NCBI GenBank assembly: GCA_020072805.1 | Contig: JAIQGC010000001.1 | Coordinates: 373-64,372 of the forward strand | Reading direction: 5' to 3' | DNA from: Terriglobia bacterium | GTDB lineage: Bacteria; Acidobacteriota; Terriglobia; Acidiferrales; UBA7541 | Length of the DNA: 64,000 nucleotides | Shown: one piece after another, positions 1-64,000 of the stretch | Numbering within the stretch: position 1 is the first letter of the stretch | Layout: each line of letters starts with the position of its first letter | Notes under the pieces: generated by a model | What the model was told of the DNA's origin: nothing | Seen by the model: only the letters and a program-made list of their open reading frames with translations | Databases searched by the model: none | Program-made: the position numbers and the translations under genes

Positions 1-1418
1 AGGCGCGCCACGCGCCGCGCCAGTCCCGCGCGGTGCACCACGTCGATCACCGCGTCAATGTCCTTGTACGCTTCGGGAACTTCTTCGAGGATGCCGTCGC
101 GCGTTTGCGAGCGCAGGAAAATGCCCCGGTCTTCGAGCTTCTTCGTTTCGTCGTGGACGTTGCGTCCGCGCTTGGCCGCCGTGCGCGACAAGGCCCGCCC
201 CGCTCCGTGGCACACCGTGCCGAAGGTCTCCTCCATGGCCCGCTGCGCGCCCACCAGGACGTAGCTGGCCGTGCCCATCGAGCCGGGAATAATCACCGGC
301 TGGCCCACGCCGCGATACGCCACGGGAATGAAGGGCGAACCCGGCGGGAAACTGCGCGTGGCTCCCTTGCGGTGCACCAGAACGCCGATCTCGGCGTGGT
401 TCACGCGGTGCTGCTCGCTTTTGGCCATATTATGCGAAACGTCGTAGACCAGCCGCAGGCGCGTCTGCTCCCCCAAAACCTGGCGAAACGATTTGCGCGT
501 GAGATGCGTGATCACCTGGCGATTGGCCCAGGCAAAATTCGCGGCCGCGGCCATGGCCCCCAGATAGGACTGTCCTTCCGGGGATTGCGAAGGCACGCAG
601 GCCAGCTGGCGGTCGGGCAGGGAGATGTTGTACTTGCGCATGGACTCGTTCATGGTCTTCAGGAAATCGGTGCAGACCTGATGGCCCAGTCCGCGCGAGC
701 CGCAGTGTATGAGCACGACGGCCTGGCCTTCGTGCAAGCCGAAGACCTGGGCGGTTTCCGGTTCGAAGATTTTTTCCACGTACTGCACTTCCAGAAAATG
801 GTTGCCGCTGCCCAGCGTGCCCAGTTGCGTGCGCCCGCGCTGCTTGGCGCGGTCGGAGACCTGCGTGGGGTCGGCGCTTGACAGTGAGCCGTGCTCTTCG
901 CAGTATTCCGTGTCGGCGGCTTCGCCATAGCCCTGTTCGACGGCCCAGGCCGCGCCGCGCGCCAGAACATTTTCCAGTTCGCTGCGCGAGACGGGCAGCG
1001 GCCCTTCCGCCCCGGTGCCCGAAGGAACGTCGCGGAAGAGTTGATTCACCAGCGCGCGCAGGTGCGGCGTAACGGCGTCGCGCTCAAGATTGGCGGCCAG
1101 CAGGCGCACGCCGCAGTTAATGTCGAAGCCCACGCCGCCGGGGGAGACCACGCCGTCCTTCAGCCGCGTGGCCGCCACCCCGCCGATGGGAAAACCGTAG
1201 CCCTGGTGCATGTCCGGCATGGCCAGCGAGCGGCCCACGATTCCTGGGAGGAAGGCGACGTTGATGGCCTGTTCGATGGAGAGGTCGCCGAGGATCTGCT
1301 CGAGCAGCTTTTCGTCGGCGTAGATGAGCGCGTCGGTGAGCATGCCCTCGCGCGTGCCCCGCGGGACCAGCCAGCGGTAGTCGTCAATCTTTTGCAGCGC
1401 GCTGCGGGGAATAGCCAT
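1..1418 (-). CDS. rtcB: RNA-splicing ligase RtcB (3' end runs off the window)
   Basis: Not in the ORF track because no stop lies in the window. I translated the minus strand from the ATG at 1418: [16 protein letters not shown]...[16 protein letters not shown]...[14 protein letters not shown]...[30 protein letters not shown]. These are the RtcB signature motifs. The length is normal, with no intein. Confidence 0.95.
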   Translation of the reverse strand, partial: [472 protein letters not shown]

Positions 1419-1546
1419 GGGGAGTAGCGCGCGCCCGGTATCCGCAGCCGGCCGGGGGAGGCCGGGGCTGCGGCTAGGCGCAGCCGCTAAGCTATGTTAA
1501 TCTTTTAAATCCAGCCAGGCTAGCGGCAACAGTCTGGGTGGCGTGT

Positions 1547-1623
1547 CGGGGCGTAGCGCAGCCTGGTAGCGCGCCTGGTTCGGGACCAGGAGGCCGTTGG
1601 TTCAAATCCAATCGCCCCGACCA
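1547..1623 (+). tRNA. tRNA-Pro (anticodon CGG)
   Basis: 77 nt. Acceptor stem CGGGGCG/CGCCCCG, anticodon arm CCTGG-TTCGGGA-CCAGG, T-loop GGTTCAAATCC, encoded CCA end. Confidence 0.97.
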
Positions 1624-1711
1624 CTTCAAGATTCAGCCAATCTCAAATTCAAGAGTGAATTAAAGTCAAGCCAAGCGACAGCGGCGGTGGCGCGTCCCGG
1701 CGAAGCCGGGA

Positions 1712-1744
1712 AGGCCGAAGGTTCAAATCCTTTTGCCCCGACCA
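1712..1744 (+). repeat. Duplicated 3' end of tRNA-Pro (att-like scar 1)
   Basis: AGGCCGAAGGTTCAAATCCTTTTGCCCCGACCA matches tRNA 1591-1623 at 28/33 nt. The next 4 nt (CTTC) are also shared. Confidence 0.85.
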
Positions 1745-1963
1745 CTTCTTCCCTTCGTTTCATCGGGTTACAGATTAGGCTGCGACAATGCCTTCCATTC
1801 TGTTTCCGGCTGCATCGACTGAACCCCGCTGATGGGACAGGTTTCGATGGTCCCACCTGCCGTCGTTTGTGTTTTCTTCACGCCTCCCGGAGATGCCGGG
1901 AAAATGCCCCCACAAGTCGAACTGGTCAATCCCCCGGCGAGGATGTAGACTTCGCCTCGCATC

Positions 1964-1978
1964 CGGCTATGCACTTGC
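1964..1978 (+). promoter_or_regulatory. Candidate sigma-54 (-24/-12) promoter
   Basis: CGGCTATGCACTTGC has exact GG-N10-GC spacing with TTGC, 70 nt upstream of the ATG at 2048. Confidence 0.4.
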
Positions 1979-2047
1979 CTGCATGCGTTATTGGGACGAG
2001 CCAAACGAGGAGATGTTCGAGGGCCAATAAATACACGGAGAGATTCC

Positions 2048-3949
2048 ATGGATAAGACTCGGGAGCATCGCGATCTTGGCATGGGGCGGCCCATCGCCCG
2101 GCGGGACTTCTTGAATGGTGTCGCCATCGGAATTACGGGTGCGTATGCTGCCTGGAACGGGATATCCGCGGAGGCTGCGCCGGTATCCACGATGGCGGAA
2201 GCAGCGCAGTACCCTCCTCTACAAACCGGACTGCGAGGTCAATACCCCGCGGCTGTCGAAGAATTCGAGCGCATTCGCCAGGGAAAGTTTACGCAATTTC
2301 CGGTGGCCGACAGCGAACTCCACGAAGAGTTTGACCTGGTCATTGTGGGAGGGGGAATCTCCGGCTTGTCCGCGGCGTATTTTTATCAGACAGCACTGGG
2401 CGCCGAGCAGCGCATCCTGATCCTGGACAACCACGACGATTTTGGCGGCCACGCCAAACGCAACGAATTTCAATATCGGGAGCGGACGTTTATCGGCTAC
2501 GGCGGCACCATGGGAATCGAGACGCCCTATCCGTACAGCTATTGCGCCAAGGCGCTCATCAAGGAACTGGGCATTGAAGTGGAGCGCGGCGCGGAATTCC
2601 ACAACCGCGAGATCGAGGAAAAGCACAATTTGGGCATCGGCGTGTTTTTCGACCGGGAACACTTCGGAGAGGACCGGCTGGTGGCGGGAGCGGGGCGCCT
2701 TCCCTGGAAAACATTTTTCGAAAAGGCTCCGCTCTCCGAAGCAGCCCGGAAGGACCTGATTCGCCTGCACGGCAAGAATCCTGATTACCTGGCGGGTTCC
2801 AGCGAAGCGGAAAAAAGAGCCCAGCTGGCCCGGATGAGCTATCAGGAGTTTCTGCTGAAGATTGCCAGGATCAACCCGGATGCGCTGCCTTTGTTTCTGG
2901 GAGAGGGTGGCCGAAACAATAAACGAGTGGACACCATGCCGGCGCTCGAAGCCGCGCGCCACGGGGCGATCGGCTTCAACGGCCTGGGTTTGAAGTTCGA
3001 GGAGAGTTTCAACGAAGGTTCCTACCTGTTTCACTTTCCAGACGGGAACGCATCGGTCGCCCGGCTTCTCGTTGGCAAGTTGATTCCCGCGGCTCTTCCC
3101 GGCAAACAATCCATGAACACCATCGTTCGGGCGCCGCTCGACTATGGAAAACTCGATGCCCCGGACTCCCCGGTGCGCATTCGCCTGAGCAGCCCGGTGG
3201 TGCGCGTGCAGCACGACGGGCCGGCGGAATCCGCGCGCGCCGTGCGCGTCGCTTACCGGTGCGATGGCAAACTCCGGGGCGTGCGGGCGCGCCACTGCAT
3301 TCTGGCCTGCTACAACGGATTCATTCCTTCCTTGCTGCCGGAGCTGCCCGAACGCCAGCGCGAGGCGCTCAACTATCCCGTCAAAGTGCCCATGATGTAC
3401 ACCAACGTGCTTCTGCGCAACTGGAGCGCATTTGAGAAGCTCGGTGTCTCCGCGATCAGCGCTCCGGGCATGTATCACACGGATTGCCGGCTCGATCCGG
3501 GCACCACCGTCGGAGGCTATCGCGGCGTAAGCACGCCGGAGGAGCCCATCCTGGTGCACCTGATGCGCAATCCGAATAAACCTGGGCTGCCCAGGAAAGA
3601 GCAGAACCGCGCCGGACAACAGGAACTGCTCTCGACGACTTTCGAACAGTTTGAATTTCAGATTCGCAGCCAGCTCGGACGCATGCTGGGGCCGGGAGGA
3701 TTTGATCCCGCTTCGGACATTGCCGCGATCACCGTCAACCGCTGGCCGTATGGATACGCCTATACTTACGACACCCTGGCGGACCCGGATGTGCCGCCGG
3801 AACAGCGCCCGCACGTGATTGGGCGGCAGCGCTTCGGACGGGTCACCATCGCCAACGCCGATGCCGGCGCCGCGGCCTTTACCAATCAGGCCATCGATGA
3901 GGCCCATCGCGCCGTGCAGGAACTCCTGGTGCACGAAGGGCTGACCTGA
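2048..3949 (+). CDS. Tat-exported FAD-dependent amine oxidoreductase, spermidine dehydrogenase (SpdH)-like
   Basis: Twin-arginine signal ARRDFLNG...AEA, FAD motif VIVGGGISGLSAA, DNHDDFGGHAKRNEF, ITVNRWPYGYAY, RVTIANADAG. RBS GGAG precedes ATG 2048, so I moved the start from the ORF-track 1991. Confidence 0.8.
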   Translation: MDKTREHRDLGMGRPIARRDFLNGVAIGITGAYAAWNGISAEAAPVSTMAEAAQYPPLQTGLRGQYPAAVEEFERIRQGKFTQFPVADSELHEEFDLVIVGGGISGLSAAYFYQTALGAEQRILILDNHDDFGGHAKRNEFQYRERTFIGYGGTMGIETPYPYSYCAKALIKELGIEVERGAEFHNREIEEKHNLGIGVFFDREHFGEDRLVAGAGRLPWKTFFEKAPLSEAARKDLIRLHGKNPDYLAGSSEAEKRAQLARMSYQEFLLKIARINPDALPLFLGEGGRNNKRVDTMPALEAARHGAIGFNGLGLKFEESFNEGSYLFHFPDGNASVARLLVGKLIPAALPGKQSMNTIVRAPLDYGKLDAPDSPVRIRLSSPVVRVQHDGPAESARAVRVAYRCDGKLRGVRARHCILACYNGFIPSLLPELPERQREALNYPVKVPMMYTNVLLRNWSAFEKLGVSAISAPGMYHTDCRLDPGTTVGGYRGVSTPEEPILVHLMRNPNKPGLPRKEQNRAGQQELLSTTFEQFEFQIRSQLGRMLGPGGFDPASDIAAITVNRWPYGYAYTYDTLADPDVPPEQRPHVIGRQRFGRVTIANADAGAAAFTNQAIDEAHRAVQELLVHEGLT

Positions 3950-4014
3950 GCCGGCGGGATGCGCGAGCGGAAGCGAGGGAACACGGTAACAATTTGGGAT
4001 CGCAGAATTTGGCC

Positions 4015-4554
4015 ATGAAGCGTGGAATTGCAATCTTCACTCTGCTCATTTTTCTGCCAGCTACGCTGGCGTGGCGCGAAGCTTCGGCGCGCGCGGCCAG
4101 GCAAGGTCAGAACGCCCCGGCAGCCAGGAGCGAACCGCCGGCGCAGCCGATTCCCTACAGTCATAAGAAGCACCTGGCCCTGGGGCTGAAATGCCAGCAG
4201 TGTCACCCTAACCCCGAACCGGGCGACCGCATGACTCTTCCCGCGGCAGGCCAATGCATGGCCTGCCATGTGACGATTGCCCGGGAAAAACCTTCCATCC
4301 AAAAGCTCGCGGAGTTTGCCAAATCGGGCCAAGCCATTCCCTGGGTGCGGTTCTACGTCGTCTCCGGCTGGGTCTATTGGAATCATCGCGTGCATCTGGA
4401 GGCCAAGATGACCTGCGCCATGTGTCACGGCCCGGTGGAAGAGATGGAGGTCATGGCCCGGGCGACCAATGTCACGACCATGGCTGGCTGCATCGAGTGT
4501 CACCGCAAGAACGATGCGAGCACCGGCTGTCAGTATTGCCACGCCGACAAATAG
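4015..4554 (+). CDS. Periplasmic pentaheme cytochrome c (cytochrome c3/ActA-like fold)
   Basis: Sec-type signal peptide. Five CxxCH motifs (CQQCH, CMACH, CAMCH, CIECH, CQYCH) plus the YSHKKH and WNHRVH distal-His motifs. Confidence 0.9.
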   Translation: MKRGIAIFTLLIFLPATLAWREASARAARQGQNAPAARSEPPAQPIPYSHKKHLALGLKCQQCHPNPEPGDRMTLPAAGQCMACHVTIAREKPSIQKLAEFAKSGQAIPWVRFYVVSGWVYWNHRVHLEAKMTCAMCHGPVEEMEVMARATNVTTMAGCIECHRKNDASTGCQYCHADK

Positions 4555-4797
4555 ATTCGCAAAGGACTGCGGAGGGGCTTGATTTCATGTCCCGCACGGA
4601 CAAGTCGAAGTCACTCGCAGGCAAGATGTACTGGCTCACCGCGCATAGGCTCCTGCCCGGGGATCCTGATTTCTCTCCCGGGGCGCCGGCGGAAATACGC
4701 GGGTTTCGTTCCTGCTTGCGCTTGGCCTGATCCGCATCATCAGGACGGCGAACAAGCCGAACCTGGCGCGGCAACGATTCTTCTTTGGAGGTTGCAA

Positions 4798-7700
4798 ATG
4801 AACACTTTCAGACTCTTGGCCATTCGGATTCTGGCTCTTGTGCTTCTCGTCTGCGGCAGCGCCCTCGCCCAGACTTCCACGACATCGCTGCAAGGCACCG
4901 TAACCGACCCCAGCGGCGGAGCCATTGCCAACGCCACGGTTGTGCTGGTTAACCCCGAGTCCAAATCGGAGAGGAGTACCACCACCGGCGCGCAGGGAGA
5001 GTACCGCTTCCAGTTTCTTCCTCCCGGAACCTACACGCTGACCGTCTCCGCCACGGGATTTGCCCGCCAAGAGCAGACTGGCCTGCAACTACTGGTCAAT
5101 ACGCCCGCAACGGCCAACGTGCAATTGAAGGTCGGAAGCGCCGCGGAGAGTGTTACCGTGAGTTCCGAACCACCGGCGCTGAATCTGGTGGACGCCTCCA
5201 TCGGGACCCCCTTCAATGAGACGCAGGTGAAACAGATTCCGCTCGAAGGCCGCAACGTTCCGGACTTGCTGAATATTCAGGCCGGCGTGACCTATCTAGG
5301 AAGAGAAGTGAACACAGAGCAAGACACGCGCAGCGGCGCGGTCAATGGCGCGCGCAGCGACCAGAGCAACATCACTCTCGATGGCGTGGACGTCAATAAC
5401 TTCAGTTCGGGATACGCTTTTACATCCGTCCTGCCGGTAACGCTCGACTCCGTCCAGGAATTCCGCGTGACCACCACGAATTACAATTCCGATCAGGGGC
5501 AAGGTTCGGGCGCCCAGGTGGCCATGATTACCAAGAGCGGGACGAATCTGTTCCATGGATCCGCCTACGAATACATGCGCAATACCGCGACCAGCTCCGC
5601 CGATTTTTTCACCAAGCAGTCCGAACTGGCCAGCGGCCAGCCCAACAAGCCGCTCAAGCTGATTCGCAATATTTTCGGAGTGTCCCTGGGCGGACCCGTG
5701 AAGAAAGACAAGCTGTTCTTTTTCACCAACTACGAAGGGACGCGCCGCCGGGAAGAGGTGAGCGCCGTGCGCACCATCCCCACGCCGTCGCTCTGCCAGG
5801 GAAACATTTCCTATGATAACGGCGCCGGCATCACCACCCTGACGCCGGCGGATATTCTGGCTCTGGACCCCGCCGGCATGGGGATCAATCCAGCGATTCT
5901 GGATCTCACCAACCCCAGCCAGCCGGGCGGGTACTTTGGCACGACCTTCTGCAACGGAAAGTATCCGACCAACGATACCTCCGTCGGGGATGGGAGGAAT
6001 TACGCCGGTTTTCGTTTCCGGGCCCCCATCAGCGAAAATAATAATGCTTTTATCGCGCGATTCGACTACCAGCTGACCTCGAACGGCAAACACACCTTGT
6101 TCTGGCGCGGGAACCTGCAGAATAAGAGTAATCTGGATGAGCCTTTCCTGCCCGGGACTCCCCCGGAACAGACCATCACCGACCACAGCAAGGGATTTGC
6201 CGTCGGATATACGGCGATTTTGAGCGCCAAGCTGGCCAATACCTTGCGTTGGGGATTGACCCGCCAGAGCACCGCTTGGACCGGAAACTCCAATCAGCCG
6301 TGGAACACTTTCCTGGGACTTGATCAGGGCATTGTCTATAGCCATAGCTTGCAGATGCCCGTGCATAACATCACCGATGATTTGTCGTGGACCAAGGGCG
6401 TGCACGCTCTGCAGTTCGGCGGCAATATCGGCATCGCCCGGGATCCCCGCGTCAGCTACCAGCACTCTTTCAGCATGGGCGTGGGAACCACGAGCTGGAT
6501 GGCCCCCACAAGTTTTGCCAACACCGGAGGCGGAAGCACGCTGGACCCAGCCAATCTGGGCTATCCAGAGCCTGTCAATACAATCGCTTATGATTATCCC
6601 ATGCTGTCCCTGCTGGGGATGGTTTCGCAGATGATCGGCAACTTCAATTACGACAAGAATGGCAATTCCTTGCCGTCTGGCGCACCGGTGGTTCGCGACT
6701 ACGCTCTGAACTGGTACGGCTTGTATGCCCAGGATACCTGGCGTCTCAAGCCGAATCTGACTGTTACCTACGGCCTGCGCTGGGAGATTTTGCCTCCGCC
6801 GTGGGAGGTGAACGGTTATCAGGCGTCTCCGACGGTCAATCTGGGTCAGATGTTTGACCAGAACGTGGCCAACATGCAGAAGGGCATCGGATTTGCCACC
6901 ATGACTCCGATTTCGTTCGTCCTGGGCGGCCCTGCCAATGGGGGGACCGGCTTCTACGAGTCCGAAAAGAACGATTTTGCGCCGCGCATTTCCGTTGCTT
7001 ACACCCCGCATTTCCAGAACGGCTTTATGCAGAAACTATTTGGCACGGGCGACAAGACCGTCTTGCGCGGTGGATTCGCCAAAGTCTACGACCGCCCCGG
7101 CATGCAGCTGATCAATACGTTTGACCAGAACGCACCCGCAGGCCTTTCCGCCACGGTGCAGAATCCCTGCTGCATTCCGGTGACGGACGGCGCCGAAAAC
7201 GTTCCGCGCATCACCAACATCAACGTGATTCCCCAGCTGGATCTGGCCAACAACCAATTCTTCCCGCTGGTGCCTCCGGGGGCTTTCCCGCAGACGCCCA
7301 ACCCCTTCGGCCAGGCCATCACCTGGGGAGTTGATCAGTCGCTCAAAAACCCCTATGCCTACACCATGGATTTTTCCATTGGCCGGCAACTGCCCAAAAA
7401 TTTCTCACTGCAACTTTCTTATGTCGGACGGATTGGGCGCAATCTGCTCACCCAGCGCGATCTGATGCAACCGCTCGATCTGGTGGATCCCAAGACGGGA
7501 ATTGATTACTACTCGGCCGCTGCCCGCATGTCCGAATTGGGACGCCAGGGCGTGCCGATTCCCAGCCTTAACGATGCCTTGGTCGGCCCCACCGCCGCCT
7601 TCTGGCATGACATGCTCCCGCCGCTCGCTGCCGGTGCCCAGTATTCCGTATTTTATGGCAGCGCGCCTCCGACAACGGACCTGATGCAAGCCATTTACAC

Positions 7701-8673
7701 TCTCTATACCACGGTGGACACCTATCCAGGGAACGAGGTCGTGGGTCTTGGCAACATCGACCTCTACTATGCCCTGAGCGACACACTCGGCAATTACTAC
7801 GACTTCGGCAACCCTCTGCCCACGCCCAATCCGCTGGTCGGAGACATGCTCAATGGCCAATTCTCCAGCATGTATGCATGGAGTTCCATCGGGAAGTCCA
7901 ATTACAATGGATTGCAAATCATTCTCCGCAAGCAGTCCAGCACCGGACTGCAATTCGATGTGAACTACACCTATTCCAAGTCCATTGACATCACCTCCGC
8001 GGCGGCTCGCGTAGGCTATAACCAGGGTCTGAACGGAAGCCAGTTGGTCAACGCTTTTTCACCCAATCAGAACCGTGCCGTCTCCGATTACGACACCAAG
8101 CATCAGATCAGCGCTGATTGGATTGCCTGGCTGCCTTTCGGCAAGGGAAAATATTTCGGCCGCGATGCCGGCAGCGTTTTGGATGCGGTCATCGGAGGCT
8201 GGCAGGTTTCCGGCCTGGCTCGCTGGACCAGCGGTTTCCCCTTCAGCGTGGGCAACGGCCAGTCCTGGGCCACCGACTGGAACTATTCCGGTCTCGCGAC
8301 TCTGCTCAGCCGGCCGGTCACCGGAGCGTTTCCGCAGCCGGATGGTTCGGTGAGTGTGTTCGCCAACCCCGCGGCGGCCAGAGCTGCCTTCGACAACACC
8401 TACCCGGGCCAGAGCGGCTCGCGCAATGTTCTCCGCGGGCCGGGCTATGCCGGGTGGGACATGAGCGTGAACAAACGCTGGAAGATCCACGGCGAACGCC
8501 AGGGCCTGCAATTTCGCTGGGAGATCTTCAATCTTCCGAACCTGAAACGCTTCAACACCCAGTCCGTTGCCAGTCCCTATACGCTTCAGCAGTTGCCGGG
8601 ATCGTTCGGTGATTACACCAGCCTGTTGACCGAAGCCCGCGTCATGCAATTCGCGCTGCGCTTTGACTTCTAA
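4798..8673 (+). CDS. TonB-dependent outer-membrane transporter with N-terminal carboxypeptidase-regulatory-like domain
   Basis: RBS GGAGG before ATG 4798, signal peptide, GTVTDPSGGAI domain, plug motifs (LDGVD, VQEFRVTT) and C-terminal ARVMQFALRFDF. Confidence 0.92.
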   Translation: MNTFRLLAIRILALVLLVCGSALAQTSTTSLQGTVTDPSGGAIANATVVLVNPESKSERSTTTGAQGEYRFQFLPPGTYTLTVSATGFARQEQTGLQLLVNTPATANVQLKVGSAAESVTVSSEPPALNLVDASIGTPFNETQVKQIPLEGRNVPDLLNIQAGVTYLGREVNTEQDTRSGAVNGARSDQSNITLDGVDVNNFSSGYAFTSVLPVTLDSVQEFRVTTTNYNSDQGQGSGAQVAMITKSGTNLFHGSAYEYMRNTATSSADFFTKQSELASGQPNKPLKLIRNIFGVSLGGPVKKDKLFFFTNYEGTRRREEVSAVRTIPTPSLCQGNISYDNGAGITTLTPADILALDPAGMGINPAILDLTNPSQPGGYFGTTFCNGKYPTNDTSVGDGRNYAGFRFRAPISENNNAFIARFDYQLTSNGKHTLFWRGNLQNKSNLDEPFLPGTPPEQTITDHSKGFAVGYTAILSAKLANTLRWGLTRQSTAWTGNSNQPWNTFLGLDQGIVYSHSLQMPVHNITDDLSWTKGVHALQFGGNIGIARDPRVSYQHSFSMGVGTTSWMAPTSFANTGGGSTLDPANLGYPEPVNTIAYDYPMLSLLGMVSQMIGNFNYDKNGNSLPSGAPVVRDYALNWYGLYAQDTWRLKPNLTVTYGLRWEILPPPWEVNGYQASPTVNLGQMFDQNVANMQKGIGFATMTPISFVLGGPANGGTGFYESEKNDFAPRISVAYTPHFQNGFMQKLFGTGDKTVLRGGFAKVYDRPGMQLINTFDQNAPAGLSATVQNPCCIPVTDGAENVPRITNINVIPQLDLANNQFFPLVPPGAFPQTPNPFGQAITWGVDQSLKNPYAYTMDFSIGRQLPKNFSLQLSYVGRIGRNLLTQRDLMQPLDLVDPKTGIDYYSAAARMSELGRQGVPIPSLNDALVGPTAAFWHDMLPPLAAGAQYSVFYGSAPPTTDLMQAIYTLYTTVDTYPGNEVVGLGNIDLYYALSDTLGNYYDFGNPLPTPNPLVGDMLNGQFSSMYAWSSIGKSNYNGLQIILRKQSSTGLQFDVNYTYSKSIDITSAAARVGYNQGLNGSQLVNAFSPNQNRAVSDYDTKHQISADWIAWLPFGKGKYFGRDAGSVLDAVIGGWQVSGLARWTSGFPFSVGNGQSWATDWNYSGLATLLSRPVTGAFPQPDGSVSVFANPAAARAAFDNTYPGQSGSRNVLRGPGYAGWDMSVNKRWKIHGERQGLQFRWEIFNLPNLKRFNTQSVASPYTLQQLPGSFGDYTSLLTEARVMQFALRFDF

Positions 8674-8739
8674 GCGCCTCGCGGAAGGGACTGAACTCTG
8701 CTCTGGCCGGGGAGGCCGCCCCGGCTTGGCGCATCGCCC

Positions 8740-10077
8740 ATGACCACACTCGCTCGCAAGCTTCGCCTCATCGATTATCTTGCCTTGGGCTTTGGCACCA
8801 TGGTCGGCACGGGCTGGCTAGTGGTGATGGACGACATCCTGCAGCGTGGAGGGCCGCTCGGCGCCATCCTCGGTTTCACGGCGGGCGCCCTCATGCTCCT
8901 GCCAATCGGCTACGTCTACGGCAAGCTGGTGAAGTTAATCCCCGATGCCGCCGCGGAGGTGGCCTACACGGCGCGGGTTTTTCCGCCCGGCGTGAGCTTC
9001 GTCACGGGCTGGATGATGTTTCTGGCCTACTTTCTGACTTGCCCCTTCGAAGCCCTGGCGGCCGGAAAAATCCTGGGGTATCTTTTCCCTTCGCTGAATT
9101 CCATTGAGCTGTACCGCATCGGAGGTCATCCCGTTTATTTGCCTCACCTTGTTCTCGGGCTGGCCATTGCGGTCTTTTTCACCTGGTTGAATTACCGGGG
9201 GATTCAGGCCAGCACCCGCTTCCTCAAGTTCACCACTTTCACCTTTCTGGCCCTGGTCATCGGCTTTGCCCTGGCCGGCGGGAAACACGGTTCCGTGGCC
9301 AATCTGTATCCGGCTTTTTCTCACTCTCCGCTGATTTCCATTCTGCTCGTGTGGCAGGTGGTTCCCTGGCTGATGTCCGGATTCGAATCCGTGGGCAAAA
9401 GCGCGGAAGAGGCCAGCCCGGAATTCAAGAGCGGCAATTTTTCCGTGGCCATCCTCATGACCATCTTCGCGGGGCTTACCTTCTTCTGCCTGGTGATCGG
9501 CGCCGTGTCATACGTCGCTCCCTGGCAAAGCCTGAATGGCAGCTTGCAGTTTCCCATTGCTGTCGCCTTCGAAAATGCTTTTCACGCCCACTGGATCGTG
9601 AATTTCATTCTGGGCACGGCCCTGGTGGCTCTGCTGCAAGCGTTCAACGCCAACATGGTTGCTTCGTCGCGCCTGCTCTTCGCCATGGGCCGCCGCAATC
9701 TCCTGATTCCTTCCATGGGCAATGTTCATGTGCTGAACCAGACTCCGGTCCTGGCCATCTTCGGAGTCGGGGGCGCCACGGCCGTGGCCATCTTCTTCGG
9801 TGAAGCCGGTCTCGTGCCTATTCTGGAAGTGGGTGCGGTGGCCTGCGCGGTGGGATGGATGTCCGCCTGCGTATCCTATTTTATGATGAAACCCAGCCTG
9901 ATGGACCGCGCCGCCGCGCTGTTTGGATTTCTGGTGACCTCGGCGATGATCCTGGTCAAGGTCCTGCCCCTCGTTCCCGGCCATTTTACGCGCTATGAGT
10001 GGATCGCCCTGGGCATCTGGGCCGTGATCGGATTTCTCGTTCGACTGCCGGCCCGGCCAGGAACGCTCCGCCCCTAG
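8740..10077 (+). CDS. APC-family amino acid/polyamine permease
   Basis: About 12 hydrophobic segments, GTMVGTGW in TM1 and GFESVGKSAEE in TM6. Confidence 0.88.
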   Translation: MTTLARKLRLIDYLALGFGTMVGTGWLVVMDDILQRGGPLGAILGFTAGALMLLPIGYVYGKLVKLIPDAAAEVAYTARVFPPGVSFVTGWMMFLAYFLTCPFEALAAGKILGYLFPSLNSIELYRIGGHPVYLPHLVLGLAIAVFFTWLNYRGIQASTRFLKFTTFTFLALVIGFALAGGKHGSVANLYPAFSHSPLISILLVWQVVPWLMSGFESVGKSAEEASPEFKSGNFSVAILMTIFAGLTFFCLVIGAVSYVAPWQSLNGSLQFPIAVAFENAFHAHWIVNFILGTALVALLQAFNANMVASSRLLFAMGRRNLLIPSMGNVHVLNQTPVLAIFGVGGATAVAIFFGEAGLVPILEVGAVACAVGWMSACVSYFMMKPSLMDRAAALFGFLVTSAMILVKVLPLVPGHFTRYEWIALGIWAVIGFLVRLPARPGTLRP

Positions 10078-11054
10078 TCCCCGCTCATCTCCACGGCAGC
10101 CGGCAGACCCTGGCTGGCCCGCGAGCGAAAGACGCGCGGGCAGACGCCAAAGCGCTGCTTGAATACGCGGCTAAAATGGGCGGAATCATTAAAACCCCAG
10201 AAAAACGCGATCTCCGTGATGCTTTTCGCGCGCAGCCGCGGATCCGCGAGATCGCTCCGGCAATGCCGCAGGCGCTGCGTTCGAATCCACTCGGCCAGCG
10301 TGGACCCGTGCACCGAAAAAAGGCGGTGCACATGCCGCACGGAAAGATTCAGCGCCGCGGCAATTTCCGCCGGCCTCAGGGTCGTTTCCGTCAAGTGGGC
10401 ATCAATGTATTTCAATATCAGCGAAGCGGGCTCGCTCCCGCGATTCGTGCCCGCCGCCGGCCTCCCCGGCGTTCCCACGCATGCCGCCAGGATGCGCAAA
10501 TAGGCTTCGATGGCGGCCGCGCCTTCTTCCCAGGTCAGCTCCTCCGCCTGCCGGTATAGCGAGGTGGAAAGATGGAACAGAAAAGTGCCCAGTCCGGACT
10601 CCCCCGGGATTCTTCGGGCCACCGGCAGCTCGCCGAGGCGCACCCGGCTTTGCATCAGCGATCGCGGCACGCGCAGGTAAAGCCGCGCGCAATCGCCGGG
10701 ACAATCCGAAGACCAGGGCCGCCCGGAGTCGATCAGAGTGACATCGCCCTTCTTCAGCACCGCCGCCTTTCCATCCTGGCAATATCTGCGCAGCCCGGCC
10801 AGCTGCGTGATGACAATCCACGCCCTGCTCTCCGCATTCAAACTGAACGAGGGAAACTTATTGAAGGAAACCGCGCTCGAGGAAAAAAGCGTCATTTCCA
10901 AATCGGCCACTTTTCGGCGCTCGATCGAGCCGTGAAAAGGAAAGCGCTTTGGAAACTGAAAATTGCAATCGCCGCAAATCTGCTTGGCGTTGGACAGCCA
11001 GGCTTCCTGGCGGTCCGGCGCGGGAATCAGATCCGTTGTGAATGAGTGTGACAT
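10074..11054 (-). CDS. AraC-family transcriptional regulator (FeaR-like N-terminal domain)
   Basis: C-terminal double HTH (IAAALNLSVRHVHRLF; ITEIAFFWGFNDSAHFSRVFKQRFG). The start could alternatively be 11069. Confidence 0.9.
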   Translation of the reverse strand: MSHSFTTDLIPAPDRQEAWLSNAKQICGDCNFQFPKRFPFHGSIERRKVADLEMTLFSSSAVSFNKFPSFSLNAESRAWIVITQLAGLRRYCQDGKAAVLKKGDVTLIDSGRPWSSDCPGDCARLYLRVPRSLMQSRVRLGELPVARRIPGESGLGTFLFHLSTSLYRQAEELTWEEGAAAIEAYLRILAACVGTPGRPAAGTNRGSEPASLILKYIDAHLTETTLRPAEIAAALNLSVRHVHRLFSVHGSTLAEWIRTQRLRHCRSDLADPRLRAKSITEIAFFWGFNDSAHFSRVFKQRFGVCPRVFRSRASQGLPAAVEMSGD

Positions 11055-11355
11055 TTTTCCCTGGTGCAACTTGTACTCGCCGGCTGATCTGGCTCTGTGT
11101 GGTTCAGCGTATACTTGCCATTTCTTATCTTGTTTTCTTCAATATCCACCCTAGAGAATTCGATATTGGCCGTCAGGCTAACACGCCTTTGGAATTTCTA
11201 ACAAGGGTTTTTGTGCGGTTTCTCTTTGTCGCGGTAGTACCGGACGGACGCAGCATGCTTTATTGGAAACCGCAGTCCGATCAGCAGCCCGAATACGGGA
11301 AGAAGTTACACAGCTATCCGGCGCTGATTCAATGCAATGGATTGTTTTAAAGCGG

Positions 11356-11400
11356 TGGTTTGGGACCAGGAGGCCGAAGGTCCAAATTCTATCGCCCCAA
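11356..11400 (+). repeat. Degenerate 3' half of tRNA-Pro (attR-like scar 2)
   Basis: TGGTTTGGGACCAGGAGGCCGAAGGTCCAAATTCTATCGCCCCAA matches tRNA 1576-1620 at 38/45 nt. Confidence 0.85.
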
Positions 11401-11547
11401 TCCGCTTTTCCCATTAAGTAAGGTAAACTTTCTGAGGGAAACCGATGCAGGCGTTCGAGCGGACCATCGGCCCCCGGGCCGATAAAGGCAAAAACGTGCG
11501 GACAGAGAAGCGCGGCGGTCCCGGCAGCTATTCGGGGGAAGGCCATC

Positions 11548-12567
11548 ATGAAGAATGATCTCGTTGTGGTGACGGGAGCCGGCGGATTCATTGGGGGAAG
11601 CCTGGTGGCGGAGATGCGCGCGAAGGGTTTTCAGCGCATCCGGGCGATTGACATCAAGCCGTTCGACGACTGGTATCAGCGTTTCGAAAATGTCGAAAAT
11701 CTCTCTCTCGACCTGAACCTGAAGGAAAACTGCGAGGTGGCGGCCCGCGGTGCCGGGGAGATTTACAATCTGGCGGCGAACATGGGCGGGATGGGTTTCA
11801 TCGAGCAGAACAAGGCGCTGTGCATGCTCTCCGTGCTGATCAATACGCAAATGCTGCAGGCCAGCGTGAAGCACGGAGTGCGACGGTATTTCTACTCGTC
11901 CTCGGCGTGCGTCTATAACGCGGAGAAGCAGAAAACTTACGAAGCACCCTCGTTGAAGGAAGAGGACGCCTATCCGGCGATGGCCGAGGACGGCTATGGA
12001 TGGGAAAAACTGTTTTCCGAGCGCATGTGCCGGCACTTTCGGGAGGATTTCGGCCTGGAGACGCGCGTGGCGCGATTTCACAACGTATACGGGCCGTGGG
12101 GAACCTGGTACGGAGGGCGGGAGAAGGCGCCCGCGGCGATCTGCCGGAAGGTGATTGAAGCGAAGGTGAGCGGGAAGCACGAGATCGAAATTTGGGGGCC
12201 GGGGAACCAGACGCGCAGCTTCATGTTTATCGACGATTGCCTGAAGGGCATTGATTTGATCATGCGTTCGGAAATTCTGGAGCCCATCAATCTGGGTTCG
12301 AGCGAAGCCGTGACGGTGAATCAACTGGTGGATATTGTGGAAGAGATCGCCGGAATCAAGCTGAAGCGCAACTATGACCTCAGCGCGCCCAAAGGGGTGA
12401 ACGGACGGAACAGCGACAACACCCTGATCCGCAAAAATCTGAATTGGGAGCCGGATACCTCGCTGCGCGCGGGCATGGAGAAAACCTACCGCTGGATCTA
12501 TGACCAGTATCTGGCGCGCGAAAGAGGCGAGGCGGGCGTGGTGCGGGAGAGCAACGCCGGGCGGTAG
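11548..12567 (+). CDS. NAD-dependent epimerase, GDP-mannose 3',5'-epimerase-like
   Basis: GAGGFIG, AANMGGMGFI, SSACVY, DGYGWEKL (YxxxK) and GGREKAPAAICRKV. Confidence 0.88.
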   Translation: MKNDLVVVTGAGGFIGGSLVAEMRAKGFQRIRAIDIKPFDDWYQRFENVENLSLDLNLKENCEVAARGAGEIYNLAANMGGMGFIEQNKALCMLSVLINTQMLQASVKHGVRRYFYSSSACVYNAEKQKTYEAPSLKEEDAYPAMAEDGYGWEKLFSERMCRHFREDFGLETRVARFHNVYGPWGTWYGGREKAPAAICRKVIEAKVSGKHEIEIWGPGNQTRSFMFIDDCLKGIDLIMRSEILEPINLGSSEAVTVNQLVDIVEEIAGIKLKRNYDLSAPKGVNGRNSDNTLIRKNLNWEPDTSLRAGMEKTYRWIYDQYLARERGEAGVVRESNAGR

Positions 12568-12626
12568 GGAGAAACAGGCGATGCCCTAGCGGCGGCGTCT
12601 TGTTTCTTATCGGAGCAGCCGCGTGG

Positions 12627-15311
12627 TCAGCTTGCGGAACCATCCAGAAGTTCCCGGATTTTCCCTGCGAGCGCGCTCATCGCATACGGTTTTTGCAGGA
12701 AGGCCTGGCTGGTTTTCAGTCTTTCGACGGAGCCGGTGGATTCGCTGCCGTAGCCGGATACGTAGAGCACCTTCATTTCCTGGCGCGCGCGCGTCAGAAT
12801 GTGCGCCAGCGCCGGTCCGTTCATCTGCGGCATCACCACGTCGGTAATCAGCAAGGGGATGGCCCCGCGATGCTCGGCGGCGATTTGGATGGCTGCGGGA
12901 GCGCTCCCCACATCCAGCACGGTATATCCCTGGCGAACCAGAAACTCGCGCGTGAGCAGCCGCAGCGGTTCGGAATCCTCCACCAGCAGGATCGTTTCGC
13001 TTCCGCGCGGCGTCCGCGGCGATGCCGCCGCGGGCGTTTTCGCCTTCCGCGTGTCGTCAATTCTCGGCAAATAAATATGAAAAGCAGTGCCGCGGCTCAG
13101 TTCGCTTTCCACCGCGATGAAACCGCCGCTCTGGCTGACAATTCCTTCCACCGTGGCCAGCCCCAGCCCGGTGCCTTTGCCCACATCCTTCGTCGTGTAA
13201 AACGGCTCGAAAATGCGCGACTGGGTCGCCGCGTCCATCCCGGAACCCGTGTCCAGCACTTCCAGAAGCACATAGGGCCCCGGCTTCATTCCCGTGCAGG
13301 GAGGCGGCGGATGCGCGGCGAAATCCACGTTGCTCGTGGCAATGGTCAGCCGTCCGCCCTGGGGCATGGCGTCGCGGGCGTTCACGGCGAGATTGAGGAG
13401 GACCATCTCGATCTGTCCCGGGTCGGCCTTGATCTGCCCCAGCGAGGAATCCAGCAGTGCTGAAAGCTCGATGTGCGCCCCAAGAAGCCGCGGCAGCATC
13501 TTTTGCGTGTCTTCAATGACGTCATTCAAGTTCAAAATCCGCGGCTGCAGGACCTGTTGCCGGCTGAAGGCCAGCAACTGGTGCGTAAGCTCGGCGGCGC
13601 GATTGCCCGCTTTCGAAATCACCTCGATCTGCCGGCGCAGCGGATCCTCGGCGCTCATCTGCGCGGTTATCAATTCGCAATGGCCGATCATGACCGCCAG
13701 GAGATTATTGAAATCGTGGGCCACGCCTCCCGCCAGCCGTCCGATGGCCTCCATTTTTTGCGCCTGGCGCAGTTGCTGCTCCAATTTCCTCGCCTCGGTC
13801 ACATTCTCGACGATGACTTCGGCGCGCTGCGCTTCTCCTTTTTCATCCTCCACCACCCGCCCGCTCAGGCGCACGGCAATGGACGTGCCATCCCGGCGCT
13901 TCCATTCCACTTCCACGCCTTGCAATACCTTTGTCTCTTTAATCTGCGCGATAATCCGCTGGCGGTCTTCCACCCGGCGATATACATCCGTCCCCGGGTC
14001 CAGGGCCAGAAGCTCCTCTTTCGAGCTGTAGCCCAGCATGGCCACCAGCGCCGGATTGACGTCGACGAATCGTCCCGCCAGTTCGGAAACGAAAATTCCA
14101 TAGACCGCATTTTCAATGAGCTCACGATGCTGCGATTCGCTGGCGAGCAATGCGGCTTCCACCCGCTTGCGTTCAGTGATGTCCTGCTGGGTGCCTTCAT
14201 AGCAGATCACCTTGCCGGCGGCATCGCGCACCACCCGGGAATTCTCCAGAATCCACCCGTGGCTGCCGTCTTTGCGCTTGAACTGAATCTGAAAATTCCG
14301 GGCGATGCCCTCTTCGTGCAGCAGGCGCTGCAGTTCCTTCCGCCGCGCGGGCTCCACATACACCTGATTCGCGATATCCGTCCACGCGGTCATCAGCTCC
14401 GCGGGCGAATCAAAGCCATACATGCGGGCCAGGGCCTGATTCGCGCTGAGGTAGCGCCCCTCCGGCGTGGTCTGGAAAATTCCCACCACCGCGTTGTCGA
14501 AAATCTCCCGGTATTTCTCCTCCGCTTCGCGCAAGGCGCTTAAGGTGCCCTTTTCCCGGGTGACGTCCCGGGCCACCACCAGCACCGCCGGGCGTCCGGC
14601 AATCTCGATCGCATGAGAAGTGATATCCACGTCGATGATCCGCCCGCTCTTGAGCCGGTGCCGCCATTCTCCCGCATGGCGGTAGTTTTCGCGCGGGGAA
14701 TCGATGTATTTCCGCAGCCGGGGCAAATCTTCCGCCGGACGGATATCCGCGATGCGCATGGCCAGAAATTCTTCTTCCGTGTAGCCGTATTGCGAGATGG
14801 CCGCTTCGTTCACTTCCAGAAAGCGCAGCGTCTCCACGTCATAGAGCCACATGGGCAGGGGATTGCCGGCAAAGAGCGAATGGAAGCTGGATTCGCGGTC
14901 GCGCAGCACTTGCTCCGCCTGCTTTCTCTCGATGGCGAATTGCAAAGCGCGCGCCAGGTCCGCTCCGTTCAGCGTTTCCCGGCCCAGATATTCCTGGACT
15001 CCGGCCCGCAGCGAGGCCCGCGCCAGCTCTTCCTTGCCCTGCGGCATCAGCGCCACGATGGGCACATCTTTTCCTTGCGCCCGCAGTTGCGCGATCATTT
15101 CGATTCCGGGATTGCACGGGCAGGAGAGGTCCAGCAGCAATACGTCAATGGTTCCTTGCTTGAGCCGTTCGAGGATGACCGGCAGCTCCGCGGATTGCTC
15201 GATGGCGTAGCGCCAGCCGTCATTTTCCAGCAGCATCCGGCGAAGCTCTTGCGCGCAGGCCTGGTCGGCCGACGCAAAAAGCATTCGAATTTCGGATGAC
15301 TCGCGGTTCAT
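12627..15311 (-). CDS. Hybrid sensor histidine kinase (REC-PAS x3-HisKA-HATPase-REC, CckA-like)
   Basis: H-box GGVAHDFNNLL, N-box NLAVNARDAM, G-boxes DTGSGM and GTGLGL, and receiver domains at both ends. Confidence 0.93.
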   Translation of the reverse strand: MNRESSEIRMLFASADQACAQELRRMLLENDGWRYAIEQSAELPVILERLKQGTIDVLLLDLSCPCNPGIEMIAQLRAQGKDVPIVALMPQGKEELARASLRAGVQEYLGRETLNGADLARALQFAIERKQAEQVLRDRESSFHSLFAGNPLPMWLYDVETLRFLEVNEAAISQYGYTEEEFLAMRIADIRPAEDLPRLRKYIDSPRENYRHAGEWRHRLKSGRIIDVDITSHAIEIAGRPAVLVVARDVTREKGTLSALREAEEKYREIFDNAVVGIFQTTPEGRYLSANQALARMYGFDSPAELMTAWTDIANQVYVEPARRKELQRLLHEEGIARNFQIQFKRKDGSHGWILENSRVVRDAAGKVICYEGTQQDITERKRVEAALLASESQHRELIENAVYGIFVSELAGRFVDVNPALVAMLGYSSKEELLALDPGTDVYRRVEDRQRIIAQIKETKVLQGVEVEWKRRDGTSIAVRLSGRVVEDEKGEAQRAEVIVENVTEARKLEQQLRQAQKMEAIGRLAGGVAHDFNNLLAVMIGHCELITAQMSAEDPLRRQIEVISKAGNRAAELTHQLLAFSRQQVLQPRILNLNDVIEDTQKMLPRLLGAHIELSALLDSSLGQIKADPGQIEMVLLNLAVNARDAMPQGGRLTIATSNVDFAAHPPPPCTGMKPGPYVLLEVLDTGSGMDAATQSRIFEPFYTTKDVGKGTGLGLATVEGIVSQSGGFIAVESELSRGTAFHIYLPRIDDTRKAKTPAAASPRTPRGSETILLVEDSEPLRLLTREFLVRQGYTVLDVGSAPAAIQIAAEHRGAIPLLITDVVMPQMNGPALAHILTRARQEMKVLYVSGYGSESTGSVERLKTSQAFLQKPYAMSALAGKIRELLDGSAS

Positions 15312-15634
15312 GCTCGTTCCAATATTTTCCAGGGCAGACTTTTTCTAACCGGCTTGCTGTGAGAAGGGAACCTGCCCGGCAGCGCATCCGGCGTCAATCG
15401 GCCTGCAAATGCCCGAAATTCGAGTATAGACGCAGGCTGGCGGGAAGCCTAGAAGATGTATGCTCAATGGCGCATCTCTTGGCGCAACGGGCACTCTGCA
15501 CAGGAATATCGCAGCGTAAATTCCACAATGAAGGGATTACTGGCAGGGAGCATCCTTTGCCTCATCGCTCACCTACTTATGAACCACAAATTTCCGGGAC
15601 AGCCGGACGAACTCGGGCGGAGAAGGAAAGGCGC

Positions 15635-16558
15635 TCAGAACAGATTGCGCAGAAGAAACCAGACGTTGGCGGGGCGCTCGGCCAGGCGCCGTAGAAACCA
15701 GGCATACCAGTAACGGCCGTAGGCCACCAGAACGATCGAGCGGTAACCGTTCCCCGCCAGGCGCATTTGCTCGCCGCGTTGAATACCGTACAGCATGTGA
15801 ATCTCAAAATCGTCCTTGCGCACTCCTTCGCTCTCGGCAAACCCGCTGATGCGCCGGATCAGCGCCACGTCATGCGTTCCCAGGGCCACCCGGCCCATTT
15901 CTCCGCGCTTCCGCGCGCGCAGCACCGTCTGCGTCAGGGAGAAAAAACTTTCGTCCACATCGCGCTTGCGCGGAAAGGCGATTTCCGGCGGTTCCTTGTA
16001 CGCCCCCTTGACCAGGCGCACGGCGGGGCGCAGGGGCAGCAGCTTTTCCAGGTCGTCTTTCGTGCGATGGAGATAGGCTTGCAAGCAGATTCCGGCACGG
16101 GGGAAGACAGCCAGCGCGCGGCGGTAAAGTTCCAGCGTCACGTCCACATAATTGCTGGCTTCCATGTCAATCCACACGGTGGATTTCTTGTCTTCGCGTT
16201 CCAGGATGGACTTGAGGTTTTCGAAACAAAAATCCGGGGAAATATCCAGCCCCAGTTGCGTCAGCTTTACCGATACTTCCGTTCCCAGTCCCTGCGCGTG
16301 ATTGCGCTCCATCACCCCCAGGTAGTGTTCGGCGACCTGCACGGCTTCGGCTCGCTCGGCCACATTTTCGCCGAGGTGCGTAAAGACCGCTCCGATATTC
16401 TTCTCTTTGAGATTCCGCGCCGCGGCCAGCGCGTCTTCCAGCGTTTCGCCGGGCATGAAGCGCGCAACGCTGCGCCGCACAAAGCGGTAACGCGAGGCGC
16501 GTTCCCGTAACCATTGATTCTGGGAAGCTGCCAGCAGTAGGGATCGCATCAGGCTCAT
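15635..16558 (-). CDS. Monofunctional proline dehydrogenase
   Basis: SVKLTQLG, WIDME, GICLQAYL, VRLVKGAY, ALGTHD, MLYGI and VAYGRYWYAWFLRRLAERPAN. Confidence 0.93.
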   Translation of the reverse strand: MSLMRSLLLAASQNQWLRERASRYRFVRRSVARFMPGETLEDALAAARNLKEKNIGAVFTHLGENVAERAEAVQVAEHYLGVMERNHAQGLGTEVSVKLTQLGLDISPDFCFENLKSILEREDKKSTVWIDMEASNYVDVTLELYRRALAVFPRAGICLQAYLHRTKDDLEKLLPLRPAVRLVKGAYKEPPEIAFPRKRDVDESFFSLTQTVLRARKRGEMGRVALGTHDVALIRRISGFAESEGVRKDDFEIHMLYGIQRGEQMRLAGNGYRSIVLVAYGRYWYAWFLRRLAERPANVWFLLRNLF

Positions 16559-16684
16559 GGAGTCTTATTCGCGGATTGCGAAGCGCTGAGTCCTTTCTAC
16601 CGTTAGCGAACCTATTCTAAACCGGATTCCCGCTGCATATTCAACGGATTTCCTGAACGATAAATTGAAATTTGGAGTAAGCGG

Positions 16685-18403
16685 TTATTTCACCTCATAT
16701 GCCCGCGTGGAGGTGATTCCTCTTCCTTCCGTAACCGTCACCGTCTGCCCCGCGGCCACCTTTGCCAGCCGCTCCGTCTGCCCGCTGGGCCAGCGGATTT
16801 CGATCTCGTCCGCTTGCCTGTGCGCGCCCAGCCCGAAGGTAAGCACGAGTTCGCTCGAGGATAAATAGCTCGAGCCGCTGCGCAGCATCTGCGTCTGCGC
16901 GTCGCGTCCCGCCGTAACCCGCACGACCGCCCCGATGCCGTCGCGGTTCGAGCGCGTGCCCACGAGTTTCACCCGCAGGCTGGAATTCCCCCGCCCCTCG
17001 TTGCGGAAGAGCGCCGAGGCACCCCCGTTGCTGGCGATGAGCAGGTCTGGCCGCCCATCATTATTGATATCACCGTAGGCCGCTCCGCGCGCCACGCGCG
17101 GCTGATTGAACGCCCCGCCCATCGCCCGCGTCGTTTCGATGAATTTCCCGTTCCCCAGGTTGTGAAAGAGATGCGGCGGCTCGGCATAGCGCACGTTTGC
17201 CTGGACCTTCTGGATGTCCGGATCAATATGCCCGTTGGCCACGAAAATGTCCGGCCAGCCGTCCAGATCGTAGTCCCAGAAAAAGCAGGCGAAGCCCAGT
17301 GTGAGGAGCGACGCGCGGCCCACCTCCGAACTGGGCGCCACGTCCACGAAAAGTCCGTTCCCCTCGTTGTGGTACAGCGAAAGCATCTGGTTCGAAAAAT
17401 TGCTGATCAGCACGCTGGCGTGCCCGGAGCGGTCGTAATCCGCCGCGTCCGCGCCCATTCCCGCGCGGGCGATGCCGTCCTCGCTGAAAGCCACCCCGGC
17501 AATCACCCCCTTTTCGGAAAACGTCCCGTTGCCGTTGTTGCGGTACAATTTATTCGGCTGCGTATCATTCGCGAAAAGAAAATCGGGCCAGCCGTCGTTG
17601 TCGTAATCAAGAATCGCCACGCCCAGGGTCTTCGACGTGGGTTCGTACAGCCCGGCTTTCCGGGTGACATCCTCGAACGTTCCGTCGCCGCGGTTGTGCC
17701 ACAGCCTCGCCGAAGTTCCCGGATAGGATTCCGGCGTGCAGTACGATTTCGCTTTTCCGTCCAGCGTGCAGTACAAATCCTTCTCCGGCGACCACTGCAC
17801 GTAGTTGCCCACCACCAGATCCAACCGTCCGTCCTTGTCGTAATCCACCCAGGCGGCGCTGGTGCTGAGTTCCGGATCGGTTGTCAGCCCGGCTTTTTTG
17901 GTCACGTCGCTGAAGGTTCCGTTGCCGTTGTTGCGGAAAAGCCGGCTCTGCCCGTACGCGGTAATAAAAATATCGTCCCAGCCGTCGTTGTCGTAATCCC
18001 CCACGGCCACGCCCATTCCGTAGAGTTCCACGTCCAGCCCGGCCTTGTGCGTCACGTCGGTAAACGTGCCGTCGTGGTTGTTGTGATAGAGCTTCAGCGT
18101 GGAATGCTGCCGCACATGCCCGGACCAGTCCATCCCGTTGACCAGCAGAATGTCCGGCCAGCCATCGTTGTCGTAATCAATAAAAGCCACGCCCGGCCCC
18201 AGCGTTTCGGGAAGGTATTTCTTTCCGAACGCCCCGGAATTATGCACAAAACGGATTCCCGCCTCGCGGGTGACGTCGCGAAACGTGGCCGTGCCTGCCG
18301 GCGAAGCGGGCCTCTGCGCCCCGCCCGGCGCCGCAAAAAGCCCTGCCATCATCCCGGCCGCTAATCCCGCGAATAGGAAAGTTGCAAAATGGACTTTTCT
18401 CAT
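16685..18403 (-). CDS. Secreted FG-GAP/VCBS repeat protein with C-terminal ASPIC/UnbV domain (CRTAC1 family)
   Basis: Signal peptide, repeated DYDNDGxPD calcium-blade motifs, and C-terminal SNRDGIGAVV...GSSYLS...FGLG...IRWPSG. Confidence 0.92.
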   Translation of the reverse strand: MRKVHFATFLFAGLAAGMMAGLFAAPGGAQRPASPAGTATFRDVTREAGIRFVHNSGAFGKKYLPETLGPGVAFIDYDNDGWPDILLVNGMDWSGHVRQHSTLKLYHNNHDGTFTDVTHKAGLDVELYGMGVAVGDYDNDGWDDIFITAYGQSRLFRNNGNGTFSDVTKKAGLTTDPELSTSAAWVDYDKDGRLDLVVGNYVQWSPEKDLYCTLDGKAKSYCTPESYPGTSARLWHNRGDGTFEDVTRKAGLYEPTSKTLGVAILDYDNDGWPDFLFANDTQPNKLYRNNGNGTFSEKGVIAGVAFSEDGIARAGMGADAADYDRSGHASVLISNFSNQMLSLYHNEGNGLFVDVAPSSEVGRASLLTLGFACFFWDYDLDGWPDIFVANGHIDPDIQKVQANVRYAEPPHLFHNLGNGKFIETTRAMGGAFNQPRVARGAAYGDINNDGRPDLLIASNGGASALFRNEGRGNSSLRVKLVGTRSNRDGIGAVVRVTAGRDAQTQMLRSGSSYLSSSELVLTFGLGAHRQADEIEIRWPSGQTERLAKVAAGQTVTVTEGRGITSTRAYEVK

Positions 18404-21219
18404 TTTGGGCCTTTGCCGAGCGGCGCGCTTCCGTGCTCATGCACCGCCTGGCGCTCGTTGTTGTCCGCCGGATGCGCCTGGCGGTACGGCCCGGTGAGGG
18501 CCTGCGCCGATTCGTCGGCCTTGAAGCGCAGGTAGCGCGCCTTGTATTGATTGGCGCGGGCTTCGTCACCCAGCCCGTTGTAGCAGAGCATCAGATTGTA
18601 ATTGGCCTGGAGATCTTCCGGATCGATCGAGAGAACCTGATCGAACTGCCCCACGGCGTCGGCATAGTGCTTCTGCAGAAAAAAGATGCGCCCGAGGTCG
18701 TTGCGCACCACGCGGTCCCGCGGATATTGCCCGAGCACCGAGCGCAGCCGGGCCGCGGCATCCTCATAGCGCCCCTCGCTCCTGAGCACGCGCGCGTAGA
18801 AATAATTCGCGCGAGCCAGGCTGGGCGAGAGAGCCAGCGCCTTTTCCAGCACGGGGCGCGCCCCCGCCATGTCTCCCTCCTGCACGCGCACGCGGCCGAT
18901 GTTCACCCAGCCGTCGGCCCTCTGCGGGTCAATCTGCGTGGCCGTTTCGAAGGCCGCCTGCGCAGCGCGCAGATCCCCTTGCAGCAGCAACCCGATTCCG
19001 TAGTCGTTCCAGCGCACCCAGTCGTCCTTGGCCAGCACCGTCTGCGGAGCAATCGCCGGCGCGCCGCGCGCAATCACCCGCAGCGTTTTCGTGTCTTCGG
19101 CCAGCGTGATGACCGGCAGGTCGGGTATCTGGTGAAGTTTTCCGGAAACGCCGGAAGTTTCTCCCGTAAAAACCCATTTGCCATCGTCGTAATTCTTGCT
19201 CACGCCAGGATGCGCGTCGCCCGGATCGCGCACGCCAGCATAGGCAAACTGCGTGTTCCACCACGGAAACTTCCGGTAGTTCAGCTTGGCGTGCAGCGTC
19301 AGCTTCTCTCCGGCGTTTTCCGGAATGCGCAGCCGGTAATGCACCGTATCCGCCGCGCCCGGCGGGATCAGCCGCACGTAAACCACCGAGCGCGTGGACC
19401 AGGCATTGCGCTTGTTGATGGGATTGCCGTGCCCGTCAATCTGCAGCGAGCGGTAGAAATGCGCTCCGGGCTCGACCGGCCCCTGTCCGCCTTTGCCGCC
19501 GTCCTCGATCATCCCGCTCCAGAAAAGCGTCCGCCCCTTTTCGTCCGTGGCTTGCAGCTCCAGCCAGGTTTCCGCCGCGTCCACGGTTCCGCCGGGGAAA
19601 AAATGCCCCACCTTTTTTGTGCGCACCACCACGTCAACGCGCACGTCTTCCCCGCGGTGCACCGCCGCGTCCACGCGCCCCAGCGGAGCGGTGAGCGCGC
19701 GCACTTCGCCCGCCGGCCCCGTGGGACGAGTCTGCTCGGCCTCTTCCCCCACCGCGAATGTCGTGGTGATCTCCGCCCCGGGCATTTGCCCGCTCGCCGC
19801 CGCCGGCCCGGCAGGCGAAATCGCGAAAATATCCACGCCCACGCTGCCGCTCTGCAGAAATTTCCGGCTCGCTTCCAGTTGGGTGGCGTCCTGGTTGGCC
19901 GTGGGCAGCGCCGTGTTGGCCCCGGGGAAGCGGTGCGAATGCACGTAACCGTTCACGTTGCCGTCGTCGTTCGATGCCACCAGCGGCATGTGACAGTCCG
20001 GGCATCCCATCGGCGTCGCCGGATAATAGAATGAGCGCGCCCCCTCGCCCGATACCGCGCTGGCCTGCCAGTTGTCGTACTCGTTGAATCCCCGCACCCA
20101 CCCATAGCTGTTCACCGGGACGTCCAGGTGCACCTTGTGGCAGGCCGCGCAGAATTCCGGCGCCTGCTGGCGCATGAAGGGCTTGAGGAAGGCCCGCCGG
20201 TGCGGCTCGGGATTCACCCGCAGCAGAAAATCGTGCAGCCCGCGCATCAGAGCATTGTCGCTCGTGGCGAATTTATCCAGGCTGGGATATTCCAGCGTGT
20301 AATCCCCCTGCCCCATCGTGCTCTTCACCTGCACGATGCTGTGGCACATCATGCAGCTCAGCCCCGCCTGGCCCTCCGGCAGATTCTCAATCTCGCGCAC
20401 CGGACGGTCGAACATTCCGCTGAAGAGCAGCGCCGGATCGTGGCATCCCGCGCACCATTTCGACGGTTTTACCCCGGCCACGTCCTGCATGTACTCGATG
20501 CTCTTGCGATACCACTGATTGTTGAACGACGAAAAATGGTGCGACGAGCTGTTCCACTGGTCGTAAATGTCCTTGTGGCAGCGCTGGCAGGTCGCCGACT
20601 CCAGAAAATAATGCGAGGGAATCGTTCCCCCGTGGAGAACCTGCGCCGACGTCGGAAAGAACAGTCCCTGGGGGCCGTCTCCTTCGTGCTCCATGGTTTC
20701 CGGAGCGATCGCCGGATTCGCAATCCGGTTGATCCGGTGCCAATACACTTCCCGCAACCACCACGCGCCCCCGGCCAGTCCCGCCGCAACCAGCAGCAAT
20801 CCCGCTCCGCGCAGCGTCCTCGCTCCTGTCCCCAGGCGGCCCCGCGCATCCAGCCATGCAGCCGCCAGCGCAACCAGCGCAATCGAGCAAAGAAAAATAT
20901 GCGCCATCTGCCAGCCGCGCAGCCGCTGCGGCGTCCCCACCACGATCAGCGCAACGCCCAGCGCCGCCCCAGCCGCCAGCAGCGCCCACCCGAGCCGCGC
21001 CGTGAAAACTTCCGTTTTCCAAAAACGCGCCAAAAACGGCGGCAGCAGCACCGCCAGCAGCACCCCCGCAGCCACGTGCAGCAGAACCGCTCCAAAATAG
21101 ACCAGCGTGGCCGAAGGCAGCGCGTAGAGATACAAACCGCTCGCCGCCAGCAGCCATACGGCATTCAAAGAAACGCGCTTCATAGCGACAAATCCATGCG
21201 GAGAATCATACCCGTTCAC
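18400..21219 (-). CDS. Membrane-anchored multiheme cytochrome c (c554-like) with C-terminal TPR repeats
   Basis: N-terminal TM helices, five CxxCH motifs (CQRCH, CAGCH, CMMCH, CAACH, CPDCH) and TPR-like repeats at the C-terminus. Overlaps the start of the UnbV gene by 4 nt. Alternative start at 21183. Confidence 0.85.
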   Translation of the reverse strand: MNGYDSPHGFVAMKRVSLNAVWLLAASGLYLYALPSATLVYFGAVLLHVAAGVLLAVLLPPFLARFWKTEVFTARLGWALLAAGAALGVALIVVGTPQRLRGWQMAHIFLCSIALVALAAAWLDARGRLGTGARTLRGAGLLLVAAGLAGGAWWLREVYWHRINRIANPAIAPETMEHEGDGPQGLFFPTSAQVLHGGTIPSHYFLESATCQRCHKDIYDQWNSSSHHFSSFNNQWYRKSIEYMQDVAGVKPSKWCAGCHDPALLFSGMFDRPVREIENLPEGQAGLSCMMCHSIVQVKSTMGQGDYTLEYPSLDKFATSDNALMRGLHDFLLRVNPEPHRRAFLKPFMRQQAPEFCAACHKVHLDVPVNSYGWVRGFNEYDNWQASAVSGEGARSFYYPATPMGCPDCHMPLVASNDDGNVNGYVHSHRFPGANTALPTANQDATQLEASRKFLQSGSVGVDIFAISPAGPAAASGQMPGAEITTTFAVGEEAEQTRPTGPAGEVRALTAPLGRVDAAVHRGEDVRVDVVVRTKKVGHFFPGGTVDAAETWLELQATDEKGRTLFWSGMIEDGGKGGQGPVEPGAHFYRSLQIDGHGNPINKRNAWSTRSVVYVRLIPPGAADTVHYRLRIPENAGEKLTLHAKLNYRKFPWWNTQFAYAGVRDPGDAHPGVSKNYDDGKWVFTGETSGVSGKLHQIPDLPVITLAEDTKTLRVIARGAPAIAPQTVLAKDDWVRWNDYGIGLLLQGDLRAAQAAFETATQIDPQRADGWVNIGRVRVQEGDMAGARPVLEKALALSPSLARANYFYARVLRSEGRYEDAAARLRSVLGQYPRDRVVRNDLGRIFFLQKHYADAVGQFDQVLSIDPEDLQANYNLMLCYNGLGDEARANQYKARYLRFKADESAQALTGPYRQAHPADNNERQAVHEHGSAPLGKGPK

Positions 21220-21326
21220 TCCTGCTTAAAAGGAACGGTGAATTCTGTTCATTTCGGAAAGAGATGTCAACCCGTATACGGGCGGTTCTTCTTGCACTTC
21301 CCGCGGCTGCCGCGTAACTTCTTCAG

Positions 21327-22739
21327 ATGCAAAATCCCACGCATTCCTCCGCCCGCGAACTGGCCGCCCTGATTCGCGCCAAAAAAATCTCTCCGGTCGA
21401 AGTCGTGGAAGCCCACCTGCACCGCGCCGCCGCCCTGCATCCCCGGCTGAACGCTTTTGTCCATCTCGATGAAGCCGGCGCTCGCGCCCAGGCCCGGGCC
21501 GCCGAAGCGGCCGTTTCACGCAACGCTCCCCTGGGCCCGCTGCATGGCATTCCCCTCACCGTCAAGAGCTGCATCGACGTCGCCGGATGGAACTGCCCCG
21601 CGGGTTCCGCTCTGCGCCGGGACTACGTCCCGCAGCAGGATGCCGTCCTGGTCACCCGCCTGAAAGCCGCCGGCGCGATTCTCCTCGGCAGCACCAACAC
21701 GCCCGAATTCCTGATGAACTACGAAACCAGCAATTCGCTGCACGGCCGCACCAGCAATCCCTGGGACCTTGCCCGCAGCTCCGGCGGCTCCAGCGGCGGG
21801 GAAGCCGCCGCGATTTCCTCCGGGTGCAGCGCCGGTGGCGTGGGCAGCGACGGCGGCGGTTCCATCCGCGTCCCCGCGCATTTCTGCGGCATCTGCGGTC
21901 TCAAGCCTACTCCCGGCCGCATTGCCGCCACCGGGCATTTTCCTTCCGGTTCCGGCTCATTTCCCTGGATCGGCGTCGTCGGCCCCATGGCCCGCAGCGT
22001 CGCCGACCTCCGCCTGCTTTTCGAAACTCTCGCCGGCCCTGATCCCGGCGACTCCTGCTCCGCGCCCGTCCCTCTTCGCGCCATTTCCTCAAACGAACTG
22101 CGCGGCCTGCGCGTCGGCCTCCTCGACGCCCCGTCGCTCAGCCAGCCCACCGATGAAACCGTCGCCGCCGTCCATCTCGCCGCCCACGCCCTCAAAGCGC
22201 AAGGCTTCCTCGTCGAGCCCATCCAGATCCCCGCTCTCGATCAGGCCATTTCCCTGTGGTGGTATTTCTTCGGCCCGGTCATCGAGCATCTCCTCCGCGG
22301 CCCTCTCGCCAATCACCACTCCGTTCTCAGCCCCATGCTCCTCGAATATCTGCAAATTGCTGGCGCGGAACCGCCAATTGCCCTCGACTCTTTTCTCGAC
22401 GCCTGCACCCAGCGCGATCTCTGCCGTGCCCAAATTCTCCGCCAAATGGAAAAGTTCCCGGTCCTGCTTTCCCCGGTCTCTCTCGCTCCCGCATTCCGCC
22501 ACGGCGAAGGCACCTGGCGCCCCGCCACCGCCGCGTCCTTCCGCGAATCCATGCGCCATTCCCAGTGGCTCAATCTTGCCGGCCTGCCGGGCCTTTCTCT
22601 TCCTGCAGCCGTTTCGAAAGAGGGCCTGCCCATCGGCGTGCAGCTCATCGGCCGCCCCTTTGAAGAGCCGCTTCTTCTTGCTGTCGGCGAATCTCTAGAA
22701 CAGGCCTTGAACGCCGCACGTTTCCCCTCTATTGACTGA
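21327..22739 (+). CDS. Amidase signature family enzyme
   Basis: PLHGIPLTVK (catalytic Lys), GGSSGG and GSDGGGSIRVPA (Ser-cisSer). Confidence 0.93.
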   Translation: MQNPTHSSARELAALIRAKKISPVEVVEAHLHRAAALHPRLNAFVHLDEAGARAQARAAEAAVSRNAPLGPLHGIPLTVKSCIDVAGWNCPAGSALRRDYVPQQDAVLVTRLKAAGAILLGSTNTPEFLMNYETSNSLHGRTSNPWDLARSSGGSSGGEAAAISSGCSAGGVGSDGGGSIRVPAHFCGICGLKPTPGRIAATGHFPSGSGSFPWIGVVGPMARSVADLRLLFETLAGPDPGDSCSAPVPLRAISSNELRGLRVGLLDAPSLSQPTDETVAAVHLAAHALKAQGFLVEPIQIPALDQAISLWWYFFGPVIEHLLRGPLANHHSVLSPMLLEYLQIAGAEPPIALDSFLDACTQRDLCRAQILRQMEKFPVLLSPVSLAPAFRHGEGTWRPATAASFRESMRHSQWLNLAGLPGLSLPAAVSKEGLPIGVQLIGRPFEEPLLLAVGESLEQALNAARFPSID

Positions 22740-24357
22740 CCGTTTTCTTTCGCCGCGCCGCGCTTCCCCATCCCCCGCCCCCGGGCGATTCGATGCGCAC
22801 CGCTTCTCCCCCCGCCGCCTGCCGGTTGCATTTTCCCGGCAATTCTTCCACGTCGCCGCCGCGCCGCAGCAGCGTCGTCCGCCCGCGCGCTCCCGGCTCT
22901 CCGCCCGCCAAACCATACGGCGCGAATTTTCTGCGGTCGGCCAGCAAAGTCACCTGCGCCTCGCCCAGCACTTCTATTTCCCGCACCAGCCCGTCGCCTC
23001 CGCGAAACTCTCCCGCCCCGCCCGATCCCTTCCGGTATCCATAGCGCCGCACCCGGAACGGATAGTTGTACTCCAGCGCCTCCACCGGCGTGTTCAGCGA
23101 ATTGGTCATGTGCGTGTGAATCCCGGAAACTCCGTCGCGCCCCGGCCGCGCTCCCATTCCCCCCGCCGTCGTTTCGTAGTACGCATACGCCTTCCCGTTG
23201 CGCGGGTCCACGCCGCCAATCGTCAAATTGTTCATCGTCCCCGAACTCGCCGCCGGTATCCGCGCCGGGATCGCCTGCGCCAGCGCCCGCAGCAGCACGT
23301 CCGTAATCCGCTGCGAAGTTTCCACGTTTCCCCCGGCCACTGCCGCCGGCGGCACGGCATTCACCACGCTTCCCGCCGGCGCATGAATCGTTACCGGCCG
23401 CAGCAGCCCCGCCGTCGCCGGCGCGTCCTCCGCCAGCAAACAGCGAAACACATAAAACACCGCCGAAGCCGTAATCGCGAACACCGCGTTCACGCTCCCC
23501 GCCACCTGCGCGTCCGTCCCCGCAAAATCCAGTACCGCTTTCCTGCGCTGCGGATCAATGCGCACGGAAACGCGAATCCGAATGGGCGCATCGGTAATTC
23601 CGTCGCTGTCCAGAAAATCCTCCGCCGTGAAAGTTCCTCCTGGCATGCCCGCCAGCTCCGCGCGCATCAGCCGCTCGGAATAGTCCAGCAGCTCGCGCAT
23701 GTTCCGCTGCATCGTCGCCAGTCCGTATTTTCCGGTCATCTCCGCGAGCCGCTGCGCCCCGATCCGGCACGCACCGATCTGCGCCGTCAGGTCGCCCTCG
23801 CGCTCCCCCGGCGTGCGCACGTTATATAGGATCAGGTCCAGCACGTCCCGCCGCAGCTTTCCCCGCTCCGCGATTTTCACTGGCGGAATCCGGATGCCCT
23901 CCTGATAAATCTCCCGGCACAGCCCCATCGATCCCGGATACGTCCCGCCCACGTCCGCGTGATGCGCCCGCGTCGCCACATAAAACGATGGCCGCGCAGC
24001 CCCGCGCGTGTACACCGGCTGCACCATGGTGATGTCCGGCAGGTGCGTCCCGCCCGCGTAAGGATCGTTCAGTATGGCGATGTCCCCCTCGGCCAGTTCC
24101 ATCGCCGCCACCGCCGCCGCCACCGACATCGGCATCGACCCCAGGTGCACCGGCATGTGATCGCCCATGGCTACCGCCTGCCCCGCCCCGTCGAATACCG
24201 CGCACGAATAGTCCCGCCGCTCCTTCACGTTCGGCGAAAACGCCGTCCGCCGCAGCGCCGCGCCCATCTCTTCGGCGATCGAATGAAAAGCGCTCTTGAA
24301 AATCGCCAGCTCGATCGCATCGCTCTTGCTCTTCGCTTTGCTCTTGCCTCGCCCCAT
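22729..24357 (-). CDS. Hydantoinase B / 5-oxoprolinase subunit
   Basis: [41 protein letters not shown] and HTHMTNS. Confidence 0.93.
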
Positions 24358-24396
24358 GGCCCCTCTCTGCTTCCGCTGCTCACACTTCCTGGTCTT

Positions 24397-24420
24397 GTAG
24401 AGGCCGGGCTTTAGCCCGGC
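24397..24420 (+). repeat. GTAG-type REP palindrome
   Basis: GTAG-AG-GCCGGGC-TTTA-GCCCGGC in the hyuA/hyuB intergenic gap. Confidence 0.65.
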
Positions 24421-24438
24421 TCTTCTCTTCCATCCCCT

Positions 24439-26478
24439 CTAAACCTCAATAATCAAATTCTCCCGCGCATCCACGCGCACCCGGCACCCCGGCGGAACCG
24501 CGGTCGTTGCGCTGTACTCCGTGATCACTGCGGGCCCGCGAAACGCATCGCCCGCCCGCAGCAGTTCCCGCTCGAGCACCGGCACGCTTGCCTGCCGCCC
24601 CTCGAAAATCACTCTCCTCTTCTTCCTCACCGCCTGCCGCCCGTTCCCCGCGCGCAACCGCCGCGCCGGCAGCTCCACTGACTCCGTCGGCGCCACCATC
24701 CTCACCCGCACATTCACCACTTCCACCGCCCGCGCCTCATCCGCGTAGCCATACCGCAACCGGTGCGCCCGGTGAAACTGCGCCACGAAGTCGCGCCCCG
24801 CCGCCACGTTCAACTCGTACCCCTGCCCTACGTAGCGCACGTCCATCGAACGCACCGCCATTCCGGAAGATAAAAATCCCTCCGCGCGCATTTCCCGTGC
24901 CCCGCGCCTCTCCATCTCCTCGAAATGCCCCTCCAGCCGTTCCATCTCCGGCCCCGCCATCACCGTTCGCGAATAATCCTTCACCACGTCCGACATCAAA
25001 ATCCCCAGCGCCGAGAGCGCCCCCGGCATCCGCGGCACCAGCACCCGCGGCATGCGCAGCGCCCGTGCCAGCGCGCACGCGTGCAGCGGCCCCGCTCCTC
25101 CAAAACTCACCAGCGTGAAGTCCCGCGGGTCGTGCCCCCGCTCCACCGAGATCAGCCGCAGCGCTTTCTCCATCGTCGCATCCGCCAGGCGAATGATTCC
25201 TTCCGCAAATTCCTCCACGCTCGCGAGCGGCCCTTTTTTCTTTTCGAAAAACTCCCGCGCCCGCTTCTCCTCCAGCCGTACCTTTCCGCCCAGAAATCCC
25301 TCGGGGTCCATCCGTCCCAGCAGCAGATTCGCGTCCGTCACCGTCGGCTCGCTTCCCCTCCCGTAGCAGATCGGCCCCGGCTCCGCTCCGGCCGATTGCG
25401 GGCCCACCCGCAGAATTCCTCCCGCGTCAAATCGCGCCAGCGACCCTCCTCCCGCTCCTACTGTGTGAATATCCAGCACGGGCACTCCCACCGGCAGCCC
25501 GGTCACCTGCGATTCGCTGGTCGTGCGCGGCCCGCCCGCCGTCCCGTCCACGAGGGCCACGTCCGTCGACGTGCCTCCCATGTCGAATCCCACCATCCGC
25601 GGAAATCCCGCCGCGCGCGCCACCGCGTACGCTCCCACCACTCCGCCCGCCGGCCCGGAAAGTATAGTGCGCACAGGTTCCCGCGCGGCCACTCCCGCCG
25701 AGACAATTCCTCCCGACGATTGCATCACCTGCAGCCGCGCCTCGCGGAACTCCTCCTTCACCGCCCGCTCCAGCGCCCCGATATACCGCCCCATCTTCGG
25801 CGCCAGATACGCGTTCACCAGCACCGTCGAGGCCCGCTCGTATTCCCGGAACTCCGGCAGTATCTCGTGCGAAACGGAGACCGGCACGCCCAGCCGCTCC
25901 AGCCCCGCGGCCACCGCCCGCTCGTTTTCCGCATTCGCAAACGAAAACAGCAGTGACAGCGCCACCGCTTCCGGCTTCGCCGCGCGCAACTCCTCCACCA
26001 CCCGCTCCACTTCTTCCGCCGCAACCGCTTTCAAGATCTCCCCGTCATGCAGCGTCCGCTCCGCCACCCCAAACCGCATCTCCGCCCCCGCCAGCGGCTC
26101 ATCTGGCGTCGCCAACCAATCGTAAAGCCTCGGCCGTGCCTGCCTCCCGATGGCGATGGTGTCTTCAAATCCCGCCGTGGTCACGAACGCCACGCGCGCC
26201 CCGCTGCGCTCGATCAGCGTGTTCGTCCCCACCGTCGTTCCGTGCCGGATTTCCGCACCCGGCCCGGGCGCAATCTGCCGCAGCGCATCCAGAATCGCCG
26301 TCCCCGGATCGTGCGGCGTCGAAAATAGTTTCAACACCCGCAGCCCGTCCGCCGCCACATAGACGCAATCGGTAAACGTCCCGCCGGTATCGATCGCAAT
26401 GCGCAACGGTTGCTTCCCGGCGGATGCCCGCAATCGCCGCCTGTTCTTTTTCAATTGTTCATCCCGCCCACTCCGCAT
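24439..26478 (-). CDS. Hydantoinase A / 5-oxoprolinase ATP-binding subunit
   Basis: IDTGGTFTD, HGTTVGTN, SGPAGGV, DMGGTSTD and GGAGPLHA. Start uncertain (26478 ATG versus 26550). Confidence 0.92.
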   Translation of the reverse strand: MRSGRDEQLKKNRRRLRASAGKQPLRIAIDTGGTFTDCVYVAADGLRVLKLFSTPHDPGTAILDALRQIAPGPGAEIRHGTTVGTNTLIERSGARVAFVTTAGFEDTIAIGRQARPRLYDWLATPDEPLAGAEMRFGVAERTLHDGEILKAVAAEEVERVVEELRAAKPEAVALSLLFSFANAENERAVAAGLERLGVPVSVSHEILPEFREYERASTVLVNAYLAPKMGRYIGALERAVKEEFREARLQVMQSSGGIVSAGVAAREPVRTILSGPAGGVVGAYAVARAAGFPRMVGFDMGGTSTDVALVDGTAGGPRTTSESQVTGLPVGVPVLDIHTVGAGGGSLARFDAGGILRVGPQSAGAEPGPICYGRGSEPTVTDANLLLGRMDPEGFLGGKVRLEEKRAREFFEKKKGPLASVEEFAEGIIRLADATMEKALRLISVERGHDPRDFTLVSFGGAGPLHACALARALRMPRVLVPRMPGALSALGILMSDVVKDYSRTVMAGPEMERLEGHFEEMERRGAREMRAEGFLSSGMAVRSMDVRYVGQGYELNVAAGRDFVAQFHRAHRLRYGYADEARAVEVVNVRVRMVAPTESVELPARRLRAGNGRQAVRKKRRVIFEGRQASVPVLERELLRAGDAFRGPAVITEYSATTAVPPGCRVRVDARENLIIEV

Positions 26479-26556
26479 CGGCAGCGTTTCTCCTCTTCCT
26501 CTTTCTCCATGCCTTCTGAGTCTCTGCGTTTCAATCCCCTCTCTCCTCACTCCCCC

Positions 26557-27582
26557 TCAATACATAATCGTCCGCGTCAAATGATGCGGCCAATGCGTCG
26601 TGTGATAATGCGTCCACAGCCGCGCATCAATCTGCGGAATAATCACCTGCCGCTCCCGCGGCCGCAGCTTATTCACTTCTTCCCGCAGCAGCGCCGTCGC
26701 ATGCAGCGTATGCGCGCGAATTTCAATCTCTTCGCGGCTGTCCCGCTCCAGTAATTTCCCGGACTGAATCGCCTTCTCCAGCGATGGCGCATACCGCAGA
26801 ATCCCCATCACCCGCAGAGCCACGGGAACAATGTAGTCGGCGAACGCCGTCATTTTCGAAATGTCCTCCACGGGAAATCCACCCGAATACCGCAGCGAAG
26901 CGTGCAGCACCCAGATGGCCAGTTGCGCCAGCTTGTAAAATTTGATTTCGTGTTTGCCAAACCGGCTGACATCATTGAACCGCGGAAACTCCCGGATCAG
27001 CCGCTCTAGCATCCCCCGCCCGTTGTCGTAAAGCCGCCGCGAACCTTCTCCAAAAAAATTGTGAAATCGCCCCCCGTAGCGCCCGTTCAGAACCTTCCCC
27101 GCCTCCCGAAAAATCTCCGCCCGCTCCGCCAGCATGGGCATTTCCATGTCGCCCCGGAATATCCGCGCCAGTTCCCCCGCGCTCGCCCGCGCCAGCCACG
27201 CCCCGTCCAGCACCGCCACTCCCTCGTCCGCCGCCCTTTTCAGACAGGCAAACATGGCCTCCGCGTCCGACCAGCGTTTTCCTCCATACTCCACCGTGAA
27301 CGCCCGGCGCGTTCGAAAATCCGTGAACGCAAAATTGATCAGCCCGACCACCATCACAAAATCAATGGCCTCCTCCGGATTTCCCCCCACCCCGAACGGC
27401 AGCACGAAATTCGGAAAGGGCAGCTCCTCATAAGCCAGCCACCCCGCGTGCTCCGCAATCTTCCTCGCATCCGTCCGCACAAATCGCGACGCCCGAATCA
27501 CAGGCCCCAGACTGTCCAGCACCGGACTGCCAATGCCCCTGGGCATGCGCATACGCGATTTGGCCTTTCGGATCATCCGCAA
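26557..27582 (-). CDS. Queuosine 5'-phosphate N-glycosylase/hydrolase-like protein (Qng1/DUF2419 queuine salvage family)
   Basis: INFAF, MPMLAER, FNDVS, FYKLAQL, FADYIVPVALRVMGILRY, EIEIRA, IDARLW and C-terminal HHLTRTIMY are the family motifs as I recall them. Confidence 0.82.
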   Translation of the reverse strand: MRMIRKAKSRMRMPRGIGSPVLDSLGPVIRASRFVRTDARKIAEHAGWLAYEELPFPNFVLPFGVGGNPEEAIDFVMVVGLINFAFTDFRTRRAFTVEYGGKRWSDAEAMFACLKRAADEGVAVLDGAWLARASAGELARIFRGDMEMPMLAERAEIFREAGKVLNGRYGGRFHNFFGEGSRRLYDNGRGMLERLIREFPRFNDVSRFGKHEIKFYKLAQLAIWVLHASLRYSGGFPVEDISKMTAFADYIVPVALRVMGILRYAPSLEKAIQSGKLLERDSREEIEIRAHTLHATALLREEVNKLRPRERQVIIPQIDARLWTHYHTTHWPHHLTRTIMY

Positions 27583-27743
27583 ACCTCTCCCCGGTCCATT
27601 CTACTCACTCTTGCCCGCATTTCTCACTGCTTCGCCGCCAGGCCTTCCGCCCTGCTGGCCCATCGAAGGTCAGTTTCCGGCAAAAGCTAGAACCTGAGGA
27701 AGGGGAATAGACGTGCGCAGGGAGAGCGGATAAACTTTCGGTC

Positions 27744-30700
27744 ATGATACAGGAAGATCGAGCGTCGAGTCCGGTGACGGAGAAGGAGGCAGTGCGGCTG
27801 GCGCGGGAGATCTACGGGCTGGAGGCAGCGGCACGGGCGCTGCCGGGGGAGTACGACCATAATTTCCACCTGACGGGGGCAGGCCCCGATGGACTCGGGA
27901 CGAGCGGGGCGGGAACTGTATTGAAGGTGATGCATCCGGCGCGGGAGCGCGGGGTGGTGGAGCTGCAATGCGCGGCGTTGCAGCATCTGGCGCGGCGGGC
28001 GCCGCAGCTGGCTCTGCCGCGTGTGGTGACCGCGCGGAGCGGAGAGGCGGTCACGCTGGCGCCGCTGGCCGACGGAACGCGGCGGATGGTGTGGATGCTG
28101 ACGTACGTTCCGGGAAAAGTGCTGGCGGAGGCCAAGCCGCACACGGAGGAGTTGCTGGAAAGTCTGGGCGGGCTGCTGGGGGAGTTGAGCGCGGGGCTGG
28201 CGGATTTTGCGCATCCGGCGGCGAAGCGCGAATGGAAATGGGATTTGGAGCGGGCCGGATGGATTCGCGAAAAGCTGGGGCACATTGGCGATGCGGGGCG
28301 GCGCGAACTCGTGGAAAAAATTCTCGCGCGCTACGAAGGGGAAATTGCTCCCTTACTGCCCGGCCTGCGGCATAGCGTGATTTATGGGGATGCCAACGAC
28401 TACAACGTGATCGTGGGTCCGGCGTGGCCGCTGCCGCGCCGGGCGGTGAGCGTGATCGATTACGGGGACATGCATCACAGCGTGACGGTGGGGGAGCTGG
28501 CTGTGGCGGTGGCTTACGCGATTCTGGGGAAGAAGAATCTTCTCGGGGCGGCTGCGGCGGTGGTGCGCGGTTTTCATCGCTCGATTGCGCTGCGCGAAGA
28601 GGAGCTGGCGGCGCTGTTCGGGCTAGTGTGCACGCGGCTGGCGGTGAGCGTTGTGAATTCGGCGCACCGCAAGACGCTGAAGCCGGACGACACCTACGTG
28701 ACGATCAGCGAGGCTCCCGCGTGGGAGGCGCTGGAGCGCCTGGCGGGGATTGCGCCGCGGTTCGCGGAGGCGGTGTTTCGCGAGGCGTGCGGGTTTTCTC
28801 CCGATGCGCGGGCGGAGAAACTTTCGCGGTGGCTGGCGGCTAACGGAGCGAACGCAGCTTCGGTGCTGGATGCGGATTTGCGCACGGTACCCTGCAAGGT
28901 TTTCGATTTGAGCGCGGGCAGCCTGTTGCCGGGGGCCGATCCGCAGGCGAGCGAGACGGCGTCGCTGACGGAAAAGATTTTTGGCGAGATGAAGCGCTGC
29001 GGAGCGGTGGTGGGAGTGGGGCGGTACGACGAGGCGCGGCTGCTCTACAGTTCACCACTGTTTGGCGCGAGCGCGAATCCCACGGACGAGCGGCGGACGA
29101 TTCATCTGGGGATGGACCTGTTTGTACCGGCGGGGACGGCGGTGAATGCGCCGCTGGATGGAGTGGTGCACGCGCTGGCGAATCGCGCGGCGGCACAGGA
29201 TTACGGCCCGATGGTGCTGTTGCGGCACGAGGACGGCGACGGGGAAGAGTTTTTCACGCTGTACGGGCATCTTTCGGCGGAGAGCGTGGAGGGGCTGCGC
29301 GCGGGGCAGGAACTTTCCAGAGGTGAACGATTCGCGCGCGTGGGCGGCGAAGGCGAAAACGGCGGCTGGGCGCCGCACCTGCATTTTCAGGTAATTGCGG
29401 ACCTGCTTGATCTGGGCGCGGACTTTCCGGGCGTGGCGCGGGCTTCGGAACGCGGTGCTTGGAAGGCGTTTTCGCCGGACCCGAATCTGCTGCTGGGAAT
29501 TCCGGCAAAATATTTTCCGAAGAAAGAAACGGAGGCCGGGGAAACGCTGGAAGCGCGGCGGGGGCTGCTGGGAAAAAACCTGAGCATTTCCTACGGGCAT
29601 CCGCTGAAGATCGTGCGTGGGTGGAAGCAGTACCTGTATGACGATACGGGACGGGCGTTTTTGGACGTATATAACAACGTGCCGCTGGTGGGGCACAGCC
29701 ATCCGCGGGTGGTGCGGGCGGCGCAGGAGCAACTGGCGCTGCTGAACACGAATACGCGGTATCTCCACGACAACGTGGTGCGTTATGCGCGTCGGCTGAC
29801 GGAGCGCATGCCCGCGCCGCTGCGCGTCTGTTACTTCCTGAATTCCGGGAGCGAGGCCAACGAGCTGGCCATTCGCATGGCGCGGGCGCATACGCGGCGC
29901 GAGGACGTGATCGTGCTGGAGCACGCCTATCATGGGCATACCAACACGCTGATCGACGTGAGCCCGTACAAATTCGACGGGCCGGGCGGCGGCGGAAAAA
30001 AGCCGTGGGTGCATGTGGCTCCGCTGGCGGATGATTACCGCGGCGCGCACCGGCGGGGCGATGCGCAGGCGGGCGCGAAATACGCGCGGCACGTGGCCGA
30101 GATTTTCTCGCGCTTGCACGCGGAGGGGCGTAGCGTGGCGGCGTATCTGGCGGAGACGCTGCCGAGCGTGGGCGGACAGATTGTCTTTCCGCCCGGCTAT
30201 CTGGCGGAGGCGTATCGGCACGTGCGTGCGGCGGGAGCGGTATGCATCGCGGACGAAGTGCAGGTAGGCTTCGGGAGGCTGGGGACGCATTTCTGGGGAT
30301 TTGAAACGCAGGGAGTTGTGCCGGACATCGTGGTGCTGGGAAAGCCGATCGGGAATGCGTTTCCGCTGGCGGCGGTGGTGACCACGGCGGAGATTGCGGC
30401 GTCGTTCGCGAACGGAATGGAGTTTTTCAGTACATTTGGGGGGAATCCGGTGGCGTGCGCGGCGGGGCTGGCGGTGCTGGATGTGCTGGAAGAGGAGCGC
30501 TTGCAGGAGAATGCGCTGCGTGTGGGGAAGCATTTCATCACGGGGTTGAAGAGGCTGGAGGCGAAGCAAGAGTTGATCGGCGACGTGCGCGGGTCGGGGC
30601 TGTTTTTGGGCGTGGACCTGGTGCGCAACCGGGAAACGCGGGAGGCCGCGACGGAGCAGGCCGGGTACGTGGTCAATCGTTTGCGCGAGCGCGGGATTCT

Positions 30701-30836
30701 CGCCGGGACGGACGGGCCGCAGCACAACGTGCTGAAGCTGAGGCCGCCGCTGGTCTTCACCGACGCGGACGCGGATTTGTTCGTGGATACGCTGGACGAG
30801 ATTTTGGGAGAAGATGCGGCGCAGGCGCGAACCTAA
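27744..30836 (+). CDS. Fusion protein: APH/hydroxylysine-kinase-like phosphotransferase + M23 domain + class-III PLP aminotransferase/phospho-lyase
   Basis: Kinase GEYDHNF, GDANDYN and VIDYGD; M23 HLGMD, YGHL and PHLHF; PLP domain DEVQVGFGR and LGKPIGN. Confidence 0.88.
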
Positions 30837-30851
30837 TTCAAAAAGCACTAC

Positions 30852-30881
30852 TTGACAGAAGCGATAGCAGGCGGCTACGCT
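30852..30881 (+). promoter_or_regulatory. sigma-70-type promoter for dprA (-topA)
   Basis: TTGACA-N18-TACGCT, 9 nt before the ATG at 30891 (possibly a near-leaderless transcript). Confidence 0.5.
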
Positions 30882-30890
30882 CGGCGCGCG

Positions 30891-32018
30891 ATGGAGCCGG
30901 CCTCTTCCCTCTCCTGGCTCGCCCTCACGCTGACGCCGGGCATAGCTGCGCGGCTTTCGGCGCGATTGCTGCATCAATTCGGTTCCCCCGAAGCGATTTT
31001 TCGAGCGTCGCTGACGCATCTGGAAGCGTGCAACCTGCCCGCGCCTGTGGCCCAGGCGATCTTCCGAAAAGAGGCGTTTGGGCGGGCGGAAAAAGAGCTG
31101 GCGGCGGTGGAGAAGCTGGGATGCCGGCTGCTGAACTGGAGCGAACCGGAATATCCGCGAACGCTGCTGGAAATCTACGATCCCCCCGTGATGTTGTATG
31201 TGCGTGGGGATGCGCAGATCCTGAGCCGGGCGGCGATCGGAATCGTGGGCACGCGGCGGCCCACGCTGTATGGGGCGCAGATGTCCGAGCGGATCGCGCG
31301 GGATCTGGCGGTACGCGGGCTGGTGATCGTGAGCGGAATGGCGCGAGGAATCGATGCGCTGGCGCATAAGGGTGCGGTGGAAGCGCCGGGCGGGCTGACG
31401 GTGGGAGTGCTGGGGACGGGGATTGACGTGGTGTACCCGAAGGAGAACCGCAAGCTGTACGAAAAGGTGCTGGAGCGGGGGGCGCTGATTTCGGAGTTTC
31501 CGCTGGGGGCGCATCCTGCACCGGAGCATTTTCCGGTGCGCAACCGGATCGTGGCGGGGATGCCGCTGGGAATCGTGGTGGTGGAGGGGGCGCAGTACTC
31601 GGGGTCGTTGATCACCTCGCGGTTGGCGATGGAGTTCGGGCGGGAAGTGTTCGGCGTGCCGGGGAACGTGACGCAGGCGGTGAGCTTCGCACCGAACCAG
31701 CTGATCAAGCAGGGGGCCAAGCTGGTGACGGGAGCGGACGACGTGATCGAGGAGCTGCCCACGCCGGTGCGGGCGGCGCTGACCGGAGCGATGCAACCGG
31801 AAGCGGGGCAGCAGAATCTATTGATAGCAGCGGCGCTGGGGGAGAAGGAGAGGAAAATTTACGAATTGCTGAGCGTGGACGAGCCGAGGCAGATTGACGA
31901 CATCGTGGAGCGATCGGGCTTGAACTCCTCGGAGGTTCTGGCTACGCTTTTTGATATGGAGATGAAGGGGATCATCCGGCAGCAGCCGGGGAAGCAGTTC
32001 AGCAAGGCGTTTTTCTAG
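30891..32018 (+). CDS. dprA: DNA-processing protein DprA
   Basis: YPRTLLEIYDPP, IVGTRRPT, VSGMARGID, FPVRNRIVAG, GSLITSRLAMEFGREVF and a C-terminal winged helix. The ORF-track TTG at 30852 is the -35 box. Confidence 0.95.
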   Translation: MEPASSLSWLALTLTPGIAARLSARLLHQFGSPEAIFRASLTHLEACNLPAPVAQAIFRKEAFGRAEKELAAVEKLGCRLLNWSEPEYPRTLLEIYDPPVMLYVRGDAQILSRAAIGIVGTRRPTLYGAQMSERIARDLAVRGLVIVSGMARGIDALAHKGAVEAPGGLTVGVLGTGIDVVYPKENRKLYEKVLERGALISEFPLGAHPAPEHFPVRNRIVAGMPLGIVVVEGAQYSGSLITSRLAMEFGREVFGVPGNVTQAVSFAPNQLIKQGAKLVTGADDVIEELPTPVRAALTGAMQPEAGQQNLLIAAALGEKERKIYELLSVDEPRQIDDIVERSGLNSSEVLATLFDMEMKGIIRQQPGKQFSKAFF

Positions 32019-32127
32019 GATCTTCCGCAGCGCACCGCGCATTCGAAACCCCTGCAAGGTGGCGAGAAGGACACAGGGGCGGAGCGAATGCTCACCCTGA
32101 ACAAACTTACGGAGTTACAAAAGATAA

Positions 32128-34716
32128 ATGGCACGTTCGCTGGTAATCGTGGAATCGCCTGCAAAGGCGAAAACAATCAACAAGTATCTGGGACGGGAGT
32201 ACACCGTCAAAGCGTCGTACGGGCACGTGATGGACCTGCCCAAGAAGACCATTGGGATTTTGCTGCCAGAAACGCCGGGAGCCAAGAAGAAGCCGAAGAA
32301 AAAGAAGAAGGCCAAGGGCAAGGACGGAAAGCCGGTGAAGGAAGCGAAGGCGCTGCCGCCGGTGGTGGTGACGGCGGAAAACATTTTCGAGCCGACGCTG
32401 GAAATCATTCCCGGAAAAATCAAGGTGATCGCGGAGCTGCAGAAGGCGGCGGAAGGCGCGCCACACATCTACCTGGCGACGGACCCTGACCGGGAAGGCG
32501 AGGCGATCTCCGCGCACCTGATGGAAGCGCTGGCGACGAAGAAATCGGACAGAAAGAAATTCCGGCGGGTGATGTTCAACGAGATTACGCCGAAGGCCAT
32601 CAAGGCGGCGTTTGAAAAGGCCGGGGACGTCAATTCGAATCTGGTTTACGCGCAACAGGCGCGGCGGATTCTGGACCGGCTGGTAGGCTACAAGATTTCG
32701 CCGCTGCTGTGGGACAAGGTGCGGCGGGGACTTTCCGCCGGGCGCGTGCAGACGGTGGCGCTGCGGCTGATCGCGGAGCGCGAGGCGGAGATTCGCGCGT
32801 TCGTGCCGGTGGAATACTGGAGCATTCACGCGATGCTGGAGGCGGGGCAGCCGCCGCTGTTCGAGGCCAAGCTGGCCAAGTATCAGGGAAAAGATATCGA
32901 GGTCGGCAAGCAGGCGGAAGCCGAAGCGGTTGTGGCCGCGGTGGAAAAGGCGCGCTGGCAGGTGGCCACGGTCACCAAGAAGGAGAAACGGAGAAATCCG
33001 CCGCCGCCCTTCACCACGTCGAAGCTGCAGCAGGCCGCCTACAACCGGCTGCGCTACACCACCAAGCGCACGATGGGCATCGCGCAGCGGCTCTATGAAG
33101 GCGTGGAGTTCGGGCAGGAAGGCGCGGTGGCGCTGATCACCTACATGCGCACGGATTCGGTGCGGGTTTCCGACGACGCGCTGGCGCAGTTGCGGGAGAT
33201 GATTCCGCAGAGGTTCGGCGCGAACTACCTGCCGGAGAAGCCGAATATCTACAAATCGAAGAAGGACGCGCAGGAAGCGCATGAAGCGGTGCGGCCGACG
33301 GACGTGACGCGGACTCCGGAGGACGTGCGGCCGTTCCTCGAGGATGACGCGTTCAAGCTGTATCAGCTGATCTGGCAGAGGTTCGTGGCCTCGCAGATGC
33401 TGCCGGCGGTGTTCGACCAGACGTCGGTGGACATTTCCGCGGGCGACTACACGTTCCGGGCCAACGGGTCGGTGCAGAAGTTCGACGGCTATTTGCGGGT
33501 CTATCAGATGCCGGAAGCGGCGGGGGACCGCGAGGAAGAGGAGAAGGACGAAGAGGGCGCGGGGAAGAGTCTGCCGGCGATGACCGAAGGCCAGGCGCTG
33601 CGGCTGGAAAAAATCCGGCCGGACCAGCATTTCACGGAGCCGCCGCCGCGGTACACCGAAGCGACGCTGGTGAAGGACCTGGAAGAAAAGGGAATCGGGC
33701 GGCCTTCGACCTACTCTTCGATCATTTCCACGATCGTGGAGCGGGAGTACGTGACCAAGGAGCAGGGGCGCATCACGCCGACGATGCTGGGCGAGCGGGT
33801 GAGCGTGCTGCTGGTGAAAAGCTTCGAGGATATTTTCGACGTGACGTTCACGGCGCGGCTCGAGGAGGAGCTGGACGAAATCGAGGAAGGAACGCTGCCG
33901 TGGCGCACCTCGGTGCAGGACTTCTGGGACCGCTTCGTGCTGGACCTGGACAAGGCCGGCGGAGAGATGCAGTCGTACAAGGCGGGAATTCCCACCGGGC
34001 AGAAGTGCGAGAAATGCGGCCATGGAGAGCTGCTCGAGCGCATCAGCCGGCTGGGATTTTTTCTGGGCTGCTCGCGTTATCCGGACTGCGATTTTATTCA
34101 GGACCTGGCGCCGGAAATCGGCGGCGAGGAAGTGGAAAGCGAGAACACGGTCGAATACTGCGAGACGTGCGGCAAGGAGATGGCCATCAAGCGCGGGCTG
34201 TGGGGGCCGTTCATGGCCTGCACGGGATATCCGGATTGCAAGACGACGCGGCGGCTGGTGGCGGGAACGAAAAAGGCCCACGTGCCGGACGAGCCGCTCG
34301 AGGAAAAGTGCCCGGAGTGCCAGACGAATCTGGTGAAGAAGAGCGGGCGGTTCGGGCAGTTCATCGGCTGCCAGGCGTATCCCAAGTGCAAGTACACGCG
34401 GCCGATCACCATGGGGATCAAGTGCCCGAAGTGCGCGGACGGCGAGTTTGTGCGCCGGGGAAGCGCGGGCAAGGGCGGGAAGGGACGCCCGCGGGTGTTC
34501 TACGGCTGCTCGAAATATCCGGCGTGCGATTACACCTCGCCGCACATGCCGGTGGCCGAGCCGTGCCCCAAGTGCGGCGCGGCGTTCATCGTGGAAAAGC
34601 GGACCAAGGCGGGAAATTTCCGGTCATGCGTTGCGGAAGGATGCGACTGGGAGATTGTGCTTTCGGAAGGACAGCCGCAGGCGGAAGCGGGCGAGCCGGT
34701 GGCGGCGAAAAGCTGA
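32128..34716 (+). CDS. topA: DNA topoisomerase I with C-terminal zinc ribbons
   Basis: IVESPAKAKTI, ATDPDREGEAI, SAGRVQ, ITYMRTDS (catalytic Tyr), GIGRPSTY and five Cys4 ribbons. Confidence 0.97.
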   Translation: MARSLVIVESPAKAKTINKYLGREYTVKASYGHVMDLPKKTIGILLPETPGAKKKPKKKKKAKGKDGKPVKEAKALPPVVVTAENIFEPTLEIIPGKIKVIAELQKAAEGAPHIYLATDPDREGEAISAHLMEALATKKSDRKKFRRVMFNEITPKAIKAAFEKAGDVNSNLVYAQQARRILDRLVGYKISPLLWDKVRRGLSAGRVQTVALRLIAEREAEIRAFVPVEYWSIHAMLEAGQPPLFEAKLAKYQGKDIEVGKQAEAEAVVAAVEKARWQVATVTKKEKRRNPPPPFTTSKLQQAAYNRLRYTTKRTMGIAQRLYEGVEFGQEGAVALITYMRTDSVRVSDDALAQLREMIPQRFGANYLPEKPNIYKSKKDAQEAHEAVRPTDVTRTPEDVRPFLEDDAFKLYQLIWQRFVASQMLPAVFDQTSVDISAGDYTFRANGSVQKFDGYLRVYQMPEAAGDREEEEKDEEGAGKSLPAMTEGQALRLEKIRPDQHFTEPPPRYTEATLVKDLEEKGIGRPSTYSSIISTIVEREYVTKEQGRITPTMLGERVSVLLVKSFEDIFDVTFTARLEEELDEIEEGTLPWRTSVQDFWDRFVLDLDKAGGEMQSYKAGIPTGQKCEKCGHGELLERISRLGFFLGCSRYPDCDFIQDLAPEIGGEEVESENTVEYCETCGKEMAIKRGLWGPFMACTGYPDCKTTRRLVAGTKKAHVPDEPLEEKCPECQTNLVKKSGRFGQFIGCQAYPKCKYTRPITMGIKCPKCADGEFVRRGSAGKGGKGRPRVFYGCSKYPACDYTSPHMPVAEPCPKCGAAFIVEKRTKAGNFRSCVAEGCDWEIVLSEGQPQAEAGEPVAAKS

Positions 34717-34788
34717 GCGGTTCCGCAGCGACTGACTGCGCCCAACAATATTTAAACGGTCAGAGAAAGGCCTTCCGGCGCCGTGGAT

Positions 34789-35379
34789 TTATTTGGGCCC
34801 CGGCACCACATAAATTTCGTCGGTATAGGCTGCCAGCGGCGTCCCTTGTTTGATTTCGATGTTCTTGCCCTTCTTAAGCAATCCAATCGGCCCAAACAGA
34901 ACGGTCAATGCTACCGCTGTGCCTTCTTTTCCCTGTCCTTCTTTTCCCTTACTACCGCGCAGCCTCAGGCGCGTGTCGCCGACGAGCAAATATTCCAGAC
35001 GCATGCTCAATTCACCCGCATGGCCCATCATGCCGGCTTTCTTCGAGTGAGTGACTGTACCCACGGCCTTCGCACCGGCCTTACAAATCACTGTGTCTCC
35101 AATTTTCAGGTCTTGATCGAGGGTAAGATTTATGGAGTCCCCCTCGACCGCCGTTTTTGAACTTAAGTCTTGGGCAAACTTGAGGTTTACGTCACTGCCC
35201 TCCTTCAGGGTCAGCTTTTCGGGAGCCGGGGAAGCCTGTGCTAGCGCAGGCTGTGCAGGAGCCGCTGCCACAGGCGGTTTAGCGACTTCGGTTGGCGGTT
35301 GTGGTGGTTCCTGTGCCGGAAGGGCCGTCGCAGCGCAGAGGGCAAATATAAGGCTCCCCATAATGGTTGTATATTGCAT
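34789..35379 (-). CDS. Exported hypothetical protein (signal peptide, Pro/Ala linker, beta-rich domain) on an AT-rich insert
   Basis: RBS GAGGAG before ATG 35379. The codon usage is visibly more AT-rich than the flanking genes. Confidence 0.75.
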   Translation of the reverse strand: MQYTTIMGSLIFALCAATALPAQEPPQPPTEVAKPPVAAAPAQPALAQASPAPEKLTLKEGSDVNLKFAQDLSSKTAVEGDSINLTLDQDLKIGDTVICKAGAKAVGTVTHSKKAGMMGHAGELSMRLEYLLVGDTRLRLRGSKGKEGQGKEGTAVALTVLFGPIGLLKKGKNIEIKQGTPLAAYTDEIYVVPGPK

Positions 35380-35623
35380 GAAACTCTCCTCTCTATGTCT
35401 CAAGATCTAAAAATGGCCGTCGGAACATTCCCGTAATAACCCTATATATACTCTAAATCATTATGGAATGCATAGAGAGTATCATTATGCAACCTAAGGA
35501 AGGAAGGGATTATAGTGGGCAAGGAGGTGGCCTTCCGAATCCAGGTGAGGCGATTCGACGCACGTACGAGGAGGCGCTGGCCTATAATGCCAGCAGGGGC
35601 GCGGTGCGAGGGCCCCGGCGGGC

Positions 35624-36589
35624 ATGAAGAAGATCATCGGACGGTATCTGGAGTACATGCGGTCGGTGCGGAATTCGTCTCCGCACACGCTATTGAATTA
35701 CGGGCACGACCTGGAGCAGTTCGTGGCCTATCTGATGCCGCCGGGGACGCCGGCGCCGAAGTTGCAGGCGGTCACCCACCAATTGATCCGGGAGTTCGTG
35801 GGCCATCTCCATCAAGAAAAGCTGAAGAAAAGTTCGATCGCGCGGAAGCTGGCGTCGCTGCGTTCGTTTTTCAAATACTGCGTACGGGAGGCGCTGGTGA
35901 AGGAGAATCCGGCGCGGCTGGTGGCCACGCCGAAACTGCCCAAGCGGATAGCTTCGGTGCTGAGCGCGGAAGAGATGAACGTGTTTCTGAATCAACTGGC
36001 GGGGATGCAGCCGGCAGCGCCGGCGCGGCCGGCAAAATCGAACCGGCCGGACCATGAAGCGGGATTGCTGCTGAAGCGCGACCGGGCGCTGCTGGAGATG
36101 CTGTACGCGGCGGGCCTGCGGGTGAGCGAACTGACCGGGCTGAACCTGGCGGATATCGAGCGCAAGGAAAAAATGCTGCGGGTGCGCGGGAAGGGCGGGA
36201 AGGAGCGCATCGTGCCCTACGGGGGCAAGGCGCAGGAGGCGCTGGAAGCCTACTGGCCGGTGCGGGAGCAGTTGCTGCTGCAGGCCATCGGAACGGTGCG
36301 CGAGCCGCACAAGCAGGCGGTATTTTTGAATTACGCGGGGCAGCGGCTGACGCAGAGGTCGGTGGGGCGGATCGTGAAGAAGTATGTGCAGCTGGTGAAC
36401 GTCAACTGGGACATGCATCCGCATTCGCTGCGGCATGCGTTTGCCACGCACCTGCTGGCGGACGGAGCGGACCTGCGGGCGATTCAGGAGCTGCTGGGGC
36501 ACCAGTCGCTTTCGACGACGCAGAAGTACACGCACGCGACGATCCGGCAGTTGATGGATGTGTATGACAAGAGCCATCCGCACGCGTGA
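35624..36589 (+). CDS. xerC: Tyrosine recombinase XerC
   Basis: SIARKLASLRSFFKY, GLRVSEL, HPHSLRHAFATH, LGHQSLSTTQKYTH, and its position after dprA-topA. Confidence 0.9.
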   Translation: MKKIIGRYLEYMRSVRNSSPHTLLNYGHDLEQFVAYLMPPGTPAPKLQAVTHQLIREFVGHLHQEKLKKSSIARKLASLRSFFKYCVREALVKENPARLVATPKLPKRIASVLSAEEMNVFLNQLAGMQPAAPARPAKSNRPDHEAGLLLKRDRALLEMLYAAGLRVSELTGLNLADIERKEKMLRVRGKGGKERIVPYGGKAQEALEAYWPVREQLLLQAIGTVREPHKQAVFLNYAGQRLTQRSVGRIVKKYVQLVNVNWDMHPHSLRHAFATHLLADGADLRAIQELLGHQSLSTTQKYTHATIRQLMDVYDKSHPHA

Positions 36590-36694
36590 AGTGCGAGTGC
36601 CGGTTTTTCTTTCCGTGGATTTCGCCAATTATTTCCAGTGTCATTTGGTTTGCGGCGGTTGCGGTAACATGTGCGTTGCAGACACTTACAGTTG

Positions 36695-36739
36695 AGATCC
36701 TCCAGCCCCGATAGAAAACATCGGGGCTTCAGGATGACA
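36695..36739 (-). repeat. Palindromic repeat, TGTCAT...GGAGGATCT family (copy 1)
   Basis: Reverse complement is TGTCATCCTGAA-GCCCCGAT-GTTTTCT-ATCGGGGC-TGGAGGATCT. Same architecture as 62996-63049. Confidence 0.65.
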
Positions 36740-36809
36740 GCCTTAATTTAGCTTGATTGAATTTACTTGAGATTGTCTGAAAACCGCCAGGAAGCCGCTG
36801 GCGAATGGA

Positions 36810-37613
36810 GTGAATCGAACTGTGCGCACGCTAATTTCGTGGATGCTGATGGGGACGGCGGGAATTTTCTGTGGGTTGGTGAACGCGCCGGGGGCTGCGG
36901 CGCAGGACAACTACGAGATACAGGTGTACGGCTACGACCAGGTGCCGGCGAAGCACACGATGGTGGAGGTGCACAGCAACTTTACCATCAACGGGACGAA
37001 GACCAGCGACAACGGCTTATTGCCGACGCATCATGCGCTGCACGAGACGCTGGAGATCACCCACGGGTTCACGGAATGGTTCGAGACGGGATTCTATATT
37101 TTCACGTCGGCGCGGAGCGGGAACGGGATTGATTTCGTGGGGACGCATATCCGCCCGCGGGTGCGCGCGCCGGAGAAATGGCGCTGGCCGGTGGGGGTGA
37201 ATTTGTCCAACGAGATCGGCTACCAGCGGCGGGCGTTTTCGGCGGACACGTGGACATGGGAGATGCGCCCGGTAGTGGATAAGCAGCTGGGGAAATGGTA
37301 TCTGGCGTTCAATCCGGCGCTGGAGCGGTCGATCCACGGAGAGAACAGCGCGCAGGGATTCGAATTTTCCCCGAATTTCAAGGCAGGGTACGACTTCACG
37401 AAGAAAATTTCCGGGGGGATCGAATACTACGGGGCCATGGGGCCGGTGAGCGGATTCGATCCGCTGCAGGAGCAGCAGCACCAAATCTTTGCGGTGGCGG
37501 ACCTGAATGTGGGGCCGAAGTGGGAGATTAATTTTGGGATGGGGGCGGGGCTGACGGCGGCGACGGACCATTTCATTGCGAAGATGATTCTGGGGTACCG
37601 GTTCGATTTCTGA
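36810..37613 (+). CDS. Hypothetical outer-membrane beta-barrel protein
   Basis: Signal peptide, amphipathic aromatic-rich strands and C-terminal beta-signal GYRFDF. Confidence 0.65.
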   Translation: MNRTVRTLISWMLMGTAGIFCGLVNAPGAAAQDNYEIQVYGYDQVPAKHTMVEVHSNFTINGTKTSDNGLLPTHHALHETLEITHGFTEWFETGFYIFTSARSGNGIDFVGTHIRPRVRAPEKWRWPVGVNLSNEIGYQRRAFSADTWTWEMRPVVDKQLGKWYLAFNPALERSIHGENSAQGFEFSPNFKAGYDFTKKISGGIEYYGAMGPVSGFDPLQEQQHQIFAVADLNVGPKWEINFGMGAGLTAATDHFIAKMILGYRFDF

Positions 37614-37710
37614 TCCGTCCTGATCCGGCGGCCAAAATGGCCCGCGGCGCGTTCCGCGCCGGGCGAAAACCGTTTGCCCCTTCGCCGGGTATCGCACAAC
37701 CTAACGACAA

Positions 37711-38184
37711 ATGAAGTTCCGCCTCATTCCGGCGCAGACCGCGAAGCAGGTTGATGCCGCGCGCGAACTCTTTCGCGAATACGCCGCGTCGCTGGGAGTA
37801 AACCTCTGCTTTCAAAATTTCGAGGAGGAACTGCGCGATCTGCCCGGAGCGTATGGACCGCCGCGCGGGCGGCTTCTGCTGGCCTATGCGCAGGAGCGGG
37901 AGGCGGGGTGCGGAGCGCTGCGGCCGCTGAACGAAGAGACATGTGAAATGAAGCGGCTGTATGTGCGGCGGGATTTTCGCGGGCAGGGGCTGGGGCGGCA
38001 ACTGGCGGAGCGGCTGATTCGCGAGGCGCGGGAGATGAGCTACCGGGCCATGCGGCTGGATACGCTGGCGGAGATGCGCGAGGCCCAGGAACTCTATCGC
38101 CGGCTGGGATTCGTGGAGATTGCGGCGTACCGCTACAACCCCGTGGCGGGCACGCGCTTCATGGAACTGGATTTGATCGGCTAG
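37711..38184 (+). CDS. GNAT-family N-acetyltransferase
   Basis: CEMKRLYVRRDFRGQGLG and AQELYRRLGF. Confidence 0.9.
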   Translation: MKFRLIPAQTAKQVDAARELFREYAASLGVNLCFQNFEEELRDLPGAYGPPRGRLLLAYAQEREAGCGALRPLNEETCEMKRLYVRRDFRGQGLGRQLAERLIREAREMSYRAMRLDTLAEMREAQELYRRLGFVEIAAYRYNPVAGTRFMELDLIG

Positions 38185-38205
38185 CCACAGTGGCCCGGGC
38201 AGCGC

Positions 38206-38229
38206 GGGAGGGGCAAGCCCCTCCCCTAC
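38206..38229 (-). repeat. GTAG-type REP palindrome
   Basis: Reverse complement is GTAG-GGGAGGGGC-TT-GCCCCTCCC. Its GTAG supplies the TAG stop of the hydrolase gene. Confidence 0.7.
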
Positions 38230-39035
38230 AGTGCGGTACTTGCGAGGAAGGCGGCTAGTGCGGCGTTGAATTCTGCTGATGCGGGAGCTTCGCTGTGGGG
38301 GCAGTGTTTTCCGTTTTCGATGAAGTGGACAGTGCTTTGCGGAAGTATTTCCTGCACGCGCTCGATTTCGCCAGGTTCGGTGCGGGGGTCGAGCCGCCCG
38401 TGGAGGAAGAGGGCGGGAACTTTTAGTTCGCCGAGACGGCCGTCGTAGAAATCTTCCTCCTGGTGGGTGGCCGCTTCTCCGATGCCCTTCCAGACCTGGC
38501 TGTGACGGCGGACGACTTCCTGCCAGCGCGGATCGCCGTGTTCGGCGGCGAGGATGCGGTGGGTTTCCGCACTCAAATTCCTGGGCTGCTCGGCGAAGCG
38601 GGCGAAGAAGGAGCGGGAAGAGGGTTTGGCGCGCCAGAGGTGGAAGGCTTCGAGGACCAGGCAGCGGCAGCGTTCGGGGGCGGAGAGGGCGATCAGGGTG
38701 GCGATAACGGCGCCGTCGCTGTGGCCCCAAAAGGCGCAATGCGAGATGCCCAGGGAGTCGAGAAAGGCGAGAGTTTCGGCGGCCGCGCGACGGTGGAAAT
38801 CGAGGGGCAACTCGCCGGGGACGCTCAGGGATTGCCCGTAGCCGGAGCGGTCGGGGATGAGGAAGCGGAAGCGGGAGCCGAGGGCCTCGATTTGGGAGTC
38901 GATGGGGTAATAGCGGTAGCCCCAGCCTCCATGGAGGAAGAGGATGGGGGAGCCGTGGCCTGCGTCGCGGTAGTGGAGCGTGACGGGGCTGGCATGAGGG
39001 GCCAGGGGCGAAGAGGGGAGATGGAGAAATGGCAT
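38226..39035 (-). CDS. Alpha/beta hydrolase
   Basis: FLHGGWG oxyanion motif, GHSDG nucleophile elbow and C-terminal His (GKHCPH). Start moved to MPFLHL. Confidence 0.9.
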   Translation of the reverse strand: MPFLHLPSSPLAPHASPVTLHYRDAGHGSPILFLHGGWGYRYYPIDSQIEALGSRFRFLIPDRSGYGQSLSVPGELPLDFHRRAAAETLAFLDSLGISHCAFWGHSDGAVIATLIALSAPERCRCLVLEAFHLWRAKPSSRSFFARFAEQPRNLSAETHRILAAEHGDPRWQEVVRRHSQVWKGIGEAATHQEEDFYDGRLGELKVPALFLHGRLDPRTEPGEIERVQEILPQSTVHFIENGKHCPHSEAPASAEFNAALAAFLASTAL

Positions 39036-39184
39036 GGGGGTTAAAGGGGAAATCCGGTCTTGGGAGAAGCGGTGGCCATGAGATGCCCTTGCTGGGCAGC
39101 GGTACAATAAGACAGAGCGGGGGCGGCGGCAACCCCGCCGGGAAGAAGGAGTTAGCGGGCGAATTTCAGGGGCAAGGAAGCTGA

Positions 39185-39214
39185 TTGACGATAACAGCGT
39201 CCGACCCGTATAAT
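39185..39214 (+). promoter_or_regulatory. sigma-70 promoter of rplU-rpmA
   Basis: TTGACG-N18-TATAAT. Confidence 0.8.
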
Positions 39215-39244
39215 TGGTGTTTGTCTTTAGGACCGGGAGGATAG

Positions 39245-39556
39245 ATGTACGCCGTCATTCAAAGCGGGGGAAAGCAGTACAAGGTAGCGCCGGGCGAGAT
39301 CGTGCGCCTGGAGAAGCTGGCCGGCAAAGTGGGGTCGAAGGTGACCTTTGACACGGTGCTGGCGGTGCACACCGACGACAAGAAGATTGTCGCGGGAGCG
39401 GAAGCGGCCAAGGCCACCGTAACGGGGAAGATCGTGGGACCGGCGAAGGGTCCGAAGCTTGCGGTGCTGAAGTTCAAGAAAACCAACCAGTACAAGATTA
39501 AGACGGGCCACCGGCAGCACTATACGTCGGTGGAAGTCAACGAAATCAAGCTGTAA
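39245..39556 (+). CDS. rplU: 50S ribosomal protein L21
   Basis: MYAVIQSGGKQYKV...GHRQHYT. Confidence 0.97.
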   Translation: MYAVIQSGGKQYKVAPGEIVRLEKLAGKVGSKVTFDTVLAVHTDDKKIVAGAEAAKATVTGKIVGPAKGPKLAVLKFKKTNQYKIKTGHRQHYTSVEVNEIKL

Positions 39557-39616
39557 CGCGGGACAATGGACGGGGCTGGAAAAACCCCGCCGAACTCACG
39601 AGAAAAGGAATCAGTC

Positions 39617-39898
39617 ATGGCACATAAGAAGGGCGGCGGATCGTCAACAAACGGCCGCGATTCACACGGACAGAGGCTGGGAGTGAAGAGGTTTGGCGGG
39701 CAGCTGGTGAATGCCGGTACGATCCTGATCCGGCAGCGCGGGACGCGGCACAAGCCCGGGCTGAACGTGGGCAAGGGCAAGGATGACACGCTGTACGCCT
39801 TGGTGACCGGGCTGGTGAAGTTCGAGGACAAGGGACGCAGCGGGCGGTTCATCAGCGTGACACCGTCCGAGCAGGCCGCCGCAACCGCCGCGGATTAA
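39617..39898 (+). CDS. rpmA: 50S ribosomal protein L27
   Basis: [24 protein letters not shown]. Confidence 0.97.
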
Positions 39899-39937
39899 GC
39901 AGGGCGCGGGCGGAGGATTTTCCGGTCTTCTTTACTG

Positions 39938-39968
39938 AGCGGTCCGGTTCGCCGGACCGCTTTTTATT
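39938..39968 (+). terminator. Intrinsic terminator after rpmA
   Basis: AGCGGTCCGG-TTCG-CCGGACCGCT followed by a T-tract. Confidence 0.85.
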
Positions 39969-40054
39969 TGGGGGCGGAGAAGAGGGTTTGCACGGCGAAC
40001 GATCAGGAAGCGGCTACCTACCGCGGTACTTCCGGTTCCCGGGAATGCTTGTGA

Positions 40055-41230
<1,176 letters not shown>

Positions 41231-41252
41231 AGACCCGCATTCGGGAGGCACG

Positions 41253-41981
41253 TTGACATCTTCGCAGGCGCACCGCACCAGCGCTCGGCATCCGCGGCGT
41301 ATCGCCATCTTCGGCGGCGCATTTGACCCCATCCACAACGGACATCTGGCCATCGCGCGCGCGGCGGACCGGCGGTTCAATTTCGACGAAATGCATTTTG
41401 TGCCGGCCAGCCGGCCGCCGCACAAGCGCAAGGAGCACCTGGCCGATTTCGCGCATCGCTTTGCCATGGTGGCGCTGGCCAGCGCCGAGCACCCGCATTT
41501 CATTCCTTCGCTGGCGGAGGCCGGGGACGATTTCAGCGGGCAGCAACTGCATTATTCGGTGGATACGGTGCGGCATTTCCGCCAGGTCTATCCCTCGCCG
41601 AACGACCGGCTGTTTTTTATTTTGGGAGCGGATGCGTTTCTGGACTTGCCCACGTGGAGGGAGTACGAAGCACTGCTGAGCCTGAGTGATTTTATCGTGG
41701 CCAACCGGCCGGGGATCCGCCTGGAAGCGCTGCAACTGGTAATCCCCCCGGAACTGCTCGTCAGCCAGTCGGCGCGCGGGACGCGGGGAGCGGCGGGGCA
41801 GGAGCCGGAAGGACCGGTGGTGGCGCGGCTGAACCGGACGACGGTGCATCTGCTGGAAAACGTATCGACGGAAATTTCGGCGACGGACGTGAGGCGGCGC
41901 TGCCACAAAGGACAATCCATTCACGGCCTTGTATCCGCGCGGGTCGAGGAATACATTCTCAAACAGAGCTTATACCGATGA
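41253..41981 (+). CDS. nadD: Nicotinate-nucleotide adenylyltransferase
   Basis: GGAFDPIHNGH (HxGH), PPHK, ILGADAF and ISAT. TTG start inferred from the upstream GGAGG. Confidence 0.93.
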   Translation: MTSSQAHRTSARHPRRIAIFGGAFDPIHNGHLAIARAADRRFNFDEMHFVPASRPPHKRKEHLADFAHRFAMVALASAEHPHFIPSLAEAGDDFSGQQLHYSVDTVRHFRQVYPSPNDRLFFILGADAFLDLPTWREYEALLSLSDFIVANRPGIRLEALQLVIPPELLVSQSARGTRGAAGQEPEGPVVARLNRTTVHLLENVSTEISATDVRRRCHKGQSIHGLVSARVEEYILKQSLYR

Positions 41982-42379
41982 AAATCACATCCCTGCCACA
42001 AACCGTCCGGAGCGCCATCGAGGCGGCGCAGAGCAAACAGGCCGCGGGAATTGTCGTGCTCGATCTGGGCGGGCTGGGGGCCTTTACCGATTACTTTATG
42101 ATCTGCACGGCGTTTTCGACGCCGCAGTTGCAGGCCGTCTGCCACGGCGTGGAAGAGGCCCTGGAGAAATTGGGGCGCTCGCCGGAACACCGCGAGGGCG
42201 GATACTCCTCGGACTGGGCCCTGCTGGATTACGGCGGATTCGTGGTGCACGTCTTCAGCGAACAAGGGCGCAAGTTCTACGATCTGGAGCGGCTGTGGCG
42301 CAGCGCCAAGCGCCTGGAAATTCCCGACGAGCCGGTGGGGACGTTTCGCGGGACCACTTCCGAGGGTTTGCATCCATGA
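41978..42379 (+). CDS. rsfS: Ribosome silencing factor RsfS
   Basis: FTDYFMICT, WALLDYG and FYDLERLW. Confidence 0.95.
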   Translation: MKITSLPQTVRSAIEAAQSKQAAGIVVLDLGGLGAFTDYFMICTAFSTPQLQAVCHGVEEALEKLGRSPEHREGGYSSDWALLDYGGFVVHVFSEQGRKFYDLERLWRSAKRLEIPDEPVGTFRGTTSEGLHP

Positions 42380-43317
42380 GTTCGGCCGAGCGGCTGCCGT
42401 GGATCGCCGAAGATCCCGTCTCCAAACGGCTGCTGGAAATCGCCCGCAAAGTATCCGAGGCATCCACAACACTTTTGATCACCGGGGAAAGCGGAACGGG
42501 GAAGGATCACTTCGCGCGGCTGGTGCATGAACTGGGACCGCGCCGTGACGCTCCCTTTCTAAAAATAGATTGCGCGAGCCTGCCGCCGCATCTGGTGGAG
42601 AGCGAACTCTTCGGGCATGAACGCGGGGCGTTTACCGGGGCGGTCGAACGCAAACTGGGGCGGCTGGAGATGGCCGGCGCGGGGACGATCGTGTTGGATG
42701 AAGTCGCGGCGCTGGATGCCGGGGGCCAGGGCAAGCTGCTGCGGGTGGTGCAGGAGCGCGTGTTCGAGAGGTTGGGCGGGACGGAGTCGCTGCGCATCGA
42801 AGCGCGGCTGATGGCCCTGACCAACGCAAATTTGCAGGCGGCGGTGGCCGCGGGGCGTTTTCGCGAGGATCTTTATTTCCGGCTGAACGTGCTGACCATC
42901 GCCATACCGCCATTGCGCGAGCGCGGCGCGGACATTCTGCCGCTGGCAGAAAGCCTGCTGGGAACACTGCGCATGGTGCATGGAAAGCCCAATGCGCAAT
43001 TGAGCGAGGCCACCCGGCGAATGTTTGGCGCGTATGCATGGCCGGGGAATATCCGGGAGATGCGCAACGTCCTGGAGCGCGCGGTGTTGTTTTCCGACGG
43101 GGGCTTGCTGGAACCGGGCGATTTTCCGGAGTCGTTGCGGGCTGCCCTCGGCGGCGGGGTCATGCTGGGCAGGCTGCGCTCGCTCGAGGAGATCGAGCGG
43201 GAAGCGATTGCGGCGACGCTGGAAGCGACCCGCTACGGGATTTCCAAGAGCGCGGAGATCTTGGGGATCAGCCGGAAGACGCTGTTGGAGAAGAGAAAGA
43301 AGTTCGGATTGAAGTGA
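42376..43317 (+). CDS. sigma-54-dependent activator (AAA+ and Fis HTH) lacking an N-terminal regulatory domain
   Basis: ATGA overlap with the rsfS stop. GESGTGKD, ESELFGHERGAFTGA, LDEV, FREDLYFRL, WPGNIREMRN and a Fis-type HTH. Only about 25 aa precede the Walker A motif region. Confidence 0.9.
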   Translation: MSSAERLPWIAEDPVSKRLLEIARKVSEASTTLLITGESGTGKDHFARLVHELGPRRDAPFLKIDCASLPPHLVESELFGHERGAFTGAVERKLGRLEMAGAGTIVLDEVAALDAGGQGKLLRVVQERVFERLGGTESLRIEARLMALTNANLQAAVAAGRFREDLYFRLNVLTIAIPPLRERGADILPLAESLLGTLRMVHGKPNAQLSEATRRMFGAYAWPGNIREMRNVLERAVLFSDGGLLEPGDFPESLRAALGGGVMLGRLRSLEEIEREAIAATLEATRYGISKSAEILGISRKTLLEKRKKFGLK

Positions 43318-43325
43318 GCGAAGAC

Positions 43326-43363
43326 GTGACTTGTGGTTTGTGACTCGTGACTCGTGACTCGTG
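43326..43363 (+). repeat. 7-nt tandem repeat (GTGACTC)n, ~5.4 degenerate units
   Basis: GTGACTT GTGGTTT GTGACTC GTGACTC GTGACTC GTG. Confidence 0.85.
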
Positions 43364-43378
43364 CAAATCAAGACTTAG

Positions 43379-43587
43379 CCCGCATTTCTCACAAGAGTCA
43401 GTTTGTAGGGGCGGGGCTTGCCCCGCCCGCTGCTCCATTGGCACGGTTTCCTGTTTCGCCGTGCGCGTAACACTGCGAACTTTTTCCCGCCAGTAAAATT
43501 GGCCCGCAATCTGTAGCCGCCCTCTTCAGAGGGCGGGCTTTTCCACTCCACCCGCCCTTACCCGCTACTCTTGGTGAGAAATGCGGG
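43379..43587 (+). mobile_element. MITE-like element, copy 1 (209 bp)
   Basis: Perfect 14-bp terminal inverted repeat CCCGCATTTCTCAC/GTGAGAAATGCGGG. Flanks TTAG/TCAG. No ORF. Same-length copy at 47076-47284. Confidence 0.8.
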
Positions 43588-43693
43588 TCAGCCCGCGCAT
43601 TTTAAAATCAGCCCGTCCGTTCCGGTAGCCTGCTCTTCCCTCTCGACGTTCAACTTTTAACTTTCAGCTGCAAACTGCGCTAAAGTACCTCCT

Positions 43694-44122
43694 ATGCGCA
43701 TACGCTTGATCCTGCTGGGCAAGACGCGGCGCGCGGAGATGCGCGCCCTGCTCGAGGATTACGCCAAGCGCATTGCCCGCCACGCGCCGGTGGAAATCAC
43801 GGAAGCGCGGGACAGCGCGGCGGCGCTGAAACGACTGGATGCGGACCGCGCGGCGACGGTGGTGCTGCTGGATGCCGCGGGTAAACAGCCGGATTCGGCG
43901 GCCTTCGCGAAATGGATGGGGGAGTTGCGCGACCGCGGAACGCGCGAGCTGATTTTTCTGTGCGGGGAGGCCGAAGGGTTTCCCGAGGAACTGCGCAAGC
44001 GCGCCCAGCATAAGCTGTCGCTGAGCGCGATGACATTTTCGCACGAATTAGCCCGGGTGGCCCTGGCCGAGCAGATTTACCGCGCGTTCGCGATTCTTTC
44101 CGGAAGTCCGTATCCGAAGTAA
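43694..44122 (+). CDS. rlmH: 23S rRNA pseudouridine1915 N3-methyltransferase
   Basis: LIFLCGEAEGF, LSLSAMTFSHELARV, EQIYRA and PYPK. Confidence 0.93.
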   Translation: MRIRLILLGKTRRAEMRALLEDYAKRIARHAPVEITEARDSAAALKRLDADRAATVVLLDAAGKQPDSAAFAKWMGELRDRGTRELIFLCGEAEGFPEELRKRAQHKLSLSAMTFSHELARVALAEQIYRAFAILSGSPYPK

Positions 44123-44243
44123 ATCGCTTCCTGGATGGCGGCGGGCGAAGAATGCCGAGTGCCCGTGACGGGACTCTCCCACTTTCTATATAATCACGGC
44201 AGTCCGGCGATGTGGGCGGCAATCCGGTCGGGGCGGGCTGGAG

Positions 44244-45461
44244 ATGGCGGCGCAGATGCGATTCGAATTCAGCGAAAAATCAAGAGAACTGCAGGGCCGT
44301 TTGCGGGCCTTTATGGACGAGCATGTCTACCCGAATGAGCGGCGTTTTGAGGAAGAGATCTCCCGGGCGCGGTGGACGCCAACGGCGGTCGTCGAGGAGC
44401 TGAAAGAGAAAGCGCGGGCGGCGGGGCTGTGGAATCTGTTTCTGCCGGAGAGCGAGCACGGAGCAGGACTTTCGAATTTCGATTACGCGCCCCTGTGCGA
44501 AATCATGGGGCGCAGCCCGATGGCCCCGGAGATTTTCAATTGCAACGCGCCGGACACCGGCAACATGGAAGTGCTGGCGCGTTACGGAACGCCGGAGCAG
44601 AAAAAACGCTGGCTGGAACCCCTGCTGGCGGGGGAAATCCGTTCCTGTTTTGCCATGACCGAACCGGCGGTGGCCTCTTCGGACGCCACCAATATCGCCG
44701 CCAGCATCCGGCGCGAAGCTGCCGGGTATGTGCTGAACGGGCGCAAGTGGTGGTCCACCGGCGGCGGCGACCCGCGCTGCAAAGTGGCCGTCTTCATGGG
44801 CAAGACGGACCCGGGAGCGGCGCTGCACAAGCAGCAGTCCATGGTGCTGGTGCCCATGGACGCTCCGGGCGTGAAGATCGACCGCATGCTGACGGTCTAC
44901 GGATATGACAGCGCGCCGCACGGCCACGCGGAAATCAGTTTCGAAAACGTGCGCATCCCCGCGGAAAACATGCTGCTGGGCGAAGGGCGGGGATTCGAAA
45001 TCGCCCAGGGGCGACTGGGGCCGGGGCGCATCCACCACTGCATGCGCTGCATCGGTGTGGCGGAGCGCGCGCTGGAGCTGATGTGCAAGAGGGTGCGCGC
45101 GCGGGTGGCCTTCGGCAAGCCCTTGGCGGAGCAGGGATCGATTCGCGCGGACATTGCGCGTTCGCGCATGGAAATCGAACAGGCCCGTCTGCTGACGCTG
45201 AAGGCGGCGCACAAGATGGACCTTGTGGGCAACAAAGAGGCGCGCACGGAGATCGCCATGATCAAAGTGGTGGCCCCCAACGTGACCCTGAATGTGCTGG
45301 ACCGCGCGATTCAGGCCCAAGGCGGGGCGGGAGTTTCCCAGGACACTTTTTTGGCGGCGGCGTGGGCGCATGTGCGGACGCTGCGGCTGGCGGACGGTCC
45401 CGACGAAGTGCACATGGAATCGGTGGCGCGGTGGGAACTGAAGAAGTGGGAGAAGCGGTAA
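44244..45461 (+). CDS. Acyl-CoA dehydrogenase, ACAD10/11 (LvaC/FadE2)-like
   Basis: [44 protein letters not shown] and LADGPDEVH. Confidence 0.92.
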
Positions 45462-45479
45462 GCGCCGCAGGAGGCGATT

Positions 45480-45944
45480 GTGCCGCCGCTACGACTGGAT
45501 ACCCCCGAAGCGCTCGAAACGTATGCAGGCCGCGAAGTCGCGGTGACGGAGTGGCTGACGATCACGCAGGAGCGCATCGCCAGGTTTGCGGAGGCTACGG
45601 ACGATCACCAGTGGCTGCACGTGGATGAGGAGCGCGCGGCGCGGGAATCGCCGTTTGGCGGAACGATCGCGCACGGATTTCTGACGCTCTCCCTGCTCAG
45701 CAAATTCATGCGCGACTCGCTGGATATTCGCGGCGGTGCCCGCCGGCTGATCAATTACGGGCTGAACCGGGTGCGATTTATTTCGCCAGTGCGCGCGGGG
45801 TCGAAAATTCGCGCGCGCATCGAGCTGCAATCGTTCCGGCGGCTTGCCGACGCCTGCGAAGGGACTTTTCTGATCACGGTAGAGCTGGAAGGAGCGGGGA
45901 AGCCCTGCTGCGTGGCGGAATGGATTTACCGCTTTTATCCCTGA
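45480..45944 (+). CDS. MaoC-family dehydratase
   Basis: FAEATDDHQWLHVD, TIAHGFLTLSL and NYGLNRVRF. Confidence 0.9.
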   Translation: MPPLRLDTPEALETYAGREVAVTEWLTITQERIARFAEATDDHQWLHVDEERAARESPFGGTIAHGFLTLSLLSKFMRDSLDIRGGARRLINYGLNRVRFISPVRAGSKIRARIELQSFRRLADACEGTFLITVELEGAGKPCCVAEWIYRFYP

Positions 45945-45954
45945 GAGCGGTCTT

Positions 45955-47022
45955 TCACAGGGAGCCGGTTTCCGCGGTGCGCACAGCGGCGCGCAGCAGG
46001 ATGCGGGCGACCTCGGCCAGGGCGGCGAAGCGCGGGTCTTTGGTGAGACCCTGATGGTAGCGGAAGTAGATCTGCTGGACGATCACGGCCAGCTTGAATT
46101 GCCCCAGAACAAGATGAAAGACCATATCGGAGACGCTGCGGCCGCTGCTGTGCGCATAACGCTCGACTAACTGCGCGCGAGTCAAACTTCCCGGAAGCGC
46201 GGTGGGGCCCCAGGAGATCTGCTGCAATTCGGGCGGGTCGGCGGGCTCGATCCAGTAGGCCAGGGCCATGCCCAGGTCGGAGAGCGGGTCGCCGAGGGTG
46301 CACATTTCCCAGTCGAGGACGCCTGTGATGCGGGTGAGGTTAGCGGGATCGAGCACGACGTTGTCGTACTTGTAGTCGTTGTGAATGAGCGCGGCCGCCG
46401 AGGAAGCAGGGAGGGCTGAGTAAAGCCAGCGGGAGAGAAATTCGATTTCGGGAAGATCATGGGTGCGCGAAGCGTGGTAGCGCTCGATCCAGCCGCGCAC
46501 CTGGCGCGCGAGATAGCCCTCGGGCTTGCCCAGATCGGCGAGGCCGGCGCGGGCGTAATCGAGCGAGTGTAGAAGAGCGAGATTATCGATGAAGGATTCG
46601 CTGAGCCGGCGGACGGTTTCGGGAGGAAGGGCGAGGCCGGGAGGAAGTTCGCGGCGGAGGATAACGCCGCGGATGCGCTGCATGAGATAGAAAGGGGCGC
46701 CGAGGATGGAATCGTCGTCGCAGAAAAGGTGGACTTGCGGCGCGGGCGGATAGACGGGGTGGAGTTTTGAAAGAACGCGGAACTCGCGGCCCATGTCGTG
46801 CGCGGATTTCACCTTGCTGCCGAAGGGCGGGCGGCGGAGGACGAACTCGCGGTCGCCGAGGCGCACGAAGTAAGTGAGATTGGAATGGCCGCTGGGAAAT
46901 TGTTCGACGAGGAGAGGGCCGGCGGCTTTCGGAAAATGGGCGCGGAGATAGGGCTCGAGTTTGGCGAGATCGAGTTCTTCGCCGGGTCGGACGGGGCGGG
47001 TGGGGTCCTGGAAGCTGATCAT
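45955..47022 (-). CDS. APH-family phosphotransferase (ACAD10 kinase/LvaA-like)
   Basis: GHSNLTY, LRRPP, AHDMGRE, IHNDYKYDN and LDWEMCTLGDPLSDLG. Confidence 0.9.
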   Translation of the reverse strand: MISFQDPTRPVRPGEELDLAKLEPYLRAHFPKAAGPLLVEQFPSGHSNLTYFVRLGDREFVLRRPPFGSKVKSAHDMGREFRVLSKLHPVYPPAPQVHLFCDDDSILGAPFYLMQRIRGVILRRELPPGLALPPETVRRLSESFIDNLALLHSLDYARAGLADLGKPEGYLARQVRGWIERYHASRTHDLPEIEFLSRWLYSALPASSAAALIHNDYKYDNVVLDPANLTRITGVLDWEMCTLGDPLSDLGMALAYWIEPADPPELQQISWGPTALPGSLTRAQLVERYAHSSGRSVSDMVFHLVLGQFKLAVIVQQIYFRYHQGLTKDPRFAALAEVARILLRAAVRTAETGSL

Positions 47023-47075
47023 AGAGGTTTCCCCTGCGGCGCGCAGCCATCCCTCCCAAGAAAAAATATGCCTAG

Positions 47076-47284
47076 CCCGTATTTCTCACAAGAGTAAGTT
47101 TGTAGGGGCAGGGCTTGCCCCGCCCGCTGCTCCATTGGCACGGTTTCCTGTTTCGCCGTGCCCGTAACACTGCGGTCTTTCTCCTACCGTTAAACTTTGC
47201 GCGCAATCTGTAGCCGCCCTCTTCAGAGGGCGGGCTTTTCCACTGCACCCACCCACACCCGCTCCTCCTGGTGAGAAATGCGGA
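47076..47284 (+). mobile_element. MITE-like element, copy 2 (209 bp)
   Basis: Ends CCCGTATTTCTCAC...GTGAGAAATGCGGA with flanks CTAG/TTAG. Highly similar to 43379-43587 along its whole length. Confidence 0.8.
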
Positions 47285-49405
47285 TTAGGCCGATGCGGAC
47301 AGGGCCTGATAGTCGGCGAACGTTTTGCCCTGTTCGGCGAGGCGCCGCAGCAGGGGAGCGGGCTCCCAGAGTTCGCCATGCAGGCGATGGAATTCGCAGA
47401 TGCGCTCGTAGACTTTTTTCAGGCCGGCCAGATCGGCATGGAACATGGGGCCGCCGCGCCACGCGGGGAAGCCGTAGCCATTCAGGAAAATGATGTCAAT
47501 GTCCACGGGGCGGAGGGCGAAGCCTTCCTCGAGAATGCGCGCGCCTTCGTTGATCAGCGCATAGATGCAGCGTTCGACGATTTCCTCCGGGGCGACGGAG
47601 CGCTGAGGGATGTTGGCCGCGGCGGACCATTCGCGGATGAGGCGGGCGACTTCGGGGTCGGGAGTGGCGCGGCGGTTTTCGTCGTACTTGTACCATCCCG
47701 CGCCGGTCTTCTGCCCGAAGCGGCCCAGTTCGCACAGGCGGTCGGCGGCGAGCGGCTGGCGGACGCCGGGCTTTTCCAGGTGGCGGGACTCCTTGCGAAT
47801 GCGCCAGCCCACGTCGAGGCCGGCGAGGTCGCCAACGGCCAGGGGGCCCATGGCCATGCCGAACGCGGTGATGGCGTTGTCCACGGCCTCGACGGCGGCG
47901 CCTTCTTCGACGAGGAACATGGCCTGGCGGTTGTAGGCGTGATACATGCGGTTGCCCACGAAGCCGCGGCAGTTGCCCACCAGCACCGCGATCTTCCCGA
48001 TTTTGTTCGCCAGCTGCATGCAGGTGGCGATGACGTCCTTGCCGGTGGCTTTTCCGCGGACGATTTCGATGAGGCGCATGACGTTGGCGGGGCTGAAGAA
48101 ATGCGTGCCGATGACGGACTGAGGGCGCGAGGTGGCGGAAGCGATTTCGTCGATGTTAAGGGAGGAAGTGTTGGAAGCCAGGATCGCGCCGGGTTTGCAG
48201 ATCTTGTCGAGGTCGCCAAAGATCTGCTTCTTAAGGTCCATGCTTTCGAAAGCGGCTTCGATGATCAGATCGGCGGCGGCGAAGCCGTCGTAGGAAAGCA
48301 CCGGCTGGATCAGTTGCAGGCGCTCGTCCACGAACTGCTGGGTGAAACGGCCGCGCTGGACCGACCCGGCGTAATTCTTGCGAATGGCGGCGAGTCCGCG
48401 GTCGAGCGCGGCCTGGTCGGTTTCTTTCAGCAGCACGGAAAAGCCGGCGTTGGCGAAGACCATGGCGATTCCGCCGCCCATGGTACCGGCGCCGATGACG
48501 GCGACGCGGTTGACGGGAAGGAGCGGGGTATCGGCGGGAACATCGGGAATCTTGGCCACTTCGCGCTCGCCGAAGAAAACGTGGATGAGGGCTTTGGACT
48601 GGTCGGAAAAAAGGCATTCATTGAAGAGTTTCTGCTCGGCCTGGCAGCCTTCCTCGAAGGGAAGACGCGTGGCGGCTTCGATAGAATCAATGGCGGCGAG
48701 GGGAGCCATCATGCCGCGGAATTTCTTGCGGGCGCTCTCGCGGGCGGAGGCGAAGAGCGGAGCATTGGATTCCGCCGTGCCCAGTTTTTCGATGCGCTCG
48801 CGCGTTTTGGGCGCGGGCTTTGCGGCGACTTCGCGGGCGAAAGCGACGGCCCCGGCCAGCAGGTCGCCTTCGATGAGACGGTCGAGAATGCCGCACTCGA
48901 GCGCTTCCTGCGCGGGAATGGGAGCGCCTTCGACGCACATCTGGATGGCTTTGGCCACGCCGGCGAGGCGCGGGAGCCTCTGCGTTCCGGCGGCGCCGGG
49001 AATGATGCCCAGTTTGACCTCGGGCTGGCCCACCTTCGCTCCGGGAACCGCGACGCGGTAATGGCCGGACATGGCCAGTTCCAGCCCGCCGCCCAGCGCG
49101 TTGCCGTGAATCGCCATCACCACGGGCTTGCGGCAATTTTCAATCTTCAGCAGCAGCGGCAGCGTCCCAGGCCGTTTCTTTTCGCCCGAGCGGTACTTGG
49201 CGAATTCGCGGATGTCCGCGCCGGCCACGAAGGTGCGGCCCGCGCCGATGACCACGGCGGCGCGGATGGACGCGTCATTTTCCAGTTTCTCGATGAAGCC
49301 GGCGAGGGCTTCGGGAACGCCGGGACCGAGGACGTTTACGGGGGGATTGTCGATGGTGATGACGGCGACGTCGTTCTCTTTGGAAAAACGGACCAGCTCG
49401 CTCAT
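47285..49405 (-). CDS. Bifunctional enoyl-CoA hydratase / 3-hydroxyacyl-CoA dehydrogenase
   Basis: GADIREF, GGGLELA, PEVKLG, GAGTMGGG, HFFSPAN and GFVGNR. Start moved to MSELVRF. Confidence 0.93.
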   Translation of the reverse strand: MSELVRFSKENDVAVITIDNPPVNVLGPGVPEALAGFIEKLENDASIRAAVVIGAGRTFVAGADIREFAKYRSGEKKRPGTLPLLLKIENCRKPVVMAIHGNALGGGLELAMSGHYRVAVPGAKVGQPEVKLGIIPGAAGTQRLPRLAGVAKAIQMCVEGAPIPAQEALECGILDRLIEGDLLAGAVAFAREVAAKPAPKTRERIEKLGTAESNAPLFASARESARKKFRGMMAPLAAIDSIEAATRLPFEEGCQAEQKLFNECLFSDQSKALIHVFFGEREVAKIPDVPADTPLLPVNRVAVIGAGTMGGGIAMVFANAGFSVLLKETDQAALDRGLAAIRKNYAGSVQRGRFTQQFVDERLQLIQPVLSYDGFAAADLIIEAAFESMDLKKQIFGDLDKICKPGAILASNTSSLNIDEIASATSRPQSVIGTHFFSPANVMRLIEIVRGKATGKDVIATCMQLANKIGKIAVLVGNCRGFVGNRMYHAYNRQAMFLVEEGAAVEAVDNAITAFGMAMGPLAVGDLAGLDVGWRIRKESRHLEKPGVRQPLAADRLCELGRFGQKTGAGWYKYDENRRATPDPEVARLIREWSAAANIPQRSVAPEEIVERCIYALINEGARILEEGFALRPVDIDIIFLNGYGFPAWRGGPMFHADLAGLKKVYERICEFHRLHGELWEPAPLLRRLAEQGKTFADYQALSASA

Positions 49406-49440
49406 GTGGGTTACCCTTTCCGGGAAATCGCCATAAAAAT

Positions 49441-50544
49441 TTATACGCCCGCGGGCGGAACTGCAACCGTGTCCACGGCCATGCGGGCGAGGCGCTCGCG
49501 GTGCCAGGAGGCATCGCCCAGGGTGGTTTCGCAGGCCTTGGCGCGGCGGTAATAGAGGTGCAGGTCGTTTTCCCAGGTGAAGCCCATGCCGCCGTGAATC
49601 TGGATGCCGCGATTGCCGACAGTGCGGCAGGCGTCGCTGGCATACAGTTTGGCGATGGAGACGGCGGCTGCGGCGTCCGGCGCATTTTCCTGCAGGGCCC
49701 AGGCAGCGTAGTAAGCCGCGGAGCGGGAGCTTTCGGTTTCCAGGAGCATGTCGGCGCAAAGGTTCTGCACGGACTGGAAGGAGCCGATGATCTTGCCGAA
49801 CTGCTTGCGCGTCTTGGCGTATTGCACGGCGGATTCCAGGGTGCGCTGCATGCCCCCGGTCATCTCCGCGGCCAGCGCGGCCGTTGCGCAGTCAAGCCCG
49901 CGGGCGATATTTTCGGGGCGAGCGAGTTTTTCGGCGGGGGTATTGGCGAAAGTTACCGCATATACCTTGCGCGTAAGGTCCATGGACAGCATGGGAGTGA
50001 TGCTCATGCCCGGGGCGCCGGCTTCGACGACAAAGACGGAATTGCGGGCAACGACAAGGATGGTGGAAGCGGCGGCGGTGTCCGGGACAAAAAGTTTTTC
50101 GCCGGTAATGCGGCCGTTTTCGGCGGCGATGCGGGACTCGGCCGGATTCCAGGCGGATTCGGATTCGTAGAGGGCGACGGTCGAGCGGGCCTGCCCGCGG
50201 CAAATGGGCGCGAGATATTTTTTCTTTTGCGCATCGGAGGCCGTGGCGTCGAGCAGAGCGCCGGCGAGAGCCACGGTCGAGAAGAAGGGGCCGGGGACAA
50301 GTGCGCGGCCGGCTTCTTCGAGAATGAGCGCGAGTTCCACCAGACCAAGGCCCGCGCCATCATGCTCTTCGGAGAAACAGATGCCGGTGTAGCCCTGTTC
50401 GGCCATTTTCGCCCACAGGGCGGTGTCGTGGGCGGAATCGGTATCCGCGAGGCGGCGCACTTCCGTCATGGGGCAATGGGTGGAGAAGAATTTGCGGGCG
50501 TTGTCCTTGAGACTCTGCTGGCTGTCGCTCAAGCCGAAGTCCAT
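49441..50544 (-). CDS. Acyl-CoA dehydrogenase-like subunit (probably the partner chain of a heteromeric ACAD)
   Basis: RKQFGKIIGSFQ and IQIHGGMGFTWE. Lacks the C-terminal GTxEIQR motif. Confidence 0.85.
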   Translation of the reverse strand: MDFGLSDSQQSLKDNARKFFSTHCPMTEVRRLADTDSAHDTALWAKMAEQGYTGICFSEEHDGAGLGLVELALILEEAGRALVPGPFFSTVALAGALLDATASDAQKKKYLAPICRGQARSTVALYESESAWNPAESRIAAENGRITGEKLFVPDTAAASTILVVARNSVFVVEAGAPGMSITPMLSMDLTRKVYAVTFANTPAEKLARPENIARGLDCATAALAAEMTGGMQRTLESAVQYAKTRKQFGKIIGSFQSVQNLCADMLLETESSRSAAYYAAWALQENAPDAAAAVSIAKLYASDACRTVGNRGIQIHGGMGFTWENDLHLYYRRAKACETTLGDASWHRERLARMAVDTVAVPPAGV

Positions 50545-50564
50545 CGGTGGTCTCCCTGGGATGC

Positions 50565-51752
50565 TCAGTAGCTGCGCGGCAGGCCGAGCACATAATGGCC
50601 GATGATGCTGCGCTGAATTTCGGAGGTGCCGGCTTCAATGGTGTTGCCGCGTGAGCGGAGATAGCCGTAGGACCAGATGCCGTGGTCAATGGCCCGGGGA
50701 TCGCCGGCCAGCAATTGTCCGGCGGGGCCAAGGATTTCCTGGGCGATCTGCTGGAGGCGCTGGTTCAGTTCGCTCCAGAAGAGTTTTTGCAGTGAGCCTT
50801 CCGGGCCGGGCACGCCCGTGGCGGAGATGCGGCTGAAGGCGCGCAACTGGTTCAGGCGCATGATTTCAACTTCCGCGTAGCACTGCGCCAGCTTCTGGCG
50901 GAGGAGCGGGTCGCGCGAGGCCGGCTGCCCGTTCTTGCGGGCGGAGTGAGAAAGCTCGATGAGGCGATCGATGCTGCGCTTGAAGAGCAGATAGAGGCGC
51001 GCGCCGTAGGAGCCGCGTTCGTGCATGAGGGTGCTGACGGCCACGTTCCAGCCGTCATTGACCTGGCCGAGGACGTTTTCCGCGGGGACGCGCACGTTGG
51101 TGAAGAAGATTTCGCTGAATTCGCTCTCTCCGGTCATCTGGCGGAGGCGGCGAACTTCGATGCCGGGAGATTTCATGTTGACGAGCAGCACGGTCAGTCC
51201 CTTGTGTTTGGGAGCCTGGGGGTCGGTGCGCACCACCAGTTCGCACCAGTCGGCCAGCCAGGCGTAGCTGGTCCACACTTTTTGTCCGTTGACAATGTAA
51301 TCGGGGCCGTCGAGGCGCGCTTCGGTTTTAAGACCGGCCAAGTCGGAACCGGCGTCGGGCTCGGAGAAGCCCTGGCACCAGATTTCCTCGGCGCTGAGAA
51401 TTTTGGGCAGGTAGCGCAGCTTCTGCGCGGGCGTGCCGAAAGCCACGATGGTGGGGCCGATCAGCCCGAGACCCAGGGAATTGGCCATGGGCGGCGCCCC
51501 GGCGCGCGCGAGTTCTTCCCAGAAGATGGCTTGCTCCATGAGGGTGGCGCCGCGCCCGCCGTATTCGGCGGGCCAGCAAACCGCGGCCCAGCGGGCGTCA
51601 TAGAGTTTGAGCTGCCAGGCGCGCAAGTAGGAGTAGGAGTCATCCAGGGATTTTTCGCGCCAGGCGGGCCAGTCGCTGGGGAGATTGGATTCGAGCCAGG
51701 CGCGCAATTCGTTGCGGAAGCGCAATTCGCCTTCGGTCAGTTTCAGATCCAT
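50565..51752 (-). CDS. Acyl-CoA dehydrogenase
   Basis: WCQGFSEPDAGSDLA, NGQKVWTS and TIEAGTSEIQR. Start moved to MDLKL. Confidence 0.92.
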   Translation of the reverse strand: MDLKLTEGELRFRNELRAWLESNLPSDWPAWREKSLDDSYSYLRAWQLKLYDARWAAVCWPAEYGGRGATLMEQAIFWEELARAGAPPMANSLGLGLIGPTIVAFGTPAQKLRYLPKILSAEEIWCQGFSEPDAGSDLAGLKTEARLDGPDYIVNGQKVWTSYAWLADWCELVVRTDPQAPKHKGLTVLLVNMKSPGIEVRRLRQMTGESEFSEIFFTNVRVPAENVLGQVNDGWNVAVSTLMHERGSYGARLYLLFKRSIDRLIELSHSARKNGQPASRDPLLRQKLAQCYAEVEIMRLNQLRAFSRISATGVPGPEGSLQKLFWSELNQRLQQIAQEILGPAGQLLAGDPRAIDHGIWSYGYLRSRGNTIEAGTSEIQRSIIGHYVLGLPRSY

Positions 51753-51786
51753 GCGGATCACTCCTCGCTGCGCTGCCGCAGCGGAA

Positions 51787-52557
51787 CTAAGCCAGTTGGC
51801 CGCCGTCCACCACCAGCACATGGCCGGTGACGTAATCAGAAGCGGCGGAGGCCAGAAAAACGGCGGCGCCCTTGAGATCGTGGTCATTGCCGAAGCGCCC
51901 GAGGGGAATGGACTTGAGGAAAGTATCGCGGTTGCGCTCGATGATCACCCCGGACATGTTCGTGGGAAACCATCCCGGAGCGATGGCATTGACCTGGATA
52001 TTGTGGGGAGCCCATTTGCGCGCGAGATCCCTGGTGAGCAGGATGACGCCGCCCTTGCTGGCGTGATAGGCGGTGGCGTGGACGTGGTCAGGGGGAGCGC
52101 CGGCAAGTCCCGCGACGGAAGCGATGTTGATGATTTTACCGCTGCGCTGGCCGAGCATGATTTTTCCGGCGGCCTGGGAAAAGAGGAAAGTGCCGGTCAG
52201 GTTGGTGTCGATGACCTTGTGCCACTGGTCCAGGCGCATCTCCTCGAAGGGGCCTCCCCAGGAGGTGCCGGCGTTGTTGATGAGGATGTCGATGCGCCCG
52301 AACTCGGCCAGGGTGGCGCCCACGGCCTGCTGCACGCTGTTCTGGTCCTTGACGTCGCAGGCGAGCGCCAGGGTTTTTACGCCGAGCTTTTGCAGTTCAG
52401 CGGCAGCCTCCTCGCAGCGTTCTTTCTTGCGCGCGCACAGGGCGACGCTGGCGCCCATTTCAGCCAGGCCTTCGGCCATCTGGCGGCCCAGACCGGCGGA
52501 GCCCCCGGTGATGAGCGCGGTGCGATTGCTGAGATCAAAGAGCTGTTTGACGTTCAT
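51787..52557 (-). CDS. Short-chain dehydrogenase/reductase
   Basis: TGGSAGLG, NNAG, YHASK and NAIAPG. Start moved to MNVKQLFDL. Confidence 0.92.
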   Translation of the reverse strand: MNVKQLFDLSNRTALITGGSAGLGRQMAEGLAEMGASVALCARKKERCEEAAAELQKLGVKTLALACDVKDQNSVQQAVGATLAEFGRIDILINNAGTSWGGPFEEMRLDQWHKVIDTNLTGTFLFSQAAGKIMLGQRSGKIINIASVAGLAGAPPDHVHATAYHASKGGVILLTRDLARKWAPHNIQVNAIAPGWFPTNMSGVIIERNRDTFLKSIPLGRFGNDHDLKGAAVFLASAASDYVTGHVLVVDGGQLA

Positions 52558-52637
52558 GAGTTGAATGTCCCGGGCAGAGCATATCCGAAAACGGCGGCGG
52601 TGTCCCGCAAGGGATTCCGCGCGGCTGCTCAGGCATT

Positions 52638-53750
52638 CTATCGAATCAGGCGAGAAATCGTGAAGAACTTGATTCGCTGCTGGGCTCCGGCGCCGGCCAT
52701 CGGCGAATAATAGTAGGAGAGGCTGGCCTCCAGGCGGGCCAGTTTGCCGCTGGGCACGCTGAAGGAAAAGGATTCGGTGCGGGTTTCCCTGGGTGCGATG
52801 CGCGTATCCTGGAGGACCTTGGCGGCGCGCAGGAAGGCGATATCCTCGCGCTCGATCGGGGCGCCTTTCTGGTCGGCGATGCTGCGTGTGTACGTGCGCG
52901 TCTGCTGCAGCGGGGGGCCGCCGCCGTAGGACTCCAGCCGAACATCGAGGATGAGGCGGCGCAGCGGAGATCCCGTGGGAACAAAATGGCCGGCGCCGGT
53001 GTTGGTCAGGCGCACGGTGACCTGGAGGAGATTGCCCGTGCGCTCGGAGGAGACCAGCATGCGGATGGCTTTGTTGAGTTGCTCGGGGGAGCGGCTGCCG
53101 GGCATTTGGTGGAGATTGATGCCGGGGGAGGAAGATTCCTTTACCCGCGGGTCCACGACGGCGCCGCGCACGCTGTACATGTGGCAGTTCTGGCATTCCT
53201 GTTTGTCGGCGGCGTAGGAGCTTTCCTTCCACTCGGAATAGGTGGAGAGCACGGGGAAACCGAGAGCGTTCTTATATTCGTGGCAGGAAATGCAGGCGAG
53301 GGAAGAAGTGTGCACGGCGGAGAAGACGGTGCGGTGGGCGGGGGAGGAGACGTCCTTGGTGGGGCCGCTCTTGACGTCGTTGAATTCCACGCGGGCGCGG
53401 GGATTGCCCCCGGTGGTGGTGACTTCGCGGATGGAGTGGCAATAGTCGCAGGTGATGCCTTCCCAGCTGACCTTGCGCAGCAAGGCGAGGTCGTCGGTGA
53501 GCGCAGCGGTGGGGGCGTGGCATCGCAGGCAGACCTTGCGGGCCTCTCCGCCGAAGTCCTGCTCGGCGAGCTTGAGGGTGTCCTGAAAGAGGCGGCTCTC
53601 CATGGCCGAGGCGTGCGCCGATTGCTTCCAGCCATCGAAGATGGCGCGGTGGCAATCGCCGCAAAATTCCGCGGTGCGGGGCAAATCGGCGCTTTGGGCG
53701 AAAACTCCCGCGGGAAGGAGGAGCAGGAGAACGGCGAAGACTGTGCGCAT
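52638..53750 (-). CDS. Exported pentaheme cytochrome c (c554/c552-like)
   Basis: Signal peptide and five CxxCH motifs (CGDCH, CLRCH, CDYCH, CISCH, CQNCH). C-terminal GHFVPTG...RRL beta domain. Confidence 0.88.
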   Translation of the reverse strand: MRTVFAVLLLLLPAGVFAQSADLPRTAEFCGDCHRAIFDGWKQSAHASAMESRLFQDTLKLAEQDFGGEARKVCLRCHAPTAALTDDLALLRKVSWEGITCDYCHSIREVTTTGGNPRARVEFNDVKSGPTKDVSSPAHRTVFSAVHTSSLACISCHEYKNALGFPVLSTYSEWKESSYAADKQECQNCHMYSVRGAVVDPRVKESSSPGINLHQMPGSRSPEQLNKAIRMLVSSERTGNLLQVTVRLTNTGAGHFVPTGSPLRRLILDVRLESYGGGPPLQQTRTYTRSIADQKGAPIEREDIAFLRAAKVLQDTRIAPRETRTESFSFSVPSGKLARLEASLSYYYSPMAGAGAQQRIKFFTISRLIR

Positions 53751-53885
53751 AGCTCACCTCTGGATGCAATACCGCAAGCAATAAGCGGTAAGTCAGGGGA
53801 CACCGCATACCCGTCCGCACAGTGACGAGGTGCTTCAGTCCCTTGAGGCGATCTTACTCCAACTAAGGCGCTGCGGGGCTATTCT

Positions 53886-54803
53886 TTATCGCGGGGCGAA
53901 GAGAAGTTTGCCGAAGGCCTGGGGAACATGGAAATTGGGCTCTGGTGTGTGCGTGGGCTGCCAGGAAGAGTAGAAGCGCAGCTCGCGGGGACCTTCGACG
54001 CGGAAGAAATTAACGCGCCAGGCAGCGGCGGGATCGAACTGCGATGTGAGGGAGCGCATGGGGATGGAGAGTTCGGCGGTCCAGAGTTTTTGCTCTTCGT
54101 CAATGCGGACCCGGCGAGCGAGGCCGCTGCGCAAGTCGCGCAGGCGCTCGGCACCGGGGTCCAGGTTGATGTCCAGATCAATCCAGAAGGCGTTGGGGCT
54201 GATTTCAAACTCGGCATAGCGCAGGGGGTGGCGGGGATCGGGCTGGAAAAAAACTTCAGCGACATCGCGGTCCCAGAGACGGTCGCGGCGGCCGCCGGCG
54301 GAGGCGTCGGGGAAGACAGTGAGTTCGCGATAGCGCGCGCGGAATTGCAGGTAGATAGTTGCGGAGGTCCACAGCAGGCGGACCTGTGTTTCGCGCTGCG
54401 GGTCGGCGTTCTTGCCCTGCCAGTCGGCGCAAAAGACAACGGGGTCAGCCTGTTCCCAATCCTGCGCGGAGGGGAATCCTTCGCGGTCCAACGGATTGGA
54501 CAGCGAGGCGGCAACGGCAACACCGGGTGGATGAGGAGAGCGCGGAGGAGTGTTCAGTGAAGCCCCCGTGTGACAACGGAAAGCGCCACGGCGGGGCAGA
54601 GCGCCGGGAGAACGGCCAGAAACCTGAGTGTTCTTCCTCGGGAGGATGGGCGCATCGGTTCTCGCAGTTGCGCGGGCCCCTCGAAAAGGGGCGGCGCGCT
54701 CCTCTATACTATCCTGCAGGCGCTCCGTTGCGGCAATGGAAGAGCGTAATGTCTCCGCGAACCGATTGCGCACGGGCTGGAAGGCCCGCACGCGGCGGCG
54801 CAA
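53886..54803 (-). CDS. Carbohydrate-binding family 9-like (DOMON-like) protein; the true start is probably ~54530-54560
   Basis: VRLLW, LWDRDVAEVFF, YAEFEISP, WTAELSIP, WRVNFFR and NFHVPQAFG. The N-terminal ~90 aa of the ORF look non-coding. Confidence 0.7.
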   Translation of the reverse strand: MRRRVRAFQPVRNRFAETLRSSIAATERLQDSIEERAAPFRGARATARTDAPILPRKNTQVSGRSPGALPRRGAFRCHTGASLNTPPRSPHPPGVAVAASLSNPLDREGFPSAQDWEQADPVVFCADWQGKNADPQRETQVRLLWTSATIYLQFRARYRELTVFPDASAGGRRDRLWDRDVAEVFFQPDPRHPLRYAEFEISPNAFWIDLDINLDPGAERLRDLRSGLARRVRIDEEQKLWTAELSIPMRSLTSQFDPAAAWRVNFFRVEGPRELRFYSSWQPTHTPEPNFHVPQAFGKLLFAPR

Positions 54804-54834
54804 AAGGCTGTGCTAGCATCGGAGGGTAGAGACC

Positions 54835-56115
54835 ATGAACCCGGTTTACATCGTGAGCGCGGTACGCACGCCCATCGGAAAATTCGGCGGGGCGCTGGCG
54901 GAATTGACGGCGGCGGATATGGGAGTGATTGCCGTGCGCGCGGCGATCGAGCGCGCCTTCGGGGAGATTCCGCCCGGACGTACGCCGGTGGATAAACCGT
55001 CGTGGGACGGGATACCGCCGTTTTCACGCGAGGCGGCCGCGGCAGCGCGCAAGACGCCCTATCGCGTGGATGAAGTGATCATCGGAAACGCGCGGCCCGC
55101 GGGGATCGGGCCGAACCTGGCGCGGCAGATCGCCTGGCGCGCGGGGCTGGGCGATGACGTTCCGGCTTTTACCATCAACATGGCGTGCGCCTCGGGCATG
55201 CGCGCGATTCTGCTGGGTTGGCAGCAAATTCTCCTCGGAGAAGCGGACATCGTGGTGGCGGGTGGCGCGGAATCGATGACCCAGGTGCCTTACCTGCTGG
55301 ATGCCCGCTGGGGATTCAAGATGGGCCACCAGACGCTGATGGATTCGATGTATCGCGACGGGCTGTTTTGCCGCATTGCGCGCATGATCATGGGCGAAAC
55401 CGCGGAGGTGCTGGCGCGGCAATACAAGATTTCGCGGGAGGAACAGGATGTCTACGCGCTGGAAAGCCAGCAGCGCGCGGCGCGGGCCATGCAGGAAGGG
55501 CGCTTCGGGGCGGAGCTGATACCTGTGGAGCACACCAACGCCAAGGGGAAGCAGATAAGGGTGGAGGCGGATGAGCATGTGCGCCTGGGCACGACGCTCC
55601 AGAGCCTGGCCAAGCTGCCGCCGGTGTTCGCCAAGGACGGGAGCATCAGCGCGGGAAACTCCAGCGGGATCACGGACGGAGCCGCGGCGGTGGTGCTGAC
55701 GAGCGAGAGGAAATTGCGCGAGTTGCAGGTGACGCCGCTGGCGCGGATCGTGGACGCCACGGTGGCGGCGGTGGACCCGCGGATCATGGGCATCGGGCCG
55801 GTTCCCGCGGTGGAGAAGCTGGAGAAACGCACGGGAAGAAAGCTGAACGCCTACGATGCGATCGAGTTGAACGAAGCGTTTGCCGCGCAGGTGCTGGCCT
55901 GCGACCGGGAACTGCATATCGACCGTGCGCGGCTGAACCCCAACGGGGGCGCCATCGCACTGGGACACCCCATCGGATGCACGGGAGCGCGCATTGTGAC
56001 CACGCTGGTGCACGGGCTGCGCGGCACGGCCTCGCACAATCCGGGCAAGCGCGGGCTGGCCACGCTGTGCGTATCCGGCGGACTGGGAATCGCGCTGGCG
56101 ATCGAGACTTGTTAG
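54835..56115 (+). CDS. Thiolase (acetyl-CoA C-acyltransferase)
   Basis: SAVRTPIG, NMACASG (Cys), NEAFAAQ, GHPIGCTG (His) and LCVSGG (Cys). Confidence 0.95.
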   Translation: MNPVYIVSAVRTPIGKFGGALAELTAADMGVIAVRAAIERAFGEIPPGRTPVDKPSWDGIPPFSREAAAAARKTPYRVDEVIIGNARPAGIGPNLARQIAWRAGLGDDVPAFTINMACASGMRAILLGWQQILLGEADIVVAGGAESMTQVPYLLDARWGFKMGHQTLMDSMYRDGLFCRIARMIMGETAEVLARQYKISREEQDVYALESQQRAARAMQEGRFGAELIPVEHTNAKGKQIRVEADEHVRLGTTLQSLAKLPPVFAKDGSISAGNSSGITDGAAAVVLTSERKLRELQVTPLARIVDATVAAVDPRIMGIGPVPAVEKLEKRTGRKLNAYDAIELNEAFAAQVLACDRELHIDRARLNPNGGAIALGHPIGCTGARIVTTLVHGLRGTASHNPGKRGLATLCVSGGLGIALAIETC

Positions 56116-56136
56116 TGAAGACACAGGAGACGAGCC

Positions 56137-56961
56137 ATGGTGGAAACCGCCAATCCCGACGAATTTAATACACAGGCCGTGCGCCGCAAACCCGAGGAGT
56201 TCCAGTTCATCAAGCTGCGCCTCGAGGGGGGAGCGGCCTGGATGACGCTGAACCGCCCGGAGCACAACCTGCTGAACGAAGCGATGCTGAAGGAACTGGC
56301 GGACGGCTTCAGCTTCCTGGGCGAAAAAAACGATGTGAAGCTGGTGGTATTGGATTCGGCGTGCAAAGTGTTCTGCGGGGGCATCGACCTGGGGGAGTAC
56401 ACCTCGCAGCGCGTCTTTCAGATGCTGAGCGCTTTTCACGGGGTGTTCACGGCCATGATGGACGTGGCCAAGCCGGTGCTTTGCGTGGTGAACGGCCAGG
56501 CCATCGGCGGCGGCGGGGAACTGGCGGCGTTCGGCGATTTGGTGGTGGCCTCTCCCAAAGCGCGATTTGCGCAGCCGGAAATTTCCATCGGCGTATTCCC
56601 GGCGCTGGCCACGACGGTCCTGCCGTTGCTGGTGGGGCCCAAGAAGGCCCTGGAACTGGTGCTGACCGGGGAGCCGATTACGGCGGAGCAGGCCTTCGAG
56701 CTGGGACTGGTGAACCGCCTGGTCCCGGAAGAAAAACTGGCGCAGACGGTGAAGGATCTGATCGCCCGGATCACCTCGCATTCCGGCCCGGTGCTGTCCA
56801 TGGCCAAGCGGGCCATCCTGGGCGGGACGGGAATGTCCATCCAGGACGGCATGAAAAATTCCATGAATATTTTCCTGAACGAACTGTACAAGCTGGACGA
56901 CGCGCAGGAAGGCGTGCGCGCCATCCTGGAAAAGCGCAAGCCGGAGTGGAAGAACCGCTGA
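56137..56961 (+). CDS. Enoyl-CoA hydratase/isomerase family protein
   Basis: LNRPE, FCGGIDL, AIGGGGEL and FAQPEI. Confidence 0.92.
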   Translation: MVETANPDEFNTQAVRRKPEEFQFIKLRLEGGAAWMTLNRPEHNLLNEAMLKELADGFSFLGEKNDVKLVVLDSACKVFCGGIDLGEYTSQRVFQMLSAFHGVFTAMMDVAKPVLCVVNGQAIGGGGELAAFGDLVVASPKARFAQPEISIGVFPALATTVLPLLVGPKKALELVLTGEPITAEQAFELGLVNRLVPEEKLAQTVKDLIARITSHSGPVLSMAKRAILGGTGMSIQDGMKNSMNIFLNELYKLDDAQEGVRAILEKRKPEWKNR

Positions 56962-56979
56962 GGGAACGTTACCGGACGA

Positions 56980-57008
56980 TTGACACTCCTCCGCGCGGGA
57001 CATAGACT
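56980..57008 (+). promoter_or_regulatory. sigma-70 promoter of the btuFCD-btuB operon
   Basis: TTGACA-N17-TAGACT immediately upstream of the riboswitch. Confidence 0.8.
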
Positions 57009-57014
57009 GAATAT

Positions 57015-57115
57015 TGAATTTGCAGGCCCGGGCAGCGGGGAAGGCCGTGAAAACCGGCCGCGGTCCCGCCACTGTGATCGGCCAAGCAGGCCGTAAGCCA
57101 GGATTCCCTCCCGGA
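57015..57115 (+). ncRNA. Cobalamin riboswitch 1 (short form, no P6 extension)
   Basis: GGGAA-GGCCGTGAAAACCGGCC, B12 core GGTCCCGCCACTGTGA, short GGCC/GGCC stem and AGCCAGGA. Lies upstream of B12 transport genes. Confidence 0.9.
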
Positions 57116-57157
57116 CCGTGATGGCAGGCGAACCTCGCGAGAAGGACGCCGGCAGTT

Positions 57158-57187
57158 TCCCCACGATTTCTCGTGGGGATTTTTTTT
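57158..57187 (+). terminator. Intrinsic terminator (riboswitch 1 expression platform)
   Basis: CCCCACGA-TTTC-TCGTGGGG-A followed by T8, before the btuF start. Confidence 0.85.
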
Positions 57188-57209
57188 CTCTGGACGCGAA
57201 GGAGAGCGT

Positions 57210-58232
57210 GTGATGTTGGGCGGTAGGAAAATTCGGATGCGCGCGCCGTGGGCCGCGCTGGGGATGGCGGTATTCCTGGGCGGGCCGCTGGCCGCGCAGA
57301 ACCGCGTCCTCCCGGCCGCGCCGGCAGCCCCTTCTTTCTCCGAAGTGACCGACGAAGCGGGGCGCAAGGTGCGCGTGCCGCAGCCGGTGCGGCGCATTGT
57401 TTCCCTCGCGCCCAGCCTGACGGAAACGATCTACGAATTGGGAGCGCAGGACCGTCTGGTGGCGGACACGGACTATTGCGATTACCCGGAGGAAGCGCGC
57501 AGCAAGGCCAAGGTAGGAGGAGCGCTTAATCCCAGCATCGAGCAGATCGCGGCGCTGCACCCCGACCTGGTGCTCCTGACGAAGGGTTTGAACCGCTATG
57601 AGACGGTGCTGGCGCTCGAGCAGCTGGAAATTCCCGTCTACGCGGTAGACCCGCACAGTGTCGAGGAGATGATTGCTTCCTCGAAGCGGCTGGCGGAAAT
57701 TCTGGGCATTCCGGAGGCGGGCCGGGCACTGAGCGAGGATCTGGAAAAGAGACTGGAAGAGCTGCGCAGCCGCCTGGCGGGGCTGCCTGCCAAGCGGGTG
57801 CTGTTCGTGGTCTGGAGCGAACCATTGGTTTCGGCGGGGCAGAAAACGTTTGTCGCGGATGCGCTGCGCCGGGCGGGGGCGGTTTCCATCGTGGAGACGG
57901 AACAGGACTGGCCGCAGATCAGCCTCGAAGAAGCGGTGCGCCTGCATCCGGAATTTATCGTGTTTGCCGCGGCGCATGCGCAGAGCGGGGAGAAAGAATT
58001 CAGCGCGCTGGCGGAGCGCCCGGTGTGGCGGGAAATGGAAGCGGTGAAAAGCCGGAAGATCGTGGTGGTGAGCGAAGCGGTGAACCGTCCGGCGCCGCGC
58101 ATGGTCGCCGCAATCGAGGAACTGGCGCGGCAGTTGCACCCGGAGGCGTTTTCCGGGGACGAGAAGAAAGCCCCGGCGAATTCGCCGCCGGCGCGGCTGG
58201 CGAATTCCTTCAAGGGCGGAGGCGCGGGATGA
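57210..58232 (+). CDS. btuF: Cobalamin ABC transporter periplasmic binding protein
   Basis: RRIVSLAPSLTETIYELG, DYCDYP, PSIEQIAALHPDLV and RPAPR. Lies under a B12 riboswitch. Confidence 0.88.
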   Translation: MMLGGRKIRMRAPWAALGMAVFLGGPLAAQNRVLPAAPAAPSFSEVTDEAGRKVRVPQPVRRIVSLAPSLTETIYELGAQDRLVADTDYCDYPEEARSKAKVGGALNPSIEQIAALHPDLVLLTKGLNRYETVLALEQLEIPVYAVDPHSVEEMIASSKRLAEILGIPEAGRALSEDLEKRLEELRSRLAGLPAKRVLFVVWSEPLVSAGQKTFVADALRRAGAVSIVETEQDWPQISLEEAVRLHPEFIVFAAAHAQSGEKEFSALAERPVWREMEAVKSRKIVVVSEAVNRPAPRMVAAIEELARQLHPEAFSGDEKKAPANSPPARLANSFKGGGAG

Positions 58233-59269
58233 AACCCTTGACGCTGCGCAGTCTCCTGATCCGCTGCGGAATTCTGGCGGCCGTGCTCTTCGTGAGCGTG
58301 TTCATCGCGCTGAAACTCGGCGCTGTTCCCGTGTCCCTCTACGGCCTCGGGCGGGACATCATTCGCGTGGCCCTGGGCTACAGCAGCGACCTTTCCACGG
58401 ACTACCGGCTGATCGTCTTCGATATCCGCATGCCGCGCATCCTCCTGGCCATTTTCGTGGGCGCCTCTCTTTCCGTCGCCGGAACGAGTTTTCAGGCGCT
58501 GCTGCGCAATCCTCTGGCGGACCCGTATGTGCTCGGCGTTTCCAGCGGTTCGGCCGTCGGAGCCATCCTGGCGCTGATCGCCGCGCAGCATTTGGACTTG
58601 CCGCCGCTGGTGTCCGGCTTGCTCACGCCCCTCGGAGCGTTTCTCGGGGGCATGGCCACGATTGCCGCGGTTTATTTTCTGGGCCGCCGCGAAGGACAGA
58701 TCGAAAGCGGAACGCTGCTGCTCGCGGGAATCATCTGCGTCTCGTTTCTTTCCGGCATCATTACGTTTTTGCTGAACACCCTCTCCCTGCGCGACCGCGG
58801 AGGCATGAGCTTCTGGCTGCTGGGTGAGCTGGGGACGCCGCTGCCGGCGAGCCTGCGCTGGTTTCTGGTGCTTGGGTTCTTCGTGGCGGCTGCAGCCATC
58901 TATACCACCGCCTCGGACCTCAACCTGCTTCTTTCCGGCGAGCAGGAGGCCATGCATCTCGGAGTGGATATTGACCGCGTCCGCTTGGTGGTTTACATCG
59001 GCGCTTCGGTGCTTACGGGCCTGGCGGTATCGGTCAGCGGGGCCATCGGCTTCGTGGGCTTGCTGGTGCCGCACATCATGCGCGTTATTTTTGGACCGGA
59101 TCACCGCGTCCTGCTGCCTACGGCGGCGCTGGGCGGGGCCATTGTGCTGGTGCTTGCGGATGCGCTGGCGCGCACAGTGGTGGCTCCAACGGAAATTCCG
59201 GTGGGCGCGGTAACCGCCATTGTGGGCGCGCCCCTGTTTATCTACGTGCTGCGCAGGAGGAGCGCATGA
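58229..59269 (+). CDS. btuC: Cobalamin ABC transporter permease (FecCD/BtuC family)
   Basis: RMPRILLA, QALLRNPLADPYVLGVSSG, GAIGFVGLLVPH and EIPVG. Confidence 0.88.
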   Translation: MKPLTLRSLLIRCGILAAVLFVSVFIALKLGAVPVSLYGLGRDIIRVALGYSSDLSTDYRLIVFDIRMPRILLAIFVGASLSVAGTSFQALLRNPLADPYVLGVSSGSAVGAILALIAAQHLDLPPLVSGLLTPLGAFLGGMATIAAVYFLGRREGQIESGTLLLAGIICVSFLSGIITFLLNTLSLRDRGGMSFWLLGELGTPLPASLRWFLVLGFFVAAAAIYTTASDLNLLLSGEQEAMHLGVDIDRVRLVVYIGASVLTGLAVSVSGAIGFVGLLVPHIMRVIFGPDHRVLLPTAALGGAIVLVLADALARTVVAPTEIPVGAVTAIVGAPLFIYVLRRRSA

Positions 59270-60165
59270 GCGCTTCCACCCCGATTCCCCCGTCTTCTGC
59301 TGCGGCCCACCTGGCCGCGGGCGTGCTTGGCGCCCCGGGCAATGAGGTGCGCCTGAGCGTCGAGCAGGCCAGCTACGCCTATCTTCCCAATCCTTCCCAG
59401 GCCCCGCTGTTCACTCTCGAGGCCACCAGCTTTCAGGCGCGGCCGGGCGAACTGGTTGCGATTCTGGGGCCGAATGCCAGCGGAAAGTCCACCCTGCTGA
59501 AACTGATTTCCGGGGCGCTGCGGCCGCTCTCCGGGCGGGTGCTGCTGAACGGATTTTCCACCGGGAGTCTCGATCCGCGCACTCGCGCGCAGCGCATCGC
59601 CGTGGTGCAGCAGGAGAGCCGCCTGCTCTTTCCCTCGCGCGTGTGGGAGTTTGTGCTGCAAGGGCGGCATGCGCACGGGCGCTCGCTGCGCTTCGAATCC
59701 GCGGATGACATTATCATCGCCCGCGGCGCCCTGGCCCGCGTGGGCGCCGAGCACCTGATCGAGCGCTGGATGGACCAGCTCTCGGGCGGCGAAAAGCAGC
59801 GCGTGATTCTGGCGCGCGCCCTGGCACAGCAGCCGCTGTTGCTGTTGCTGGATGAACCGACGCTGCATCTGGACGTCGGCGCACAGATGGATTTTCTCGA
59901 GGTCCTGCGCAGGCTGGCGGCGCAGAACCACTACACCGTGGTGGTGGTGACGCACGAACTGAATCTGGCCGCCGAATACGCCGATCAGGTCGTCCTCATG
60001 CAGCGCGGCAAAGTGCTGCGCACCGGCTCCGCCGCGGCCGTCATGCAGCGGGAAATTCTTGAACAGGTTTTTCAGGCTTCCTTGAGCGTGGAGATCGGCG
60101 CATCCGGCCGCCCGCGCATCACGGTGCTTTCCGGCAGTCTCGGCAAGCAGGGTCTTTCGCGTTAA
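59266..60165 (+). CDS. btuD: Cobalamin ABC transporter ATP-binding protein
   Basis: GPNASGKST, LSGGEKQR, LLLDEPT and THELNLA. Confidence 0.88.
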   Translation: MSASTPIPPSSAAAHLAAGVLGAPGNEVRLSVEQASYAYLPNPSQAPLFTLEATSFQARPGELVAILGPNASGKSTLLKLISGALRPLSGRVLLNGFSTGSLDPRTRAQRIAVVQQESRLLFPSRVWEFVLQGRHAHGRSLRFESADDIIIARGALARVGAEHLIERWMDQLSGGEKQRVILARALAQQPLLLLLDEPTLHLDVGAQMDFLEVLRRLAAQNHYTVVVVTHELNLAAEYADQVVLMQRGKVLRTGSAAAVMQREILEQVFQASLSVEIGASGRPRITVLSGSLGKQGLSR

Positions 60166-60185
60166 CCTCAGCCGGGCGCGCATCG

Positions 60186-60405
60186 CGGGCGTCCATTTCC
60201 ATCCACCAGCGGACTTCGCGCAAGGGAAGACGGGCAACCGCTCTGCGGTTGCAGCATTAGAAGCCGTCGCCGCCGCGCGACTGTAAGGCGGATTCGTAGC
60301 AGCGTGGTCACTGTGGCTCCCCCGCATCGGGTAAGGGGCCGTGGGAAGGCCGCGCGAGTCCCGGCAATCCGGGACGGCAGTGCCGCCAAGCCAGGAAACC
60401 TGCGA
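60186..60405 (+). ncRNA. Cobalamin riboswitch 2 (long form with P6 extension)
   Basis: AGGGAA at ~60223, GCGACTGTAA at ~60277-60286, GTCACTG...GTGGGAAGG and AGCCAGGAAACCTGC at 60389-60403. Upstream of btuB. The 5' boundary is approximate. Confidence 0.85.
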
Positions 60406-60486
60406 GGCCCGCAGCCGGCGCCGGCAGTCTTCTTACGGCGCAGGACAACCTTCACCTCCCGCGCGAGAGGGAGCGGAGGAGACAAA

Positions 60487-62778
60487 ATGAAAACTTTCTG
60501 CGTTCGTCTGTTCGGTTTGCTTTTTCTTTCGATTCTTCCAGCAGTTCTTTACGCTTCCCCGCAAGGACAATTGAGCGGCGTAGTGACCGACTCCACCGGC
60601 GGCTCGGTAGCCGGAGTGCATGTAAGCGCCGTGCCCGAAGGAGCCGCCGCAGTCGCTGTTACGGCGGTATCGGGCGCGCAAGGGCAGTATTCGCTGGCGC
60701 TTGCGCCGGGAAATTACCACGTGCGATTTGAGAAGGAGGCGTTTGCCACGCGGGAAATCGCCGTGCAGCTGGGCGCCGGGGAGGCGCGCACGCTGGATCT
60801 GCGGCTGGAACTGGAGCGGCTCTCGTCGCGTGTCCTGGTCACCGCCCAAACCGAACCCCTCGAGGCCGCCGCTTCTCCCGCTCCCTCCAGCATCTATTCC
60901 CGCAAGGAAATGGACCAGCGCGGCGCCATCGCCCTCGCCGACCTCCTGCAAGATACCCCCGGCGTGAGCATCTGGCGCACGGGCGCGGAGGGCGGAATGG
61001 CCGCGGTCTCTTTGAACGGCGGCAATTCCAATTTCGTCAAAGTGTTGGTGGACGGCACGCCCGTGAATGATCCGGGCGGCGCAGTCGATTTCTCGAACGT
61101 CACCCTCGATAACGTGGACAAGGTGGAAGTCGTCCGCGGCGCGGAGAGCGCCCTCTACGGTACTGATGCCGTTTCCGGCGTGATCCAGATCATCTCTCAT
61201 CGCGGCACGACGCGCACCCCGGCGGTAAACATGTTCACCGAAGGCGGCGGCTTTGCCACTGCCCGCGGCGGCGCGCAACTCAGCGGCCTGCTCGGTAAAT
61301 TCGACTACTCCGGGGCGGCCTCCTACTTCAATACCGATGGCCAGGGCCCCAACGACGGTCTCCTCAACCGCACCGTTTCCGGTAATTTCGGATGGAGCTT
61401 CAGCCAGAACAATCAATTGCGCCTGACATTGCGCAACACCGACAGCGATGCGGGAATCCCCGGCCAGACTCTTTTCGAACCCGCGAACCTCGACCAGCAC
61501 AGCGCCATGCATTCCTTCAGTGCGGGGCAGCGCTGGAATTTTACGAGCGGCGCGCACTGGCGGCATGAACTTTCCGCCTCGGAATCCTACAGCCGCGAAC
61601 TCAACGACAATCCCGGCCAGGATTTTTACAATCCCTTGGACCCCTACTGCCCGCTACCCTCGCCCGGGTCCACGGCGGTGTCCTCCTCCTATTGCGATTA
61701 CACCTTCACGGACCGCAGTGAGTTCAATCGCACCGGCTTCCGCGCGCAGTCCAGCTACGTCGCTCCCAAATTCGGCGCCACCGCCGGCTACCAATACGAA
61801 GTCGAAAACGGCTACATGCTGGCCTCCTACAGCGGCTTCGTGCAGGAGTTGAGCCACCGCCGCGCCAGCCAGGGCGGCTTCCTCGACCTCCGCTGGACCC
61901 CGCTTTCGCGCCTGCTCCTTTCGGGCGGCGTGCGCGCCGAAGCCAACGGCGTCTTCGGCACTCGCGTCGTTCCCCGCTTCGGCGCTTCCTATGCTCTCCG
62001 CGCCAGCCAGGGCTTCTGGGGCGATACCCGCGCGCGCGTATTTTACGGCCAGGGCATCAAGGAGCCGCGCATGGACCAGTCCTACACCCTCGGCGCCGAT
62101 CCCTGCTATCCAGGCAATCCCGATCTGCGCCCCGAGCGCAGCCGCACCTGGAGCGCGGGCATCGAACAAAAACTCGCTTCGGACAAAGTCCGCATTTCCG
62201 CCGAGTATTTCCAGAACCGCTTCTATGACATGGTCAGCTTCACCTACTGCGCATTCGGAGGGCAGTGCCCGGTGGCCCCGCCGGCGGGTTGCGTCTGGGG
62301 TTTCGGAACCTTCTTCAACACCGACCTCTCCCGCGCCCGCGGAACCAACATCGCCGTCGAAGTGAAGCCCCTGCACTGGCTGAGCCTCGCCGGAAATTAT
62401 TCCTACGATGACAGCCTCGTGCTCTCCTCACCCAACGCCTGGGACCCGGCCATGCTTCCCGGCAACCGCCTCCTGCGCCGTCCTTCCCATTCCGGCTCGC
62501 TCATCGCCAATGCCTCCTTCCGCGCGGTGAACGTCAACCTCTCCGGGTATTTCACCGGCGAGCGCACGGATAGCGACTTCCTCTACCTGGGCATGACCAG
62601 CAACCCCGGCTACGCCCGTTTCGATTTCGCCACCAGCTACGCGGCGGCGAAGGGCGTTACCTTCCACGCCCGCATCGCCAACCTGTTCGACAAACAGTAT
62701 CAGGATGCGCTGGGCTATCCTGCGCTCGGGCGCGAGTTCCGCATGGGCGCGAATTACCGTTTCGGTGGAAAAAAATAG
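60487..62778 (+). CDS. btuB: TonB-dependent cobalamin receptor with N-terminal carboxypeptidase-regulatory-like domain
   Basis: RBS GGAGGA, signal peptide, plug motifs (VLVDGTPVN, VEVVRGAESALYGTDAVSGVI) and C-terminal NLFDKQY...GREFRMGANYRF. Riboswitch-controlled. Confidence 0.85.
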   Translation: MKTFCVRLFGLLFLSILPAVLYASPQGQLSGVVTDSTGGSVAGVHVSAVPEGAAAVAVTAVSGAQGQYSLALAPGNYHVRFEKEAFATREIAVQLGAGEARTLDLRLELERLSSRVLVTAQTEPLEAAASPAPSSIYSRKEMDQRGAIALADLLQDTPGVSIWRTGAEGGMAAVSLNGGNSNFVKVLVDGTPVNDPGGAVDFSNVTLDNVDKVEVVRGAESALYGTDAVSGVIQIISHRGTTRTPAVNMFTEGGGFATARGGAQLSGLLGKFDYSGAASYFNTDGQGPNDGLLNRTVSGNFGWSFSQNNQLRLTLRNTDSDAGIPGQTLFEPANLDQHSAMHSFSAGQRWNFTSGAHWRHELSASESYSRELNDNPGQDFYNPLDPYCPLPSPGSTAVSSSYCDYTFTDRSEFNRTGFRAQSSYVAPKFGATAGYQYEVENGYMLASYSGFVQELSHRRASQGGFLDLRWTPLSRLLLSGGVRAEANGVFGTRVVPRFGASYALRASQGFWGDTRARVFYGQGIKEPRMDQSYTLGADPCYPGNPDLRPERSRTWSAGIEQKLASDKVRISAEYFQNRFYDMVSFTYCAFGGQCPVAPPAGCVWGFGTFFNTDLSRARGTNIAVEVKPLHWLSLAGNYSYDDSLVLSSPNAWDPAMLPGNRLLRRPSHSGSLIANASFRAVNVNLSGYFTGERTDSDFLYLGMTSNPGYARFDFATSYAAAKGVTFHARIANLFDKQYQDALGYPALGREFRMGANYRFGGKK

Positions 62779-62812
62779 CCGCAGCGTGAATCCCGCGACG
62801 GAACAGAAAGCG

Positions 62813-62837
62813 ACTGGCCGGGGCGGTCCCGGCCAGT
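62813..62837. terminator. Strong hairpin downstream of btuB (possible terminator)
   Basis: ACTGGCCGGG-GCGGT-CCCGGCCAGT, a 10-bp stem with only a short T run. Confidence 0.45.
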
Positions 62838-62995
62838 TTCGAAAAATAGAATCCCGCCGCGGGATGATACAACTTGAAACCGAAAAATTAGACCGATACT
62901 GGCGAGCCTAAGTTGTTGTCTTTCAATTCTTTATCCAGTGAAAACCCAACTTCGCCGAAGTCTGGTTTTTTCTCCGGTCCTGCTCTCGCCAACTT

Positions 62996-63049
62996 TGTCA
63001 TTCCGACCGGAGGGACGGCGTTTTCTGCCGTCCCGGAGTGGAGGAATCT
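62996..63049 (+). repeat. Palindromic repeat, TGTCAT...GGAGGAATCT family (copy 2)
   Basis: TGTCATTCCGACCGGA-GGGACGGC-GTTTTCT-GCCGTCCC-GGAGTGGAGGAATCT. Confidence 0.65.
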
Positions 63050-63089
63050 CTCTTCAACTTCGGAATTCAGGTATAATCGTCAACCTGTT

Positions 63090-64000
63090 ATGGCTAAAAG
63101 CGCTTCGGAAAACAGTGCCCTCGCGCCGGAGATCCTGGCGAAATACGAGCCGGTCATCGGCCTCGAAGTGCACGTCCAGTTGCAGACGAGGACCAAGATT
63201 TTCTGCTCCTGCTCCACGCGTTTCGGCGATGCGCCGAACAGCAACGTCTGCCCCGTCTGCCTGGGCCTTCCTGGAACTCTCCCGGTGCTCAACAAGCGCG
63301 CGGTGGAAATGGGTGTGCGCGCGTCGCTGGCCATCAACTGCGCGGTACACGAGCATTCGCGCTTTGCGCGCAAAAATTATTTCTATCCGGACCTGCCCAA
63401 GGGCTATCAGATTTCCATGTACGACCAGCCGCTGGCCACCGGGGGATGGCTGGAGATCGAGCACGAGGGCGCCCGCAAACGCATCGGCATCACCCGCCTG
63501 CACCTCGAAGACGACGCCGCCAAGGCCCTGCACGAAGGTTTTTCCGCCGCCGACAAGTCCTACGTGGACTACAACCGCGGGGGCACGCCGCTGGCGGAAA
63601 TCGTATCCGAACCAGACATCCGCACGCCGGCCGAGGCCTATGCCTATCTGACCACGCTCAAACAGGTCATGCTGTACACGGAAGTGAGCGACTGCAATAT
63701 GGAAGAGGGTTCGCTGCGCTGCGACGCCAACGTCAGCGTGCGCCTGCGCGGCGCCGAACAGTTCGGCGTGAAGGTCGAAGTCAAAAACCTCAACTCCTTC
63801 CGCTACCTGCAAAAGGCCATCGAATACGAAATCGAGCGCCAAATCGGCGTCCTCGAAAGCGGCGGTAAAATCTTCCAGGAAACCCGCCTCTGGAACCAGA
63901 ACGAAGGCCGCACCATTCCCATGCGCTCCAAGGAAAAGGCCCACGACTACCGCTATTTTCCCGAGCCGGACCTTCTTCCCGTGCACGTCAGCGCCGCATG
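63090..64000 (+). CDS. gatB: Asp/Glu-tRNA amidotransferase subunit B (3' end runs off the window)
   Basis: Not in the ORF track. Translation: MAKSASEN...[13 protein letters not shown]...CPVCLGLPG...[16 protein letters not shown]...HLEDDA...[17 protein letters not shown]...[10 protein letters not shown]...[15 protein letters not shown] at 63072-63077. Confidence 0.96.

Follow-up and report, generated by a model that had tools for sequence, protein, structure and literature searches.

The window, a stretch of 64,000 nucleotides from a soil acidobacterium, carries a gene pair consisting of a spermidine dehydrogenase (SpdH)-like gene and a multihaem cytochrome c gene. The first gene (2048..3949, + strand) encodes P0001, an SpdH-family FAD amine dehydrogenase of 633 aa with a Tat signal, lacking both haem b axial ligands (phmmer, AF2, Foldseek and Pfam); the second (4015..4554, + strand) encodes P0002, an exported ActA-like pentahaem cytochrome c of 179 aa (translation, Pfam and phmmer). 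A first-pass annotation had placed an exported five-haem cytochrome gene 65 nt downstream of the SpdH-like gene, and this is what is found: 65 nt separate the stop codon at 3949 from the start codon (ATG) at 4015, and the product carries a hydrophobic signal at its N-terminus and exactly five CxxCH motifs, at C60, C81, C134, C159 and C172. The pair is followed by genes for an outer-membrane beta-barrel transporter with an N-terminal CarboxypepD_reg domain (4798..8673, + strand; Pfam OMP_b-brl_4, 3e-141, and CarboxypepD_reg, 1.5e-24), an APC-family amino acid/amine permease (8740..10077, + strand; AA_permease_2, 6e-26) and an AraC-family regulator (10074..11069, − strand; HTH_18 and AraC_binding_2). 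The barrel gene recurs beside orthologous pairs in L006, L007, L008, L087, L088 and L089, the permease gene in L004, L006, L087, L089 and L090, and the regulator gene in L087, L089 and L090. Promoter and terminator scans at the locus gave nothing useful. Upstream of the pair, a tRNA-Pro(CGG) gene (1547–1623, ARAGORN) and a 25-nt repeat of the tRNA 3′ end (1720–1744, pattern search with 2 matches against 0 expected; whole feature 1547..1744, + strand) form a probable integration-site scar of an island that includes the locus. No orthologue was detected in the 24 genomes of the same genus that were searched, and the pair probably sits in a horizontally acquired catabolic island.

SpdH of Pseudomonas aeruginosa (7d9f, 7d9g, 7d9i and 7d9j) was recovered as a full-length homologue of P0001 in a phmmer search against the PDB (E=3e-137, residues 16–626). 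The AF2 model of P0001 (pLDDT 85) matched 7d9g in Foldseek (TM 0.84/0.91, rmsd 2.5) and is evidence for the fold; absence of a cofactor cannot be read from such a model. The twin-arginine pair R18-R19 (2099..2104, + strand) lies in the Tat motif IARRDFLNG, aligned with ISRRDFLNG of SpdH, and I16, R18 and R19 do not vary across alignment A1 (58 sequences). Pfam NAD_binding_8 and DAO matches cover residues 96–141, and the FAD-binding motif GGGISG (residues 101–106; 2348..2365, + strand), which closes the segment DLVIVGGGISG (residues 96–106), is identified by alignment and by these Rossmann-type FAD/NAD-binding matches; its residues G101, G103, S105 and G106 are invariant in that alignment. Asp282 and Tyr443 are active-site residues examined in the SpdH structures. 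Tyr443 corresponds to Tyr451, likewise invariant in the alignment. Asp282 corresponds to Arg293, and this position is Arg across the clade to which P0001 belongs and mostly Gly in canonical acidobacterial homologues. Since this residue is replaced, the substrate of P0001 need not be spermidine.

According to PMC12564564, a later paper citing Che et al. (2022, FEBS J), the axial ligands of haem b in SpdH are His54 and His562, both kept in all SpdH homologues examined there; a 2025 study expects direct electron transfer to electrodes on the ground that the two ligand histidines are kept in all homologues. The numbering of the SpdH PDB chains equals the published numbering, because the variants D282A and Y443A sit at chain positions 282 and 443. 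The motifs GLRGQYP (residues 61–67) and NRWPYGY (residues 564–570), reported in the first-pass annotation, are present in the P0001 translation, and alignment to SpdH places both tyrosines opposite histidines (GLRGSH46P and NRWSH562GY), as it had proposed. Its view that both histidines are haem ligands holds for His562, aligned with Tyr568 (3749..3751, + strand), and fails for His46, aligned with Tyr66 (2243..2245, + strand), which is no ligand in the ligation scheme of PMC12564564. The true N-terminal ligand His54 lies eight residues downstream of His46 and is aligned with Glu74 (2267..2269, + strand). Both ligands are absent from P0001, with only one of the two Tyr changes falling on a ligand. 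His46 was also discarded as a ligand on the variability of its column: of 150 family representatives, 79 have His, 12 Thr, 7 Tyr and 7 Asn, and the rest have other residues; sphingomonad homologues have Tyr in this column and retain both ligand histidines. The His54 column is His in all 100 canonical homologues. Among the matches listed, the 121 closest homologues of P0001 have D 77, E 30, A 8 and G 4 at position 74, never His, and Y 76, L 23, H 14 and F 8 at position 568, where more distant clade members have Asn, Asp or Trp; the 14 histidines at position 568 count against a haem-less, two-component enzyme. The substitutions specific to the clade are concentrated at the haem motif (G68A, A73F, H74D/E, D78x, R524Q, R537L and H568x), with several neighbouring pocket-like residues among them, and a newly conserved His, Met or Cys that could stand in for a lost ligand was not seen.

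Both ligand histidines are kept in 100 of the 112 full-length homologues retrieved from genomes and in 105 of about 115 full-length 50%-cluster representatives. The 12 genomic homologues in which both are absent form one clade with an SH-aLRT support of 100, so that the distinct SpdH subfamily lacking haem b ligands, suggested earlier from this one gene, is recovered as a single lineage. The clade is abundant in soil metagenomes: the matches listed include about 120 clusters (90% identity) whose identity to P0001 is 72% or higher. A sister subclade with Asp at the position of His562 (Vicinamibacterales; L009, L011, L012 and L014) is also ligand-less, and no c-type cytochrome gene was found within 6 kb of these four loci or of L013; ligand loss therefore does not strictly need such a cytochrome. 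Two homologues that keep His54 and have Tyr (P0146) or Met (P0142) at position 562 lack a cytochrome neighbour; single ligand substitutions are therefore unlinked to cytochromes, and both genes were rejected as independent replicates of ligand loss accompanied by a cytochrome. P0123 was left out as a possible replicate of ligand loss, its contig being too short to judge the neighbours.

Pfam matches of P0002 are to Cytochrome_C7, c3 and CIII families, and in phmmer searches against the PDB it matched ActA subunits of alternative complex III (8k9e, 2e-23; 6f0k, 1e-20; 6lod and 6btm; down to 3e-19). Against the equivalog NF041781 for QrcA, the multihaem subunit of menaquinone reductase, it scored 68 bits, below the cut-off of 180. 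Mature P0002 is basic (pI 8.9). The genome carries four stand-alone ActA-like cytochrome copies, P0002 included, and three further pairs of a Tat Amino_oxidase flavoprotein and a P0002 paralogue; in other Acidobacteriota, P0002-like cytochromes adjoin PQQ and GMC dehydrogenases, and L108 and L110 are examples of true ActA-ActB gene pairs. The idea that such a cytochrome is dedicated to the SpdH-like enzyme had to be given up, as the P0002 family pairs with amine-oxidase-fold, PQQ and GMC dehydrogenases alike.

The inner subclade of ligand-less genes was represented by 11 loci (the present locus, L004–L008, L010 and L087–L090), and a multihaem cytochrome c gene lies in the operon at all 11. An ActA-like pentahaem gene is found directly downstream at nine, a heptahaem gene instead at one and a pentahaem gene two genes upstream at one; a cytochrome c gene of either kind directly follows in the present locus, L004, L005, L006, L007, L008, L010, L087, L089 and L090. 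The slot is filled in L008 by a non-homologous heptahaem-TPR cytochrome, and in L088 the cytochrome gene is in the same operon, adjoining a PQQ dehydrogenase gene rather than the SpdH-like gene. The gaps between the two genes range from about 1 to 100 nt across loci, with 1–16 nt in most; an apparent overlap in L010 is due to uncalled start codons, and the 65 nt of the present locus exceed the gaps in its relatives, which counts against a two-component system. Only 2 of 100 canonical His/His genes have a multihaem cytochrome neighbour, and the linkage gives a Fisher p of 7e-7 over 80 genome loci, which are phylogenetically non-independent. Ligand loss and a cytochrome gene thus go together throughout the inner subclade, and Tyr562 in P0146, where His54 is retained, has no cytochrome gene beside it. 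Ligand loss maps to one evolutionary event and cytochrome linkage to one subclade; since each maps once, the co-occurrence amounts to approximately a single observation, the replacement in L008 apart. E72 and E190 were gained in the cytochrome-linked subclade alone, where position 74 is D or E, and these acidic residues, together with the basic P0002, give a hint of docking.

From these sequence comparisons, P0001 and P0002 are proposed to form a two-component periplasmic amine dehydrogenase that has lost haem b and passes electrons from FAD to the pentahaem cytochrome (probability roughly 0.6). P0001 would no longer carry haem b, its FAD would be reduced by an amine substrate, and electrons would pass directly to the presumably co-transcribed and Sec-exported, basic P0002, which would relay them to the respiratory chain; with the barrel transporter, the APC permease and the AraC regulator, the pair may serve amine import, periplasmic amine oxidation and product uptake. 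Alternatively, haem b was lost and P0001 is an oxidase using O2 or reduces another acceptor, the cytochrome being unrelated or serving a different dehydrogenase. The ligand-less Asp562 subclade and L013 manage without a cytochrome gene, P0002-type cytochromes serve many different dehydrogenases and that of L088 stands by a PQQ dehydrogenase; this account is nevertheless unlikely in view of the linkage at 11 of 11 subclade loci with mostly very short gaps, its rarity next to canonical homologues, the non-orthologous replacement in L008 and the precedent of NicA2/Pnao and CycN, in which Tat-exported amine-oxidase-fold enzymes with an adjacent cytochrome gene are proven dehydrogenases (PMC9396064).

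It is quite improbable that the ligand-less protein works as a heterodimer in which a canonical, haem b-carrying paralogue supplies the electron exit: a specific clade of His/His paralogues does adjoin the ligand-less genes in L004, L007, L008, L011, L012 and L014, loci without cytochromes among them, but tandem SpdH paralogues are common family-wide and the sole paralogue in the present genome is of a different clade and lies on another contig (C116). A Tyr-ligated haem b was raised in the first-pass annotation; it would be bound through Tyr568, with or without Glu74, and would then reduce the cytochrome c. Tyr-ligated haems are known in other proteins, Tyr is the commonest residue at 568 among the matches listed, and the clade hardly varies at Tyr66, but this was dropped as the main reading and is very improbable because Tyr568 is not conserved, with Leu (P0065), Phe (P0033), His, Asn, Asp and Trp in members that keep the cytochrome, position 74 varying between D, E, A, G, S and Q, Arg524 and Arg537 of canonical members replaced by Gln and by Leu or Phe, Ala73 replaced by the bulky Phe, and no compensating ligand appearing.

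The two-component dehydrogenase may belong to a wider pattern, conceivable if on the doubtful side, in which Acidobacteriota use ActA-type pentahaem cytochromes phylum-wide as an interchangeable electron sink of the periplasm, and these cytochromes have repeatedly supplanted the relays native to unrelated dehydrogenases. They would have taken the place of the haem b built into SpdH, of the trihaem subunit in GMC complexes and of the monohaem proteins that partner PQQ and amine-oxidase-fold enzymes; the SpdH clade would be the clearest case, with a cofactor site that decayed after the external module had been adopted, and the cytochrome would dock at the acidic EEFD/E patch that marks the former haem site.

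SpdH is, to our knowledge, the only structurally characterised flavoenzyme with a surface haem b fold, and the ligand-less clade is a natural counter-example to the claim of 2025 that the ligand histidines are universal. Here the enzyme appears to have abandoned its internal haem site, with a separately encoded pentahaem cytochrome in its place, which most likely takes over as the electron acceptor of P0001. If this is true, the two enzyme types are a natural before-and-after pair for the evolution of flavin-to-haem electron exit routes, a multihaem partner is added to cytochrome-dependent amine dehydrogenases of the NicA2-CycN type, and a reusable periplasmic electron-acceptor module is identified in Acidobacteriota, a soil phylum that is dominant yet poorly characterised. 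Annotation of genes of this clade as ‘spermidine dehydrogenase’ calls for caution because the substrate-contact residue differs. Literature searches yielded no description of an SpdH-cytochrome c combination in Acidobacteria or of pentahaem partners of PQQ dehydrogenases or amine oxidases.

Compared with known systems, P0001 shares with SpdH (PA3713; PDB 7D9F–7D9J; a polyamine dehydrogenase with FAD and haem b) about 43–45% identity, the fold, the Tat-type N-terminus, the FAD motif and Tyr443 (Tyr451 in P0001); it differs in His54 (Glu74), His562 (Tyr568, with the surrounding motif remodelled) and Asp282 (Arg293) and, unlike canonical members, in the pentahaem cytochrome c gene directly after it. 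P0002 resembles ActA of alternative complex III (6F0K, 6LOD, 6BTM and 8K9E; aligned over residues 43–167, E=2e-23 to 3e-19) in its five CxxCH motifs, similar size and N-terminal hydrophobic segment, but its gene has no actBCDEF neighbours and stands alone by a dehydrogenase gene, followed by the outer-membrane barrel gene. Three-subunit complexes of the gluconate 2-dehydrogenase and fructose dehydrogenase type likewise combine a periplasmic FAD dehydrogenase with a multihaem cytochrome c subunit, and acidobacterial GMC complexes share the pentahaem family of P0002 (L092 and L109, each GMC, Gluconate_2-dh3 and pentahaem); the flavoprotein of this type has a GMC fold in contrast to the amine oxidase/SpdH fold of P0001, and the classical complexes use, besides a small Tat subunit, a class I cytochrome with three haems. 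In logic the pair would come close to NicA2/Pnao and CycN of Pseudomonas putida S16 (PMC9396064), where a Tat-exported flavoenzyme of the amine oxidase fold works as a dehydrogenase and its electrons go to a c-type cytochrome whose gene adjoins that of the enzyme. The cytochromes differ in class, CycN being a class I monohaem protein and P0002 an ActA-type pentahaem, and NicA2, which never had a haem b site, belongs to another branch of the amine oxidase superfamily.

The gene at 2048–3949 (+) encodes a protein of 633 aa (P0001) with a twin-arginine N-terminus (IARRDFLNG) and an FAD Rossmann motif (DLVIVGGGISG); only the FAD-binding end was recognised by Pfam, and over its whole length the protein matched the P. 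aeruginosa spermidine dehydrogenase SpdH (PDB 7D9F–7D9J, E about 3e-137). An AlphaFold2 model was computed from a 58-sequence alignment (mean pLDDT 85). Its top PDB matches were SpdH chains (TM 0.84/0.91, rmsd about 2.5 Å), and putrescine and monoamine oxidases were far lower structural matches. In the alignment, SpdH Tyr443 was kept and the Asp282 column was occupied by Arg, which was fixed across the clade of homologues lacking both haem ligands.

According to PMC12564564, the surface haem b of SpdH is chelated by His54 and His562, and both are kept in all homologues examined there. PDB chain numbering and that of the paper are the same, since the chains of the D282A and Y443A variants differ from the wild-type chain at residues 282 and 443; counted in this way, GLRGSH leads to His46, EVAH to His54 and NRWSH to His562. 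The first-pass annotation had taken the strings GLRGQYP and NRWPYGY, present at residues 61–67 and 564–570 of P0001, as two haem ligands changed from His to Tyr. This was correct for His562 and wrong for His46, which is variable in the family (H 79, T 12, Y 7, N 7, others; 150 representatives of 50%-identity clusters). The columns of His46, His54 and His562 are occupied in P0001 by Tyr66, Glu74 and Tyr568, so ligand loss stands because the true N-terminal ligand is likewise absent. Both ligands were kept in 105 of the 150 representatives, the others being mostly fragments spanning one site alone, with substitution in only about ten.

For comparison, 80 genome loci were fetched, ORFs were called and 114 SpdH homologues were aligned; both ligand histidines were found in 100 (termed canonical) and neither in 13. 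In a maximum-likelihood tree of 112 full-length sequences, 12 ligand-less sequences formed one clade (SH-aLRT 100), for which a single change of state suffices. It consists of a 7-member subclade including P0001 (position 568 Tyr or Asn), a Vicinamibacterales subclade of four members (loci L009, L011, L012 and L014; Asp at 568, His kept at the His46 position) and locus L013. No published description of this clade or its cytochrome partner was found in literature searches; the only paper found on the point, PMC12564564, generalises that the ligand histidines are always present.

As first annotated, an exported five-haem cytochrome gene follows (P0002, 4015–4554, +; 179 aa, exactly five CxxCH, N-terminal hydrophobic signal/anchor), with its ATG 65 nt after the P0001 stop and no terminator-like site between the genes in a scan. 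A multihaem cytochrome c gene lay immediately downstream on the same strand at 7/7 loci of the 7-member subclade, six of them carrying a P0002 homologue; at L008 (7882–9441) the pentahaem protein is replaced by an unrelated 520-aa heptahaem cytochrome with C-terminal TPR repeats, a non-orthologous replacement that is the sole partly independent support for coupling. Four extra subclade members were selected for differing residues at 74/568. The cytochrome gene was found 7 nt downstream of P0065 (D/L), 15 nt downstream of P0033 (E/F) and 6 nt downstream of P0013 (A/Y); P0095 (D/H; L088) belongs to an operon (2426–6887) of cytochrome, PQQ dehydrogenase and SpdH-like gene, preceded by an outer-membrane barrel gene, and here the pentahaem cytochrome may be shared by two dehydrogenases. 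The proposed co-occurrence of ligand change and cytochrome gene thus held within the subclade (11/11 loci, versus 2/100 canonical genes, one of these being a second SpdH copy after the same cytochrome at L004), but not as a strict coupling: no CxxCH-bearing ORF was present within about 6 kb at the Asp568 subclade loci or L013, and P0146 (His54 kept, Tyr562) and P0142 (His54 kept, Met562) had no cytochrome neighbour. Little weight is placed on the Fisher test of ligand loss against cytochrome neighbour (p=7e-7), since on the tree the two traits trace back to what is essentially a single branch. With the 11/11 count on one side and the cytochrome-free loci on the other, it is considered unlikely that P0001 is an oxidase or uses another acceptor, with the cytochrome gene as a coincidental neighbour.

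A separate, well-supported clade of canonical paralogues adjoins ligand-less genes at six loci, cytochrome-free ones included (L004 8423–10411, L007 982–2970, L008 3834–5963, L011 9480–11504, L012 7881–9872, L014 9067–11469), and the two proteins may function together, perhaps as a heterodimer. For P0001 itself, pairing with a canonical haem b paralogue is improbable, as none adjoins its gene in this genome. The genome's canonical paralogue lies on another contig (C116). Two multihaem cytochrome genes of very large size come after it (650 aa with 23 CxxCH, and 627 aa; region L003 6511–12865).

Among the 121 closest database homologues listed (at least 72% identity), position 74 was D in 77, E in 30, A in 8, G in 4 and others, never His, and position 568 was Y in 76, L in 23, H in 14 and F in 8. 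More clade-specific changes (G68A, A73F, D78x, R524Q, R537L/F) were grouped around the former haem motif, and alignment comparison revealed no His, Met or Cys that had become conserved in the ligand-less clade. This pattern fits decay of the cofactor site; the Tyr-ligated haem, one of the options proposed at first, does not fit it and is most improbable.

P0002 belongs to the c7/c3 class III cytochromes of Pfam, and its NCBIfam QrcA score was well under the cut-off. It had been proposed to be dedicated to P0001, a view contradicted by its relatives. Three close paralogues (52–53% identity) in the same genome (contigs C88/C55) each lie directly 3' of a Tat-signal Amino_oxidase-family flavoprotein of 556–579 aa (pairs at L084 5004–7275, L085 4990–7270, L086 5021–7424; all −). 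At L085, a molybdopterin-binding (MoCoBD) protein gene is convergent with the pair. Among the best 20 P0002-like genes of other Acidobacteriota, about 12 adjoin a PQQ dehydrogenase, two are true ActA next to ActB and two adjoin a GMC dehydrogenase, namely L109 (3830–6934; GMC flavoprotein and Gluconate_2-dh3 small Tat subunit, then an ActA-like pentahaem protein) and L092 (2360–4466; GMC flavoprotein then pentahaem, small-subunit gene not identified there). In place of the pentahaem protein, the usual partner is a trihaem cytochrome c subunit. Judged from these diverse neighbours, the P0002-type cytochrome is a reusable partner of periplasmic dehydrogenases and not a specific invention for P0001. 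Mature P0002 is basic (pI 8.9), Glu72 and Glu190 were gained solely in the cytochrome-linked subclade, and position 74 is Asp or Glu there, which suggests that P0002 might dock electrostatically at the former haem site.

The pair is followed by genes for an outer-membrane barrel protein with CarboxypepD_reg domain (4798–8673), an APC permease (8740–10077) and a convergent AraC regulator (10074–11069, −), which recur in varying order near orthologous pairs; the neighbourhood would fit a unit that imports and catabolises an amine. The locus starts directly after tRNA-Pro(CGG) (1547–1623), whose 25-nt 3' end (1599–1623) is repeated at 1720–1744, about 100 nt after the tRNA. No P0001 orthologue was found in 24 other same-genus genomes searched (best match 52% identity), and together with the tRNA copy this suggests an integrated island. 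The nearest relatives (71% identity) belong to another family of the same order, and the unit was probably acquired horizontally.

Overall, on entirely comparative evidence, P0001 is read, with a probability of roughly 0.6, as a haem-b-less SpdH-family dehydrogenase that would pass its electrons to the five-haem cytochrome c encoded beside it. In sequence, P0002 matches ActA, the pentahaem subunit of alternative complex III (8K9E, 2e-23; also 6F0K, 6LOD and 6BTM), but, unlike ActA, it has no ActB–F genes beside it. The logic of the P0001–P0002 pairing is analogous to that of NicA2/Pnao with CycN (PMC9396064).

Follow-up and report, generated by a model that had tools for sequence, protein, structure and literature searches.

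Current descriptions place polyamine catabolism in the cytoplasm, supplied by ABC or APC importers. In two-subunit periplasmic flavocytochromes c, such as the sulfide dehydrogenase FccAB and the p-cresol methylhydroxylase PchCF, the immediate electron acceptor of the flavoprotein is a mono- or dihaem cytochrome. The periplasmic amine dehydrogenase SpdH of Pseudomonas aeruginosa (PA3713; EC 1.5.99.6; PDB 7D9F-7D9J) depends on an external electron acceptor. Its haem b has His54 and His562 as axial ligands, and both histidines are, according to the published statement, kept by all SpdH homologues (PMC12564564). The solved structures include mutants at Asp282 (PDB 7D9I) and at Tyr443, and the only family members characterised so far have spermidine and spermine as substrates (PMC9397018, PMC12564564).

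We analysed a 64,000-nt stretch (the window) of the genome of a freshwater-sediment acidobacterium, in which an earlier note had singled out five neighbouring genes and read them as a horizontally acquired scavenging module for polyamines or other amines. All five were confirmed. They are bounded on one side by a tRNA-Pro(CGG) gene and on the other by a degenerate duplicate of its 3' half:

1547..1623, + strand: intact tRNA-Pro(CGG), the left island boundary (ARAGORN; Rfam tRNA, 67 bits)
1697..1745, + strand: decayed fragment of a tRNA 3' part (T-arm and acceptor end, ...GCCCCGACCA), direct-repeat family D1
2048..3949, + strand: Tat-signal SpdH-family FAD amine dehydrogenase without either haem b axial His (phmmer, AF2)
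4015..4554, + strand: pentahaem cytochrome c, ActA/QrcA-like (five CxxCH; alternative TTG start at 3994)
4586..4625, + strand: candidate AraC-type operator (tandem half-sites upstream of the receptor gene)
4798..8673, + strand: TonB-dependent-receptor-type outer-membrane transporter (PF25183, PF13620, weak Plug)
8740..10077, + strand: APC-superfamily permease (PF13520)
10074..11069, - strand: FeaR-like AraC-family regulator (AraC_binding_2 and HTH_18; NF007243)
11356..11398, + strand: decayed direct repeat of the tRNA-Pro 3' half, 37/43 identical, the right island boundary (family D1)

The regulator gene is convergent with the permease gene and overlaps it by 4 nt, and the receptor ORF (4579-8673, + strand) has its likely start at ATG 4798, followed by a signal peptide. 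Neither a glycoside hydrolase, the absence of which had been noted before, nor an integrase was found in 1624-11398, in a scan that covered the five genes; every further ORF of at least 80 aa in this interval overlaps one of them or the tRNA region. In our reading, to which we give a probability of roughly 0.65, 1624-11398 is a compact module, probably mobile, for the catabolism of a polyamine-type amine. The amine would cross the outer membrane through the TonB-receptor-type protein, and one of its C-N bonds would be cleaved in the periplasm by the Tat-exported SpdH-family FAD dehydrogenase, an activity predicted from the homology and fold of that protein. Since the surface haem b ligands are lost in its clade, the co-encoded cytochrome c, pentahaem and ActA-like, would accept the flavin electrons, as the strict pairing of the two genes also suggests, and hand them on to the respiratory chain. 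The CAT-like APC permease may take in cationic products, for example a diamine or amino-aldehyde-derived compounds, and the FeaR-like AraC regulator may turn the system on, probably via the tandem repeat that precedes the receptor gene.

By sequence and predicted fold, the flavoprotein is a full-length homologue of P. aeruginosa SpdH. It matches PDB 7d9f/7d9i over its full length (chain residues 3-619; phmmer E 3e-137), and its AF2 model (pLDDT 84) superimposes on 7D9F-J with Foldseek TM scores of 0.84/0.90-0.92 at 43% identity. The twin-arginine motif of a Tat signal (ARRDFLNG), the GxGxxG motif and the Tyr443 equivalent (KVPMMYTNV) are all retained. Because the dehydrogenase is a full-length SpdH homologue with a Tat signal, the reading of the locus as an amine or polyamine module is supported. 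A conserved basic motif, GRNNKRVDT, stands in place of the PaSpdH Asp282 loop in a loop alignment that is itself uncertain. This replacement leaves the substrate unproven, and spermidine itself may not be it.

The flavoprotein also departs from SpdH at its haem. The columns of PaSpdH His54 and His562 hold Glu and Tyr, respectively, and the same loss is seen throughout the clade of the window protein. Both histidines are kept in 107 of 119 family members, and the 12 that are without them form a single clade (SH-aLRT 100), which is a clear exception to the published rule. The loss is accompanied by a change of gene neighbourhood: a multihaem cytochrome gene lies directly downstream in 7/8 members of the window subclade, a search that started from the cytochrome yielded eight further SpdH-cytochrome pairs, all without the histidines, and all 15 SpdH genes that are followed by a multihaem cytochrome gene are His-less. 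At 14 loci the gene behind a His-less SpdH is one for the pentahaem cytochrome. Among the homologues that keep the histidines, a cytochrome gene occurs within 1.5 kb in only 2/107 and in none of the other 105. It counts against the proposed electron route that some His-less members have no adjacent cytochrome gene, namely L089 (in genome G040), L012 and the members from Vicinamibacterales.

We propose that the pentahaem cytochrome is the electron acceptor of the flavoprotein. It carries five invariant CxxCH motifs and an N-terminal hydrophobic segment, and its best PDB and NCBIfam matches are 8k9e (E 2e-23), 6f0k, subunit A of ACIII (6btm, E 1e-19) and NF041781. We rejected the possibility that it is a subunit from an act or qrc operon, as its neighbours are the SpdH-family and receptor genes and it scores 68 bits on the QrcA model against a cut-off of 180. 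Three other pentahaem paralogues in the same genome (56-58% identity) each lie 3' of a gene for a Tat-signal flavoprotein, and the same order was seen at 23 loci elsewhere. In this genome the second SpdH paralogue has the genes of two large multihaem cytochromes behind it. These features raise the question of whether the role is mainly respiratory rather than nutritional, with amine oxidation supplying electrons to a multihaem network and thereby to respiration in the sediment, be it micro-oxic, anaerobic or extracellular. Four flavoprotein-pentahaem pairs in a 4-Mb genome, the size of the cytochromes behind the second paralogue (650 and 627 aa) and the freshwater-sediment source would all fit such a role, yet it leaves room for nutrient scavenging; both the permease and the aminotransferase encoded in relatives point to assimilation of the products, and the locus encodes neither a terminal reductase nor an outer-membrane conduit. 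We regard a primarily respiratory role as improbable.

The third gene encodes a protein with an N-terminal CarboxypepD_reg domain (PF13620, E 2e-24) and a large C-terminal beta-barrel (OMP_b-brl_4, PF25183, E 3e-141 to 5e-141; PF00593, weakly) that ends in an aromatic residue (Phe, ...RFDF). A Plug domain (PF07715) is found at the expected place with 21.6 bits (E 3e-4), just below the Pfam cut-off of 23.9, and a sequence comparison with solved chains gave no match. The permease (PF13520, E 6e-26) has cationic amino-acid transporters as its nearest solved relatives (CAT4/GkApcT in the PDB, E 5e-14 to 3e-10). It matched none of the equivalogs for polyamine or diamine transporters (PotE, PuuP and CadB type); the equivalog models that it did match are generic amino-acid permease models, all far under their cut-offs. 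The lack of a polyamine-transporter match and the low Plug score both weigh against the preferred reading.

Porins should suffice for molecules as small as the classical polyamines, which have no obvious need of a TonB receptor; the substrates of such receptors are usually large or scarce. The same architecture may thus serve a non-classical substrate, a secondary-amine compound bulky or scarce enough to call for a TonB receptor, such as an acylated or conjugated polyamine, an opine-like or N-substituted amino acid or an aminocarboxylate metal chelator, with amino-acid-like products imported by the permease. Besides the receptor itself, the presence of the basic RNNKRVDT motif at the Asp282-loop position across the whole clade and the affinity of the permease to amino-acid transporters point in this direction, as do two additions in related loci: the receptor-permease unit of G042, a MAG of the same genus level, runs on into a gene for a cytoplasmic DAO-family oxidase resembling aminophosphonate and pipecolate oxidases, and an Amidohydro_3 enzyme is added in many sister loci. 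Set against these are the substrates of the only characterised family members, spermidine and spermine (PMC9397018, PMC12564564), and the composition of locus L003, which couples the same enzyme with a class-III aminotransferase, of a class used on diamines and GABA. A non-classical substrate is a possibility to be taken seriously, though we doubt it, and a polyamine-type amine remains the reading that we prefer.

Recurrence of the set in other genomes bears on whether the five genes belong together at all. G042 has all five, at 68-88% identity, in rearranged order and beside transposases, and four are found in both G041 and L005: G041 has the SpdH, cytochrome and receptor genes in the order of the window together with an APC permease gene, and in L005 the receptor and permease genes are divergent from those of SpdH and the cytochrome. 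L003 groups SpdH, cytochrome and receptor genes with a different APC permease, and its locus additionally holds the aminotransferase gene and one for an amidohydrolase. The earlier note had named a failure of the genes to co-occur elsewhere as grounds for dropping its reading; they do co-occur, and the reading stands on this count. The receptor orthologues alongside the SpdH genes share 75% (G042), 66% (L005) and 60% (G041) identity with that of the window, and the permease orthologues in the same loci 88% (G042), 71% (G041) and 54-62% (L005). The genome of the window has only about 28 TonB-receptor genes in 3.98 Mb, and such genes are approximately 10-15 times denser less than 1.5 kb from SpdH-family genes than at distances above 3 kb, their density falling from 7.7 to 0.5 per 100 kb. 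The grouping is therefore not due to chance, as the set recurs in other genomes and receptor genes are enriched beside SpdH genes. A coincidental adjacency, in which SpdH and the cytochrome form one unit and the receptor, permease and AraC genes are unrelated neighbours, could draw on the 243-nt gap and the separate candidate operator before the receptor gene, which suggest a separate transcript, and on the SpdH-cytochrome pairs of L112-L117, which have no receptor gene in the 4 kb downstream. It is nevertheless very improbable, given that rearrangement in G042, G041 and L005 has left orthologous receptor and permease genes in the company of the pair and that receptor enrichment extends across the family.

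The regulator had been called FeaR-like, which holds for its domain architecture (AraC_binding_2, PF14525, E 8e-16; HTH_18, PF12833, E 1e-20) and for its position beside an amine-oxidising enzyme, but not at equivalog level: its score on the FeaR model NF007243 is 188 bits, and the cut-off is 199. It weighs against the preferred reading that the AraC gene recurs in just one other locus, that of G042, where the orthologue (74% identity, 189.6 bits on NF007243) lies directly downstream of the cytochrome gene, on the same strand as SpdH and the cytochrome. The candidate operator consists of two 19-nt direct half-sites (GTCAC..N..CAAG), 21 nt apart from start to start, and the same tandem with equal spacing precedes the receptor gene of G042. 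No site in the rest of the 64-kb window scores as high as these, although they themselves supplied the matrix, which makes the operator a lead and not a proof.

The module is probably mobile. Its position between tRNA-Pro(CGG) and the 37/43 repeat, a tRNA-Pro(CGG) 3' fragment alongside the G041 copy, the IS elements on the flanks of the G042 copy and its distribution (no homologue above 52% identity in 24 same-genus genomes) speak for the horizontal acquisition that the earlier note had suggested, and the fragment at 1697..1745 is possibly the scar of an earlier integration. The composition of the locus, the search for an integrase gene and that for a vacant site lend it no support: GC content is native-like (0.592 versus 0.610 for the genome, 9th percentile), tetranucleotide distance is ordinary, and no syntenic empty site was found among 8 same-genus and 10 same-order loci.

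If the proposed pathway is correct, a periplasmic, TonB-fed version of polyamine catabolism that recurs across the Acidobacteriota, an abundant and poorly cultured phylum, would alter models of how this phylum captures organic nitrogen. That His loss and a dedicated cytochrome gene go strictly together offers a testable case of cofactor outsourcing, and it names a candidate natural redox partner for an enzyme family under development for polyamine biosensors. More speculatively, and with a much smaller chance of being right than wrong, the His-less SpdH clade and its pentahaem partner may constitute a two-subunit "flavocytochrome c amine dehydrogenase" that has so far gone unrecognised and in which the built-in haem b has been exchanged for a separate multihaem wire. 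The same wire family would serve several Tat-exported flavoproteins in Acidobacteriota and, in soils and sediments, couple respiration directly to the oxidation, in the periplasm, of organic nitrogen compounds imported by TonB receptors.

Several described systems resemble the locus in part. Full-length homology and fold tie the flavoprotein to SpdH PA3713, as do its Tat-type N-terminus, its FAD motif and its equivalent of Tyr443. It differs in the replacement of His54, His562 and the Asp282 loop, and its gene is followed by one for a dedicated pentahaem cytochrome c and shares its neighbourhood with the receptor, permease and regulator genes. The cytochrome resembles ActA of alternative complex III and QrcA of the Qrc complex, which are likewise pentahaem c7/c3-type proteins with an N-terminal hydrophobic segment, but it has no adjacent ActB-F or QrcB-D genes and its type always lies downstream of a Tat-signal flavoprotein gene. 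As in E. coli, where FeaR activates tynA/feaB for aromatic-amine oxidation, the regulator gene adjoins the gene for a periplasmic amine-oxidising enzyme, here a flavoprotein and not a copper amine oxidase. The term "PUL-like" is valid as logic alone: TonB-type uptake through the outer membrane, processing in the periplasm, import across the inner membrane and a regulator encoded nearby are common to the PULs (SusC/SusD) and other TonB nutrient loci, as is the N-terminal CarboxypepD_reg extension of the receptor. We rejected a PUL in the strict sense, because a SusD-like partner and a glycoside hydrolase are absent from the locus, the receptor gene has the cytochrome and APC permease genes as its neighbours, and processing falls to an oxidoreductase. 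Finally, like FccAB and PchCF, the putative complex proposed here from gene order would join an exported flavoprotein to a separately encoded c-type cytochrome, although its flavoprotein belongs to a different family and its cytochrome is pentahaem and ActA/QrcA-like.

The five genes that the earlier note had described are exactly those present between an RtcB gene and an NAD-dependent epimerase gene, and its statement that a glycoside hydrolase is absent was borne out, none having been found in the locus. The window is part of contig C151 of its source MAG (G000; 3.98 Mb in 157 contigs, 99.8% complete), and its DNA is contained almost in full in a freshwater-sediment metagenome run. The genes and their neighbors are as follows.

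3-1418, minus strand: RtcB gene, left neighbor
2048-3949: flavoprotein with a twin-arginine motif
3994 or 4015 to 4554 (two possible starts): cytochrome c with five CxxCH motifs
4579 (ORF start; likely start ATG 4798, then a signal peptide): outer-membrane protein with CarboxypepD_reg, an OMP_b-brl_4 barrel (E 3e-141) and a C-terminal Phe
8740-10077: APC permease
10074-11069, minus strand: AraC-family regulator, convergent with the permease; 188 bits on the NCBI FeaR model (cut-off 199)
11548-12567: NAD-dependent epimerase gene, right neighbor

The Plug match in the outer-membrane protein is weak (21.6 bits versus a 23.9-bit cut-off). Neither a SusD-like gene nor an integrase was found at the locus, and a promoter and terminator scan together with Rfam returned nothing besides tRNA.

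The flavoprotein is homologous over its full length to Pseudomonas aeruginosa spermidine dehydrogenase (PaSpdH, PDB 7D9F-7D9J; E 3e-137 across residues 3-619 of 620). An AlphaFold2 model built from a 26-sequence alignment (pLDDT 84, pTM 0.85) matched the SpdH structures (43% identity) with TM scores of 0.84 by query and 0.90-0.92 by target; putrescine and monoamine oxidases came next, at about 0.5. The SpdH reaction yields 1,3-diaminopropane and 4-aminobutanal from spermidine, and spermidine and 3-aminopropanal from spermine (PMC9397018). Electrons move from FAD to a haem b exposed at the protein surface, whose ligands are His54 and His562 (PMC12564564); that paper and PDB titles are the source of the ligand and mutant residues used here. 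In the window's flavoprotein, the His54 column is occupied by Glu and the His562 column by Tyr (NRWPYGY versus NRWSHGY), and PaSpdH His46 is also replaced by Tyr. Both ligands are kept in 107 of 119 SpdH-family sequences (82 loci), and the 12 His-less sequences fall together in one clade (SH-aLRT 100), with a single change on the tree. All SpdH homologues examined in PMC12564564 retain the two histidines, and the His-less clade is an exception to that universal statement. Directly upstream of the SpdH start codon, a block of ~45 nt (CCAA..GA.GAG..TTCGAGG..CA; window 2000-2047, L184:14684-14740 and L185:3380-3430) is conserved in three genomes.

The His-less enzymes are commonly followed by a multihaem cytochrome. 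Since GC-rich DNA yields antisense ORFs, SpdH and cytochrome genes were extracted using motifs and tblastn. Within the window's SpdH subclade (8 rows, support 95), a multihaem cytochrome c gene lies directly downstream in seven of eight cases, six encoding ActA-like pentahaem cytochromes and one a seven-haem TPR protein (locus L007). A cytochrome-seeded search of public genomes yielded eight further SpdH-cytochrome pairs (SpdH identity 71-85%), all of which lack both histidines and carry a Tat motif. Of the 107 His-keeping homologues, only 2 lie within 1.5 kb of a multihaem cytochrome; one shares the cytochrome of a His-less neighbor (L003, a Bryobacteraceae locus) and the other is the second SpdH paralogue of G000. 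Because the His-less sequences constitute one clade, the pairing represents one evolutionary event with retention and not 15 independent events. His-less sequences with no adjacent cytochrome are those of L089 (genome G040) and L012 and three from Vicinamibacterales. The second SpdH paralogue of G000 (C116:47621-49555; L094:11511-13571) is 49% identical, keeps both haem histidines, and has two large multihaem cytochromes (650 aa and 627 aa) downstream (L094:13652-15604 and 15982-17865).

Among solved structures, the pentahaem cytochrome comes closest to c7-like multihaem proteins and to alternative complex III subunit A (E 2e-23 to 1e-19), and it scores 68 bits on the QrcA model (cut-off 180). 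The five CxxCH motifs and four additional histidines are invariant across its orthologues. Three paralogues in G000 (56-58% identity) each lie directly downstream of a Tat-signal flavoprotein (556-579 aa) of the amine-oxidase/CrtI superfamily (PF01593), for which the best NCBIfam model is CrtO, far below its cut-off.

C55:69289-71569 (L096-L098 for the three): flavoprotein-pentahaem pair
C88:12144-14523: flavoprotein-pentahaem pair
C88:32512-36185: flavoprotein-pentahaem pair

A dicarboxylate/amino-acid symporter (SDF) gene precedes one of these pairs, and the flavoprotein-cytochrome order is repeated at 23 loci across other Acidobacteriota (L118-L139, L146, L174, L176, L177); it was not found for cytochrome homologues below ~52% identity. 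Support for reading the cytochrome as the flavoprotein's direct electron acceptor comes from gene context only.

Other multihaem proteins also lie near SpdH genes. In the window, genes for a multihaem-TPR protein and an ASPIC/UnbV-like protein (16685-21219) are located 5.6 kb to the right of the island. ASPIC-like homologues adjoin the SpdH loci in L007 (11882-15329) and L042, each beside a seven-haem protein; TPR repeats in those proteins were shown in L007 only, where the seven-haem TPR protein stands in place of the pentahaem cytochrome.

The five-gene module is real, coherent and recurrent. The earlier note had proposed co-occurrence elsewhere as its own test, and the genes do co-occur: all five are present in G042, and partial sets in other loci. 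G042 is a 'Candidatus Acidoferrales' MAG that shares 90% identity with G000 over the N-terminal part of RpoB, the level of a same-genus genome, and its arrangement is different. One unit encodes the receptor (75%), the permease (88%) and a DAO-family oxidase and is followed by an ISL3 transposase fragment; the other strand carries SpdH (83%), the cytochrome (68%) and the AraC regulator (74%), with another transposase beyond. G041 has SpdH (86%), cytochrome (74%) and receptor (60%) in the window's order, then the permease (71%) on the other strand. L005 has its permease and receptor (66%) oriented divergently from the SpdH-cytochrome pair. L003 contains a receptor, an Amidohydro_3 enzyme, a class-III aminotransferase, a His-less SpdH, the cytochrome, a His-keeping SpdH and an APC permease, and in L006 and L007 a receptor adjoins the SpdH genes. 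The AraC gene recurs in G042 only. Family-wide, receptor genes per 100 kb number 7.7 at 0-0.5 kb from an SpdH gene, 5.4 at 0.5-1.5 kb, 3.6 at 1.5-3 kb, 0.8 at 3-6 kb and 0.5 beyond 6 kb (background in G000, ~0.7); these bins draw on related genomes that are not independent, and therefore no probability is attached to the enrichment.

Several of these loci have further peculiarities. The permease orthologue of L005 (47-1380), from a long-read MAG, is broken across several frames, probably owing to sequencing indels rather than decay. In many Terriglobales loci (L053, L056, L061, L067, L068 and others), a receptor, a tandem pair of His-keeping SpdH paralogues and an Amidohydro_3 enzyme form a fixed unit, which suggests a conjugated or acylated amine as the substrate of that unit. 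The closest receptor paralogue in G000 (59%; C94:40020-45736, L099) is immediately preceded by the gene for a class-V aminotransferase whose N-terminus is Tat-like (RRNFLGS) and which would be an unusual exported PLP enzyme. MAG DATKEV01 (L185/L122), labeled Candidatus Udaeobacter, matches G000 at 60-86% over the SpdH locus, 80% over a flavoprotein-cytochrome pair and 68% in ProDH; its label or the binning of its contigs may be wrong.

The 243-nt gap upstream of the receptor gene contains two 19-nt direct half-sites, 21 nt apart start to start, and the same tandem with the same spacing precedes the receptor gene of G042, where receptor, permease and oxidase form a separate unit. Tandem direct half-sites are the usual operator layout of AraC-family regulators. 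The two half-sites score highest in the 64-kb window, with no other site as high, but the scoring matrix was derived from those same sites, so the candidate operator is only a lead. The motif was not found upstream of SpdH.

A polyamine substrate fits the enzyme family, the cationic-amino-acid-transporter-like permease and the aminotransferase in L003, and we tentatively put the probability of spermidine, spermine or near analogues at roughly 0.35-0.4. Cautions on the polyamine reading are that compounds of 150-200 Da do not obviously call for a TonB receptor, that the permease matched no polyamine-transporter equivalog, and that the PaSpdH loop containing Asp282 (mutated in 7D9I) is replaced by a conserved basic motif in the window's clade and its alphaproteobacterial sister. 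Another compound with a secondary-amine bond seems to us a somewhat less likely substrate. Siderophore recycling was set aside: iron-regulation, periplasmic-binding-protein and ABC genes are all absent from the locus.

The earlier note had also proposed horizontal acquisition, for which tRNA repeats, transposases and a patchy distribution speak, but an integrase, composition and an empty site do not. The tRNA features are:

1547-1623: intact tRNA-Pro(CGG)
1697-1745: further tRNA 3' fragment
11356-11398: 37/43 copy of the 3' half of tRNA-Pro(CGG), which with the intact gene brackets the five genes exactly

G041 has a 52-nt tRNA-Pro(CGG) 3' fragment ~250 nt from its SpdH start, the G042 copy has transposases within and beside it, and the genomic contexts of the locus differ among G000, G041 and G042. 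No SpdH homologue above 52% identity was found in 24 sampled same-genus genomes, and the nearest homologues (71-86%) are spread among Terriglobia and Bryobacterales MAGs; the unpublished genome G031 also carries one at 71%, from which no conclusion is drawn here. Composition does not mark the island as foreign: its GC is 0.592 versus 0.610 genome-wide (9th percentile), and its tetranucleotide distance is ordinary. No empty site was found in 8 same-genus and 10 same-order loci: the epimerase has 77-84% orthologues in eight same-genus genomes, all lacking synteny or an adjacent tRNA. Two contig joints considered as island-less forms (1566->11355 and 1587->1716) were rejected, having sides of 20-28 nt and replaced letters and fitting other tRNA-Pro genes. 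For RtcB, on the left side of the tRNA, no orthologue was found in the 24 same-genus genomes, G041 or G042 (65-69% orthologues occur in another family of the same order), and thus the left flank also looks variable. Identities to G041 and G042 (locus proteins 60-88%, ProDH 65-68%, RpoB N-terminal part 90%) cannot separate transfer from descent. We read the island as old and ameliorated, in a variable spot.

Three features were not found in the literature searched: a dedicated pentahaem cytochrome tied to the loss of the haem b site, recurrent packaging of SpdH with a TonB-type receptor and APC permease, and a FeaR-like regulator in such a setting. The earlier note's term PUL-like holds as a partial working likeness but not as strict membership, since the locus has no SusD. 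Compared with FeaR, the regulator falls under the model's cut-off; compared with ActA/QrcA, the cytochrome is in the wrong gene context; and unlike haem-containing SpdH, the flavoprotein has no haem b ligands. The individual parts are known families, and the locus still works in part like a PUL, FeaR, ActA/QrcA and SpdH.
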